Shown here in pieces: positions 1 through 56,468 of a stretch of 56,468 bases of DNA. The notes under the pieces are model-generated. The model was given only the letters and a program-made list of their open reading frames with translations. It was not told where the DNA came from and ran no database searches. The translations under genes were made by a program, and so were the position numbers. The DNA comes from Microbacteriaceae bacterium (lineage in GTDB: Bacteria > Actinomycetota > Actinomycetes > Actinomycetales > Microbacteriaceae): assembly GCA_035565115.1 (NCBI GenBank), contig DATMTC010000087.1:1-56468 (forward strand), in the 5' to 3' direction. How positions within the stretch are numbered: position 1 is the first letter of the stretch; each line of letters opens with the position of its first letter.

Positions 1-569
1 GCCGAGCCGTCAGGATGCCGCAGCACGGCAAGCGGAAGACCGTCAGGGTCGAGAACGGGGTAACTCTCTTGTTGCCACCCGTCTGGCGAGATCGACTGGC
101 TGAAGTAGCCGGACCGGTAAAACAGGCCGACGCCGGTCAACGGCACTCCGAGATCGGATGCGCTCTTCAAATGGTCGCCGGCCAGAATGCCGAGCCCGCC
201 TGAATACTGCGGCAGGGCGGCAGCGATGCCGAATTCGGGTGAGAAGTATGCGATCGAACCTGGCGCGTCTTCCAACGACTGGTACCACCGCGGTTCGGAA
301 ATGTACCTGTGCAGCTCGTCGCGCAGCGAGTTCGCCCAGTCGACGAACCCCTGATCTGCCGCAAGCTCGTTCAACCGCTCCGGACTGACCTCTCCGAGAA
401 GCGCAACGGGATCGCCGAGCGTTGCCTGCCACACATCGTGCGAAATGTGTTTGAACAGTTGACGGGTGGGTTCGTGCCACGACCAGCGCAGATTCGCAGC
501 GAGTTCTTCAAGCGCCTGCAGCGCGCCAGGGATGACGGCGCGCACGGTAAATCGACGAATTGCCTTCAC
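1..569 (-). CDS. glgP: Alpha-glucan (glycogen/maltodextrin) phosphorylase, 5' part; runs off the window edge
   Basis: Not in the ORF track. Manual minus-strand translation from GTG at 569 gives MKAIRRFTVRAVIP... and later AYFSPEFGIAAALPQYSGGLGILAGDHLKSASDLGVPLTGVGLFYRSGYF, the glucan phosphorylase signature. Divergent from glgE. Confidence 0.9.
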   Translation of the reverse strand, partial: MKAIRRFTVRAVIPGALQALEELAANLRWSWHEPTRQLFKHISHDVWQATLGDPVALLGEVSPERLNELAADQGFVDWANSLRDELHRYISEPRWYQSLEDAPGSIAYFSPEFGIAAALPQYSGGLGILAGDHLKSASDLGVPLTGVGLFYRSGYFSQSISPDGWQQESYPVLDPDGLPLAVLRHPDGS

Positions 570-673
570 TCGCGCAACCCTAGTCGAGCGTCGTGCACGA
601 ATCGAAAACCACTCGGCTAAATCTTGCGATGCAACGGGGCGACAGCACCGGCCATAGACGCTACGGTCGAAGG

Positions 674-2692
674 GTGGCAGATGCGAACGACCAGTATGTT
701 CCAAAGATCGGCAGAATCCCGGTTCTCGCCGTGACCCCGGCCGTCGACAACGGACGGTGGCCGGCGAAGGCGTTCGCAGGCGAAGTCGTTCCATTCGGCG
801 CAACGGCCTTCCGCGAGGGACACGACCTGATCGGCGTTGAATTGCTTCTTGACGCGCCAGGCGGCGAACGTTCCTCTCACCGCATGACCTCGGTCGCTGA
901 AGGCACAGACAGCTGGCGAACGCTCGTGCAGCTTGACACGCAAGGCGTGTGGCGTTTTCGGGTGCGTGCGTTTGCCGACGACTACGCCACCTGGCTGCAC
1001 GACGCCGAGTTGAAGGTGCCGGCCGGAGTCGATGTCGAGCTCATGTTCACGATCGGATCCGGCATGCTGACGGCCGCATCGAAGGACCAGCAGCGTAGCA
1101 CGTCGCAGCGGCGATTCCTCGCTTCGTCGGCCAAATCGGTCAGCGACGCGACACGCACGCCGGTCGAGCGCCTGTCGGCGGCGAGCGACCAGCGACTGCT
1201 CGGCATGCTCGCCGAACAGCCGATCACCCGGCTGTCGTCAACGTCTGACGAGCACAGCATCGTCGTCGAACGCGCCAGGGCAGGCGTCGGTTCCTGGTAC
1301 GAATTCTTTCCACGCTCCGAGGGCGCCAAGCGCAAGGCGGACGGTTCGTGGACATCCGGCACCTTCCGCAGCGCGGCAAAGCGGTTGCCCGAGATCGCAG
1401 CGATGGGGTTCGACGTCGTTTACCTGCCGCCCATCCACCCGATCGGTCGCACAGGAAGGAAGGGCCCGAACAACACGTTGGATGCCGGCGAACACGACCC
1501 AGGTTCGCCATGGGCCATCGGGTCGGCCGACGGCGGGCACGACGCCATCCACCCCGAGCTCGGCCGGGAGAAGGACTTCGCGTTCTTCATCGGCAAGGCG
1601 ACTCAGGCCGGCCTCGAGGTCGCGATCGATCTCGCACTTCAGGCATCCCCGGATCATCCGTGGGTCACCGAGCATCCCGAGTGGTTCACCACCCTGCCGG
1701 ATGGCTCAATTCAGTTCGCGGAGAACCCGCCCAAAAAGTATCAAGACATCTATCCGGTGAACTTCGACAATGATCCGCTCGGCATCCGTGCTGAGGTGCT
1801 GCGGATCGTGCGTCACTGGATCGACCGTGGAATCCGCATCTTCAGGGTCGACAACCCGCACACGAAGCCGCTCGACTTCTGGGAGTGGCTGATCCACACG
1901 GTGGGCGCGGAGCATCCGGATGTCGTGTTCCTGGCCGAGGCGTTCACCCGACCCGCCGTGATGCAGACGCTGGCCAAGGTGGGTTTCCAGCAGTCCTACA
2001 CCTACTTCACCTGGCGGAACACCAAAGTGGAGCTTGAAGAGTTCCTCGACTCGATTGCGACGCAGACCGCCGACTTTCTGCGGCCGAACCTGTTCGTGAA
2101 CACGCCGGACATCCTGACCGAATACCTTCAGTTCGGAGGGCCGGCCGCATTCAAGATCCGTGCGGCAATAGCAGCGACCGCCGCACCGACCTGGGGTGTG
2201 TATTCCGGATATGAGCTTTTCGAGAACGTCGCACGAAGCGGTGCTGAGGAATACATCGACAACGAGAAATACGAGTATCGGCCGCGCGACTATGCGCGCG
2301 CCGCGTCGCTCGGACTCTCGCTTTCGTCGTACCTGACCATGCTTAACGAGGCGCGCAACGCGCATCCAGCGCTGCGTCAGCTTCGCAATCTGACACTGCA
2401 GTACAGCGACGACGACGCCATCCTGGTGTACAGCAAGGCGCTCGAAGGCCGGTTCACCCGCAGCGGCAAGCCAGACGCGATGATCATCGTGGCCAACGTC
2501 GACCCGCACTCGGTGCGCGAGACCATCGTTCACCTCGATCTTCCAAGCATCGGGTTGCCGCTCGGCGCCCGGTTTGAGGTCAAAGACCTCGTCAGCGGCG
2601 CAAAGTGGACCTGGGGTGCCGACAACTACGTGCGGCTTGACGCGTTCGCCGAACCGGTGCATATCCTCCATGTGAAACAGGTGCAATCATGA
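674..2692 (+). CDS. glgE: Alpha-1,4-glucan:maltose-1-phosphate maltosyltransferase (GH13_3)
   Basis: Motifs [54 protein letters not shown]. Start placed at in-frame GTG 674 rather than 593. Confidence 0.95.
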
Positions 2693-4908
2693 CGTCGATC
2701 CCAGAAGGCGCAGCAGCGCTGGCAGCCCCGGAGCTTTCGGACGACGTGCTTGCCGCCGTGGCAGCCGGCGTGCATCACGACCCGCACGCCGTGCTCGGCC
2801 AGCACCTGGTGGCGGCCGATGGCATCCGCGACCGGGTCACGGTCATTCGCGCGCTACGCCCGTTGGCCGATGCTGTGACAGCGGTTCTCAGCACGGGCGC
2901 TCGCGTGTCACTCGGTCACGTCGGACACGGCATCTGGCAGGGCGTGCACGTGCTCGGCCTGGCGGATTACCTGATCGAAGCGCGCTACCCAGGTGCACCG
3001 GTCTGGAGCGCAGACGATCCATACCGGTATGCGCCGTCGATCGGCGAACTCGACCTTCACCTGATCGCCGAGGGACGTCATGAGCGGCTGTGGGATGCGC
3101 TCGGTGCACACTACCGGTCGCACGCGGGCGTCACCGGAACGGTCAGAGGAACATCGTTCACGGTCTGGGCTCCGAATGCGCGCGCTGTGCGGGTGATCGG
3201 CGATTTCAACGATTGGGACGGCTCGCGCAACGCAATGCGCAACATGGGCGCGAGCGGTGTGTGGGAGCTCTTTCTGCCGGCCGTCGAGCCTGGGGCGGTC
3301 TACAAGTTCGAGATCCTCGGCGCTGAAGGCCAGTGGCTACGCAAGGCCGACCCGATGGCCAGGCTGGCCGAGAAACCGCCTGCGACCGCGTCCGTCGTGG
3401 TCGACAGCGCATACAGCTGGCAGGATGCCGCCTGGCTGGCCGAGCGAGACTCCCACGACCCACACGACCGTCCGATGAGCGTCTACGAGGTGCACTTCGG
3501 GTCGTGGCGACCAGGGCTGTCGTATCGGGATGCCGCCGATCAGTTGATCGAGTACGTGGGCGAACTCGGATTCACGCACGTCGAGTTCATGCCGCTCGCC
3601 GAGCATCCATTCGGTGGTTCATGGGGTTACCAGGTCACAGGCTATTACGCTCCGACAAGCCGCTTCGGGCATCCAGATGATCTGCGCTACCTGATCGACC
3701 GGTTGCACCAGGCAGGCATCGGCGTGCTCATGGACTGGGTGCCAGGCCATTTTCCGAAAGACGAGTGGGCGCTGGCCAGGTTCGACGGTGACGCGCTGTA
3801 TGAGCACGCCGACCCGAGGCGGGGCGAGCAGAAGGACTGGGGAACGCTGGTCTTCAACTTCGGCAGAAGTGAAGTGCGCAACTTTCTGGTTGCCAACGCG
3901 CTCTACTGGCTCGAGGAGTTCCACGTCGACGGTCTGCGGGTAGACGCTGTCGCATCCATGCTCTACCTGGACTATTCGCGATCAGAAGGCGAATGGCTGC
4001 CGAACATCCACGGAGGCCGTGAGAACCTCGAAGCGATCTCGTTCTTGCAGGAGGCCACAGCAACGGCGTACAAACGCAACCCGGGCATCGTGATGATCGC
4101 TGAGGAATCAACCAGTTTCAGCGGAGTGACAGCCCCGACCGTGAGCGGTGGGCTCGGTTTCGGCCTGAAATGGAACATGGGCTGGATGCACGACTCGTTG
4201 CAGTACATGCAGGAAGATCCGATGTACCGCGCATATCACCACAGCGAGATCACGTTCTCGTTCGTGTACGCATTCAGCGAGAACTTCCTGCTGCCGATCA
4301 GCCACGACGAGGTCGTGCACGGCAAGGGCTCCCTGCTCACGAAGATGCCTGGCGACCATTGGCAGCAGTTGGCGAATGTTCGCGCATACCTCGCGTTCAT
4401 GTGGGCTCACCCTGGCAAGCAGCTGCTGTTCATGGGCCAAGAGTTCGGTCAGCCGAGCGAGTGGAGCGAAGAACGCGGACTCGACTGGTGGATTCTCGAT
4501 CAGCCGACCCACCGTGGCCTGTTCGACCTGGTGCGCGAACTCAACAGGTTGTACGCGCAGAACCCCAGCCTGTGGCGCTACGACAACGATCCGCGCGGCT
4601 TCGAATGGCTCGACGGCGGTGACGCCAAAAACAATGTGGTCGCGTTCCTGCGCTGGGATGACGGCAACCCGATCGCCGTCATCATGAACTTCTCCGGTGT
4701 GCCGCACGCCGGATACCGGGTCGGCCTGCCATTCGCAGGCGAGTGGGAGGAACTGCTGAACACGGATGCCGCCGAATACGGCGGCTCAGGCGTCGGCAAC
4801 CTGGGCGGTGTGACCGCGACGAACGAGCCGTGGGCCGGGCGGTCTGCCTCGGCCGAGCTCACCCTGCCGCCGCTCGGTGGCCTCTGGCTGCGCCCTCGCG
4901 CTCGCTGA
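2689..4908 (+). CDS. glgB: 1,4-alpha-glucan branching enzyme
   Basis: [70 protein letters not shown] overlap with glgE. Confidence 0.97.
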
Positions 4909-4920
4909 GCCTGTCGAAGC
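4902..4920. repeat. REP-like 19-bp repeat unit, copy 1; contains the glgB stop codon
   Basis: tcgctgagcctgtcgaagc; 18/19 identical to 40985-41003. Confidence 0.6.
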
Positions 4921-4925
4921 GCCGC

Positions 4926-5891
4926 TCAGTACAGCAAGCTGGTCAACCTGGCACGGGCACGTGCCACGCGCGGGTCGTCTGTTCCGACGATCTCGAAGTA
5001 GTCGAGCAGCCGCTCACGAACGCGATTCTTGCCGTCTGAATCGAGCTTAGGGAACAGACCGAGCAGCCGATCGAATGCATCATCGACGTGTCCGCCCGAG
5101 ACATCCAAATCGGCGACGTCGAGCCCGGCATCCAGACTCGTCGGGTTCTCGGCAGCCACCGACCGGATCTGATCGGCCGAGCGCGAGTTCAGCCGAGCGA
5201 GCAGACTGACCTGCGCCAGTCCCGCCACGGCCTGGCTGTCGCGAGGATCTTGGGCGATCGCAGTCTTGTATGCGGCGATCGCGGCACCGTAGTCACCGCG
5301 CTCGATCGCGTCATACGCCTCCTGGTGCAACGGGGGCAGTGGCTCTGGCTCCGCCTCCTGCGGCGTCTGGGATTCCTCACCCGTCGCATCCACGTTCGCG
5401 CGTCCCGTTACACCGTTCTGAGCGGCAAGCGCGAGCACCTGCTCGAATACGTCACGCACCTGCTGCTCTGGAATGGCTCCGGTGAACAACGCGACAGGGC
5501 GACCGCCGATGAGTGCGGCGACTGTCGGAATCGACTGCGCCTGGAAGGCCTGGGACAGCTGTGGGTTCGCATCGACATCCACCTTGACAAGCACGAGCCT
5601 GCCCGCGTATTCGGCAACGAGCTTCTCGAGAATCGGCGACAGCTGCTTGCACGGTTCACACCACGTCGCCCACAGGTCGACGATGACAGGAACAGACGAG
5701 GAAAGATCGAGGAACTGCGAAAAATTGGTGTCGGTTCCGTCGAACATGAGCGAGGGCAACTGTTGATTGCCTGCAGGCGCTTGATTCGGATCCGGTCGGT
5801 TGACCAGTGCTGAGAGGTCGACGGCGCCGCGCAATCCGGCGCCCGGGATTCCCGCACCGTTCGATCCACCTTGGGACGTTGGGTCAGTCAT
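4926..5891 (-). CDS. Thioredoxin-TPR co-chaperone (YbbN/CnoX family)
   Basis: Thioredoxin domain with WATWCEPCKQL, followed by a helical TPR-like C-terminus ending ARARLTSLLY. TGATG coupling to the upstream gene. Confidence 0.88.
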   Translation of the reverse strand: MTDPTSQGGSNGAGIPGAGLRGAVDLSALVNRPDPNQAPAGNQQLPSLMFDGTDTNFSQFLDLSSSVPVIVDLWATWCEPCKQLSPILEKLVAEYAGRLVLVKVDVDANPQLSQAFQAQSIPTVAALIGGRPVALFTGAIPEQQVRDVFEQVLALAAQNGVTGRANVDATGEESQTPQEAEPEPLPPLHQEAYDAIERGDYGAAIAAYKTAIAQDPRDSQAVAGLAQVSLLARLNSRSADQIRSVAAENPTSLDAGLDVADLDVSGGHVDDAFDRLLGLFPKLDSDGKNRVRERLLDYFEIVGTDDPRVARARARLTSLLY

Positions 5892-7765
5892 CACAGTTCC
5901 TTCGCAGAGATCGGGGCCTGGGAGAAGCCGAGCAGCCGAATTTGGTCTTTCGAGTCGGCAGGCGGCACATAAAACAGTAGCTGGTAACCGTAGGTCGTCG
6001 CCAAACCTGTTGTGCTCTCGTCCACGCCTGTCATGGCGGCGGTGACACTGCCCGCGCCGACCTTTGCCCCGTCTTCGACCGGTTTGACCGTTGCCGTCTC
6101 TGTGACACTCGTGGCAACGAGCGCCCCTGACTGGTTGGTCGCCATCGCGACCGGCTGACCGGATGCCTTCCCAGCCGTGTACGCGAGCGTCGCCGTTGTC
6201 GGAAGGTCCGCAATCTGCTTCGCCTTGTAATCGGCGCCTACCTGCTTGCTGAGGCCATCCGTCTTCTCGTCGAACATCGACGCGTACTTGCTCTTCGCGC
6301 CGTTCAGCAGCACGTCGCTGTAGGCCTCACCCAGTTTCTCCGGCGCGATGCGCAACAGTTTCGAGTTCGGCGGAACAACGGATGCTCCGATGTTGACCGG
6401 CGCAAGATCGGGCACCTTCGCGTCGGCCTGCAGCGAAATGGCGTACTCGACCTGATAGTTGTCTCGCGGCGTCTCCTGCGTCATGACCAGGTCGAGGGGT
6501 GCTGACTTCTCGTTGGCCTTGTCGCGCACGACGGCGCTGACCACGCGGGGCCACGAATCCGTCGCTTGCGGCAGTGCGACGACCATCGCGAAGTCTGCCG
6601 GCACCGGCTGCAGCGCTGCAGCGTCGGTCTTCTTCGCGCGGATCGCGTAGTTCGCTTTGCGGGCGTCCAGTGCCGGGCCGGTGAAGCGGGTGCTGAGCAG
6701 ATTGGCATCGAGCTTCGAATCGGCCTGCGTGGTGAGCGTCGCGATGCGGGTGACGATGTCATCCAGCTGCGGGGCCGTGACAGCGGGAGGCGGTGCTTCC
6801 TTTCCCTGCCCGGGCAAGTCGGTGGCCAGCGGGGTGACGGTAGCCGATGGCGTCGGCTTCGCACCGAAATTCGGCCAATACTCGGCAGAGCACCCCGAGA
6901 AAAGCAGTGAACCGACGATGACAACCGGAACGACGATGACTCGGCGCCGGATGGAGCGCCTGCCCTTGCCTGACTCGAGTGCCCCGGTCGGCTTGTACCG
7001 AGGAGACTTGGGAAGCTTCGGCATCTTGGGGCCCCCCGTTCGACGAGGACCGCGGGCACGCCGCATGCCTCGCAGCGCGAACAGATACAGGATGAGGCCG
7101 ACGATGAGCAGGATGCCGCCGCCCACGATCAGAGGTCCAGACCATGGAGTGGAGTCGTCGAGCGGCCACACCAGCTCGATGGAGTTCGGCGCCGGCGCTG
7201 TTCCGTCACTTGCGATGATCACGCTGATCGAGTCTGGAACGTTCATCTTCGTGATCGCAGAGTCCTCGCCGACAAACTGCTCAAGCCACAGATCCGAACC
7301 GATCGGATTCGGGCCGGCCTTCTTGGACGATGTGCCCGCCGAGCCCTTCTGGCCGTCAGCGGACGCGGTTGGCGTCGGCGTGGGTGTCGGCGTTTCGGTC
7401 GGCGCGGGCGTCGAATCGTCGTCTGTGCCGGACTTCGCGGTCACAAGGTGCGAGCCAAGCGAGTTGCTTGCGGCCTTGTATGTGATCCGCGAATACGGTT
7501 CGTCGCCCAGCCACGCCTTCACGTCGGCCGTGCGACCGTATGCCACGAACGACTTCTTCGCTCCGCTGACCAACAGGGTCTGCTGACCGGGGTGCGCGTT
7601 CAGCACCGCGCCGTCTATCACGGTGAACGGCGCAGACCCTTTCACCGTTGTCGATGCGACGAGTGTGCTTGGCGCCGCCCACACCGTGCGTTGCGCAATT
7701 CCGACTCCAATGAGAGCCGCGGCAACCACGAAAGTCACAATGGCGAGAACGAAACGCACGAACAC
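5891..7765 (-). CDS. Conserved hypothetical membrane-anchored/extracytoplasmic protein
   Basis: 624-aa ORF with an N-terminal hydrophobic helix, PT-rich linker, internal TM helix and a lipobox-like LLFSGC segment. Coupled to the downstream gene. Confidence 0.75.
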   Translation of the reverse strand: MFVRFVLAIVTFVVAAALIGVGIAQRTVWAAPSTLVASTTVKGSAPFTVIDGAVLNAHPGQQTLLVSGAKKSFVAYGRTADVKAWLGDEPYSRITYKAASNSLGSHLVTAKSGTDDDSTPAPTETPTPTPTPTASADGQKGSAGTSSKKAGPNPIGSDLWLEQFVGEDSAITKMNVPDSISVIIASDGTAPAPNSIELVWPLDDSTPWSGPLIVGGGILLIVGLILYLFALRGMRRARGPRRTGGPKMPKLPKSPRYKPTGALESGKGRRSIRRRVIVVPVVIVGSLLFSGCSAEYWPNFGAKPTPSATVTPLATDLPGQGKEAPPPAVTAPQLDDIVTRIATLTTQADSKLDANLLSTRFTGPALDARKANYAIRAKKTDAAALQPVPADFAMVVALPQATDSWPRVVSAVVRDKANEKSAPLDLVMTQETPRDNYQVEYAISLQADAKVPDLAPVNIGASVVPPNSKLLRIAPEKLGEAYSDVLLNGAKSKYASMFDEKTDGLSKQVGADYKAKQIADLPTTATLAYTAGKASGQPVAMATNQSGALVATSVTETATVKPVEDGAKVGAGSVTAAMTGVDESTTGLATTYGYQLLFYVPPADSKDQIRLLGFSQAPISAKEL

Positions 7766-7973
7766 TCCTCCTGCGTTGCCGGTCCACCCACGTCAAGCAC
7801 GGCAACAATCAAAGACAGTCAACAATACCGGTGCCATCCTGGGAGGGGCATCACAGCACGCTGAGCCCACAGGCAGATGCACCGAGCACGCCGCGCCGCT
7901 AAGATCGGATCAGCCTGCAGGCTAGCCGAACCTGCGTTCCCCTAAAACCCCCAACATACGGGAGAGGTATCCA

Positions 7974-9422
7974 GTGCCCACCGACGAGACAGAGTTCACC
8001 CAGGTCTTCCGCGGATACGACAAGGAAGAGGTCGATTCGGCCCTTCAAGACTTGCGTCGCGAACTCATCAAGGCCAACACGCAGGGCGCTGAGTCAGCCA
8101 AAGAGATCAAACGGCTGAACGCCAGGATCGAAGAGCTCAACGCCGAGATCGAAGAAGTCGGCTCGCCCACCTTCTCTGGGCTTGGAACCAAGCTCGAGAA
8201 CACGCTGCGGGTCGCAGAAGAGCAATCGACGCGGATGATCGCGCAGGCAGACATCGACGCCGAGAAACTGCGCAGCGCTGTGCAGGCCGAGATCGAGAAG
8301 TCCCGCCGTGCAGCCGCCGAACAGGCCGACAGGGTGCTGGCCGACGCGCATGCCAGGGCAGAGACAACGGTGCAGGATGCGCAGATCGAAGCGCACGAGA
8401 TCGTTGCGAAGGCCAAGCAGCTCGAAGAGCAGATGAAGCAGGATGCGTTGCGTGAAGCCGCAGCGATCCGCGGCGCAGTCGCTACCGAGGCCGCCGAACT
8501 GCGCGCGACGAGCAAGCGCGAATCGGCTGCCGTTCGCGCTGAAGCCGAGCGTGAAGCCGCCGAGATCAAGGTTGTGGCGGCCAGAGAGGCTGAAGAAGCC
8601 CGCGCAGCAGCAGAGGGTTTGAACGCTGAGACAGCACAGACCCGCGCGGCCGTCGCTCGTGAGCTCGACCAGAAGCGTGCTGCGTTGAAGGATGAACTGG
8701 AGAAGGCCCGGCTGGCCCTTGCCCAAGAGACCGAGCAGGCTCGGCTGGACGCAACGGCGGATGCGAAGCAGGCGCGGATCGACCTCGCCAACGAGATCGA
8801 GCAGGGTCGTGCAGGCATTGAGCGCGAAATCGAGCAGCGGCGAGCCGACCTCGACAATGAGCTGAGCACGCGGCGCACGGAGTTCGACAGCGCGGCAGAG
8901 AAGTCGCGCATCGCTCTGGCTGAGGAACTGGCTCAGACACGCAAAAAGGCGACAGCGGAGATCGAACGCGGCTTGCGGCAGGCTGAACAAGCTCGCATCG
9001 ACCTCGACGTCGAACTGAAGGCCCAGCGGGATCAGGCCGAGAAGGAACACCTCAGCAACCATCAGGAGGCTGTCGCACAGACCCAGCGCTACCTCGACGA
9101 CGCCAATCATCAACTCGCCGAAGCGATTCGTCGCACGACGCTGGCGCGCGAAGAGGCGGACTCCGTCGAGGCGGATGCTCGTGCCGAGGTCAAGGCAGCA
9201 CGCAAAGATGCAGAGGTCACGGCAGCTCAGATTGTGCGCAGCGCCGAGGACCGTGCACGCGAGATCATCGAGGAAGCCGACGAGCGCACCAGAAAGCTCG
9301 TGTCGGATGCCGAAGAGCGGCTCTCGCAGATTAAGATCGAGCGCGAGGCTGTCGCCGGGTACTTCGAGTCCCTGCGCGGTGTTCTCACTCAGGCGGAACA
9401 GGTGACAGCAGAAAACGCGTGA
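7974..9422 (+). CDS. DivIVA-domain long coiled-coil protein
   Basis: N-terminal F..VFRGYDKEEVD DivIVA motif followed by about 450 aa of A/E/R-rich heptads. GAGAGG RBS upstream. Confidence 0.85.
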   Translation: MPTDETEFTQVFRGYDKEEVDSALQDLRRELIKANTQGAESAKEIKRLNARIEELNAEIEEVGSPTFSGLGTKLENTLRVAEEQSTRMIAQADIDAEKLRSAVQAEIEKSRRAAAEQADRVLADAHARAETTVQDAQIEAHEIVAKAKQLEEQMKQDALREAAAIRGAVATEAAELRATSKRESAAVRAEAEREAAEIKVVAAREAEEARAAAEGLNAETAQTRAAVARELDQKRAALKDELEKARLALAQETEQARLDATADAKQARIDLANEIEQGRAGIEREIEQRRADLDNELSTRRTEFDSAAEKSRIALAEELAQTRKKATAEIERGLRQAEQARIDLDVELKAQRDQAEKEHLSNHQEAVAQTQRYLDDANHQLAEAIRRTTLAREEADSVEADARAEVKAARKDAEVTAAQIVRSAEDRAREIIEEADERTRKLVSDAEERLSQIKIEREAVAGYFESLRGVLTQAEQVTAENA

Positions 9423-9450
9423 GAACCACAATCCGCAGGGGGAAAAACGG

Positions 9451-10491
9451 GTGAAGATTCAAAACGCGTTCCGCGTCGGCCTGGTAGGCACGCTCGGCGT
9501 TGGACTCGGCGTGCTCATCCTGACGTCGGTCGTCGCCTTGTCGACCATCCTCACCTACATCGGGGCCGCGCTGTTCATCGCACTGGGTATCGAGCCGATT
9601 GTTGCGTTCCTCGAGCGTCGGAAGCTTCCGCGCTGGGCAGCGTTGCTGATCGTGCTCGCCGCCCTGCTCGGATTTCTGGCGCTGCTCATCTGGATGATCG
9701 TGCCGATCATCATCGACCAGTCGACTCAGCTGGTCAAGGAGGTCACGCGGTTCGTCAACTCCGGCAAGGCCGTCGATTGGTATGAGGGGCTGAAAGACCA
9801 GTTCCCCGCCATCGACTTCGACAGCGCACTGCAACAGGCATGGGACTACGTGCAGAAGAACGTCGGCGGGATCACCGGCGGTATCGTGCAGGCCGGCGTC
9901 GGTATCGTCAGCGGGTTCTTCGGCGTGGTCATCGTCTTGATCCTTACGCTGTACTTCGTGGCATCGCTCAACAACATCAAGCGTGCCACCTACCAGTTGG
10001 TGCCTGCATCGCAGCGCGCGCGGTTCTCCGACCTCGCGGAACAGATCAGCGACTCGGTTGGCAAGTACGTGATCGGGCAGGTCGCACTTGCTCTGTGCAA
10101 CGGCATCCTGAGCGCCATCTTCCTCACGATTATCGGCGCACCGTTCCCTCTGCTGCTGGCCGTGATCGCGTTCATGTTCTCGCTGATCCCGCTCGTTGGA
10201 ACGATCACAGGCTCTGTCATCATCGTGCTGCTGTCGCTGCTGCTCGCGTCACCGCTCACCGCGCTGGTCGCTGCGATCTGGTACGTGATCTATATGCAGA
10301 TCGAGGCATACGTTCTCAGCCCCAACATCATGAACCGTGCCGTATCGGTGCCGGGCGCAGTCGTCGTGATCGCGGCGCTCGCCGGAGGATCGCTTCTGGG
10401 CATCCTCGGTGCGCTGATCGCCATACCCGTTGCGGCATCGATGCTGTTGATCATCAAACAGGTTGTGATCCCCAGGCAGAACGAGCTTTAG
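9451..10491 (+). CDS. AI-2E family transporter (PerM-like)
   Basis: Multiple TM helices; LIPLVG, QIEAYVLSPNIM and GILGALIAIPVAA motifs. Confidence 0.9.
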   Translation: MKIQNAFRVGLVGTLGVGLGVLILTSVVALSTILTYIGAALFIALGIEPIVAFLERRKLPRWAALLIVLAALLGFLALLIWMIVPIIIDQSTQLVKEVTRFVNSGKAVDWYEGLKDQFPAIDFDSALQQAWDYVQKNVGGITGGIVQAGVGIVSGFFGVVIVLILTLYFVASLNNIKRATYQLVPASQRARFSDLAEQISDSVGKYVIGQVALALCNGILSAIFLTIIGAPFPLLLAVIAFMFSLIPLVGTITGSVIIVLLSLLLASPLTALVAAIWYVIYMQIEAYVLSPNIMNRAVSVPGAVVVIAALAGGSLLGILGALIAIPVAASMLLIIKQVVIPRQNEL

Positions 10492-11228
10492 CCTGCCGCG
10501 TACTCGGTCGGCAACGGAAGCGCAGACGGGTTGACAACGTTCACGATCTCGGTGAGCACCCGGTAGGTCAGCTTCTCCCCCACCCAGAGATGTTTGCCTC
10601 CTTCCACACCGACGATGTGCGCGTGAGGCACGACAGCGAACCGCGACCGCGCTTCTTCCGGCCGCAGATAGTCGTCGAACTCTGGCACGATCACAATGAA
10701 CGGCCGTGGGTCATCCGCCCAGGCTCGCAGATCGGCTTCACTCGCCCTGTGCAACGGTGGTGAGAGCAGGATGACGCCATCGACGGCGAGCTGCCTGCCG
10801 TACTTGATCGCAAGCTCGGTGCCGAACGACCAGCCGACCAGCCACGGATGCGGCAGCTTCCTGTTCTGCACGAACTCCATGGCCGCGGCCACGTCGTGCT
10901 GCTCCGCGACTCCGTCATCGAAACTGCCCTCACTGGTTCCTCGCGCTGATGATGTTCCACGCGTGTTGAATCTCACGACCGCCAGGTCGGCCAATTCTGG
11001 GAGCCTGGCTGCCGCCTTGCGCAGAATGTGGGAGTCCATGAACCCACCAGCCGTCGGCAACGGATGCAGCGTCACCAGGGTTGCCGCCGGCTCCTTGCTC
11101 TCCGGCACGGCCAGCTCGCCGACCAGTGTGAGGCCATCTTCGGTGAGCAATTCGATGTTCTGTCGGCGCGCTGGAAGCTCGATGCCGCCCCTGATCGGGG
11201 CCGGTCTAGTCGGATTGCTGCTGTCCAT
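10488..11228 (-). CDS. Alpha/beta hydrolase
   Basis: HPLPTAGGFMDS, FNTRG, nucleophile elbow GWSFG, C-terminal His (GKHLW). Confidence 0.88.
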   Translation of the reverse strand: MDSSNPTRPAPIRGGIELPARRQNIELLTEDGLTLVGELAVPESKEPAATLVTLHPLPTAGGFMDSHILRKAAARLPELADLAVVRFNTRGTSSARGTSEGSFDDGVAEQHDVAAAMEFVQNRKLPHPWLVGWSFGTELAIKYGRQLAVDGVILLSPPLHRASEADLRAWADDPRPFIVIVPEFDDYLRPEEARSRFAVVPHAHIVGVEGGKHLWVGEKLTYRVLTEIVNVVNPSALPLPTEYAAG

Positions 11229-11525
11229 TCAGCTGATCTTCCAGCAGTGCGTGTGCCAGTGTCGGCGCGCGGCGATGTCTGCGCCGTCGCCGAGGATGCC
11301 GTCCGCCCGCCACGCGACGATGTGGGCAACGCCTGGCGAAACCTCCAGCTCGCAGCCGGGGCAGATGTAGATCTTGGTCGCCTGCTGGGAAGAAACTGGC
11401 TGCACATTCCAGGTTGACCCTCGCCTGTGTTCAGTCCTTCGCCACCCAGACGCGAGATGCTCCAACGACAGTTCGTCGGTGGCGGAGGGGAGCTTCCGCC
11501 CACGAGGTCGGTTGCTGCGCGGCAT
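11229..11525 (-). CDS. Small conserved actinobacterial protein with probable metal-binding Cys/His motifs
   Basis: YICPGC ... HIVAW ... RRHWHTHCW. Leaderless TAGAAT -10 lies 6 nt upstream of the ATG. Confidence 0.8.
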   Translation of the reverse strand: MPRSNRPRGRKLPSATDELSLEHLASGWRRTEHRRGSTWNVQPVSSQQATKIYICPGCELEVSPGVAHIVAWRADGILGDGADIAARRHWHTHCWKIS

Positions 11526-11560
11526 GCATCAATTCTAAGAGGTCGGCCACGCAGAGCGGG

Positions 11561-12274
11561 TCAGTACCAGCCGGAGGACTCGGAGTGCGCCCACGCGCCA
11601 CACGGCGACCCGTAGCGACCGTTCACGTAACCGAGGCCCCAGTTCACCTGTGTGACGAAGTTCGTCTGCCAGTCGGGGCCGGCACTGGCCATCTTGCTGC
11701 CAGGCAGCGCCTGCGGAATGCCATACGCACCGCTCGACGCGTTGTACGAATACACGTTCCAACCAGACTCGCGGTTCCACAGCGCAACGAGGCAGTTGAA
11801 CTGATCCTGCCCCATCCCCTGCGCCTGCAGGGCGCTCAGCGCGTATGCCTGGGCACTGCCAGGATCCGGGGTTCCAACTGCGGGGGCTCCCCCGCCACCA
11901 TCCGAGGAGTCGCTGTCATCCGTGGTCGTCGCCACGGGTGGAGGAGGGGGCGGCGGCTTCGGCTTCTCTTTGACCGTGTATGCCTCACGCGACACCGTGT
12001 TGCTGTATCCGCTCGCCACGGCGAGTTCTTGAATGGGCTGCCCGTTGAACCGGTCGGCGTTGCCGACCTTGAAGTCCGGCGACGCTGTCGCGCCGGAGTA
12101 CGGGTCGACGATGTTCACGAGGAAGAAGCCGATGGCTGCCAAGAACGCCACGCCGACGAAGAACGGCCGTGACTTGGAGTGGGGTCTCCGATTCGTTGCC
12201 CGCGCCTGCTCCGGCTTTGTAACGGCCTGCTCCGGCTTTGTAACGGGTGTCACGTCTCTCTGATGTCTACCCAC
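11561..12274 (-). CDS. Lytic transglycosylase (SLT)-domain protein, membrane anchored
   Basis: CLVALWNRESGW, SSGAYGIPQALP, TQVNWGLGYVNGRYGSPCGAW; TM helix and proline-rich linker. Start is uncertain (12274-12313). Confidence 0.88.
   Translation of the reverse strand: MGRHQRDVTPVTKPEQAVTKPEQARATNRRPHSKSRPFFVGVAFLAAIGFFLVNIVDPYSGATASPDFKVGNADRFNGQPIQELAVASGYSNTVSREAYTVKEKPKPPPPPPPVATTTDDSDSSDGGGGAPAVGTPDPGSAQAYALSALQAQGMGQDQFNCLVALWNRESGWNVYSYNASSGAYGIPQALPGSKMASAGPDWQTNFVTQVNWGLGYVNGRYGSPCGAWAHSESSGWY
12204..12245. repeat. Perfect 21-bp tandem duplication (VTKPEQA x2)
   Basis: gcctgctccggctttgtaacg x2. Confidence 0.9.
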
Positions 12275-12330
12275 GATCACAAAACCATAACGAACAATGG
12301 GGGTCGAAAGCAAAAACCGGGCATCGACAC

Positions 12331-12879
12331 TCAGCGAACCGCCAGCATCACGTCGGTCACACTGTCCAGGAGCAGATCGACCTGAACCTCGCGATAGCCG
12401 TGTCGTTGTGGCCGGAACACCACGGTGCGCACCTCTTCGACACTCACCGGTTTGCCGTCTTGAAAGTAGCGCATCAGACGCGTGGAGAACCGATCGACGT
12501 CTGAGCGGTTATAGCCCTGGGAAAGCACGCCTGCCCGCTGAAACTTCTCGCCGGCGGGGCGTCCCAGCCGATTGATGATCACCTGGGCGGTCGTCCTGGC
12601 TTCTTGCAGCCACTGCTGTTCTCCCGCCGCAGCCTTGGCATCTTCACGTTCACGCGCCGCAAACGCGTCTTCAAGCCGTTCCAAGGCCGCATCGACGTGC
12701 CCCGTCGAGTACCCGCCGCGTTGCATCGCGAACGCGGTGCGGCGGATGTCTGCTGAGCTCAGCGAATGTCCGGCGTCTTGCGACCCGTTGTATGCGTCTC
12801 GCGCCTTCGCGAGAAACGCGTCGACCTGTCTCACGTCATAGCCGAGCCTGGACTTACGGGTTGTCGGGAAAGTGCTCAC
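12331..12879 (-). CDS. Tandem DivIVA-domain protein
   Basis: Repeated GY...VD motifs (GYDVRQVD, GYSTGHVD, GYNRSDVD, GYREVQVD). GTG start preceded by a CACAAT -10 element. Confidence 0.85.
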   Translation of the reverse strand: MSTFPTTRKSRLGYDVRQVDAFLAKARDAYNGSQDAGHSLSSADIRRTAFAMQRGGYSTGHVDAALERLEDAFAAREREDAKAAAGEQQWLQEARTTAQVIINRLGRPAGEKFQRAGVLSQGYNRSDVDRFSTRLMRYFQDGKPVSVEEVRTVVFRPQRHGYREVQVDLLLDSVTDVMLAVR

Positions 12880-12896
12880 CGCCCCATTGTGCCAAA

Positions 12897-13892
12897 TCAC
12901 TTCGCGAATATCAGGAACAACGCGAACGCGGCAACTGCCGAAGGCAGGATGGAATCAAGCCGATCGAGGAATCCGCCGTGGCCAGGCAACCATGAGCTCA
13001 TGTCCTTGACGCCGATGTCGCGCTTGATCAGCGATTCGGTGAGATCACCCAGCGTCGCCGTCAGCAGCATGACGGCGCCGAAGATGAGGCCGAACCACCA
13101 CGGCTGTTGCAGCATGAACACGCTGAGAATGACGCCGGCAACCAGCCCGGCAAGCGCCGCACCGGCAAAGCCCTCCCAGGTCTTCTTCGGGCTGATGGTC
13201 GGCGCCATCGGGTGTTTGCCGAACAACAGCCCACTGGCATATGCGCCCGTGTCTGTCGCAACGACGAGAATGATGAACGCAAGCGTCCACCACTGTCCCC
13301 CGGGCTTTTCAAGCAGCAGGATCGCGAAGCTGGCGAGAAAGACGACGTAGACCTGGATCATCGTGATCGCGCCGAGGTCCCGCCGCAGCCCGCGTGTGGC
13401 CGGCCTGCGTCCGGGAATAGCCGCGAGAATCAGCCGCCATATCCAGCACAACAGGATGCCTGAAGCAATCGAGATCAACTGGCCGTTCTCCTGCCAGAAA
13501 TACACGGCAGGCACGATGGCAACGGCAGAGACGATCGTGGGTATGCGCGGAATGTCGTAGCCGGCCGTACGCAGCGCTTGCGTGAGCTCGAACGCGGCGA
13601 ATGCGGCGCTGGCGGCAGCAACCACCATGAAAATCTCTTTGATGAATACCAGGCTCACCAGCAACACGGCGCCGAACGCAAGACCGATCAGAATTGCGAG
13701 AATCAGGTTGCGTCCGGTTCGCGCCTGAATACGCTCTGTCGTCGCATCCAGCTGGGCGCGACGAGCCTGCATCTGGCGTTCGATATCGGCCCGTGTCGAC
13801 TTCATCTGCTCACGGAACTCCGCGCGAGAACCCGGTCCGTGCCGCGAACGTCCTGGGGGCCCTGTCACAGGCTCTGGCGGCTCCTCGGACAT
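12897..13892 (-). CDS. cdsA: Phosphatidate cytidylyltransferase
   Basis: DTGAY, ISPKKTWEG, GDLTESLIKR..GVKD, LPGHGGFLDRLDS. Confidence 0.96.
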   Translation of the reverse strand: MSEEPPEPVTGPPGRSRHGPGSRAEFREQMKSTRADIERQMQARRAQLDATTERIQARTGRNLILAILIGLAFGAVLLVSLVFIKEIFMVVAAASAAFAAFELTQALRTAGYDIPRIPTIVSAVAIVPAVYFWQENGQLISIASGILLCWIWRLILAAIPGRRPATRGLRRDLGAITMIQVYVVFLASFAILLLEKPGGQWWTLAFIILVVATDTGAYASGLLFGKHPMAPTISPKKTWEGFAGAALAGLVAGVILSVFMLQQPWWFGLIFGAVMLLTATLGDLTESLIKRDIGVKDMSSWLPGHGGFLDRLDSILPSAVAAFALFLIFAK

Positions 13893-13898
13893 GATCGC

Positions 13899-14453
13899 CT
13901 ATACCTCGAGCAGTTCGGCTTCCTTGCGCACCAGTGCCTCATCGACGGCATCCACATGGCGCTTGGTGACCTGTTCGAGCTCCTTCTCTGCTCTGGCGAC
14001 CTCGTCGTCCCCGACCTCGGACTTGAGCCCGTCGAGCTCGTCCTTGGCCTTGCGACGGATGTTGCGAATCGAGACACGGGAGTCTTCCGCCTTGCCGCGG
14101 ACGATTTTGACGTATTCCTTGCGACGATCCTCGGTCAACTCGGGCATCGTGACGCGGATGATGGTGCCATCGTTGTTCGGTGACGCCCCCAGGTTCGGGG
14201 TTGCGACGATGGCCTTCTCGATCTCTTTCAGAGCGGTCTTGTCGTACGGCGTGATGACAAGGGTGCGCGCTTCAGGGTTCTGCAGTGAAGCCAACTGAGC
14301 GAGCGGAGTCGGCGACCCGTAGTAGTCGACCAGGATCTTCTGGAACAGCTGCGGATTTGCCCGCCCAGTGCGGACCGTGGCGAAATCTTCCTTTGCGGCC
14401 TCAACGGTCTTCGTCATGCGTTCGGCGGCGGCCGACAGTACATCCGCGATCAC
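13899..14453 (-). CDS. frr: Ribosome recycling factor
   Basis: [22 protein letters not shown]; conserved synteny. Confidence 0.98.
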
Positions 14454-14483
14454 GGTTACTCCTTCGAATCGATTGGATCCAGC

Positions 14484-15200
14484 TTAGTTTGACACCAGCG
14501 TGCCGAGCGCTTTGCCGAGTATGGCAGCGGTGACGTTGCCGCTTGGTTCCATTCCGAACACCTGCATCGGCATCCCGTTGTCCATGCACAGGCTGAATGC
14601 CGTCGAGTCGACGACCTTGAGTCCCTTGTGCAACGCGTCCTGATACGTGATGCGCTCGATCTTGACCGCGTCCGGATTGGTTCGCGGATCGTCGGTGTAT
14701 ACGCCGTCAACGCCATTCTTCGCCACGAGCACGACATCCGCATCGATCTCGAGCGCCCGCTGCGCCGCCACCGTGTCCGTCGAGAAGTACGGCAGGCCGG
14801 CCCCTGCGCCGAAAATGACGACCCTTCCTTTCTCAAGATGCCGCTCTGCACGTCGTGGAATGTACGGTTCTGCAACCTGCGTCATCGAGATCGCCGACTG
14901 CACTCGCGTTGCCGCGCCGGCCTGCTCCAGGAAATCCTGAAGGGCCAACGCGTTCATCACGGTTCCGAGCATGCCCATGTAGTCGGCGCGACCACGATCC
15001 ATTCCACGCTGACTGAGCTCGGCGCCCCTGAAGAAATTGCCGCCGCCAACCACGATCGCCACCTCAACGTCTTCGGCTGCACGGGCGATCTCTCTGGCAA
15101 GCGCACCGACGACATCAGGGTTGACTCCCAGGGAGCCACCGCCGAACGCCTCTCCAGAGAGCTTCAGAAGTACTCGTCGTCGTTTCGGTAGTTCGGTCAT
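14484..15200 (-). CDS. pyrH: UMP kinase
   Basis: [33 protein letters not shown]. Confidence 0.98.
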
Positions 15201-15237
15201 GGCTTCCTTCCCTGCGGGTCTGCTTAAAACTACACAG

Positions 15238-15269
15238 AAAAAGGGCCAGGATCTGCTCGATCCTGGCCC
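15238..15269 (-). terminator. Intrinsic terminator after rpsB-tsf
   Basis: 11-bp stem gggccaggatc/gatcctggccc followed by TTTTT on the minus strand. Confidence 0.85.
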
Positions 15270-15282
15270 CTCTCACTGACTG

Positions 15283-16110
15283 CTACGCGCCGACCTTGAA
15301 TCGCGCGAAGCCTGTGACGGTCAAGCCTGCGTCGGCAATGACCTTGCCGACGTTCAGCTTGTTGTCTTTGGCATAGTCCTGCTCGAGCAGTGCGACCTGC
15401 TTGAAGTAGGCACCGAGTCGACCCTCGATGATCTTCGGAAGGGCTGCCTCGGGCTTGCCCTCGTTGCGCGAGATCTCCTCGACGATCCTGCGCTCGTTCT
15501 CGACCGACTCGGCCGGAACGTCTTCGCGTGCAAGGTGCTCGGGGTTCGCGAACGAGATGTGCTGCGCAATGCTGCGAGCTGTCTCAGCGTCGTCACCCGT
15601 GTAACCGACGACAACGCCGACCTGTGGTGGCAGGTCTTTCGAGGTCTTGTGCAGATAGATTGCGAAGTGCTCGCCTGAGACCACCGCGACGCGGCGCAGC
15701 TCGATCTTCTCGCCGAGGATCGCCGCCTCGCCGTCGATGAGGTCGGCAACGGTCTGCGTGCCCGCAGCTGCCGCACGACCGGCTTCAACGGTCGTCGCGC
15801 CTGCTGCTGCGACGGCGTCGAGCACCTTGTCGGCCAGTGCGATGAACTTGTCGCCCTTTGCGACGAAGTCCGTCTCGCACGCCAACTCGATCATCGTTGC
15901 CGTCGAACCGTTCTCTTTGGCCGCAACCAGGCCCTCACTCGTGGAACGATCGGCCCGCTTCGCGTTGCCTTTCGCACCCTTCAGCCTGAGGATCTCTGTG
16001 GCCTTCTCGAGGTCACCATCTGCCTCGACCAGCGCGTTCTTGGTGTCGACCATCCCGGTGCCGAGCTGCTCACGCAGCGTCTTGACGTCCGCGACGCTGA
16101 AATTTGCCAT
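15283..16110 (-). CDS. tsf: Elongation factor Ts
   Basis: VKTLREQLGTGMVDTKNAL, ELACETDFVAK, RFKVG. Confidence 0.98.
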   Translation of the reverse strand: MANFSVADVKTLREQLGTGMVDTKNALVEADGDLEKATEILRLKGAKGNAKRADRSTSEGLVAAKENGSTATMIELACETDFVAKGDKFIALADKVLDAVAAAGATTVEAGRAAAAGTQTVADLIDGEAAILGEKIELRRVAVVSGEHFAIYLHKTSKDLPPQVGVVVGYTGDDAETARSIAQHISFANPEHLAREDVPAESVENERRIVEEISRNEGKPEAALPKIIEGRLGAYFKQVALLEQDYAKDNKLNVGKVIADAGLTVTGFARFKVGA

Positions 16111-16157
16111 GACTGAAAACTCCTTGATCGGCTTTCCGTGCCCTTGTGAGGCCCGGC

Positions 16158-17168
16158 TTATTTGGATTCGGGGACCGTCTCGGTCGCTGCCTCTTCCGCT
16201 GCCTCGGCAGCGACGGCTTCGTCGGCAGCAGCCACCTCTGGCGCTGACTCATCAGCCGCTGCGCCCGCTGCGTCGTCAGCCGACTCTGTGGCCGCCTGGC
16301 CTTCTTCGACCTGCTCGGTCGCGATGACCGTGTCCGCTTCGCTCGCGGCCTCGTCGAGACCTGCGACCTTCTCGGTCTCGGCGCTCGACTGTGCCGGCGT
16401 ATCAGACTCTGACGCCTGCAGAAGCTCGCGCTCCCACTCGGCAAGCGGCTCGGCGGGCTCTGCGCCCTCCTCAGGCTTCTGGTGACGCTGGATAAGGCCC
16501 TCTGCCGCAGCATCCGCCACGATGCGGGTGAGCAGGCTCACCGAACGGATCGCGTCGTCGTTACCCGGGATCGGGTACTGAACCTCGTCTGGGTCGCAGT
16601 TGGTGTCGAGGATTCCGATGACCGGGATGCCCAGCTTCTTCGCCTCGTCGATCGCAAGGTGCTCTTTCTTGGTGTCGACTACCCAGAGCGCGCTCGGAGT
16701 CTTGGTCAGGTTGCGGATGCCGCCAAGCGATTTGTGCAGCTTGTCGAGCTCGCGCTTCTTGATCAGAAGCTCTTTCTTGGTGAATCCGCTCGTCGTTCCC
16801 TCGAAGTCGAGCTCCTCGAGCTCCTTCATGCGTGCAAGCCGCTTGGACACCGTCTGGAAGTTGGTCAGCAGACCACCGAGCCAGCGCTGGTTGACGTATG
16901 GCTGGCCGACACGCGTTGCCTGTTCCGAGATCGCGTTCTGAGCCTGCTTCTTGGTGCCGACGAACAGAATCGTCCCGCCGTGGGCGACTGTCTCTTTGAC
17001 GAAGTCGTACGTCTTATCGATGTATGTCAGCGACTGCTGCAGATCGATGATGTAGCTGCCGCTTCGCTCGGTCAGGATGAAGCGCTTCATCTTGGGGTTC
17101 CAGCGGCGGGTCTGGTGTCCAAAGTGCACGCCGCTGTCGAGCAGCTGGCGCATGGTTACGACGGCCAT
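16158..17168 (-). CDS. rpsB: 30S ribosomal protein S2, with an acidic C-terminal tail
   Basis: [41 protein letters not shown]. Confidence 0.99.
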
Positions 17169-17370
17169 TTGCCGTTCTCCTTGTCTCGGCGCGACGCAGC
17201 ATTCTGCGCAGCACCGTTCGGTTCTTCATGTGGATCGGTCGATCCAGCATCCTGGTGCCCAGGCACGCATCCACCTCGAATTGGATTCGAGGACCGTTGG
17301 ATGCGTCGCCGACCTGCGCTTCTCAGCGCGTACGGGCACGCGTAGTCACCCCGAGGTGCGGGGTGCATGA
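17169..17370 (-). promoter_or_regulatory. rpsB 5' leader, probable S2 autoregulatory structure
   Basis: About 200 nt of UTR after a TATGAT -10 (17374-17379), containing stems such as gacgcatcc/ggatgcgt and cctcgaat/attcgagg. S2 leaders are established upstream of rpsB. Confidence 0.6.
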
Positions 17371-17393
17371 AGAATCATACCATCGCGGCCGGG

Positions 17394-18866
17394 TTAGCCC
17401 GCGACGGCCTTCTCTCTGCGCACGTGCGTGAGCTTGCTCTTGTCTTCGAGCTCCAGGCCCTTAACCTCTGGCAGAAGGGCGAACACGAACCAGAACGACA
17501 GGATGGCGAAGAACGCAAAGCCTGCGTACACAAAACCGAGCCCGACCGCTTGGCTCATGACAGGGAACAGCAGTGTGACGAGGAAGTTGAAGATCCAGTT
17601 GAACGCGGCAGCGATGCCGAGGCCGAGTCCACGGATCCTGTTCGGGAAGATCTCGCCGAGCACAACCCACATGACGGGTCCCCAGGTGGCAGCGAAGAAG
17701 ACGACGAACAGGTTCGCGCCGATCAGCGCAATGACACCCCACGGCTGCGGAAGTGTGATGTTCGCTCCGGATCCGTGCGCTTGCGAGAACGAGATCGCCG
17801 CGAGCACAAGTCCGACGAACATGCCGCCTGAGCCCCAGAGCAGCAGAGCTTTTCGGCCGACCCTGTCGACGAAGAAGATCGCGACGAATGTGAGCACAAC
17901 GTTGATCACCGAGGTGATCACCGAGGTGACGAACGAGTCGGATGCACTGAAGCCGACCGACTTCCACAGCGTGGTCGAGTAGTAGAAGATGGCGTTGATG
18001 CCCACCAGCTGCTGGAACGCCGCCATGCCGATGCCGATCCAGAGGATGGGTTGCAGGCCGAGTGCCTTTCCTCGCAGATCCCGGTAACTCGACTTCTTCT
18101 CGATCTCGAGGCTTTCCTTGATCTCATCCAGGCGCTGCTGCGGATTCGCTGCACCTGTGACGTTCTTCACAACGCGCAACGCGTCGTCCAATCGTCCTTT
18201 ACGCACGAGGTACTGCGGCGACTCTGGGATCGTCAACGACAGGATGCCGTACACGACGGCCGGGATCACGCCGACCAGGAGCATCCATCGCCACGCCTCG
18301 ACGCCGAACCACAACTCGCGGCCGGCGTCGCCCTTCGAGCCGGCGAGCGCAGCATCCGACAGCAGGGCGAGAAAGATGCCGAGCGTGATCGCCAGTTGCT
18401 GCAGCGAACTGAGTCCGCCGCGGAGTCTGGCCGGCGCGACTTCGCCGATGTATGCGGGCGCGATCACGGATGCGATGCCGATCGCCAGACCGCCGATGAA
18501 CCGCCAGGACATCAACTCCCAGTCGGCGAACGCGAGACCGGAGCCGATCGAACTCGCCACGAACAGCACTGCGGCGATCAGCATGACGATTTTGCGGCCC
18601 CACGCGTCGGCGAGTTGTCCGGCGAACCACGCCCCGATTGCACAGCCAATCAGTGTGATGGCTACGGTGAATCCGATGGCGGCGGAGCCGAGATCGAACG
18701 TCTTTTGAATCGAGTCGACAGCGCCGTTGATCACAGACGTGTCGAATCCGAACAGCAGCCCGCCGAGGGCTGCAGCGATCGTGATTCCGAGTACCTTGCC
18801 TTTGTTCGGTTCGTGTTCCCGACTCGCAGTTCCCGATTCCTGCCCGTGAGATCGTTCGTCTGACAC
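17394..18866 (-). CDS. Sugar porter family MFS transporter
   Basis: GGLLFGFDTSVING, DAWGRK, PAYIGEVAPARLRG, PESP, QQLVGINAIFYY, GEIFPNRIRG. Confidence 0.95.
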   Translation of the reverse strand: MSDERSHGQESGTASREHEPNKGKVLGITIAAALGGLLFGFDTSVINGAVDSIQKTFDLGSAAIGFTVAITLIGCAIGAWFAGQLADAWGRKIVMLIAAVLFVASSIGSGLAFADWELMSWRFIGGLAIGIASVIAPAYIGEVAPARLRGGLSSLQQLAITLGIFLALLSDAALAGSKGDAGRELWFGVEAWRWMLLVGVIPAVVYGILSLTIPESPQYLVRKGRLDDALRVVKNVTGAANPQQRLDEIKESLEIEKKSSYRDLRGKALGLQPILWIGIGMAAFQQLVGINAIFYYSTTLWKSVGFSASDSFVTSVITSVINVVLTFVAIFFVDRVGRKALLLWGSGGMFVGLVLAAISFSQAHGSGANITLPQPWGVIALIGANLFVVFFAATWGPVMWVVLGEIFPNRIRGLGLGIAAAFNWIFNFLVTLLFPVMSQAVGLGFVYAGFAFFAILSFWFVFALLPEVKGLELEDKSKLTHVRREKAVAG

Positions 18867-19039
18867 GACGCACCCCCTTCGCTCGTGTTCGTCACGCTAC
18901 ACCGCCTGCACCGCCGCTGCCAGGATTGTGCGCGTGAGGTTCGGGGCGCCTGCCCTGCACAGCACGGGCGATCTGGCGAACTCCACGAATGCGCATTGGC
19001 ACCCCGGCCGCGGCCCATCTCCGCGTGCAGACTGGACGG

Positions 19040-19585
19040 ATGAATCGGTCCGGTCATTCGGTCGCCAAGGTGGTTGTGCTCACCGGCGTGCTCATCGCGA
19101 CGCTGGGGACCTCGAACACGGCACCGGCCCATGCGTCGCTGCGGTTGGTCGAAGGCTCGGCCCAGGAGTCAACATGGTCGCACTGGGTGTGGCCTGTTCC
19201 GCCCCCGCACAGCATCACCCGCGGGTTCCAGGCGCCGGCCACCCGGTATTCGGCAGGGCATCGCGGCATTGACATCGCTGCCGTCGCAGGAGAGCCGCTA
19301 TCAGCACCAGCCGATGCTGTCGTGCACTTCAGCGGGCGAGTCGTCGACCGGCCGGTGCTCACCCTTGAAACGGACGATGGACTGCTGATCAGCTTCGAGC
19401 CCGTCGAATCGTCGGTTCCAGCTGGCACGCGGGTGGGGAAAGGGGACGTGATCGCGACGAGCGCTCGTGGCGGCCACTGCGATGCGGCGTGCGTTCATCT
19501 GGGTGTCAGGCGCGATGGGGAGTACCTGAATCCGCTCCTGTTCCTTGGCGGCCTGGTACGCGCTGTATTGCTGCCGCTGAGTTGA
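19040..19585 (+). CDS. M23 family peptidase-like protein
   Basis: WPV, GHRGIDI, V..G..V.KGDVI, CVHLGVR...YLNP. Leaderless CAGACT -10. Usual neighbour of xerC/rpsB. Confidence 0.85.
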   Translation: MNRSGHSVAKVVVLTGVLIATLGTSNTAPAHASLRLVEGSAQESTWSHWVWPVPPPHSITRGFQAPATRYSAGHRGIDIAAVAGEPLSAPADAVVHFSGRVVDRPVLTLETDDGLLISFEPVESSVPAGTRVGKGDVIATSARGGHCDAACVHLGVRRDGEYLNPLLFLGGLVRAVLLPLS

Positions 19586-19602
19586 GCTGAGCCGATTACG
19601 TC

Positions 19603-20520
19603 TCAGGCGCGCGGATGCGCCAGCCGGTAGCTCTCCGCAAGGCGTTCTGTCGACACGTGCGTGTAGATCTGCGTTGTGCCGAGGCTCGCGTGTCCGAGCA
19701 GCTCTTGCACGGCTCGCAGATCGGCGCCGCCGTCCAGCAGATGCGTGGCCGCGGTGTGCCTGAGTGCGTGCGGACCGGCTGGTCCCGATCCAGGAAGATC
19801 GACAAGCAATCCTGCGACGAGTTGATAGACGGCCCGCGTGCCGAGCCTGCCGCCTCGGGCGCCGATGAACAGCGCAGGTGACGCCCCGTGCAATAGGGCC
19901 AAGCGCGGCCCGTGCAGGTAGTCGACGATCGCGGACTGTGCCGGAACACCGAACGGCACCACACGCTCCTTCGAGCCCTTTCCCATCACCCGAACGGTCA
20001 GCCGGTCCAGATCGACGTCGTCGACGTCCAGCCCGGTGAGTTCCGAGACGCGCAGAGCGGACGCATACAACAGCTCGATAACGGCAAGATCGCGCACGGC
20101 AACCGCATCCCCCTCGCCTGCGCGCTGCGCGAGTCGCTCCAGCAAGCCGTCCATCTGTGCACGGTTGATCACGCGCGGCAGTGTTCGGTCGGCGCGCGGA
20201 GAACGCAGACGCACGGCGACATCTCGCGAGACCCGATTCGTGCGTGCGAGCCACGCGGTGAAGCTGCGAATTGCGGCCGCGCGGCGCGCAAGTGTGGACT
20301 TGGCCATGCCCGCCTGCGAACTGCGCCACAACCACTCGCGCAACACGTCGAGCGTCAACGCATCGAGCGTCAACTCGTGACCGGCATGAACTCCGGTGGA
20401 AGCGCAATGGTCGCGGAGCGCGTGCAGGTCGGCCGTGTATGCCCTCACGGTGTGAGCCGAGAAGCCGCGTTCCGCGCTCAGGTACGCACCGAACTCGTCA
20501 ATTGCTGCATTCAGCTCCAC
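19603..20520 (-). CDS. xerC: Tyrosine recombinase XerC
   Basis: LLYASALRVSEL, GKGSKER, HALRHTAATHLL, LLGHASLGTTQIYTH; downstream of dprA. Confidence 0.93.
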   Translation of the reverse strand: MELNAAIDEFGAYLSAERGFSAHTVRAYTADLHALRDHCASTGVHAGHELTLDALTLDVLREWLWRSSQAGMAKSTLARRAAAIRSFTAWLARTNRVSRDVAVRLRSPRADRTLPRVINRAQMDGLLERLAQRAGEGDAVAVRDLAVIELLYASALRVSELTGLDVDDVDLDRLTVRVMGKGSKERVVPFGVPAQSAIVDYLHGPRLALLHGASPALFIGARGGRLGTRAVYQLVAGLLVDLPGSGPAGPHALRHTAATHLLDGGADLRAVQELLGHASLGTTQIYTHVSTERLAESYRLAHPRA

Positions 20521-20546
20521 CGCTCAAGTTTCGCACTCCATCGGGT

Positions 20547-21830
20547 TCACCCCCTGACCCAGCCACCGGCGCGTTCAGACACGACACCGTCCAGTTCAAG
20601 CACACCGAGCTCTGCCCGCACTGCAGCGATCGACATGCCAGCGCGTGCTGCAATGTTTTCGAGCGGGCGAGCCGAGCGAGCACTGAGCGCGTCGACGACC
20701 CTGGTCTGCTCCCGAGTGCGGTCACTGTGAAGTGACGATTGAGGTAACGGGTCACCGTGCTCCGTCGTGAACCCGCCGGCAAGTTCGACGATCTCGTCTG
20801 TGTTGGTCACGCAGACCGCAGCGTAGTCGCGAATCAGCCGATGGCATCCGGCCGATGCAGGCGAGGTCACGGGGCCAGGCACAGCGCCAAGCGGACGGCC
20901 GAGTGCCGAAGCGTGACCTGCCGTGTTCAACGACCCAGAACGGTGACCGGCCTCGACCACCACCGTGGCGCAACTCATCGCAGCGATGATCCTGTTTCGT
21001 TGCAGGAATCTCCATTTCGTTGGGGCACCGCCGCACGGAACCTCAGAGACGACCGCCCCGCTTTCCACAATTCGCTGCAGCAGCGTGTCGTGGCCTGCCG
21101 GATAGAAGCGATCGACCCCGCCAGCCAGAACCGCAACCGTCAAGCCCTCGTTGGCAAGCGCAGCCTTGTGCGCCATGCCGTCGATTCCGTACGCTGCGCC
21201 AGACACGATGGTGTAACCGCGACCGACAAGCCCGGCCGAGGCCTCCATGGTCACCTGCTCGCCGTATGTCGTGGCGGCGCGAGCTCCCACCAACGCCACG
21301 GAGCGGGTGGCGCTCGCACACACGTCAGCGGAACCGCGTCGCCAGAGCACGATCGGCGCGTGCCTGCCCAGATCCTCAAGTTGGCCCGGCCAGCCGAAAT
21401 CCCCGGGCGTCACGAGCGTCACGCCGACACGAGCGGCAAGCTCCAGGGAGCGCACGATGTCCTGCGACTTCAATCGGGGCCGCCAGCGCTTCAGCCCTTC
21501 TGTCAGCTCCGTCGCCAGCCCGTCAAGCTCCTCATCGTCTGCGCCTGCATCGCGCACGGCCTCGGTCATGCGCCGCACCGGCCACTCCTCGATGAGCGCA
21601 GTCAACGCGATGGCAGGACCGAGCGCCGTGACGATGGCGCCTGCCGTGCCGTCGCCTGGCTCAACCAGCCCAGACCATGCCGCAAGCGCGAAACGGCGCT
21701 CGGCATCGGAACCGGCAGCGGCCTGCTCAGCCTGCTCAGCGTGCTCAGACTGCTCAGCGTGCACCGCATCGCCTGACACGGTCGCGATCAGCCGGCCGAT
21801 GACATCCGAATCGAGTCCGAACGTTGTCAC
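20547..21830 (-). CDS. dprA: DNA-processing protein DprA
   Basis: VALVGARAATTYG, IVSGAAYGIDGMAH, FLQRNRIIAA, VEAGHRSGSLNTA, C-terminal winged helix. Confidence 0.96.
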   Translation of the reverse strand: MTTFGLDSDVIGRLIATVSGDAVHAEQSEHAEQAEQAAAGSDAERRFALAAWSGLVEPGDGTAGAIVTALGPAIALTALIEEWPVRRMTEAVRDAGADDEELDGLATELTEGLKRWRPRLKSQDIVRSLELAARVGVTLVTPGDFGWPGQLEDLGRHAPIVLWRRGSADVCASATRSVALVGARAATTYGEQVTMEASAGLVGRGYTIVSGAAYGIDGMAHKAALANEGLTVAVLAGGVDRFYPAGHDTLLQRIVESGAVVSEVPCGGAPTKWRFLQRNRIIAAMSCATVVVEAGHRSGSLNTAGHASALGRPLGAVPGPVTSPASAGCHRLIRDYAAVCVTNTDEIVELAGGFTTEHGDPLPQSSLHSDRTREQTRVVDALSARSARPLENIAARAGMSIAAVRAELGVLELDGVVSERAGGWVRG

Positions 21831-23362
21831 GGTATCGTTCCCTTCCGCAGATACAAGGCGGCTCCGACGTGTTCGGCGCTGGGACGGTCTGCTCCTTCAA
21901 TGTCGGCGATCGTCCAGGCGAGCCGCAGTGTTCTGTCGTATCCGCGCATCGTGATGGTGCCGTGCTCCAAAGCCCGGTCAAGACTCGCGGTCACCGTTCG
22001 CCCGATCCGCTGCGCTGTCTGACGCAGCCAGGGGCCAGACACCTGAGAATTCGTTGTCCACGGTGTCGACTTCAATCGCTCTCGTGCCGCTGCCCGCGCT
22101 TCGACGACTCGTGCACGCGCGTGGCGACTGCTGACCCGGGGTTCGTCCTGCGCCAGCCGCAGCTGCGTTGCCGTCACCCTGCGGAGGGTCAATCTGATGT
22201 CGACCCGATCCATCAGCGGTCCAGACAGCCGGCCGAGATATCGCCTGCGCGCCGACGGTGTGCACGTGCACTCGTTGTCTGAAGATCCGTACTGCCCGCA
22301 TGGGCACGGGTTTGCCGCCATGACGAGTTGAAATCGACCGGGAAAGTGCGCGACACCGTTCGCCCGATGGATGCTGATCCGCCCGGACTCGAGCGGTTGA
22401 CGCAGCACGTCGAGCACGGCGCCGGCGAATTCGGGAGCCTCATCGAGAAACAGCACCCCGTGAGAGGCGCGCACCGCTGCGCCTGGCCGTATCCTGCCGC
22501 TTCCTCCACCGATGATCGCCGCGGCCGTCGCCGTGTGATGGGGTGCCTCCATGGGCGGCCTCGTGACCAATCGTGAGCCGACCGGTCGACCGGACAATGA
22601 ACGGATCGAGGTTGCCTCGAGCGCGGCCTGGCCCTCGAGGTCTGGGAGAACACTCGGCAACCGCTCGGCGAGCATCGTTTTGCCGGCGCCGGGAGGCCCA
22701 AGCAAGAACATGTGGTGACCGCCGGCGGCTGCCACCTGCAGCGCGTTGACGGCGTCGTCATTGCCGATGACGTCGGCCAGGTCGTATTCGATGTCAGGCT
22801 GGTCCGCCACGGGAGGCGCTGACAGCGCGTCAACCGGAATCGGATCGAACGTGCCACCGTGCCAAATGGCTGCGTCGCGCAAGGATGCGATCGGGACTAC
22901 CGTGATTCCGGGCACGAGCGCCGCTTCATCGGCATTGCCTGCAGGAACCATGAGCTTGGTCTTTCCCGCCTGTGCGGCGGCCAGGGCAGACGGCAAGATG
23001 CCTGCCATCGGTCGCAATCGTCCATCCAGACCGAGTTCGCCCAGGTGCACGACGCTTTCAACCGACTGTGCGGAGATGTCGCCAGCCGCAGCCAAGCTGG
23101 CCAGCGCGATCGCAAGGTCGAACCCGGAACCGTGCTTGGGTAAGGCGGCAGGCGACAGGTTGATCGTGAGCTTTCGACCGGTAAGCGGACAGCCGGAGTT
23201 CGACGCGGCTGCACGGACCCGGTCTCTGGCCTCGGCCAACGCGGCATCAGGCAACCCGATCAGAACGATGGATGGCAGGTTGCTCGAGATGTCAGCCTCG
23301 ACCTCGATCACCGAGCCGGACAAGCCCATCAGCGCAACCGAGTATGTGCGTGCCAACGTCAT
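21827..23362 (-). CDS. comM: YifB/ComM family Mg-chelatase-like AAA+ ATPase
   Basis: GLPDAALAEARDRV, KHGSGFDLAIA, Walker A GPPGAGKT, LFLDEAPEF, NPCPCG. Start set at ATG 23362, coupled to the yraN stop. Confidence 0.92.
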   Translation of the reverse strand: MTLARTYSVALMGLSGSVIEVEADISSNLPSIVLIGLPDAALAEARDRVRAAASNSGCPLTGRKLTINLSPAALPKHGSGFDLAIALASLAAAGDISAQSVESVVHLGELGLDGRLRPMAGILPSALAAAQAGKTKLMVPAGNADEAALVPGITVVPIASLRDAAIWHGGTFDPIPVDALSAPPVADQPDIEYDLADVIGNDDAVNALQVAAAGGHHMFLLGPPGAGKTMLAERLPSVLPDLEGQAALEATSIRSLSGRPVGSRLVTRPPMEAPHHTATAAAIIGGGSGRIRPGAAVRASHGVLFLDEAPEFAGAVLDVLRQPLESGRISIHRANGVAHFPGRFQLVMAANPCPCGQYGSSDNECTCTPSARRRYLGRLSGPLMDRVDIRLTLRRVTATQLRLAQDEPRVSSRHARARVVEARAAARERLKSTPWTTNSQVSGPWLRQTAQRIGRTVTASLDRALEHGTITMRGYDRTLRLAWTIADIEGADRPSAEHVGAALYLRKGTIP

Positions 23363-23715
23363 CAGCCGACACCCGCCAGGTGTTCGATGACCACATCGTC
23401 GTCGGTTCCGATCACGGCAACCGCGTCGAGCCGCACGCGATTCACCTGCCGGTCGGCCTGCGCGCACCACGACGCCGCCAGTCGTTTCAGCCTGGCAAGC
23501 TTGATGGGCGTGATCGCCTCGAACGGATGACCGTACGCGAGCGTGCTTCTTGTCTTGACCTCGACGAAGACGGTCTCGTTTCCGCGCTGCACGATGACGT
23601 CGATCTCACCCTGAGCGCATCGCCAGTTGCGATCGATCAGCCGGTAGCCGCGCTCTTGCAGGTACAGCACGGCGCGGTCTTCACCGCTTTTACCGAGCGT
23701 GTCTTTCGCTGCCAT
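23362..23715 (-). CDS. yraN: YraN family nuclease (UPF0102)
   Basis: LGKSGEDRA, RNWRC..GEID, FVEVKTR, RLDAV. Confidence 0.93.
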   Translation of the reverse strand: MAAKDTLGKSGEDRAVLYLQERGYRLIDRNWRCAQGEIDVIVQRGNETVFVEVKTRSTLAYGHPFEAITPIKLARLKRLAASWCAQADRQVNRVRLDAVAVIGTDDDVVIEHLAGVG

Positions 23716-23840
23716 GATGGCCTCCCGCAATCGAGAGTGCCGCATGGCGCCGCCCGGTGAACACCGGATTGGGCCAAATGTGAATGGCTGCGCGCATTGT
23801 CACCCCGTTAGGGGCAGGTGCGGCCTGGTGAAGAGGGGCC

Positions 23841-24164
23841 CTATTCGTCGAGCGCGAGTTCTTTCGGAAGCTCGAATTCCTTGCTCGAGAGTTCTTCGAT
23901 GTTGACGTCTTTGAACGTCAGAACGCGCACCGATTTCACGAATCGATCCGACCGGTAGACGTCCCACACCCACACGTCGGTCATGGTCAATTCGAAGTAG
24001 AAATCGTGCTCGGTGTCTCGGCGCGCGAACTCGACCTCGTTCGCCAGATAGAACCGACGCTCGGTCTCGATCACGTACTTGAACTGGCCGACCACATCAC
24101 GGTACTCACGGTAGAGCGCCAGCTCGACCTCACGGTCATAGTCGTCGAACTCGTCTTCATCCAT
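23841..24164 (-). CDS. DUF2469 family protein
   Basis: ELALYREYRDVV, ETERRFYLAN, DVWVWDVYR; found after rnhB in Actinobacteria. Confidence 0.9.
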   Translation of the reverse strand: MDEDEFDDYDREVELALYREYRDVVGQFKYVIETERRFYLANEVEFARRDTEHDFYFELTMTDVWVWDVYRSDRFVKSVRVLTFKDVNIEELSSKEFELPKELALDE

Positions 24165-24171
24165 TGTGCTC

Positions 24172-24819
24172 TCAGTCTACGCCGTGAGGCTTCAGCCAGG
24201 TGAGCCGGTGGAACTCGCTCGGGCCCACCTCGTCGATCGCGGCGAAGTGTGCGGCGCTACCGTATCCCTTGTTCGCCGCCCAGCCGTACGCAGGAACCCT
24301 GCCGTGCAGATCGATCATCAATCGGTCCCTGTGCACCTTCGCAATCACGGATGCTGCTGACACCGACGCGCAGGTCTGATCTGCCTTGATCCTGGTCACG
24401 ATCGTGGGTCTATCGGCAAGCGCCGGCGACAGGTAATCGTGGTTGCCGTCCAGCACGAGTGTTGCTGCCATGATCGGCGCACCGGACTCGCGAAGGGCCG
24501 CCAGCGCACGCTTTCCGGCAAGGCCGAGGCTTGCAATGATGCCAAGACGATCGACCTCGAGCGCTGATGCCAGCCCGACGGCCGAATGGATCGCCCACTC
24601 GGCGCACACCGGTGCAAGCGCCTCACGTTTGGGTTCGCTCAGCAACTTCGAATCGCGCAGGCCGTCCGGGAATGCCCCGACCGAGGCATCCACAACGACC
24701 ATGCCAACGGCCACGGGGCCCGCGATCGCTCCACGCCCGACCTCATCGCAGCCGATCACGTACTGCGCTCCACCTTCGTGAAGCTCGCGTTCGAAGGATG
24801 AAGTCGGTTCGACGATCAC
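24172..24819 (-). CDS. rnhB: Ribonuclease HII
   Basis: GCDEVGRGAIAGPV, DSKLL, DGN, SAASVIAKV.RD, NKGYG. Confidence 0.96.
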   Translation of the reverse strand: MIVEPTSSFERELHEGGAQYVIGCDEVGRGAIAGPVAVGMVVVDASVGAFPDGLRDSKLLSEPKREALAPVCAEWAIHSAVGLASALEVDRLGIIASLGLAGKRALAALRESGAPIMAATLVLDGNHDYLSPALADRPTIVTRIKADQTCASVSAASVIAKVHRDRLMIDLHGRVPAYGWAANKGYGSAAHFAAIDEVGPSEFHRLTWLKPHGVD

Positions 24820-25559
24820 TTGCCCGCGCCCTCAACTCCTCGGAATACCTGGGGGTAGTTGTCCAAATAGCCCCACCTGCTGAACGGCCAGCTGATCAGA
24901 ACCGCGCGGCCGACGACGTTCTTCTCCGGCACGAAACCCTTGCCTGGAAGGCCCTGGTTCAGGCTAGAGTCCTGCGAATCCCAGCGGTTGTCGCCGAGCA
25001 CCCACATGTCACCCTTCGGCACCGTCACGTCGAAAGGATGCGATGCGTTCGACTGCCCTGACGGAAGTTTGATGTATGGCTCTTTCAGCGGCACGCCATT
25101 GACGCTGATCTGCCCAAGCGCATTGCAGCACGTGACATGGTCGCCGGGCAGACCGATCACCCGCTTGATGAGGTGGTCGTCGCTGTCCGGAGCGGACAAT
25201 CCGACAACAGACAACGCCCAGTCGATCCCGGCGGCAACCGGGTTCTGCTTCTTGGGAGTCGTCGGCGGCAGCCATCCGCCAGGATCGGTGAACACGACAA
25301 CGTCGCCGTGCGAGATCGGCATCAGATTCGGCTCGAGTTCGTTCACGATGATGCGGTCGTTGATCAGCAGCGTGTTCTCCATCGACCCTGATGGGATGTA
25401 GAACGACCGAACCAGGAACGTCTTGATCAAGAACGAGACCAGGACGGCCACGACGAAGATGATCAGGATGTCGCGGATGAAGAGTTTGACGCTTCGCTGC
25501 CGCCTACGCTTGTCCGACGCCACGCGGTCGGACCGAGTTGGCACAGTTTCGTCTGTCAT
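24816..25559 (-). CDS. lepB: Signal peptidase I
   Basis: IPSGSMENTL, DRI, IKRVIGLPGD, GDNR..S.DS. Confidence 0.96.
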   Translation of the reverse strand: MTDETVPTRSDRVASDKRRRQRSVKLFIRDILIIFVVAVLVSFLIKTFLVRSFYIPSGSMENTLLINDRIIVNELEPNLMPISHGDVVVFTDPGGWLPPTTPKKQNPVAAGIDWALSVVGLSAPDSDDHLIKRVIGLPGDHVTCCNALGQISVNGVPLKEPYIKLPSGQSNASHPFDVTVPKGDMWVLGDNRWDSQDSSLNQGLPGKGFVPEKNVVGRAVLISWPFSRWGYLDNYPQVFRGVEGAGK

Positions 25560-25566
25560 TTAACCG

Positions 25567-25606
25567 CCTGAGCTCCCGGACCAGTTTAGGGGATCGGGAG
25601 CTCAGG
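25567..25606 (-). terminator. Hairpin after rplS, probable terminator; its loop contains a candidate lepB -10 (TAAACT)
   Basis: Perfect 12-bp stem cctgagctcccg/cgggagctcagg. Confidence 0.6.
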
Positions 25607-25623
25607 TTTGAACGATTGCGAAT

Positions 25624-25971
25624 TTACGCGTCGCGCTTTTCTTTGATCTTGGCCTTTTTGCCGCGCAATTCGCGCAGGTAGTACAGCTTGGCGCGGCGCA
25701 CGTCACCGCGCGTCACAACTTCGATGTGGTCGATCACGGGCGAGTGCACGGGGAACGTGCGCTCGACGCCGACCTGGAAGCTCACCTTTCGAACGGTGAA
25801 CGTCTCGCGCACACCTTCGCCGCTGCGTCCGATGACGACACCCTGGAAGACCTGAATACGGCTGCGGGTGCCTTCGACGATGTTCACGTGCACCTTGACG
25901 GTGTCTCCGGCACGGAAGGCCGGGATGTCGCTACGCAGCGATGCTGCGTCGACGTGATCGAGAATGTGCAT
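25624..25971 (-). CDS. rplS: 50S ribosomal protein L19
   Basis: [44 protein letters not shown] 25971 follows an AGGAAG RBS. Confidence 0.99.
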
Positions 25972-26112
25972 GGTGATTCGCTTCCTGCATCCGCCACCGG
26001 TCGAATGCTCTCTCGTGCCCTGTCGTGCGATGCACGCTGGGCGAAATGTCAAATGGGATGTGTCCGATACGTGATGCTGGCTCCCCTGTGGCAGAGCCTG
26101 GCCGCGGCACAA
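25972..26112 (-). promoter_or_regulatory. Structured rplS leader, candidate r-protein leader
   Basis: CATAAT -10 at 26119-26124. Two hairpins have complementary loops (gccacagg / ccgguggc). Confidence 0.45.
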
Positions 26113-26154
26113 TCGACAATTATGTCATGGAAGTATGCCGCGCACCAAAGCGGC

Positions 26155-26676
26155 CTACGCGTGTGCGGGCCCGCGCCCGTCGGTGCCGGACTCCCGAATG
26201 ATGATCACGTCACCGTCTTGCGAGAACGTGCCTTGCGGTCCGCGCGGCGCCTGCGGTTGCGCTGCCGCTTGGGCATTGGCGTCAATGGATGCGAACGCGG
26301 ATGCGACGCGCGCACGCGTCTCGGTGACAAGCTCCCAGAGCACGATCCAGAATGCGGCGATCGCCACCACGATCGCTCCGACACCGAACCAGTTTGCGCC
26401 AGCCCCGTAGAAGCCGACGCCGATGATGCTCAGATGCCACAGTGCGAGCAATCCGACGTCGATCCACGACACTGCGCGCGAGCTTCGCACGCTCTTGCGC
26501 GCATAGATCAGCATGGCGATGGCCAGAAGCGCAACGAACGCGATCGGGCACACGAGCAGAAGCCCGAGGAGCCCCCATCCGCTGCCGCCGAACACTCCCC
26601 AGCCGACCAGTAACCAGACGGGAAGCGCGAGCGCGGCGATGAACTGCCAGTAGTAAAAGGCGCGACGCACGAACAT
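26155..26676 (-). CDS. Hypothetical integral membrane protein
   Basis: 173 aa with about 4 hydrophobic helices; co-oriented 9 bp after trmD. Confidence 0.75.
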   Translation of the reverse strand: MFVRRAFYYWQFIAALALPVWLLVGWGVFGGSGWGLLGLLLVCPIAFVALLAIAMLIYARKSVRSSRAVSWIDVGLLALWHLSIIGVGFYGAGANWFGVGAIVVAIAAFWIVLWELVTETRARVASAFASIDANAQAAAQPQAPRGPQGTFSQDGDVIIIRESGTDGRGPAHA

Positions 26677-26685
26677 GGCTTCAGA

Positions 26686-27417
26686 TTAGGCGCGCTCGAT
26701 GGGATTCGCCTGGTCGTTCGCTGGCGGCGCAAGATCGGGGCGAACCCGCCTCGTGCGCTCAAGCTGTTGCTCACGCCGCCACGCCGCGATGGCGCCGTGA
26801 TTGCCGCTGAGCAGAACGGGTGGAACCTCCCTGCCGCGCCAGAGCGCCGGTTTCGTATAGCTCGGGTATTCCAGCAGCCCGTCCTCGTGCGATTCCTCGA
26901 TCAGGCTTTCCGGGTTGCCGACCACACCCGGGATGAGGCGGCCGAGTGCCTCGATCATGGCCATCACGGCAACCTCTCCCCCGTTGAGCACGTAGTCTCC
27001 GATGCTGACAAGCCGCACCCGAACCCGCGACGCCGTCTCGTCGAACACGCGCTGGTCGATGCCTTCGTACCGACCGCATCCGAACACGAGGTGCTGTTCG
27101 GCAGCGAACGCGCGCGCTGTCGCCTGGGTGAATACTTCACCGGCAGGCGACGGGAAGATCACAAGCGGGTCATCGCCGTGCTCTGCGGACGATCCGAGGA
27201 TGCCATCAAGCGCCTCACCCCACGGCTCCGGCTTCATTACCATGCCTGCGCCGCCGCCATATGGCGTGTCGTCGACCGTGCGATGCCTGTCGTGGGCAAA
27301 ATCGCGCAGATCGTGCACGCCCAGCTCGATCAGGCCGGATTGACGGGCCTTGCCGAGCAGGGATATGTCAAGCACGTCGAAGAAGTCGGGAAAGATCGTG
27401 ACGATGTCGATGCGCAT
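26686..27417 (-). CDS. trmD: tRNA (guanine37-N1)-methyltransferase
   Basis: [51 protein letters not shown]. Confidence 0.98.
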
Positions 27418-27457
27418 GCGCTCGAGTCTATGGCGCACGCATTCGCTGATCGCAGTG

Positions 27458-28225
27458 CTATACCGCGCGTGCTACTCGATAACGTTCCACGACAAGGTCG
27501 ACCAGTTGCCCAGGTGGTCTGCTGCCAGCGATCAGCAAGGGCTCGCTCGTGACGTCACCGCCTGCTGCCGCGGCAAGATCGGCGAAGTACCCAGGCGCAA
27601 GCACATAACTGCCAACGACGACCCGTCGCCCTGGATGCAACTGCCGCGCCGTCTCGATCGCGCCATCCAGACGCGGAACCGCCGCTGACAGAAACCCGAC
27701 GGTGACCGGCCTGCCAAGTAGCGCCCCGAGCCGCCTGCCCATCTCCAAGCAGTCGCGCACCGCCCGATGATCGCTGGAGCCGGCAGCCGCCAGCACGATC
27801 GAATCGCCGGGAGCGAGTCCGGCTGCTGCAAGTCGTGACGCGAGAATCTGCACGAGGGCATCGTCAGGCCCGAGGGCCTTGGCGAGCTGAACGGATTCGC
27901 TGGCTCTGCCATGCAGACTTCGCGCGATGTCGACGTGTACGTGGTAACCAGCAGACAGCAGCAGCGGCACGACGACGCTCTGCGCTGAACCACCGATCGC
28001 ATCCAGACCGGTGTCAAGATCAGGCTGTTGAACGTCGACGAAGCTCGATGACACGTGCACGCTCGGAAGAGCGGATGCGACGGCGGCAACCAGCCCAGCG
28101 ATGGCTTCGCGTCCGTCGGCCGAGTTTGTACCGTGCGAGACAGCAAGAAGCGACGGCCGCAGCGCGTGCCTGCCCGGTGGTTGCGCATCCGGTCGTGCCG
28201 CATCCGTTCGCAGTTGCACGCTCAC
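27458..28225 (-). CDS. Sirohydrochlorin chelatase (CbiX/SirB family)
   Basis: [37 protein letters not shown] overlap with nirD. Confidence 0.88.
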
Positions 28226-28578
28226 GCAGGCACCTCGACCTCGATGAATCCGCCGACGACGCGCGTGCGGAAGGTCCGCAGAAACAGCGTCGGATCGGTG
28301 AAGCACTCCCCCGTCGCAAGGTCGTACACCTCTTTGTGCAACGGAGAAGCAACGGTGGGCCGTTCGCCTTTCGAGCCGAGGATGCCGCGGGCCATGACGG
28401 GCGAACTCGTGCGGGGATCCATGTGATCGGTCGCATAGATTTCGTCTTCTGACACAAGGAACAGTGCGATCTGGCGGCTGTGCACGAGCGCAGCCTCACC
28501 CCACGAGGGTTCGAGATCATCGACCCTGCAGGTGCGCTCCCATGTGCCTGTGTCCTTCATCGTCATGGTCATCGTCAT
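28222..28578 (-). CDS. nirD: Nitrite reductase small subunit (Rieske-like)
   Basis: QIALF, DP...SPVMARGILG, VASPLHKEVYDLATGEC. GAAAGG RBS. Confidence 0.93.
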   Translation of the reverse strand: MTMTMTMKDTGTWERTCRVDDLEPSWGEAALVHSRQIALFLVSEDEIYATDHMDPRTSSPVMARGILGSKGERPTVASPLHKEVYDLATGECFTDPTLFLRTFRTRVVGGFIEVEVPA

Positions 28579-28625
28579 GGTCAGAACCTTTCGTCTGTCG
28601 CGTGCTGCCACGCTACGTTCGGCAT

Positions 28626-28762
28626 GTTTCGGCCACCCGACCGCGCGTGTTTCGAACCCGTGAAGACGACCTCACACCGTCGGCTGCACCGCGTTGGGCG
28701 GCGTTAACGTCCGGATACACCGGCGAAACGACCCCGAAACCCCACCTTTCTAGGCTGAGCGC
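28626..28762. promoter_or_regulatory. Divergent nirD/nirB promoter with GlnR-box-like half sites
   Basis: Plus strand: GATAC-n6-GAAAC-n6-GAAAC (28714-28740), then TAGGCT -10 6 nt before the nirB ATG. Minus strand: TTCAC-n6-GAAAC (28649-28664). A CTCACA half-site lies at 28671. Confidence 0.7.
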
Positions 28763-31303
28763 ATGATCGAGGCAGAGCACATGCAGGCAGAGCACATCGA
28801 GCCTGAGCGAACGCAACGCACCGTCGTCGTCATCGGGGCAGGGCCGGCGGCGCACCGTCTGGGCGACGCCATCGCCGCACGCGACGACGCAGCGACACTG
28901 CGGCTCATCGTGCTCGGCGAGGAGCCTCACCTGCCATACGATCGCGTCGCACTCAGTCGGCGGCTGCGCGATGCTGACGAATCTGGCAACGCGGAAGATC
29001 TGACCCTGCAGCCGCGGGCGATCTGGGACAGTGAGCATATCCAGTTGCGCACCGGGGAACGCGCAGTCGCCATCGATCCACAGGCCAGCACGGTGACCAC
29101 GTCAACCGGAGAGGTGTTGCACTACGACGACGCTGTGCTTGCCACAGGGTCGAGTGCGCCCGTCCCGGAGATCCCAGGCAGCGAGCACGCCAGGGTGTAT
29201 CGCACGATCGATGACGTCGACGGCCTTGTCGCCGACCTGGCACGGATGCGCGCACGCCTGGGCCGCGCGCCCAGGGTGGTCGTGGCGGGCGGCGGGCTTC
29301 TCGGCCTCGAAGCTGCAGGCGGGCTGCAGCGACTGGGAGCCGATGTCGGCGTCGTGCATTCGGGGTCGTGGCTGATGTCTGCCCAACTCGACGAAGGCGC
29401 AGGGCAAGCACTCGGCCGGCTGATCGCAGCGCAGGGCATCGCCCTCCACCTCGGCACCCGGCCGCGCGAGATCATCGCCCGTGACGGCGTGGTCACCAGC
29501 GTGAAATTCAGCAACGGACAGTCGGCCGACGCCGATCTTGTGATCTTCGCCATCGGCATCCGAGCCAGGGACGAACTCGCTCGCGACGCAGGCCTCGCGA
29601 TCGGCGAACGCGGCGGTGTCGTCGTCGGTGACGACTGCCGCACCTCGGATGCGCACATCTGGGCGATCGGCGAGGTGGCGTGCGTGCACGGCAGTTGCGT
29701 GGGACTCGTCGCACCTGCGAACGCGATGGCCGAGGTCGTCGCGGATCGGCTGTTGGGCGGAGCAGCCGAGTTCAGCACCATCGACGACGCGACAAAGCTC
29801 AAACTCTCCGGCGTCGACGTGGCCAGTTTCGGCGACGCACTCGCGGCAGAAGACGGTGCGCTCGAGATCGTCTACGCCGATCCAGCACGCGGTCTCTACC
29901 AGAAGCTTGTGGTCACCGACGATGCACAGACCCTGCTCGGCGGAATCTTCGTCGGCGACATCACGCCATACGCGACACTGCAGCCCATGGTCGGCCGCGG
30001 ACTCTCAGCAGAACCTGCGGCCTACCTGTCAGCGGCGGGCGCCGAGGCCCCCGCCGGCGACGAGCTGCCTGATGACGCACTTGTCTGCTCGTGCAACAAC
30101 GTGGCAGCAGGCACCATCCGGTCGACCGTTCACGGTGCAGACGGAACGGATGCGTGCACCGATCTGGGCGAATTGAAGGCGTGCACCAGGGCGGGCACCC
30201 AGTGCGGCTCGTGCGTTCCACTCGTGAAGAAGCTGCTCGAATCGGAGCTGGCGAAGGCCGGCGTCGCTGTCTCGAACGCGCTGTGCGAGCATTTTCCGCT
30301 GTCCCGCCGTGAGCTGTTCGAGTCGGTTCGGGTGCTCGAGCTCACAAGCTTCGACGAGATCATCGTCCGGTTCGGCAACGGCCGAGGCTGCGACATCTGC
30401 AAGCCGGCCGTCGCATCCATTCTCGCCAGCCAGAACGTCGGTCACATTTTGGATGCCGGTCGTGGCACACTGCAGGACACGAACGACCGTGCCATGGCGA
30501 ACATGCAGAAAGACGGCACATATTCGGTCGTGCCGCGCATTCCGGGTGGCGAGATCACGCCGCAGAAACTCGCTGTGATCGCCAAGGTGGCTACCGATTA
30601 CGGCCTGTACACGAAGATCACCGGCGGGCAGCGCATCGACATGTTCGGCGCGCGCCTCGAGCAGCTTCCCGCAATCTGGACCCGCCTGGTCGACGCTGGC
30701 TTCGAGTCCGGCCAGGCGTATGGCAAGGCGCTGCGCAACGTGAAGAGTTGCGTCGGCTCGACCTGGTGCCGGTTCGGCGTGCAGGACTCGGTCGGCATGG
30801 CCATCCAGCTCGAGCTGCGCTATCGCGGTCTGCGGTCGCCTCACAAACTGAAGATCGGGGTCTCGGGCTGCGCGCGCGAATGTGCAGAGGCGCGGGGCAA
30901 AGACGTCGGTGTGATCGCGACGGAGGCAGGCTGGAACCTGTACGTCGGCGGCAACGGCGGCTTCCAGCCCGCGCACGCCCAGCTGCTGGCAAGCGACCTG
31001 GACGATGCGACCTTGCTGGCATACATCGACCGCTACCTCATGTATTACATCCGCACGGCGGACAGGATGCAGCGCACGGCACGCTGGATCGAGGAGATCG
31101 ACGGCGGACTCGACCATGTGCGCAGCGTCGTCGTCGACGACAGTCTCGGGCTCGCGGCGGAATTGGAGGCTGCCATGGCCACCCACATCGACACGTACCA
31201 GGACGAGTGGGCCGCGACGCTCGCCGACCCCGAGAGGCTGCGCCATTTTCGCGCGTTCGTCAACGCGCCCGACGATGGTGCACAGTTCGGGGCAGGCGAA
31301 TGA
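28763..31303 (+). CDS. nirB: NAD(P)H-dependent assimilatory nitrite reductase large subunit
   Basis: FAD/NAD domains (GGGLLGLEAA), BFD-like CSCNNV...CGSC and CEHF...GCDICKP, siroheme/4Fe-4S ligands KSCVGSTWC and SGCARECAE. Confidence 0.96.
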   Translation: MIEAEHMQAEHIEPERTQRTVVVIGAGPAAHRLGDAIAARDDAATLRLIVLGEEPHLPYDRVALSRRLRDADESGNAEDLTLQPRAIWDSEHIQLRTGERAVAIDPQASTVTTSTGEVLHYDDAVLATGSSAPVPEIPGSEHARVYRTIDDVDGLVADLARMRARLGRAPRVVVAGGGLLGLEAAGGLQRLGADVGVVHSGSWLMSAQLDEGAGQALGRLIAAQGIALHLGTRPREIIARDGVVTSVKFSNGQSADADLVIFAIGIRARDELARDAGLAIGERGGVVVGDDCRTSDAHIWAIGEVACVHGSCVGLVAPANAMAEVVADRLLGGAAEFSTIDDATKLKLSGVDVASFGDALAAEDGALEIVYADPARGLYQKLVVTDDAQTLLGGIFVGDITPYATLQPMVGRGLSAEPAAYLSAAGAEAPAGDELPDDALVCSCNNVAAGTIRSTVHGADGTDACTDLGELKACTRAGTQCGSCVPLVKKLLESELAKAGVAVSNALCEHFPLSRRELFESVRVLELTSFDEIIVRFGNGRGCDICKPAVASILASQNVGHILDAGRGTLQDTNDRAMANMQKDGTYSVVPRIPGGEITPQKLAVIAKVATDYGLYTKITGGQRIDMFGARLEQLPAIWTRLVDAGFESGQAYGKALRNVKSCVGSTWCRFGVQDSVGMAIQLELRYRGLRSPHKLKIGVSGCARECAEARGKDVGVIATEAGWNLYVGGNGGFQPAHAQLLASDLDDATLLAYIDRYLMYYIRTADRMQRTARWIEEIDGGLDHVRSVVVDDSLGLAAELEAAMATHIDTYQDEWAATLADPERLRHFRAFVNAPDDGAQFGAGE

Positions 31304-32085
31304 GTCGGCCGGCCGGCGTCGGGCGCGTCTACCTGGTCGGCGGAGGTCCCGGCCGGATCGAACTGCTCACGGTCGCGGCCGTTCGCGCACTGCGAATCGC
31401 GGATGTCGTCATGTTCGACCGCCTGGCACCGCGTGAGGAACTCGCCGAACTGGCACCGAACGCGGTGCTCGTCGATGTCGGGAAGATGCCTGGCAGACAT
31501 CCGGTCGACCAGGGCGAGATCAGCCGGATGCTGGTGCAACACGCGCAGGGTGGCGCGACAGTCGTACGTCTGAAGGGCGGTGACCCGTACGTGTTCGGAC
31601 GCGGAGGCGAAGAGGTGCTCGAGTGCCGACAGGCGGGCATCCCTGTCACGGTGATCCCAGGAGTCTCCAGCGCTATCTCCGTGCCGGCCGCGGCTGGCAT
31701 CCCGCTGACGCAGCGCGGCATGAGCCATCTGTTCACGGTTGTGTCAGGTCATGCTCCCCTGACCGATGCTGAGCACGAGCACCTTGCAGGACTCGGCGGA
31801 ACGATCGTCGTGCTGATGGGCGTCGGAACGCTGCCGACGCTGTGCGCTGGGCTTCTGCGCTGCGGGATGCCGGCGCACACTCCCGTCGCGATCGTCGAAC
31901 GCGGATACGGCGACGGGCAGCGCACCACGATCGGAGTGCTTGGGAGTATAACGACGGAGGCGGCACGAGCCGCAGTGACCTCGCCTGCCGTGATCGTCGT
32001 CGGAGCCGTGGTCACGCTCGCTCACGACGGCGATCACGATGCGTGGGCGACGCTGCGGCGTGCAGGAGACCTGGCGGCGATGTGA
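31300..32085 (+). CDS. cobA: Uroporphyrinogen-III C-methyltransferase
   Basis: VYLVGGGPG, VVRLKGGDPYVFGRGGEE, IPGVSSA. ATGA overlap with nirB. Confidence 0.94.
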   Translation: MSRPAGVGRVYLVGGGPGRIELLTVAAVRALRIADVVMFDRLAPREELAELAPNAVLVDVGKMPGRHPVDQGEISRMLVQHAQGGATVVRLKGGDPYVFGRGGEEVLECRQAGIPVTVIPGVSSAISVPAAAGIPLTQRGMSHLFTVVSGHAPLTDAEHEHLAGLGGTIVVLMGVGTLPTLCAGLLRCGMPAHTPVAIVERGYGDGQRTTIGVLGSITTEAARAAVTSPAVIVVGAVVTLAHDGDHDAWATLRRAGDLAAM

Positions 32086-33224
32086 TCGACTCGCGCGCGA
32101 CCGGCGATACCGCTGTGACACGATTCCGGCCTGACCAGCTGGCCGGATTCCGCATCGCCGTGACCAGCGATCGCCGCAGTTCCGATCTGATCGACGCGTT
32201 CAGACGGCGCGGCGCATCCGTGTTGCACGCACCGACGCTGCGCATCGCCAATGCAGCACACGATCAGGCGCTGATCGACGACACGCTCGCAGTGATCGCA
32301 GCGGCGCCGGACATCCTGCTGGCCACCACCAGCTACGGGATGCGCCGCTGGCTCGAGGTGGCGGATGCAGCGGGGCTCGGTGCGCAGCTGGCCGAGACCC
32401 TTGCTGGCAGTGCCGTTCTGGTGCGTGGGCCAAAGTCGCTCGGCAGCATCAGGGCGGCCGGACTCGATGATGCGGGGATGAGTGCAGAGGAGACCACTGC
32501 ATCGCTCGTAGACATGGTGCTCGCCGATTACCCTTCGACGCTCACAGTTGCGGTGCAGTTGCACGGTTACGCCGACGAAATCCAGCTCGAGCGGTTGCGC
32601 GCACGCGGGCATCGCGTTCTGACGGTTGCGCCGTACAGCTGGGCGAGCCCTGATGCGACCGACGAGCGGGTCGACAGATTGATCGAAGCACTCGCGAGCG
32701 CGCAGCTGGACTGCGTAACGTTCACGAGTGCCCCGGCCGTCGACGCGCTGTTCAGCGCAGCGCATGCGCGCGGCCGCTACGACGATGTGCTCGACGCGTT
32801 TGCGACAACCGTGCGCGCGGCAGCCGTCGGGCCGGTCACCGCCGCGCCTTTGCGCGCCGCGGGAATCACCGCCATCCAGCCGGAACGGTTCCGGATGGGT
32901 GCGTTGATCCGGCTCGTCTGCGAGCGTCTGGAGAATGACGGTGTGCACCGGTTGTCCACCCGGCACGGAGATCTCGAATTGCGCGGGTCGGTCGCAGACG
33001 TCGACGGACGGCGCGTCTGGCTTGCACCGAACGCGCTCGCGCTATTCCGCGCCCTCATGGCTGCCGGCGGCGCCGTGGTCTCGCGTGCTGAACTGTCGAA
33101 GTCGCTGGCAGGGCATCCAGACGATCACACGCTCGAGGTCGCCCTCAGCCGGCTGCGCCGATCGCTGGATGCGCCAGGGCTCGTCTCAACGGTTGTCAAG
33201 CGCGGGTATCGCCTCGACGTGTGA
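32082..33224 (+). CDS. nnaR: HemD-like domain plus C-terminal winged helix: nitrate/nitrite assimilation regulator NnaR
   Basis: HemD fold (VTSDRR, RGPK, FTSAPAV, VGPVTA) plus an OmpR-type C-terminus (VVSRAEL...LEVALSRLRRSL...TVVKRGYRL), located in a nitrate cluster. Confidence 0.85.
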   Translation: MIDSRATGDTAVTRFRPDQLAGFRIAVTSDRRSSDLIDAFRRRGASVLHAPTLRIANAAHDQALIDDTLAVIAAAPDILLATTSYGMRRWLEVADAAGLGAQLAETLAGSAVLVRGPKSLGSIRAAGLDDAGMSAEETTASLVDMVLADYPSTLTVAVQLHGYADEIQLERLRARGHRVLTVAPYSWASPDATDERVDRLIEALASAQLDCVTFTSAPAVDALFSAAHARGRYDDVLDAFATTVRAAAVGPVTAAPLRAAGITAIQPERFRMGALIRLVCERLENDGVHRLSTRHGDLELRGSVADVDGRRVWLAPNALALFRALMAAGGAVVSRAELSKSLAGHPDDHTLEVALSRLRRSLDAPGLVSTVVKRGYRLDV

Positions 33225-34418
33225 TCGGCGGCCACTCCGATCGCCAGGAACGATCGGGATCGCAGCAAGCGGGCATACAGCGATGATGGCGAACGCCAAC
33301 GGATAGCCGACCAGCCCGATCAGTCCGCCGACAACTGGCCCGACGGCCGAGGCTGCGAGGAACTGCCCGGTGTTCTGAGCGCCGAGCGCCCTCCCAGACC
33401 ATGCCTGGCCGGCGATCTCAGCCACGGCCGTGTATGCCAGACCGTTGTCGGCGACGGTGATGACGGATGCGATGATCAACAGCGGCGCGACAGACCAACC
33501 GCCGAGCACATCCGTCGCCGCGAGGCCGACCATAACCGCAACGGCGGAGAACGCAACCCAGCGAAGCGGTCGCAACCGGCTGCCGACGCGGTCGCTGAGA
33601 ATGCCGACGCCGATCCGTCCGAAAGCGCCGATGAACTGGCATGATCCCACCAGGATGCCCGCGGCCGCCGCAGGCCAGTGCCACTGGGCGACAAGCCACA
33701 CCAACCCGAACGTCGAGACCGTGAACTGCGGAACGACCAGCAGAACAGACACCGCGTGGATTCGCCACAGCGTCGCGTCGCGACGATACGGGTTGCTGAG
33801 GGCCGGCTTGACAGTCACCGCAACTGGTTGGGCACGTGCCGGATCCACGATCCAGATCGCACACGCGATGGCCGACAGTAGTGTGAGCGCGGCAGGCAGG
33901 GCGAGGGCGAGTGCGATCCCACCGCTTGCCGCCAGCGGTGGAATCGCAATCGCGGCGATGGCGACGCCAAGCGGTTGACACATCTGACGGATGCCCATGG
34001 CCAGCCCCCGGCGTTCCCGAGGGAACCAGCCGACCACGATCCGGCCGCTGGCGGCGTTCGGACTCGCTGCCATCATCCCTCCGACAAAGAGGCAGACTCC
34101 GAGTGCCAGGTACCCGGCTGAGAACATCGCGGCGACGGCGGCACCGGATGCCAGGAACAGGCCGACTGCGATCACCCGGCGCTCGCCAATGCGGTCAGTC
34201 AGTGCGCCCCACGCGATCAGAGTCACGACCATGCCGAGGGTCGGGGTGGCCGCAAGCGTTCCTGCTGCCGCCAGGCTCAGGCCCCTCTCGGTGTGCAGCA
34301 AAGGGATGAGGAATGCCGGCGTGCTGACGAGCACGCTTGCACTGGCCTGTGCGATCACGCCAAGTGCGAGCATCAGCCAGGGGCGGGCGACGGGGATGCG
34401 CTTGCTCGGTGCACTCAT
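33186..34418 (-). CDS. MFS transporter, substrate unknown
   Basis: About 12 TM helices; WGALTDRIGER, WFPRERRGLAMG, SDRVGSR. Confidence 0.88.
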   Translation of the reverse strand: MSAPSKRIPVARPWLMLALGVIAQASASVLVSTPAFLIPLLHTERGLSLAAAGTLAATPTLGMVVTLIAWGALTDRIGERRVIAVGLFLASGAAVAAMFSAGYLALGVCLFVGGMMAASPNAASGRIVVGWFPRERRGLAMGIRQMCQPLGVAIAAIAIPPLAASGGIALALALPAALTLLSAIACAIWIVDPARAQPVAVTVKPALSNPYRRDATLWRIHAVSVLLVVPQFTVSTFGLVWLVAQWHWPAAAAGILVGSCQFIGAFGRIGVGILSDRVGSRLRPLRWVAFSAVAVMVGLAATDVLGGWSVAPLLIIASVITVADNGLAYTAVAEIAGQAWSGRALGAQNTGQFLAASAVGPVVGGLIGLVGYPLAFAIIAVCPLAAIPIVPGDRSGRRSHVEAIPALDNR

Positions 34419-34463
34419 TCCATCATGGTATACCAAGCGGGTATGCCACTGGTGTCGCCTGTG

Positions 34464-34883
34464 CTACGCGACGCTCGCGCTCTCCGCCGCATCGAGCATC
34501 GCACCGGAAACCACGGTGTAGCAGGCGATCCACGCTTCGCGAACGTCCGGCGTGAACTCGTCGCCAAGGCCTTTGGACAGTGTCTCGATCAGTGCAGCAC
34601 CGACGGTGTCATAATCGTCACTTGTCACGCCGTATGAGACATGCCGAGCGCCGAGCGCGCGCACGTGCCCGACGACCGAACCCCAGTCATCCAGTCCGTT
34701 GACGGCCGTGCCGAGCATCATCATCAGCTTCCTGCGTTGCTCAGCCATGTCTTGTGCGAACAGACTCCGCAGCTTCGGATCGCGTTCGAAGAGTTCGTCG
34801 TAGAAGATCACGGCAGCGGCATCCGCGATGGGCGCCACCTTCGCAAAGCTGCTCTTGACGAGCTCGATTTCTTGAGGGTTCAT
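34464..34883 (-). CDS. Single-domain 3/3 globin (flavohaemoglobin-globin / Vitreoscilla Hb-like)
   Basis: FYDELFERDPKLRSLF (B10 Tyr, CD1 Phe), E7 Gln, LGARHVSYGV (F8 His), YDTVGAALI, EAW...Y. AAGGAG RBS. Confidence 0.92.
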   Translation of the reverse strand: MNPQEIELVKSSFAKVAPIADAAAVIFYDELFERDPKLRSLFAQDMAEQRRKLMMMLGTAVNGLDDWGSVVGHVRALGARHVSYGVTSDDYDTVGAALIETLSKGLGDEFTPDVREAWIACYTVVSGAMLDAAESASVA

Positions 34884-34911
34884 CAGTGTCTCCTTTTCCG
34901 GTCAGTCGTCG

Positions 34912-35064
34912 ACGCTAAGCAACCCGGGTTCCACCGGTGTCTCCGGCCGATCACCGCCAGGTAAAAACAACCTCATGCGGCGACGAACGGCGTGTGAGCA
35001 ACGCGTGATCGAACGTTAACGACCACCGCCATCGCCGGAAACACACGCTCAATAGCGTGAGCCC
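34912..35064. promoter_or_regulatory. Divergent globin/narK promoter with GlnR-like arrays and an NnaR-like inverted repeat
   Basis: Minus strand: TTTAC-n6-GTGAT-n6-GAGAC-n6-GGAAC (34928-34965). Central CTCATG-n15-TGTGAG (34972-34998). Plus strand: GTGAT-n6-TTAAC...GAAAC (35005-35042). TAGCGT -10 on both strands. Confidence 0.72.
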
Positions 35065-36471
35065 ATGAGCACATCGACTCCAACACCCACGACGCCAACT
35101 AGCACTGCGGCGACAACCACTGCGTTGACGTACCGGCCTGGCCGCTGGATAGACGGCTGGGACCCGGAGAACGAAACGTTCTGGGCCGGCGAAGGCAGAT
35201 CCATTGCACGCCGCAACCTCGGCTGGTCGATCTTCGCCGAGTTCCTCGGATTCGTCGTCTGGCAACTGTGGAGCATCGTCGCGGTCACGCTCCCTGCCGC
35301 AGGATTCCACCTCGACACCGGCCAGACGTTCTGGTTGATCTCCATCCCGAGCCTGGTTGGCGCAACGCTCAGATTCCCGTACTCGTTCATGGTGCCGAAG
35401 ATCGGCGGCCGCAACTGGACGATGATCTCCGCGACGCTGCTCCTGATCCCCGTGATCGCACTCGCACTCTGTGTTGGCAACCCTGACACCCCGTTCTGGA
35501 TGCTGTTGACTGCGGCGGCATTAGCAGGTTTCGGCGGCGGCAACTTCGCCAGCTCGATGTCGAACATCACGTTCTTCTATCCGCAGCGCGAGAAGGGCTG
35601 GGCGCTCGGGCTGAATGCGGCAGGCGGGAACCTCGGCGCATCCGTCGCCCAGTTCGTCGTTCCCATCGCGATCACGATCGGCGCAGGCGTCACGCTCAAC
35701 CTGCCGATCGCCGGTTGGATCTGGATTCTGCCTATCATCGTTGCGATCGTCGGGGCGTACAGGTGCATGGACAACCTGTCACACGCGAAAGCCGACTTCG
35801 GCGCGTCCCTGGCCGCCCTGCGTGAACCGCACATGTGGATGCTTGCGCTGCTGTACATCGGAACGTTTGGCTCGTTCATCGGGTTCGCCGGGGTCTTCCC
35901 CAAGCTGATCATCGACCAGTTCCCGGCGTTCTCGACCTTCCAAGTCGGATCGGCTTCCCTCTCGCTTGCCTTCCTCGGTGCGCTCGTCGGCTCGCTCGCC
36001 CGGCCGTACGGTGGCCGCCTCGCCGACCGTTTCGGCGGCGCGCGCGTCACTGTCGCATCCTTCGCCTGCATGGCGGCTGCCACGTTCTGTGTCATCTTGT
36101 TGAGCGGCAGCTTCTGGCTGTTCCTCGGCCTCTTCCTCATCCTGTTCATCGCGTCAGGCGTCGGTAATGGGTCGACGTACCGGATGATCCCCACCGTGTT
36201 CGCCGCCAGGGCCGGGGTCAAGGATGCTCACATCACGGCCGGAGACGTGTCGGTGCAGCGCAAGACTGCTGCGGCCCTCGGGGTGATCTCGGCGATCGGG
36301 GCGTACGGCGGTTTCGTCATTCCGCAGGTGCTCGGATTCTCGAAGTCCACAACCGGCGGCTACGACCTCGGCCTCTGGTGGTTCATCGCAGGATACGTGG
36401 TGCTCCTTGTTCTCACGGCCGTGCTCTATCTGCGCCGCGGGGCATCCAGCACGCAAGGCGCCCGCGTGTGA
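35065..36471 (+). CDS. narK: Nitrate/nitrite MFS transporter (NarK/NasA family)
   Basis: WDPEN..FW, nitrate signature GFGGGNFASSM, GLNAAGGNLG, YIGTFGSFIGF, GVGNGSTYRMIP. Confidence 0.95.
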   Translation: MSTSTPTPTTPTSTAATTTALTYRPGRWIDGWDPENETFWAGEGRSIARRNLGWSIFAEFLGFVVWQLWSIVAVTLPAAGFHLDTGQTFWLISIPSLVGATLRFPYSFMVPKIGGRNWTMISATLLLIPVIALALCVGNPDTPFWMLLTAAALAGFGGGNFASSMSNITFFYPQREKGWALGLNAAGGNLGASVAQFVVPIAITIGAGVTLNLPIAGWIWILPIIVAIVGAYRCMDNLSHAKADFGASLAALREPHMWMLALLYIGTFGSFIGFAGVFPKLIIDQFPAFSTFQVGSASLSLAFLGALVGSLARPYGGRLADRFGGARVTVASFACMAAATFCVILLSGSFWLFLGLFLILFIASGVGNGSTYRMIPTVFAARAGVKDAHITAGDVSVQRKTAAALGVISAIGAYGGFVIPQVLGFSKSTTGGYDLGLWWFIAGYVVLLVLTAVLYLRRGASSTQGARV

Positions 36472-38573
36472 GCATCGACACGCATTGCCCGTACTGCGCT
36501 CTGCAGTGCGCGATGAACCTGAGCCCGAACCAGACCTTGGATGCCGCAACGCCACCCGTGACCGTTGCAGGACGCGCGTTCCCGACGAACCGAGGCGGCC
36601 TGTGCAAGAAGGGCTGGACATCCGCCGAGCTGCTGAATTCGCCTGATCGCGTCACGCAGCCGATGACACGCCAACCTGACGGCACGTTCCTTGCCACAGA
36701 CTGGACGAGCGCGCTCGACACGATCGCCGACCGGCTGCTGGCTTCGCGCGATGCACACGGTGCCGACTCGGTCGCCGTCTTCGGCGGTGGAGGGCTCACC
36801 AACGAGAAGGCGTATCAGCTCGGCAAGTTCGCTCGCATTGCCCTCGGCACGTCGCGCATCGACTACAACGGCCGATTCTGCATGTCATCCGCCGCCGCGG
36901 CCGGGACTCGGGCGTTCGGCATCGACCGTGGATTGCCGTTTCCGGTCGAGCACCTCGACAGTGCGACAACGATCATGCTGCTCGGCTCGAACGTCGCTGC
37001 AACCATGCCACCGTTCATCGGACACCTGGGCGGCGCTCGCGCATCCGGTGGGCTGATCGTCGTCGATCCACGCAGAAGCTCGACGGCGCGACTGACAGAA
37101 GACGGTGCAGGCCTCCACATCGCGCCGACCCCTGGCAGCGATCTGGTGCTGCTTCTCGGACTGATCCACATCGTCATAACCGAGCACCTGTACGACAAGG
37201 AGTACGTTGCGTCGCGGACCACCGGGTTCGACGCGTTGGCAGCCAGCGTCGGCCAATGGTGGCCGCATCGCGTGCAGTCTGCAACCGGAGTTCCCGTCGG
37301 TGTTCTCCGCGAGGTCGCGCGACGCCTCGCAGGCGACGGTGGCACCTACATTCTCACCGGACGCGGCGTAGAGCAGCACGTCGACGGAACAGACACCGCC
37401 ACCGCGGCGATCAATCTCAGCCTGCTTCTCGGTCTTCCCGGCAGCACCCACTCCGGCTACGGCACGCTGACCGGCCAGGGTAACGGCCAGGGCGGGCGCG
37501 AACACGGACAGAAGGCCGACCAGCTGCCCGGCTACCGCAAGCTCGCGGATCCGGCGGCCCGGAAACACGTCGCAGGGGTGTGGGGAGTCGACCCTGACTC
37601 ACTTCCAGGGCCAGGCATCCCAGCCACCGAGCTCCTCGACTCGATCGGCATGCCAGGCGGCGCACGCTGCCTGCTCGTGCACGGATCGAACGTCGTGGTC
37701 TCGGCACCGGATGCAGCAGAAGTGCGCTCCAAGCTCGGCAGGCTGGACCTCCTGGTGGTCTGCGACTTTTTCTTCTCTGAGACTGCGGCGCTCGCCGATT
37801 TCGTGCTTCCCGTCACGCAGTGGGCGGAGGAAGAAGGCACCATGACGTCGCTTGAGGGGCGAGTGATTCGGCGCAGGAAGGCGATCGACCCGCCGCCAGG
37901 CGTGCGCAGCGAACTGTGGATCATGCGCGAGCTGGCCTGGCGGCTGAAATCCCCCGGTGTGTTCAGCGCAGACCCTGCAGCCGTGTTCGACGAGCTGGCG
38001 CGCGCTTCTGCAGGCGGCGTTGCAGACTACTCGGGAATCAGCCACCAGCTTCTCGACACCGAGACGCCGGTCTTCTGGCCGTATCCGCCTGGATCGAACG
38101 GAACGCCACGCCTGTTCATCGATCGGTTCGGCCACGACGACGGACGCGCCCGGCTGGTCGCAGTCGCAGCTGCACCGCCACCTGAGCCGCTGTTCCAGAA
38201 CGGAATGCTCACGCTCATCACCGGCAGGCTGCTCGAGCACTACCAGTCTGGCGCCCAGACCAGGCGCGTGCCCGAGCTCAATGCTGCCCAACCGCACGCA
38301 CGCATGCAGATTCATCCCGTTACGGCCGCCGCGTTCGGCATCGCGCCGGAATCTGCTGTGGAGATCAGCAACATACGCGGGCGGGTGCGCTGCGTTGCGG
38401 ATGTCACGCCAGACATCAGGCAAGACACCGTGTTCCTGCCGTTTCATTACGCCGGTGACGAGTGCGCGAACGTACTGACCCAGAGCGCGATCGACCCGAC
38501 ATCCGGAATGCCCGAGTTCAAGACCACGGCCGTGCACCTGCGCGCGCTGTCACGCGAGGTGACACTGCGATGA
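36468..38573 (+). CDS. nasA: Assimilatory nitrate reductase catalytic molybdopterin subunit
   Basis: THCPYCALQC...LCKKG 4Fe-4S motif, NGRFCMSSAA, TGQGNGQGGREHG, molybdopterin dinucleotide C-terminal domain (DPTSGMPEFK). Confidence 0.93.
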   Translation: MSIDTHCPYCALQCAMNLSPNQTLDAATPPVTVAGRAFPTNRGGLCKKGWTSAELLNSPDRVTQPMTRQPDGTFLATDWTSALDTIADRLLASRDAHGADSVAVFGGGGLTNEKAYQLGKFARIALGTSRIDYNGRFCMSSAAAAGTRAFGIDRGLPFPVEHLDSATTIMLLGSNVAATMPPFIGHLGGARASGGLIVVDPRRSSTARLTEDGAGLHIAPTPGSDLVLLLGLIHIVITEHLYDKEYVASRTTGFDALAASVGQWWPHRVQSATGVPVGVLREVARRLAGDGGTYILTGRGVEQHVDGTDTATAAINLSLLLGLPGSTHSGYGTLTGQGNGQGGREHGQKADQLPGYRKLADPAARKHVAGVWGVDPDSLPGPGIPATELLDSIGMPGGARCLLVHGSNVVVSAPDAAEVRSKLGRLDLLVVCDFFFSETAALADFVLPVTQWAEEEGTMTSLEGRVIRRRKAIDPPPGVRSELWIMRELAWRLKSPGVFSADPAAVFDELARASAGGVADYSGISHQLLDTETPVFWPYPPGSNGTPRLFIDRFGHDDGRARLVAVAAAPPPEPLFQNGMLTLITGRLLEHYQSGAQTRRVPELNAAQPHARMQIHPVTAAAFGIAPESAVEISNIRGRVRCVADVTPDIRQDTVFLPFHYAGDECANVLTQSAIDPTSGMPEFKTTAVHLRALSREVTLR

Positions 38574-40123
38574 CGGTGCTGCGGGTTGTGCTCGTCGGAT
38601 ATGGGCCGGTCGGCGCCCGATTCGTCGAAGAACTCCTTCCTGCCGTGCGCACCGGCGCGATCGCCCTGACGGTGATCGGGGCGGAGCCGACCGATGCATA
38701 CAACCGGGTGCTGATCGCCGACTACGCGGCAGGCCGCACCGACCGCGACGCCCTCGCGATCACCGATGCGGATGCCGCAGTCGCCGCCGGCGTGCGATTC
38801 CAGACCGGAACGCGCGTGAGGAGCATCGACCGCACTGCATGCACCGTCACGCTGGATTCCGGCGCCATCGAACCATACGACCGGCTCGTGCTGGCCACAG
38901 GGGCGCGCGCCAATATTCCGACGCTCGCTGGCATCCGGCGTCCGGTTGCGACGGATGCTGCACTACCGCCGGGCGTGACGGTGCTGCGCGACATTGCAGA
39001 TGCCGAGCGTGTTCGAGTCGCCGTGCGCCATAAGGCACGCATCGTCGTGCTCGGCGCGGGTGTTCTCGGCCTGGAGATCGCATTGGCCGCCGCGACCCAA
39101 GGCGCCGATGTGCACATCGTGCACCACAACGGGTATCCGATGGCGCGCAACATCGACCGTGCAGGCGGAAGCGTGCTCGCGCGCAGTCTGCGCGCCGCAG
39201 GCGTGAACGTTGTGGCGCACAGCAGGGCCGAAAGTGTCGATTTCCGCACGGATGATCACGGCGTCTCCCGGTTCGACGCGCTGATCTGCGCGGACGGCAA
39301 GCGCATCACAGGCGACCTGCTGTTGCTTTCCTGCGGAGTAAGCGCGCGCATGGAACTCGCGACGCTCGCCAACCTGCCCACCTCGACCGGCATTCTCGTC
39401 GACACGCAGTTGCGCTCATGGGGCGACCGGCACGTCTTCGCGATCGGCGACTGCGCGCACGTCACAGACCTGAGCGAGCATGAACCGGATGCCCGGCCAC
39501 GCGGCGGGCCATCCGGCCTGATCGGCCCCGGCTGGCGACAGGCGGCATGGCTGGCGGCGAGCATGATCGCGGACGCGTCTGGCGAAGCGACTCCCCCACC
39601 GCTTGAGCCGGAAAAGGCGAGCGTCGTCATGCTGAAGGCCGACGACATCGATGTCGTGGCAGCAGGCAACGTCGACGCCGACCCGTGGGACGAGCCGGGA
39701 ACAGACTACTCGGCGCCCGCTGTGTCTCAATGGGCGGACCCGGAGCACGGCCGCTACGTGAAGATGGTCACCCGCGCAGGCGTTCTCGAGGGGATGGTCT
39801 GTGTTGGCATGCCAAGAACCGGGGCGGAGCTGACGCTGCTGTTCGAGCGCGGCAGCGAGCTGCCCGCCGATCGGTCCGTGCTGCTGCGACACGACGGTCC
39901 AGAGTCGACAGCCGTGACCGAAGCGTTCGAGGCGGACGCGACGGTGTGCTGGTGCAATGGCGTGAGTGCTGGCAGCATCCAGGAGTCGGTGAACGCCGGA
40001 TGCCGCACGACAGACGAGGTCGGAGCAGCCACCCGCGCTGGCACCGGTTGCGGAGGATGCAAGGGGCGCATCACCGAGCTGATCGCTCAGTTCGCCGCAC
40101 GCTCGACGGCGACGGTCAGCTGA
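38570..40123 (+). CDS. Assimilatory nitrate reductase electron-transfer subunit (FAD oxidoreductase plus BFD 2Fe-2S; NasC/NasB-like)
   Basis: VGYGPVG, YNRVL, GAGVLGLE, AIGDC, C-terminal VCWCNGV...AGTGCGGC. ATGA overlap with nasA. Confidence 0.88.
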   Translation: MTVLRVVLVGYGPVGARFVEELLPAVRTGAIALTVIGAEPTDAYNRVLIADYAAGRTDRDALAITDADAAVAAGVRFQTGTRVRSIDRTACTVTLDSGAIEPYDRLVLATGARANIPTLAGIRRPVATDAALPPGVTVLRDIADAERVRVAVRHKARIVVLGAGVLGLEIALAAATQGADVHIVHHNGYPMARNIDRAGGSVLARSLRAAGVNVVAHSRAESVDFRTDDHGVSRFDALICADGKRITGDLLLLSCGVSARMELATLANLPTSTGILVDTQLRSWGDRHVFAIGDCAHVTDLSEHEPDARPRGGPSGLIGPGWRQAAWLAASMIADASGEATPPPLEPEKASVVMLKADDIDVVAAGNVDADPWDEPGTDYSAPAVSQWADPEHGRYVKMVTRAGVLEGMVCVGMPRTGAELTLLFERGSELPADRSVLLRHDGPESTAVTEAFEADATVCWCNGVSAGSIQESVNAGCRTTDEVGAATRAGTGCGGCKGRITELIAQFAARSTATVS

Positions 40124-40706
40124 CCGGCTCGCCTGGCTCGTCGTCCTGAGAGTCATCGTCAGGGAGTTCCTCGAACAGCCCAGCAGGAGGCGTGACTGTG
40201 ACGATTCCTGCCGCAACGTCGACGGTGGGCACAATGGCTTTGACAAACGGGACGAGCACTTCACCTGCGTCGGTCTTGACTGCGAGCAGGTCGTGGGCTG
40301 GCAGATGATCGACGCGTGCGATGGTGCCGACGGTCGCTCCGTCGCGAACGACCTTCAACCCGACCAGCTGGTGGTCATACCAGGCATCGTCCTCTTGCGG
40401 CAGTTCGGTGCTGTCCTGGTCGACCCACAGAATAGCCTTCGCAAGCGTTTCGGCTTCGGTGCGATCGGAAACACCCTTGAAGAACCCGACCGGCTGTCCG
40501 TTGTACCAGCGCAGTTCGGCCAGTTCGATGCTCTTGCCATGCCACTTCGACCCGGTCGGCACCTGCAACGAGAATTGAGCTCCAGGCACAAACCGATGTT
40601 CTGGATCGTCTGTATACAGCTCGAGCTTGAGCGCGCCCTTCAGACCGTGGGCTTTCGTCAGGCGGCCAACACGAAGTTGCGTCCGCGGAGGGTTCTTGCC
40701 TGACAC
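40116..40706 (-). CDS. rimM: Ribosome maturation factor RimM
   Basis: VGRLTKAHGLKG, DRTEAE, WYDHQLVGL, LVPFVKAIVP. Confidence 0.97.
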   Translation of the reverse strand: MSGKNPPRTQLRVGRLTKAHGLKGALKLELYTDDPEHRFVPGAQFSLQVPTGSKWHGKSIELAELRWYNGQPVGFFKGVSDRTEAETLAKAILWVDQDSTELPQEDDAWYDHQLVGLKVVRDGATVGTIARVDHLPAHDLLAVKTDAGEVLVPFVKAIVPTVDVAAGIVTVTPPAGLFEELPDDDSQDDEPGEPVS

Positions 40707-40707
40707 C

Positions 40708-40944
40708 TTAGGAGTCTGTGTCGATGACGTCGACGCGCACGCGGCGACCGTCAGCCAACGCGGAAACCAGCGTGCGCAATGCCTTTGCTGTTCGGCCGGA
40801 GCGGCCGATGACCCTGCCGAGGTCCTCGGGGTTCACGCGAACCTCGAGGACTTCGCCACGGGGAGAGCTTTTCGCCACAACGAAAACATCGTCAGGGTTG
40901 TCGACGATGCCTTTGACGAGGTGCTCAAGAGCGGGTGCGAGCAA
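40708..40944 (-). CDS. khpA: KH-domain RNA-binding protein (KhpA/YlqC)
   Basis: LVKGIVDNPDDV, DLGRVIGRSGRTAKALR; located between rpsP and rimM. Confidence 0.93.
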   Translation of the reverse strand: MLAPALEHLVKGIVDNPDDVFVVAKSSPRGEVLEVRVNPEDLGRVIGRSGRTAKALRTLVSALADGRRVRVDVIDTDS

Positions 40945-40946
40945 TG

Positions 40947-41393
40947 TTAGGCCTTCTCGGACTCGGAAGCATCGGCCTCATCGGTCGCTGAGCTTGTCGA
41001 AGCATCCTCGGCAGGCGCCTCTTCCTTCTCGGCCTTCGGCTTCTCGGCCTTCGGCTTCAGCACCGGCTTCTTCTTCTCGTCGGCCACGAACGCGACCTTT
41101 TCTTCCTTGGTCTTCAGCGTGCTCTTCGGGTTCTTCTCGCCCTTGAACGTTCCCCAGTCGCCCGTGAGCTTGAGGATGGCCTCGACCTGCGGGCTCGGCT
41201 GTGCGCCGACGCCCAGCCAGTAAAGTGCGCGCTCTGAGTCGACCTCGATGAACGAGGGCTCCTCTGTCGGGTGGTACTTGCCGATCTCTTCGATCACGCG
41301 ACCATCGCGCTTGGTGCGCGAGTCGGCGACGACGATGCGGTAGTACGGGGCACGAATCTTGCCCAGGCGCTTCAGACGGATCTTGACAGCCAC
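40947..41393 (-). CDS. rpsP: 30S ribosomal protein S16
   Basis: [42 protein letters not shown] start after an AGGAG RBS. Confidence 0.99.
40985..41003. repeat. REP-like 19-bp repeat unit, copy 2; inside the rpsP C-terminal tail
   Basis: tcgctgagcttgtcgaagc, encoding ASTSSA(T); 18/19 identical to 4902-4920. Confidence 0.6.
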
Positions 41394-41518
41394 AATTCTC
41401 CTGTGTTTCGTAAAGTGTTTTTGAACTGACTGCCGTGGGCGTGGGGGCACACGCGGCAGGAGGTCTAATGGGGTCCACGTCCGGTTGGATTAGAGGGTCG
41501 AACCGAACAGAACTCGAC
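41394..41518 (-). promoter_or_regulatory. Structured rpsP leader (hairpin plus possible pseudoknot)
   Basis: CAGAAT -10 at 41524-41529. Stem guucgguu/aaccggac; loop ucuaau can pair with downstream auuaga. Second hairpin cugccg/cggcag. Confidence 0.45.
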
Positions 41519-41605
41519 GAGCTATTCTGTCATGGATCCGCGGGTTCCTGCTAATCGCCCATGGTCTTCTCGAAGTCGGCACCGCGGAAGTGACTATCCA
41601 TATCC

Positions 41606-41696
41606 GGTAACTCAGGCAAAACGTGACATGCACCATCTTCGGCCCGCATGACCACGCGGATGTCTGATCCGCGGCGGCCGATTTTCCTGAGTTACC
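41606..41696. repeat. 91-bp inverted-repeat-bounded element (MITE/REP-like)
   Basis: ggtaactcagg(c)aaaa ... ttttcctgagttacc terminal inverted repeats; internal cgcggat/atccgcg hairpin. Confidence 0.55.
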
Positions 41697-41727
41697 CGCA
41701 GGCGCTGGCCCGGAACTGCTAACCGCC

Positions 41728-42390
41728 TCACGGGTAGCTCTTCAGTCCTGTTGCAAGCAACTCGAAAGCGTCGTCGCACTCCAGCAGACACAGCTTCGTC
41801 GCTCTGACCCCGTCCATGCCACCAAGCTGACGCGACTCGTTGACCAGAACAAGCGTCTGAACGACCGCCAGTATCTGCGCAACGACAGTGCGCACTCGTA
41901 CGGCATCCCGAGTGGGCGATTCGTTCGGAATCGACGCTCTTGGGACATCGGCCGCGTGCGAGACCGCGTCGATCAGGCTGCTTTCAAGCGCACGCCACTG
42001 GCGAGCGTATCCTGCCATGAGCGTTGGGCTGTCTCGAATCATTTTCGTGAATTTTTCGGCGCCCTCATGCAGTCCGGTCCATTCGGCCCTTCGCTCGAAT
42101 TCCGATCGGACGAAGTGGTGCACGGCATCCACGACGGAGCCGCGAGCAGGCAGCGCAGCGACCGCGCCAGCGAAATCCGGCAACGTTCCGTGCGTGAAGG
42201 CGAAGAACATGTCTTCTTTTGCCGGAAAGTAGTTGAAAACGGTCATCTTCGACACGCCGGCAGCACTGGCGATCTCGGCGATCGAGACTCGCTCGAATCC
42301 ACGCTCGACGAACAGCGCCAGCGCCGCGCGTGCGATCGCCGTGCGCGTTTGTTCCTTTTTCGATTCGCGCAGGCCCTGACTCGTGTTCAC
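41728..42390 (-). CDS. TetR family transcriptional regulator
   Basis: GLRESKKEQTR..IARAALALF.ERGF..VSIAEIA..AGVSKMTVFNYFPAKEDM helix-turn-helix. Confidence 0.95.
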   Translation of the reverse strand: MNTSQGLRESKKEQTRTAIARAALALFVERGFERVSIAEIASAAGVSKMTVFNYFPAKEDMFFAFTHGTLPDFAGAVAALPARGSVVDAVHHFVRSEFERRAEWTGLHEGAEKFTKMIRDSPTLMAGYARQWRALESSLIDAVSHAADVPRASIPNESPTRDAVRVRTVVAQILAVVQTLVLVNESRQLGGMDGVRATKLCLLECDDAFELLATGLKSYP

Positions 42391-42469
42391 TGTCCCAGGC
42401 TAGCAAGAAAGTTATGCCGCTCCCATATTTTTACTTGACCTATTTTTATGTTGATCATATATTGACGGG
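42391..42469. promoter_or_regulatory. Divergent tetR/MFS promoter-operator
   Basis: AT-rich. TTGACC(42435)-n17-TATATT(42458), 6 nt before the MFS GTG. TAGCCT lies 6 nt before the tetR GTG. Repeated tatttttaY and tatg..cata motifs. Confidence 0.7.
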
Positions 42470-43903
42470 GTGATGACACGACCGAACATCAGCATGACCA
42501 AGACTCAGGGAACCTGGGTGCTAGTGGCAGCCCTTGCCACACTGCTCGTCAGCATCCTCGACACCAATATCGTGACGTCCGTCGCGGTTCCGATCGCGCA
42601 ATCGCTGCAGCCGGATGATGGCGCGGCGGCGGTGCCATGGCTTCTTGCCGTGTATGCGCTGGCCGGCACTGTCGTGCAGCCGATCTACGGAAAACTCGCC
42701 GACACGATCGGCGTGCGCGCGGTCTTTCTCACCGCCGTCGGAGTGTTCGTTGCCGGTTCTGTGCTCTGCGGATTCGCGACCACAATGCCCGAGCTGATTG
42801 TGTTCCGCGGAATCCAGGGACTCGGCGGCGGCGGTCTGATGAGTGTGACAATGGTCGTCATCGGCCATCTCAGAGCCGAAGCTGAGTCACACGGTGAGCA
42901 GCAATCGAACAGCGGCAACGCCGTCGCAGCAGTTTTGGTGGGCGCGGGCCTCGTTGCCGGGCCGTTGGTCGGCGGCTTCATCGAACATCTGCTCGGGTGG
43001 CGTTGGATCTTCCTCATCAATGTGCCCCTCGGCCTGACCGCTCTCGTCATCATGGCCGTGGCACTCAAACTCCCGTTGGGGGCGGATCGCGGCACGATCG
43101 ATCCGGTCAGCGCGCTGTGCCTTGGAGTTGGCGCGGCAAGTCTGCTCGTCGTGTGCCAATGGGGCGGACGCCAGTTCGCGTGGACATCCTGGCAGATTAG
43201 CGCTGCGGCGATCGTCTGCATCGGCTCGATCTCCCTGTTCGCTTGGCGGCAGAAGACCGGGAGGAATCCGTTCTTCCCGCCTCGGCTGCTGTCGGAGCCG
43301 ACCCTGCGCATCGTCACATTTCTGCAACTGGCAAGCGGACTCGGCATGGCGGCCGGGATCGTCTACCTGACTCTCGATCTGCAGCTCGTGCACGGCCTCT
43401 CACCGGTTCAAACCGGTGTTCAGTTGATGCCGATCGCCGTCGGTCTCGGCATTGGCGCATGGCTCGGCACGCTCGTCACGCGCAAGGCACGCTCCTTGCG
43501 CGGTTCGATCGCACTCGGAGCGGCAGGCACGGCAGCGGCGCTTGGCGGATTCGCAGCCTGCGGAGCCGACACGCCGCTGATCGTTGTCTCGGCGATCATG
43601 GTCGTGTTCGGTGCGGGGCTTGGACTCGGCCTCGGGAACGAACTGCTCGTGATCTTCGCCGTCGTCGACCGGCGTGATCTGGGAGTCGCGACAACCGGCA
43701 TCCGGTTCGTCGAAACGCTGGGAACCTCACTGGGCGCGACCGCATTCGCGACGCTGTTCGCCGCTATCGCCACTGCTAGTTCGGATGCGGCGACGCAGGC
43801 GGGCGCGATCGAGATCATCTTCCTGATCGGGATGGTATTCATGGCCGCAGCGAGCGGGATCGCGTTACGCCTGCCGCACCCTGCATCACACCAGCCGGAG
43901 TGA
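42470..43903 (+). CDS. DHA2-type (EmrB/QacA-like) MFS efflux transporter
   Basis: LDTNIV, YGKLADTIG, FRGIQGLGGGGL, GPLVGG, GWRWIFLINVPLG. Confidence 0.9.
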   Translation: MMTRPNISMTKTQGTWVLVAALATLLVSILDTNIVTSVAVPIAQSLQPDDGAAAVPWLLAVYALAGTVVQPIYGKLADTIGVRAVFLTAVGVFVAGSVLCGFATTMPELIVFRGIQGLGGGGLMSVTMVVIGHLRAEAESHGEQQSNSGNAVAAVLVGAGLVAGPLVGGFIEHLLGWRWIFLINVPLGLTALVIMAVALKLPLGADRGTIDPVSALCLGVGAASLLVVCQWGGRQFAWTSWQISAAAIVCIGSISLFAWRQKTGRNPFFPPRLLSEPTLRIVTFLQLASGLGMAAGIVYLTLDLQLVHGLSPVQTGVQLMPIAVGLGIGAWLGTLVTRKARSLRGSIALGAAGTAAALGGFAACGADTPLIVVSAIMVVFGAGLGLGLGNELLVIFAVVDRRDLGVATTGIRFVETLGTSLGATAFATLFAAIATASSDAATQAGAIEIIFLIGMVFMAAASGIALRLPHPASHQPE

Positions 43904-45934
43904 CAGGCCGCGTGCTGCCTGAAGTCCCTGCGTCGTTGCCCGCACCGCGTCAACACCGCGGGCGTCGCGCGCGCCACCGACCAGCTCAAACGGTATGCCG
44001 GCACCGTCCAGCGCATACGCGAGCGGATCGTGTGCTTCCTGCCCAGCGCACACGATCACGTTCGCGGCTGGAATGAGCTCGATGCGACCATCGGCAAACT
44101 CGACTTCGACACCGCTCGGGGTGATCGCGCGGTAAGTCAGCTCTGACAGCATGCGAACGCCGGCTTCCCGAAGCGCGCCGATCGCCACCCAGCGCGAGGT
44201 GATGCCGATCCCTTGGCCGATGCGCCCCTGCCTGCGCAGGATCGTCACATCGCTGCCACGGCGTGGCGTGACCCGCGCGGCACTGCCACCGGTGCGCTCG
44301 TCCAGCAGCGCGGTCGAGCGCGTGAGGTCGAATCGCGACCCGAAGGCCGCTGCCCGCTCGCGCGGATCATGCGACTCGACAAGGTATGCAGCAACATCGA
44401 CACCGATGCCGCCACCGCCGATGATGGCCACGGTTCCTGCAGGCACCCCAGCGGTGATGGCCTGCTCATAGCTGAGCACGTGAGGAAGGTCAGCGCCGGG
44501 AATGTCGACATCCCGGGGCACGACACCGGTTGCCAGGATCACCCCGTCGAAGCCGCTGACAGTCTCGAGCGTCGCTGTGACACCCGTGCGGATGTCGGCG
44601 CCAAGCAGCCGCAAACGTTGCAGAGCGGATGCGGGCGTCCGTGCGTAGTCTTCCTTGCCCGGGATGCGAGAGGCAAGCGAGAACTGGCCTCCGAGCCAGT
44701 CTGCTGCCTCGAAGACGGTGACATTCTGGCCACGCTCAGCCAAATCGAGTGCCGCGGCGAGCCCTGCGGGTCCGGCCCCGACGACCGCGATACGCCTAGC
44801 ACCCGCGTCACGGCCCAGAGGGAACTCGCTCTCGCGTCCCGCGCGCGGATTCACCAGGCACGAGACGGGTTCGAACACCAAAGAGCGGTCGATGCATGCC
44901 TGGTCGCAGCCGATGCAGGTGTTCACCAGGCCGAAGTCGCCCGCGAAACTCCGTTGAATGATTCTCGGATCGGCCAGGAACGGCCTCGCGAGCGCAATCG
45001 CATCCACTCCCCCGCGTTCGAGTGCTTTCTCGGCTTCGCGCAGATCGGTGATGCGATTGCTAGCGATCACGGGAACGCGTCCCGAGACGGCCGCCCTGAT
45101 GCGCTCGGCGTAGCCGAGCCATGCGCCGTGCGGAACGGATGCTTGCACGGTCGGCACCGTCGACTCGTGCCAGCCCATGCCGATGCTCAACGCATCGGCG
45201 CCCGCAGCCACGAGCGCAATCGCGAGTGCATCGACCTCGTCTGCAGTCGACGAGCCCGGCATCAGGTCGTCCCCCGACATCCGAACCAGCACAGGCACGG
45301 ACTCCGGGATGGCCTCACGCACCGCACCGACGACGGCCACGGCGAACCGCCGGCGGCGTTCGGCATCGCCTCCCCACTCGTCGTCGCGCAGATTCGTCAG
45401 CGGCGAGCAGAACTGGTTGATCAGATAGCCCTCGGACGCCATGATCTCGACCGCGTCGAATCCGGCCGAGGTCGCGGCGGCGGCAGCGGCCGCGAAATCG
45501 GCGATCGTTGCCTGAATTTCGGCCTCGGTCAGCTCCCGAGGCACAGCGCCACGCGCCGCGCGCCATGGCACCGGAGATGGCGCGACGCTTTCACCGTTGA
45601 TGATCGCGTATCGGCCCGCGTGGAACAGCTGAGCCGCGATGCGACCACCGGCGTTATGCACGGCAGCAACGGCGACCGAGAACCGTTCGTGCGCATCCGG
45701 TGCACCGAGCACGGCATAGTCCGGCCCGCCACGGCCAACGGAATTGACGGCGAGTCCGCCCGTGATGATCAGTGCTGCTCCGCCTTCGACACGCTCGCGA
45801 TAGAACTCAGCGAGCGCCTTCCCGCCGTCTTCACGCGTCTCCAAGCCCGTGTGCATGCTGCCCATGACGATGCGATGCGGCAGTGGCAGGTGCCCGATCG
45901 ACCACGGCGTTTGCACGCGCGGCAGCAGCTCCAT
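43886..45934 (-). CDS. 2,4-dienoyl-CoA reductase-like flavoprotein (FadH fold; AnsM/PlmM-like)
   Basis: MGSMHTGLE, GFDAVEIMASEGYLINQF, ARPFLADP, CIGCDQACID...C 4Fe-4S motif, VGAGPAG. Last gene of the CHC-like operon. Confidence 0.9.
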   Translation of the reverse strand: MELLPRVQTPWSIGHLPLPHRIVMGSMHTGLETREDGGKALAEFYRERVEGGAALIITGGLAVNSVGRGGPDYAVLGAPDAHERFSVAVAAVHNAGGRIAAQLFHAGRYAIINGESVAPSPVPWRAARGAVPRELTEAEIQATIADFAAAAAAATSAGFDAVEIMASEGYLINQFCSPLTNLRDDEWGGDAERRRRFAVAVVGAVREAIPESVPVLVRMSGDDLMPGSSTADEVDALAIALVAAGADALSIGMGWHESTVPTVQASVPHGAWLGYAERIRAAVSGRVPVIASNRITDLREAEKALERGGVDAIALARPFLADPRIIQRSFAGDFGLVNTCIGCDQACIDRSLVFEPVSCLVNPRAGRESEFPLGRDAGARRIAVVGAGPAGLAAALDLAERGQNVTVFEAADWLGGQFSLASRIPGKEDYARTPASALQRLRLLGADIRTGVTATLETVSGFDGVILATGVVPRDVDIPGADLPHVLSYEQAITAGVPAGTVAIIGGGGIGVDVAAYLVESHDPRERAAAFGSRFDLTRSTALLDERTGGSAARVTPRRGSDVTILRRQGRIGQGIGITSRWVAIGALREAGVRMLSELTYRAITPSGVEVEFADGRIELIPAANVIVCAGQEAHDPLAYALDGAGIPFELVGGARDARGVDAVRATTQGLQAARGLSLRLV

Positions 45935-45942
45935 TCCGGCGC

Positions 45943-46782
45943 CTAACCGTCCTGCTGGTCGCCAGGTTCGCTCTGCTCGCCATACACGGCCGCGTGCAGG
46001 TCGCCCGTGGTGTCAGCCCAGAACGGCGGGGCCACGATGGTGAGTCCGCCGTCGACCGACAGCACCTGGCCTGTGATGTATCCAGCAGACGGCGAGAGCA
46101 GGAACTCGATGGCAGATGCCATGTCGTCTGCCGTGCCTGGGCGGCCAAGCGGCAGCTTCTCGATCACCGACTGCATGGGCGGGATGCCTGGTACCCGCTC
46201 GTAAAAGTACTCGAGCGAGTCAGTGTCGATCAGTCCGCCGTTGACGGCGTTCACCGTGATGTTCCTCGGGCCGAACTCGGTGGCCATGTACTTCATGTAC
46301 GACTCGCTCGCCGCTTTCGCGGCGCCGAGCGACGCGTATGTCGGGAACGCCCGAAGCGAACCATAGCTGGTGACGACGACGATGCGCCCACCGTTGTTCA
46401 TCAGGTCTGCTGCGCGCTGTGCGCCCAGCACGAATGAGCGCACGTTCATCGCCCAGCTGCGGTCGAGGTGGTGGAGTTTCAGCTGCGCAACCGGCTTGAA
46501 CGCGCTGGCCGCGGCATTCGCGACGAAGTAGTCCAGCTTGCCGTATCGCTCCTTCACCGTCGCGAACAGCGCGTCGATGTCATCCGGCTCCTCGATGTTC
46601 GCCTGCACGACGATGCCGTCGCCGCCTGCAGCGCGAACCTCTTCAAGCGCTTGCTCGGCGAGATGCTGATTCGTCTTGTAGTTGATCACCACGTTGGTGC
46701 CGCGCGCGGCGAGCTTGGACGCCAGCAGACGTCCGATGCCACGTGAGCTACCGGTGATGAGTGCGACGGGTGTTTCTGCCAT
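45943..46782 (-). CDS. chcA: 1-cyclohexenylcarbonyl-CoA reductase (SDR)
   Basis: SDR TGSSRGIG. Segments NAAASAFK, HHLDRS.AMN.R.FVLGAQ, SYGS.RA.PTYA.LG..KAA, VNAVNGGLID.DSLE.FY and DGGL.IVAPPF.AD match my recollection of Streptomyces collinus ChcA; operon context agrees. Confidence 0.85.
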   Translation of the reverse strand: MAETPVALITGSSRGIGRLLASKLAARGTNVVINYKTNQHLAEQALEEVRAAGGDGIVVQANIEEPDDIDALFATVKERYGKLDYFVANAAASAFKPVAQLKLHHLDRSWAMNVRSFVLGAQRAADLMNNGGRIVVVTSYGSLRAFPTYASLGAAKAASESYMKYMATEFGPRNITVNAVNGGLIDTDSLEYFYERVPGIPPMQSVIEKLPLGRPGTADDMASAIEFLLSPSAGYITGQVLSVDGGLTIVAPPFWADTTGDLHAAVYGEQSEPGDQQDG

Positions 46783-46809
46783 GGAAGTCGTTCTCCTCGT
46801 GAGTGCCAG

Positions 46810-47958
46810 CTAGTTATTGACGGCGCCGGTCAAGACGGCCCGTGCAACGATGAGTTTCTGAATCTCATTCGTTCCCTCTTCGAAGCGTTGGGCACGCGCG
46901 TCGCGGTACACCCGCTCGATCGGGTTGCGCTTCCAGTACCCGGATCCGCCGTGAATCTGCAGCGCCTTGTCTGTGACGCGCGTGAGCATGTCGACGGCGA
47001 CCATCTTGGACGCGCTCGAGAGCACGCCTGCATCCGGCGCATCCTCTTCGTATGCCCGGGCGGCCTGCAGCACGAGGGCCTTGGCTGCTGCGATGTCCGC
47101 ATAGTTCTCTGCGAGGTAGAACTGGATAGCCTGACGGGAGCTGAGCGTCTTGCCGAACGTTTCGCGGCGGTTGGCGTATTCGACCGCAAGTTCCTGCGCG
47201 CGCTCCGCAAGCCCGACGCAACTCATCGCGACGGAGACCCGGCTTGGCAGCAGGAAGCCGCCGAGCGCCACCTCGAGTCCCTGGCCTTCTTCCCCCAGCC
47301 GAGCCGAGACGGGAACCGGCGTGTTGTCGAAGCGCAGGATGGCGTGATCCGTGCCACGCACCCCCATCGTCTGCGAGTCGTCAATTACCTCGGCACCCGG
47401 CAGCCCCGTATTCGGCACCAGCAGTGCAACGGTGCCATCCTGACCTGTTGAGCCTTCCAGGCGCGCAGCGAGCAGCCAATAGTCGCACTTCACACCGAAT
47501 GTGATCAGGTGCTTCTCTCCGCTGAGGTAGTAGGTGTCGCCGTCGCGGCGCACGGTGCTTCTGATGTCTGCGCCCGTGCCCGCGGTCGCCTCGGTGAGGG
47601 TGAAGGCGACGAGCACGTCTCCTGCGATCGACGGCTTGACGACCTGGGCGATCTGCTCGTCGGTTGCGAACGGGGCCATGGCCCGCCAGGTGCCGTTGAT
47701 GACGTGCACGAGCATGCGGATCGACGCGTGCGAGCGCGAGATGATCTCCATCAGCTCGAGGTAGCGGCTGAACGGAATGCCTCTCCCGCCCAGCTCGACC
47801 GGCGCCGCCAGTGACAGATAGCCGCGCTCCTTGAGCTCAGCGAACAGTTCAGGCGGCACCTCGCCTGAGTCTTCGATTTGGTTCGCGAACTCTTCACCGC
47901 GGGTGCGAACCCACTGGTCGATCTCGGTCTTCAACGCCTCGAACTGCTCGTCGCTCAT
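46810..47958 (-). CDS. Acyl-CoA dehydrogenase family protein (AnsL/PlmL-like)
   Basis: FTLTEATAGTG, GEKHLITFG, RETFGK, ALQIHGGSGY, RDAR..RFEEGTNEIQ. ATG 47958 overlaps the upstream TGA. Confidence 0.9.
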   Translation of the reverse strand: MSDEQFEALKTEIDQWVRTRGEEFANQIEDSGEVPPELFAELKERGYLSLAAPVELGGRGIPFSRYLELMEIISRSHASIRMLVHVINGTWRAMAPFATDEQIAQVVKPSIAGDVLVAFTLTEATAGTGADIRSTVRRDGDTYYLSGEKHLITFGVKCDYWLLAARLEGSTGQDGTVALLVPNTGLPGAEVIDDSQTMGVRGTDHAILRFDNTPVPVSARLGEEGQGLEVALGGFLLPSRVSVAMSCVGLAERAQELAVEYANRRETFGKTLSSRQAIQFYLAENYADIAAAKALVLQAARAYEEDAPDAGVLSSASKMVAVDMLTRVTDKALQIHGGSGYWKRNPIERVYRDARAQRFEEGTNEIQKLIVARAVLTGAVNN

Positions 47959-50900
47959 CTGGTCTCCTTCTGCGAAGCGACGAGCGTCGCTGCACGCTCT
48001 CGCAATATGTTCTTCTGAATCTTGCCGATCGGGTTGCGCGGAAGCGCATCGATGAACTCGAGGCGTTCCGGCCAGTAATACTTGGAAACGCCTGCTCGTG
48101 CAAGGTAATCCTGCATCTGCGCGAACCCGAGACGCGAATCCGACTGCGCAGCGACCACGAACGCACACGCGCGCTCCCCGAGCCGCTCGTCAGGCATGCC
48201 GACGATGGCCACGTCAGTGACAAGCGGATGCTGGTACAGCAGGTTCTCGATCTCGACGACAGGGATCTTCTCGCCACCGCGGTTGATCACGTCTTTCACA
48301 CGACCTGTGATGTGCAGAAAACCGGCCTCGTCTGTGACCGCGAGGTCGCCTGTTCGGTACCAGCCGTCCGGGGTGAACACATCTGCGGTCAAGTCTGGGC
48401 GTTCCAGGTACCCACCGAACACGGTCGGCGAGTGCAGCTCGTAGTTGCCCTCTGTTCCCGGCGGAACTTCGTTGCCGTTGTCATCGACGATGCGGATGCG
48501 GATGCCGGGCAGCGGACGCCCGTCTGTCCCCCACGCATCCTCGGGCCGGTCGCCTGGGGCAGAAAGCGTTCCGAGGCAGGTCTCTGTTGTGCCGAACGCT
48601 CCGAGAACCGCTGCGCCAAGCACACTCGTCGCCTTTTGGGCAAGCGTGCGAGGCACGGCAGCACCTGTCGCCACGAAGATCCGCAGCGATTCAGGGGCGG
48701 CAGACCCGTTTTCGACGAGTGCGACCAGGTCGGTCAAGAACGGCGTTGCTGCCTGCACGAATGTGGCTTTCGCCTCGCCGAACGCTTGGGTCAGCGACAG
48801 CTGAGCATCCCACACCGGCTGGATGATGAGCGCGACCTTGAGCCGCCATGCGAGCAGCATGCCGTACAAAAACCCGGTCTGATGGGCTAACGGAGACGGT
48901 GCGTAGATGCGGTCGTCGCCGCCGAGCGACAAATGCTGCACCTCCATGGCAGTGGCCAGTCCCAGGCTGCGGTATGTCTGCTGAACGCCCTTCGGTTCAC
49001 CGGTCGTCCCCGACGTGAACAGCAGCTGGCAGTAGTCATCCGGCCGTGGCGACCTGGATGCGATCAGCGACGGGTCGACGGTGACAGATGCCAGGGCGGT
49101 GTCGTAGTAGTGCCACGACCATTCGCTCGCGCGTGCTGCGTCGATCGCCCAGTCGGGTATCGGTGCGACCTCGACCGTGCCGTCGGTTCCATGCCGGCTG
49201 TTCTCCCTGAGCACGATCACGTGCTCGAGGTCGAGCCTGCGCTTCTGTGACTTCGCCTCGTCGATCACCTCGAGCAGTTCGACCATCGGGTACCGCTTGC
49301 GGAAATAGTCAGGCAAGAACAGCACGCGCGCATGCGAACGGGCAAGAACCATCGTGGTTTCGCGCGGGCCGAAAACCGGCATGATCGGCGTCACGACGGC
49401 GCCGATCTGCATGGCTCCGAGGGCGATGGAGACGAATTCGCTCCAGTTCGGCAGCTGAACGGCGACAGCTTCGCCTCGCTCTACGCCGAGTTCGAGCAGC
49501 AGGGCAGACACGCGGTCTGCCTCCGCCTTGACTTCTGCCCAGCTCTGGCTGACCGGATGCGAGTTGCCAACCTCGATCACGGCGGGCTCGTCAGGCGTCG
49601 CAGCTGCAGCATCCGCAACCGCCTCGCTTAGAACGAGAGGTTCGGCCGCGGCGCCAAGCTGAGCCTCGACGTCACGAGCGTCAAGCTCGCCGTTCGCCGC
49701 CTCGGCTTCTTCCTCGCCGAGCGGCTCGCCGATAGCCATGTCGAGACCGACCGAGTTCATGGCCTCGAGGAACGTCGGGTATGAGATGCGGTATGCCCGC
49801 GGATAGGTCAACGATGATGTGCCGTCTGCACGTGTTGCGGCCACCGCGAGCGACATGAGCACCCGATGATCGTTGAACGACGACATTGCGGCACCGTCGA
49901 GCGAGTCGACGCCCGTGATGCGCAGTTCGTCGGTGGACTGCTCGACCTTTCCACCCATGCGGTTCAGCTGCAGCATGGCCGCGACCCGGTCTGACTCTTT
50001 CAGCCTGATGTGTCCGACGTTGTGCAGCCGGCTTGTTCCATCGGCGAACGTCGCCATTGCCGACAGGATCGGCAGCAGATCTGGGATCGGCTTGCAGTCG
50101 ATGTCGATCGCCTTTAACCGGATGCCGTCGTGCCGGATGCGCACGAACCCTGTTGCCGGATCGGTTTCCATCGGAACGCCCATCTCCGCTGCCAGATCCA
50201 GGAACTCCGCCTCTGGGTGATCGGTGTCTGCCGCCCGCGTCGCGGTCATTCCGCGCAGCAGCACGTCTGAGGGATGCAGCGCTGCAGCGGCGACCCCGAA
50301 TGCGGCAGAGCCGATGTCGGGCGGAATCGTGTAGTCGGCGGGCGTCGCGGTCTGGTTGCCGCGGATGGTGTAAGTCAGCCAGTCATCCGAATGCTCGACA
50401 ATCAGGCCGAAGTGCCGCATCATTCGAATCGTCAGATCGACGTACGGCTGCTCGTTGAGCTTGCCGCCGGTGATGTGGATGGTTGTGTCTCCCGTCGCGA
50501 AAGGGGCGACGAGCAGCAACCCGCTCAGCCACTGGGACAGCGTGCCTGCAATGCTGACCTCACCGCCTGTCGGACGGATCGGCTGCACCGTGATCGGCGG
50601 GCAGTCGTTCGTGCTCGTCAGCGAGATGCCCATCTGCTGAAGGGAATCGAGAAGCGCCTTGATGGGGCGGCGACGGAAGTATTTCATCCCGGTGAGCGTG
50701 ATCGGCTTGTCTGCGAGCGCCGCGAGCCCTGTCATGAAGTACAGCGTTGTGCCTGACGACCCAACGTTGAGCACGCCGTCTGGTCCGCTCGAGCCGCGTT
50801 CGACGGTTTCCGAGGCCGCGTAGCGCCCACCTGTGACGATGTACGCGCCGTTCTCGATGCGGATGTCCGTTCCGAGCGCCCTGAGCACGCTGGTTGTCCA

Positions 50901-51053
50901 CTCGACTTGCCTGGTGGAAGACAGCCCAGTGATGACGCTTGTGCCCGGCGCAAGCGAGGCGAGCACAAGAGCCCGGTGGGCGTGATATTTGGATACCGGA
51001 ATGTCCAGGTCCCCGACGAGCCGAGTCTCACTTCCACGCACCATCAGTTGCAC
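47955..51053 (-). CDS. AroA(EPSP synthase)-like domain fused to an acyl-CoA ligase (PlmJK/AnsJ+AnsK-like)
   Basis: N-terminal EPSPS fold (PVSKY..R, GSSGTT, RRP, KESDR, NDHR) in frame with an ANL adenylation domain (FTSGTTGEPKG, FGTTE, WYRTGDL, GRVKDVINRGGEK, GKIQK). GTG 51053 follows a GGAAAGG RBS. Confidence 0.9.
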   Translation of the reverse strand: MQLMVRGSETRLVGDLDIPVSKYHAHRALVLASLAPGTSVITGLSSTRQVEWTTSVLRALGTDIRIENGAYIVTGGRYAASETVERGSSGPDGVLNVGSSGTTLYFMTGLAALADKPITLTGMKYFRRRPIKALLDSLQQMGISLTSTNDCPPITVQPIRPTGGEVSIAGTLSQWLSGLLLVAPFATGDTTIHITGGKLNEQPYVDLTIRMMRHFGLIVEHSDDWLTYTIRGNQTATPADYTIPPDIGSAAFGVAAAALHPSDVLLRGMTATRAADTDHPEAEFLDLAAEMGVPMETDPATGFVRIRHDGIRLKAIDIDCKPIPDLLPILSAMATFADGTSRLHNVGHIRLKESDRVAAMLQLNRMGGKVEQSTDELRITGVDSLDGAAMSSFNDHRVLMSLAVAATRADGTSSLTYPRAYRISYPTFLEAMNSVGLDMAIGEPLGEEEAEAANGELDARDVEAQLGAAAEPLVLSEAVADAAAATPDEPAVIEVGNSHPVSQSWAEVKAEADRVSALLLELGVERGEAVAVQLPNWSEFVSIALGAMQIGAVVTPIMPVFGPRETTMVLARSHARVLFLPDYFRKRYPMVELLEVIDEAKSQKRRLDLEHVIVLRENSRHGTDGTVEVAPIPDWAIDAARASEWSWHYYDTALASVTVDPSLIASRSPRPDDYCQLLFTSGTTGEPKGVQQTYRSLGLATAMEVQHLSLGGDDRIYAPSPLAHQTGFLYGMLLAWRLKVALIIQPVWDAQLSLTQAFGEAKATFVQAATPFLTDLVALVENGSAAPESLRIFVATGAAVPRTLAQKATSVLGAAVLGAFGTTETCLGTLSAPGDRPEDAWGTDGRPLPGIRIRIVDDNGNEVPPGTEGNYELHSPTVFGGYLERPDLTADVFTPDGWYRTGDLAVTDEAGFLHITGRVKDVINRGGEKIPVVEIENLLYQHPLVTDVAIVGMPDERLGERACAFVVAAQSDSRLGFAQMQDYLARAGVSKYYWPERLEFIDALPRNPIGKIQKNILRERAATLVASQKETR

Positions 51054-51212
51054 GATTTTCGACGCACCTTTCCGTAACCCCTGCCAGAACTTACTCGCGC
51101 AACCGCGTCCGCGCCAAATTCGACACGTCGTGCTCACATACCCGAAGCGGCATACGTTGCATCGAGTGCGCGCTGTGTGAAGATAGGCATACGCGGCACG
51201 GACGGTGGCACC

Positions 51213-52358
51213 ATGCAGATCAGCTTCGCACAGTCTGAGCGTTCCACGCTCGGCGTCGAGTGGGAGCTCGCACTTGTTGACAAGTCGACGGGCGATCTGG
51301 TGCAGATCGCCGACGATGTGCTGCGCGAGCTGGGAACAGACGGCGACGAGCATCCGCAGATCACCCACGAGCTGCTGCTCAACACGATCGAACTGGTGAG
51401 CAGGGTGCATCATCGCGTCGACGAGACAGTCGATGACCTTCGCGAGCTCATCGCGCTTGTGCAGACCGTCACCGATCCGCTTGACGTCGAGCTGATGTGT
51501 GCTGGCACGCATCCGTCCGCCCAGTGGTTCGACCAGCAGGTCACCCAGAACGACCGATATGACAGACTCGTCGAGCGCACGCAATGGTGGGGCAGGCAGA
51601 TGCTGATCTGGGGCATCCACGTGCACGTCGGGGTCGAAGACAGAGACAAGGTCCTTCCCCTGGTCAACGGGCTGCTGAGCTACTTTCCGCACCTGCAGTC
51701 GCTCAGTGCGTCAAGCCCGTTCTGGGGCGGTGCGAAAACCGGGTACGCCTCGAACCGCGCGCTCATGTTCCAGCAGCTGCCAACGGCGGGGCTGCCATAC
51801 CAGTTCGGCAGTTGGGCGAATTACGAGCAGTACGTTCAGGACCTCGTGACAACGGGCGTCGTGCGTGACTACACGGAGGTGCGCTGGGACATTCGGCCGT
51901 CTCCACACTGGGGCACTGTTGAGATGCGCGCCTGTGACGGGTTGTCGACGCCGGAAGAGATCTCAGCTGTCGCCGCGGTCATCCAATGCCTTGTCGAATG
52001 GTTGTCGACGCGGATCGATAACGGTGAGCAGCTGGAGAACTTGCAGCCGTGGTTCGTGCGTGAGAACAAGTGGCGGGCAGCACGCTACGGCATGGACGCG
52101 ACGATCATCGTGAATCCGGCCGGGGACGAACGACCTGTGGCAGACGACATCCGCGACGTGCTCGTGACGCTGGCACCGGTCGCCGAGCGGCTCGGTTGCG
52201 CGGCCGATCTTGACCGCGTGAACCTGATTCTCGACAACGGCGCCAGCTATCAACGTCAACTGCGGGTCGCAGCAGCCAACGGTGGCAGCCTGCAGGCTGT
52301 GGTCAGTTCGCTAACACGGGAACTTCGGAACGGACTGGTCGCAGGGCCGCTGCGATGA
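51213..52358 (+). CDS. Glutamate--cysteine ligase GCS2 / YbdK carboxylate-amine ligase
   Basis: TLGVEWEL, ELLLNTIE, GTHP, GIHVHVG, SASSPFW, WDIRP, TVEMRACD, ENKWRAARYG. Confidence 0.93.
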   Translation: MQISFAQSERSTLGVEWELALVDKSTGDLVQIADDVLRELGTDGDEHPQITHELLLNTIELVSRVHHRVDETVDDLRELIALVQTVTDPLDVELMCAGTHPSAQWFDQQVTQNDRYDRLVERTQWWGRQMLIWGIHVHVGVEDRDKVLPLVNGLLSYFPHLQSLSASSPFWGGAKTGYASNRALMFQQLPTAGLPYQFGSWANYEQYVQDLVTTGVVRDYTEVRWDIRPSPHWGTVEMRACDGLSTPEEISAVAAVIQCLVEWLSTRIDNGEQLENLQPWFVRENKWRAARYGMDATIIVNPAGDERPVADDIRDVLVTLAPVAERLGCAADLDRVNLILDNGASYQRQLRVAAANGGSLQAVVSSLTRELRNGLVAGPLR

Positions 52359-52887
52359 TCGGTGCGAACGTCGCGACCAGCGCGATCATTTGCACGATCC
52401 CGGCTGGAACACCGCCGACGAAACTCGCGACGGCCATGATGATGGCTGCGACCGGAACCCACACGGCAACGATCTTGGCGCGCCGCAGCCCGATGGTCAG
52501 CGCGATCGGGCCTGCCGCGAATGCGATGAGGAAGACGATCAACAGCACGTTTCCGATGGCGCTGTCGTCTTGCGCATGTGGTGCGCCGAAGAACAGTGCA
52601 AGGTGACCAACGCCTGCCGCCAATCCGATCGCGGTCACCAGGCATCCGGTGAACGTCAGAACCCATCCCCGTGCCCGCGCCAGCTGCACTACGGCAGGGA
52701 TCCCGAGCAGCCAGATCAGTGGACCGAAGACACTGATCACAGCGACGACAGCGAACAGAACTGATGATGGATCCGGTTGTGGTGTCCACTGCAGCATCGT
52801 TGCCGCGATGAGGCTGAGCGGTCCGATCACGAGACAGCTGACACCGACCATGCTGAGGGTGCGCTCGCGCACCGGTGATTCGTTCAT
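52303..52887 (-). CDS. Hypothetical integral membrane protein
   Basis: 194 aa with about 6 TM helices; GGAAAGGAAG RBS; divergent from the two-component system. Confidence 0.75.
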   Translation of the reverse strand: MNESPVRERTLSMVGVSCLVIGPLSLIAATMLQWTPQPDPSSVLFAVVAVISVFGPLIWLLGIPAVVQLARARGWVLTFTGCLVTAIGLAAGVGHLALFFGAPHAQDDSAIGNVLLIVFLIAFAAGPIALTIGLRRAKIVAVWVPVAAIIMAVASFVGGVPAGIVQMIALVATFAPIIAAALRPVRSEVPVLAN

Positions 52888-52991
52888 GTCTTCTTCCTTT
52901 CCTGCGGTGTCAGCTGGCGACAGCTGCGCCGATACAACGAGCGTGCATCAGCTGCGAGCGGTGCCGCGTCTGCCGGTCTGAGGATCTTTCG

Positions 52992-53040
52992 TCGCCCGTT
53001 CGGCGGAACATACTCGCCCGTTCGGGCGATGCCGTTCGGG
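52992..53040. promoter_or_regulatory. Candidate response-regulator operator
   Basis: tcgcccgttcgg repeated at 52992 and 53014 (22-bp spacing). The second copy forms the palindrome tcgccc-gttc-gggcga. A partial third copy starts at 53031. Confidence 0.6.
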
Positions 53041-53064
53041 CGCCACCGGCAATAGAGTGATGGA

Positions 53065-54228
53065 ATGTTCGAGCTGGCCGATCGGCTGCGACGACGACGG
53101 ATGGCCGGCCTGCCTGCCACCGACATTCTGCTTGCGCTCGCCATGGGCACCGTGGCCGTGGCCAGCGTGCTGACCGGCAACCCGAATGAGGGCCCGATCG
53201 CACTCACGCTTCCCGTTGCGCTTGTGGCCGCCGGCGCGCTGGCCTGGAGACGCAAAGCTCCTGTGGCCGCGGTCATCGCGCTGGCCGTGAGCGGCACCGT
53301 TCAATCGATTCTCGCTGCAGGGCCGGGGTCGCTGTGGTCGCTCGCAGTGTACGCCATCGTCATGTATTCGGTTGCCGCATACTACCGAGAGGGCATGGCG
53401 GCCGTCGTCGGTATCGTTCTTCTTGCGGCCCTGCTCGCGCAGGAACGCATTGACAACGGGGTCGACTACCTGTTCGTCGTGCTCTTGTTCGGAGGGCTCT
53501 GGCTGCTTGGGCGAGCCAGCAGGCTCTGGCGCGGCCGGGTGTCGCGTGCCGAACAGCATCAAGACGATCTTGCTCGCATCGCGGTTGCCGAGGAACGCGT
53601 GCGGATCGCCCGCGAACTGCACGACATCGTCGCCCATAGCCTCAGCGTGATCGCGGTGCAGGCTGACGCAGCAGACGCTGCGCTCGGTTCACAGCCGGAG
53701 CGAGCACGCGAACCCGTCCGCGTGATCAAGGCGAGCGCTCGGGACTCTCTCGGCGACATCCGCAGGCTTCTGCATGCACTGCGCACCGACGACGAGTCCT
53801 GGCAGCCATCCGGGCAGCCAGCGCCTGGCCTTGCTGCCCTTGATGCCCTTCTGAACGGCGTGCGGTCGGCCGGCGTGCCGATCGAGGCAGAGACAGACGA
53901 CTGCGCGGGGATCAACGCGGTAGTCGACCTGGCCGCGTACCGAATCGTGCAGGAGTCACTCACCAACGTCATCACACACGCGGGCGGTATGCCGACGACG
54001 GTCCGCATCGAGCGCACGCCGATCGCCCTCGACATCGAGATCAGTAACCGGCGGCCCTCCCATGAACGTTCCTCCCCCGGTTCCGGTCTCGGCCTGATCG
54101 GAATCAGAGAGCGCGTCACGGCCCTCGGCGGCACGCTCAGCGCCGGCGAGACAAACGACGGCATGTACCGAGTGCGCGCCATGCTGCCGCTGGCCGCGAC
54201 CACAACGGCTGCGGGAAACACATCATGA
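53065..54228 (+). CDS. Membrane sensor histidine kinase (HisKA_3)
   Basis: TM region, ERVRIARELHDIVAHSLS, AYRIVQESLTNV, GLGLIGIRERV. Leaderless TAGAGT -10. Confidence 0.95.
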   Translation: MFELADRLRRRRMAGLPATDILLALAMGTVAVASVLTGNPNEGPIALTLPVALVAAGALAWRRKAPVAAVIALAVSGTVQSILAAGPGSLWSLAVYAIVMYSVAAYYREGMAAVVGIVLLAALLAQERIDNGVDYLFVVLLFGGLWLLGRASRLWRGRVSRAEQHQDDLARIAVAEERVRIARELHDIVAHSLSVIAVQADAADAALGSQPERAREPVRVIKASARDSLGDIRRLLHALRTDDESWQPSGQPAPGLAALDALLNGVRSAGVPIEAETDDCAGINAVVDLAAYRIVQESLTNVITHAGGMPTTVRIERTPIALDIEISNRRPSHERSSPGSGLGLIGIRERVTALGGTLSAGETNDGMYRVRAMLPLAATTTAAGNTS

Positions 54229-54896
54229 CCTCCGTGCTGCTCGTCGACGACCAACGGCTGGTTCGCACCGGTTTTCGGCTGATTCTCGATCTCGAGCCCG
54301 ACCTGACCGTCGTCGGCGAAGCATCCGATGGCGCAGAGTGCCTGCAGCTGACCGCACGAGAAGATCCAGACGTCGTGCTGATGGACATCAGGATGCCGGT
54401 GCTGGACGGGATTGAGACCACCAGGCGACTTGTCGATTCCGGGTCACGGGCGAAGATCCTCGTTCTGACCACGTTCGACCTCGACGAGTACGTCTACGAG
54501 GCCATGCTGGCAGGCGCGAACGGCTTTCTGCTCAAGGATGCACCCAGGGAACAACTCACCGCGGCGATTCGCGCGGTGGCCGCCGGGGACGCACTGCTGG
54601 CACCGTCGGTCACCAGACGCCTCATCGAGAGATTCGTCGACCACAGATCACCGAACGCGACACGCCCTGATCTCGCCAGTCTGCTGACGCCACGAGAGGT
54701 CGAGGTTTTGCGTCTGGTCACGCGCGGACACACCAACGCCGAGATCGCCAGAGCGCTCTTCGTCGAGGAGTCAACGGTGAAAACACACGTTGCGCGGCTG
54801 TTGGCGAAGCTCGGAGTGCGCGACCGCATTCAGGCGGTAATCTTCGCCTACGAGACCGGATTCATCCAGCCAACAGGGTTGGAAGAGATCCCCTAG
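54225..54896 (+). CDS. NarL/LuxR family response regulator
   Basis: LVDDQ, DVVLMDIRMP, LTTFD, FLLKD, LTPREVEVL...TVKTHV. Confidence 0.96.
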   Translation: MTSVLLVDDQRLVRTGFRLILDLEPDLTVVGEASDGAECLQLTAREDPDVVLMDIRMPVLDGIETTRRLVDSGSRAKILVLTTFDLDEYVYEAMLAGANGFLLKDAPREQLTAAIRAVAAGDALLAPSVTRRLIERFVDHRSPNATRPDLASLLTPREVEVLRLVTRGHTNAEIARALFVEESTVKTHVARLLAKLGVRDRIQAVIFAYETGFIQPTGLEEIP

Positions 54897-56464
54897 CGAC
54901 CCAGGAACTTCTGCAGAGAGGCAAGCTCTTCTTCGGTCGGTGCGCCCTGCTTCGGCTTGCCGCCTCCGAGCCCGAATCCAGTGCCTCCGCCTGCTGCAGC
55001 GCCGCCAGGCTTCGTTCCTGCAGCAATCGCTGCGTTCTCGGCGGCACGCTTCGCAGGGTTCCCCGACCGTGAGCCCTTTTTCTTCTGCTGCTGCTTGCCT
55101 CGGCCGCCGCCGAAGCCTGCACCGGGGATCGGCCCCATGCCAGGCACGTTCGGCACGCCGCCCTTCGCCACCGTCTTCATCATCTTCGCCGCCTGCTCGA
55201 ATCGGTTGACGAGCTGGTTCACGTCGGTGACGGTCATGCCCGAGCCTCGTGCGATGCGCACCCGACGAGACCCGTTCAAGAGTTTCGGATTCGTGCGCTC
55301 TGCACGCGTCATCGACTGGATGATCGCCTCTGTTCGCACGATCTCCTTCTCGTCGAAGTTGTTCAGCTGCTCCTTCATCGCACCTGCACCGGGCAGCATC
55401 CCCATCATCTTCTTGATGGAGCCCATATTGCGCAGCTGCTGCATCTGCTTCAAGAAGTCATCGAGCGTGAACGTGTCTGTCGCGAACTTCTCGGCGACCT
55501 TACGTGCTTCTTCTTCGTCGAACGCTTCCTGAGCCTGCTCGATCAGGGTGAGAACGTCACCGAGGTCGAGGATGCGGCTTGCCATGCGGTCTGGGTAGAA
55601 CGGCTCGAAGTCGTCGAGTCCCTCACCCGTTGATGCGAAGATGATCGGCCTGCCGGTGACGGATGCGACGGACAGCGCAGCACCGCCGCGCGCGTCGCCG
55701 TCGAGCTTGGAGAGCACGACGCCGGTGAAGTCGACGCCGTCCTGGAATGCCTTCGCCGTTGCAACGGCATCCTGCCCGATCATCGCGTCGATGACGAACA
55801 GCACCTCGTCAGGGTCGGTCGCTTTGCGGATGTCTGAAGCCTGCTTCATCAGCTCGGCGTCGACGCCAAGGCGCCCTGCCGTGTCGATGATCACCGTGTC
55901 GTACTGCTGGCGCTCGGCCTGTTTCACAGCATCCTTCGCGACGCGCACGGGATTGCCGACCCCGTTGCCTGGCTCAGGGGCGAAGACGGGCACCCCGGCC
56001 TGTTCGCCGACGATCTGCAGCTGCGTGACGGCGTTCGGCCGCTGCAGGTCGGCCGCGACGAGCATGGGCGTGTGGTTTTGTTTGACCAGCCACTTGGCGA
56101 GCTTGCCGGCAAGCGTCGTCTTTCCTGCACCCTGAAGGCCTGCGAGCATGATGACGGTCGGGGGTCGCTTGGCGAAGATGAGCTGGCGTTGCTGTCCGCC
56201 GAGGATGCCGACGAGTTCCTCGTTGACGATCTGCACGACCTGTTGGGCAGGGTTCAGCGCCTTGTTGACCTCGTCGCCGAGTGCACGCTCGCGCACTGTT
56301 GCTGTGAACTGCTTGACGACGTCGAGTGCGACATCCGCGTCGAGCAGGGCGCGGCGGATCTCACGGACGGTGCCGTCGACATCTGCTGCCGACAGCTTGC
56401 CCTTGGTGCGGAGGTTTTTGAATGTGTCGGTGAGCCGATCAGAAAGCGTGCCGAAAGTAGCCAT
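54893..56464 (-). CDS. ffh: Signal recognition particle protein
   Basis: GLQGAGKTT, DTAGRL, KLDGDARGG, M domain (FTLDDF, SMT..ER). Confidence 0.99.
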   Translation of the reverse strand: MATFGTLSDRLTDTFKNLRTKGKLSAADVDGTVREIRRALLDADVALDVVKQFTATVRERALGDEVNKALNPAQQVVQIVNEELVGILGGQQRQLIFAKRPPTVIMLAGLQGAGKTTLAGKLAKWLVKQNHTPMLVAADLQRPNAVTQLQIVGEQAGVPVFAPEPGNGVGNPVRVAKDAVKQAERQQYDTVIIDTAGRLGVDAELMKQASDIRKATDPDEVLFVIDAMIGQDAVATAKAFQDGVDFTGVVLSKLDGDARGGAALSVASVTGRPIIFASTGEGLDDFEPFYPDRMASRILDLGDVLTLIEQAQEAFDEEEARKVAEKFATDTFTLDDFLKQMQQLRNMGSIKKMMGMLPGAGAMKEQLNNFDEKEIVRTEAIIQSMTRAERTNPKLLNGSRRVRIARGSGMTVTDVNQLVNRFEQAAKMMKTVAKGGVPNVPGMGPIPGAGFGGGRGKQQQKKKGSRSGNPAKRAAENAAIAAGTKPGGAAAGGGTGFGLGGGKPKQGAPTEEELASLQKFLGR

Positions 56465-56468
56465 GGTT

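What the first reader, a model, noticed from the sequence alone, without database searches (positions are those of the whole stretch)
43886..51053. Stand-alone cyclohexanecarboxyl-CoA (CHC-CoA) operon without a PKS: candidate omega-cyclohexyl fatty acid pathway in a Microbacteriaceae-like genome
Seen: four tightly spaced co-oriented genes (ATGA overlap, 27-bp and 8-bp gaps) encoding an AroA-like/acyl-CoA ligase fusion, an acyl-CoA dehydrogenase, an SDR and a FadH-like reductase. Established: Streptomyces ansJ-ansK-ansL-chcA-ansM (ansatrienin) and plmJK-plmL-chcA-plmM (phoslactomycin) convert shikimate to CHC-CoA with this content and order, embedded in polyketide clusters. Omega-cyclohexyl fatty acids primed by CHC-CoA are major lipids in Alicyclobacillus and in some Microbacteriaceae (Curtobacterium pusillum, Humibacter, Gryllotalpicola). 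Inference: here the module sits among housekeeping genes (rpsP...ffh) with no PKS/NRPS in the window, so it most plausibly feeds FabH for membrane lipids, possibly for acid or heat tolerance. I do not know of the genetic basis of this trait being characterised in this family. Automated annotation would likely scatter these genes as aroA/fadH/fabL.
Basis: partly seen in the sequence, partly recalled or inferred. Interest (0 to 1): 0.88.

Follow-up and report, generated by a model that had tools for sequence, protein, structure and literature searches.

The report
Stand-alone cyclohexyl lipid starter operon
An uncultured soil actinobacterium carries a full copy of the four genes that Streptomyces uses to turn shikimate into cyclohexanecarboxyl-CoA, and, as no polyketide or peptide assembly line was found in its draft genome, the product most likely starts membrane fatty acids that end in a cyclohexane ring.

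Summary
Observation confirmed: four co-oriented genes (AroA-like/CoA-ligase fusion, ACAD-like, SDR, FadH-like) with the stated spacing. They are orthologs of the Streptomyces CHC-CoA cassette: SDR 58-60% identical to MycA2/AnsA2/AsuB3; an ansatrienin-type cluster matches all four at 50-65% against about 30% for paralogs. The 89%-complete genome shows one ketosynthase, one ACP and no condensation domain, so type II fatty-acid synthesis is the likely sink. The marker domain occurs in 50 of 400 family genomes, often between ffh and rpsP. Carriers include Curtobacterium pusillum and Cellulomonas timonensis (cyclohexyl acids reported) and Subtercola/Herbiconiux strains rich in MIDI 'summed feature 8', probably the same lipid misnamed; Herbiconiux solani is a counter-example. 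New lead: an unlinked second FabH has close orthologs in 25 of 50 carriers and 1 of 350 others. The heat/acid-tolerance idea is unsupported. The chemistry is known, and this scan found the same cassette before on other DNA (e1-5277314 and six more notes). Verdict: new member of a known kind.

The parts
47955..51053 (-). AroA-like domain (aa 1-435) fused to an acyl-CoA ligase (aa 480-1020); PlmJK/AnsJ+AnsK type
   Evidence: Pfam; 55% over 1026 aa to the fusion of ansatrienin-type locus L020; EPSPS fold, pLDDT 89.9, TM 0.84; remodelled active site
46810..47958 (-). Acyl-CoA dehydrogenase-like flavoprotein, PlmL/AnsL type; likely the FAD-dependent dehydratase
   Evidence: Pfam; 65% to L020 ortholog, next paralog 29%; R-F-E-E-G-T-N at 358-364 in 93 of 94 aligned rows, one gap
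45943..46782 (-). ChcA-type 1-cyclohexenylcarbonyl-CoA reductase (SDR)
   Evidence: 60% to MycA2 and AnsA2, 58% to AsuB3, best hit of each in the genome; YxxxxxxK (Y149, K156) in 77 of 77 rows
43886..45934 (-). FadH-like dienoyl-CoA reductase, PlmM/AnsM type
   Evidence: Pfam; 50% to L020 ortholog; four Cys (340, 343, 347, 359) in 75 of 75 rows
42470..43903 (+). MFS efflux-type transporter, convergent, overlaps the operon end by 18 bp; not part of the cassette
   Evidence: Pfam; no ortholog in 19 family loci, one 26% match
41728..42390 (-). TetR regulator divergent from the MFS gene; not part of the cassette
   Evidence: Pfam; no match in 19 family loci
51216..52358 (+). GCS2/YbdK carboxylate-amine ligase, divergent neighbour, resident of the ffh-rpsP interval
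   Evidence: beside ffh also in operon-negative genomes

Best explanation
The four genes are orthologs of the Streptomyces cassette for cyclohexanecarboxyl-CoA (CHC-CoA) and likely make CHC-CoA from shikimate, which a FabH likely uses as primer for omega-cyclohexyl fatty acids. Shown here: gene content, order, orthology, conserved site, no modular PKS/NRPS found. Inferred from the known pathway: the ligase domain makes shikimoyl-CoA, the ACAD-like flavoprotein removes water, the FadH-like and ChcA reductases saturate the ring, and FabH plus five rounds of type II elongation give 11-cyclohexylundecanoate. The AroA-like domain is probably not a housekeeping EPSP synthase (a separate aroA exists; five active-site positions are changed) and probably binds unphosphorylated shikimate or a pathway intermediate. 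The priming FabH may be the unlinked second FabH (G000:C213) or the one in the fab cluster.
For: Orthology. Known function of the cassette: PMC13304725 and PMC5852498 passages. CHC-CoA primes omega-cyclohexyl fatty acids in S. nodosus subsp. asukaensis, 3.1% of the total (PMC4147253 passage). Only acyl-chain machinery found in G000: one full KS, one ACP, two FabH, no condensation domain; no condensation domain and no KS in a frame over 614 aa in 5 of 5 relatives, two of them in one contig. A FabF-like KS lies within 10 kb in 28 of 80 distant loci and FabH in 2 of 80; the one FabF-like protein tested passes the fabF cut-off. Phenotypes of carriers: C. pusillum; Cellulomonas timonensis SN7, 1.0% cyclohexylundecanoic acid by GC-MS (L064); Subtercola endophyticus 76.7% and S. 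lobariae 52.1% summed feature 8; all 4 Herbiconiux strains with more than 10% summed feature 8, of 9 in the table, belong to species with the ACAD ortholog.
Against: No lipid or expression data for this organism. Genome 88.8% complete in 553 contigs. Reading summed feature 8 as cyclohexyl-C17:0 is recalled; no paper I could read states it. H. solani has the ACAD and AroA-like genes but no summed feature 8 in the table. S. frigoramans (40.4%) and S. boreus (11.8%) have the feature but were not among the named hits listed (listings capped at 120 of 768 and 120 of 1670; not tested). C. timonensis lacks the SDR in its locus and the acid is a library match at 1%. Best NCBIfam match of the ligase is catabolic AliA, though far below cut-off. 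Some copies elsewhere sit in ansatrienin-type or NRPS clusters (L020, L057). No Alicyclobacillus copy appeared among named hits.
Confidence: 0.85

Rival explanations
1. CHC-CoA (or a partly reduced intermediate) is made but goes mainly into a small exported or cell-envelope product through a stand-alone acyltransferase or type III enzyme, not into bulk membrane lipid.
For: An MFS exporter and TetR abut the operon; known cassettes feed natural products; 11% of the genome is missing; H. solani shows no matching fatty acid.
Against: MFS/TetR not conserved in 19 family loci; no PKS/NRPS in G000 or 5 relatives; carriers show the lipid or the suspected peak. Type III PKS was not searched for.
Confidence: 0.09
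2. Catabolic operon for cyclohexane carboxylate or hydroaromatic acids (bad-ali type).
For: Top NCBIfam model for the ligase is AliA TIGR03208, 437 bits; JGI names several homologs cyclohexanecarboxylate-CoA ligase.
Against: 437 against cut-off 792; AliB model 126 against 575; no hydratase or ring-hydrolase gene in the operon, which bad-ali needs (PMC9795900 passages); two reductases and an AroA-like domain; 50-65% identity to a biosynthetic cassette.
Confidence: 0.03
3. The operon is intact but silent or minor in this organism, with no substantial lipid output.
For: Patchy distribution and losses inside genera; 1% in C. timonensis, none listed for H. solani.
Against: All four frames intact with family-invariant residues; present in 3 of 3 other genomes of the genus.
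Confidence: 0.03

Closest known systems
CHC-CoA cassette of ansatrienin/mycotrienin (MycA1-A4; ansJ-ansK-ansL-chcA-ansM recalled), phoslactomycin/lactomycin (plmJK-plmL-chcA-plmM, pnP1-4, lmP1-4) and asukamycin (AsuB3 seen; asuB1-B4 recalled)
   Same: Same four enzymes, same order, fused first gene as in PlmJK; 50-65% identity.
   Different: No PKS, NRPS or AHBA genes nearby or in the genome; sits in the ffh-rpsP interval; likely sink is fatty-acid synthesis.
Omega-cyclohexyl fatty-acid synthesis in Alicyclobacillus, Sulfobacillus, Curtobacterium pusillum and S. nodosus subsp. asukaensis
   Same: Same proposed starter and product; shikimate origin (PMC4378227, PMC4147253 passages).
   Different: No gene-level account for Microbacteriaceae found in my searches; whether Alicyclobacillus uses this cassette was not tested.
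bad-ali catabolic cluster (AliA, AliB, BadK, BadH, BadI)
   Same: A CoA ligase closest by HMM to AliA and an ACAD-family protein.
   Different: Both far below cut-off; no BadK or BadI; has reductases and an AroA-like domain.
EPSP synthase (AroA)
   Same: Fold (TM 0.84), passes the TIGR01356 cut-off, keeps K22, R27, R129, Q174, D325, E353, R356, H396, R397.
   Different: Y23, Y105, L172, E201 and I423 replace S, R, S, S and K of true EPSPS; fused to a ligase; a separate aroA is present.

Membership tests
CHC-CoA biosynthetic cassette (Plm/Ans/Myc/Asu) | AroA-like + ligase, ACAD-like, ChcA-type SDR and dienoyl-CoA reductase in one operon, in this order | tested here: met
   order as in PMC5852498 table
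CHC-CoA biosynthetic cassette (Plm/Ans/Myc/Asu) | Orthology to characterised members | tested here: met
   SDR against MycA2, AnsA2, AsuB3 directly (58-60%); the other three only through locus L020, whose SDR is 91% identical to MycA2. PlmJK, PlmL and PlmM themselves were not in hand.
CHC-CoA biosynthetic cassette (Plm/Ans/Myc/Asu) | Converts shikimate to CHC-CoA | not testable with these tools
   needs enzyme assay
CHC-using polyketide cluster | PKS/NRPS that accepts CHC-CoA | tested here: not met
   one KS, one ACP, no condensation domain in G000, 88.8% complete; 5 relatives likewise without modular systems
Omega-cyclohexyl fatty-acid producers | Omega-cyclohexyl acids in the membrane | not testable with these tools
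   uncultured; relatives only
Omega-cyclohexyl fatty-acid producers | Operon presence tracks the lipid across strains | tested here: inconclusive
   positives match in 2 species with the named lipid and 6 with summed feature 8; 1 counter-example; no named negative genomes could be checked
bad-ali catabolic pathway | AliA and AliB above family cut-off, with BadK/BadH/BadI | tested here: not met
   no such neighbours; the related ring-hydrolase model TIGR03200 has no match over cut-off in G000, BadI's own model not run
EPSP synthase (AroA) | EPSPS fold and HMM cut-off | tested here: met
EPSP synthase (AroA) | Intact shikimate-3-phosphate and PEP binding residues | tested here: not met
   five positions differ from 8umj and from the genome's own AroA and are fixed in 98-99 of 99 family rows; residue roles recalled from E. 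coli AroA

The most novel reading that the evidence does not exclude
This operon is the missing genetic basis of cyclohexyl lipids across Microbacteriaceae, and the 'C18:1 w7c' that makes up to 77% of the fatty acids of cold-adapted Subtercola and of several Herbiconiux is really omega-cyclohexyl-C17:0; a dedicated unlinked FabH primes it in part of the family, and the remodelled AroA domain carries out a reaction not yet described for that fold. A lipid taught as a heat-and-acid adaptation would then dominate membranes of cold-soil and plant bacteria.
Probability: 0.3. Interest if true: 0.7.

Novelty: new member of a known kind. Interest (0 to 1): 0.45.

Why it matters
It gives a four-gene marker that predicts a membrane lipid long used in taxonomy and makes its function testable by deletion in culturable, harmless relatives. 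It predicts that published MIDI profiles of several genera are misread. It supplies natural CHC-CoA cassettes outside antibiotic clusters (CHC-CoA is the doramectin starter, PMC10295569 passage) and a candidate CHC-CoA-preferring FabH. It also flags an annotation trap: the fusion passes the aroA cut-off and is named so in databases.

Tried and rejected
The 2020 ACS Catalysis reconstitution paper is not held; I saw only its title in a reference list. Ten paper searches gave no paper that ties these genes to lipids in Microbacteriaceae and none that states the MIDI confusion; most taxonomic journals are not in the library, so this is weak. PMC6113628 (first 300,000 of 687,349 characters) and PMC6780079 gave nothing useful. 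Lacisediminihabitans profunda has no summed feature 8, but whether it has the operon is unknown, so it was not counted. No match in plasmids. Profile search of cluster representatives plus one naming call (10 of 150 looked up) named no Alicyclobacillus or Sulfobacillus protein. Promoter/terminator scan was at chance level. No tRNA in the window. No RNA holder listed; 20 of 24 listed runs hold the DNA, those labelled are soil metagenomes. The ffh tree of 61 genomes is poorly resolved (9 of 58 branches starred) and cannot separate gain from loss. MFS/TetR as part of the system: rejected, not conserved. The second FabH does not group with the cassette-adjacent FabHs of L040 and L078 and has no conserved neighbours.
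Full report
1. Observation. Pfam gives EPSP synthase + AMP-binding for the 1032-aa fusion, acyl-CoA dehydrogenase, SDR, and Oxidored_FMN + Pyr_redox_2. Base composition matches the neighbours. The window is contig C87 of a 3.25-Mb, 88.8%-complete assembly; labelled runs that hold the DNA are soil metagenomes. The closest named homologs are Microbacteriaceae: for the AroA-like part Humibacter albus 81%, Subtercola 78-79%, 'Rathayibacter soli' 77%, Curtobacterium 72-76%, Frondihabitans, Gryllotalpicola.

2. Orthology. A scan of species genomes with a 17-sequence alignment found 579 matching stretches, of which the best 80 were returned. Loci L020 and L027 have the same layout; L020 carries a DegT aminotransferase, a Gfo/Idh/MocA oxidoreductase, a ROK kinase, an A-T-TE protein, a DAHP synthase and a LuxR regulator, the gene set described for ansatrienin in PMC13304725 (passages), and its SDR is 91% identical to MycA2. 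The four L020 proteins hit the window's genes best, at 55, 65, 61 and 50%, with next paralogs at 29-32%; MycA2, AnsA2 and AsuB3 hit the window SDR at 60, 60 and 58%. The plmJK-plmL-chcA-plmM order is in the gene table of PMC5852498 (passages). PlmJK, PlmL and PlmM were not compared directly.

3. Sink. G000 has one full ketosynthase, in the fab cluster on C72, plus two weak 51-position matches, one ACP, no condensation domain and two FabH above cut-off. Five relatives, two in a single contig, have no condensation domain and one or two full KS matches in frames of 438-614 aa. So no modular PKS or NRPS is found. CHC-CoA is a known primer of omega-cyclohexyl fatty acids in an asukamycin producer (PMC4147253 passage). 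Of the 80 distant loci, 28 have a FabF-like KS within the fetched 10 kb and 2 a FabH; 49 have all four genes, 12 lack the SDR, 9 the FadH-like gene, and 10 show neither (8 of them cut short downstream).

4. Distribution. The AroA-like domain is in 50 of 400 family genomes at least 90% complete, 16 of 95 genera counting G000, whole-genus in some (3/3, 8/8) and patchy in others (1/8, 1/6); in two genera it is a separate gene. All 18 loci fetched hold the four genes; 8 of 19 family loci lie between ffh and rpsP, and one operon-negative genome has ffh directly followed by rpsP (G361). Carriers are scattered on an ffh tree of 61 genomes, with weak support. No plasmid copy was found.

5. Phenotype in relatives. 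For: C. pusillum has the genes and cyclohexyl fatty acid (PMC3426160 passage). Cellulomonas timonensis SN7 has three of the genes (L064) and 1.0% cyclohexylundecanoic acid by GC-MS (PMC5913061 passage). Subtercola endophyticus and S. lobariae have the fusion and 76.7% and 52.1% MIDI summed feature 8 (PMC9287328 passages). In the nine-strain Herbiconiux table the four strains above 10% (aconitum 28.1, ginsengi 43.6, daphne 12.7, moechotypicola 11.5) all belong to species with the ACAD ortholog, and the genus description says cyclohexyl-C17:0 may be present (PMC10011130 passages and supplement part 1 of 2). That MIDI reports cyclohexyl-C17:0 as C18:1 w7c is my recall. Against: H. solani has the genes and no such peak; S. 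frigoramans and S. boreus have the peak and were not among the listed hits; H. flava, gentiana and oxytropis (0-1.7%) were not listed either, which capped listings cannot turn into absence. Cyclohexyl acids in Humibacter and Gryllotalpicola are recalled, from no call. Heat or acid tolerance is claimed for Alicyclobacillus (PMC10562698 passages) but S. endophyticus grows at 4-25 C.

6. Second FabH. G000:C213:6321-7313 is a full FabH apart from the fab cluster. In the same 400 genomes, matches at 58% or more occur in 26; 25 of these are among the 50 operon carriers, in six genera, and 1 among the 350 others (five candidates scored per genome). Eleven sampled copies from carriers form a 99/99 clade that excludes the two sampled from non-carriers. 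Half of the carriers lack it, it has no fixed neighbours, and kin are not independent, so it is a lead, not a part.

7. AroA-like domain. The model is confident (pLDDT 89.9) and matches EPSPS structures (TM 0.84). It passes the aroA cut-off, but the genome has a separate aroA on C498. Against 8umj and that aroA, the domain keeps K22, R27, R129, Q174, E353, R356, H396 and R397 (D325 matches 8umj) and replaces S, R, S, S and K by Y23, Y105, L172, E201 and I423, fixed in 98-99 of 99 rows. By recalled E. coli roles, two of these bind the substrate phosphate, and a glutamate there would repel it. Strong conservation argues for a function; which one is open.

8. Mechanism. Shikimate is likely activated by the ligase, dehydrated by the ACAD-like flavoprotein, reduced by the FadH-like enzyme and ChcA to CHC-CoA, and extended five times by type II synthesis to 11-cyclohexylundecanoate. 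The title of Skyrud et al. 2020 (seen only in a reference list) names a shikimoyl-CoA synthetase and an FAD-dependent dehydratase; assigning them to these genes is inference. Catabolism is unlikely: AliA and AliB models score far below cut-off and the hydratase and hydrolase of bad-ali (PMC9795900 passages) are missing from the operon.

9. Novelty. The cassette and chemistry are known. [quoted passage not shown] Ten library searches found no gene-level link for Microbacteriaceae; taxonomic journals are mostly not held. This scan's earlier notes describe the same stand-alone cassette in other genomes, one at the same ffh-rpsP site; I had reached my reading before that look-up, and none was returned for the second FabH. 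Verdict: new member of a known kind, interest 0.45.

Noticed in passing
G000:C213:6321-7313 (L108:3319-4293, minus): Second, free-standing FabH whose close orthologs occur in 25 of 50 operon-positive and 1 of 350 operon-negative family genomes; candidate CHC-CoA-priming enzyme.
   Followed up: partly
L011-L039 and others (e.g. L015:17210-18439): Many Streptomyces, some other actinobacteria, an Acidothermus, a Vulcanimicrobiota and a Rhodanobacteraceae genome carry the cassette with an adjacent FabF-like KS sharing an ASALACASG motif in most; 28 of 80 loci.
   Followed up: partly
L046, L048, L049, L052-L054, L056, L060, L064, L066, L067, L081: Arthrobacter and Cellulomonas copies lack the ChcA-type SDR; nine other loci lack the FadH-like gene. 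Natural three-gene variants.
   Followed up: no
L057:2263-8791 and 17286-18479: In Lentzea alba the cassette lies beside NRPS genes, a TauD dioxygenase and a divergent KS: possibly an undescribed CHC-containing product.
   Followed up: no
window 35065-40123: Nitrate assimilation block: NarK-type transporter, molybdopterin nitrate reductase-like subunit and FAD-dependent partner (named from sequence look, not scanned); homologs also flank rimM in L087, L092, L107.
   Followed up: no
window 41728-43903: Divergent TetR/MFS efflux pair inserted between the operon and rpsP, with an AT-rich spacer and a 10/12 sigma-70-like site at 42435-42463; not in 19 related loci.
   Followed up: partly
window 52303-54896: Membrane protein without Pfam match plus two-component pair downstream of ffh; shared with L090.
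   Followed up: no
G000:C373:4800-4952 and 11517-11669: Two equal-scoring weak ketoacyl-synt matches in 441-aa frames on opposite strands of one contig; a duplicated thiolase-like gene or an assembly inversion.
   Followed up: no
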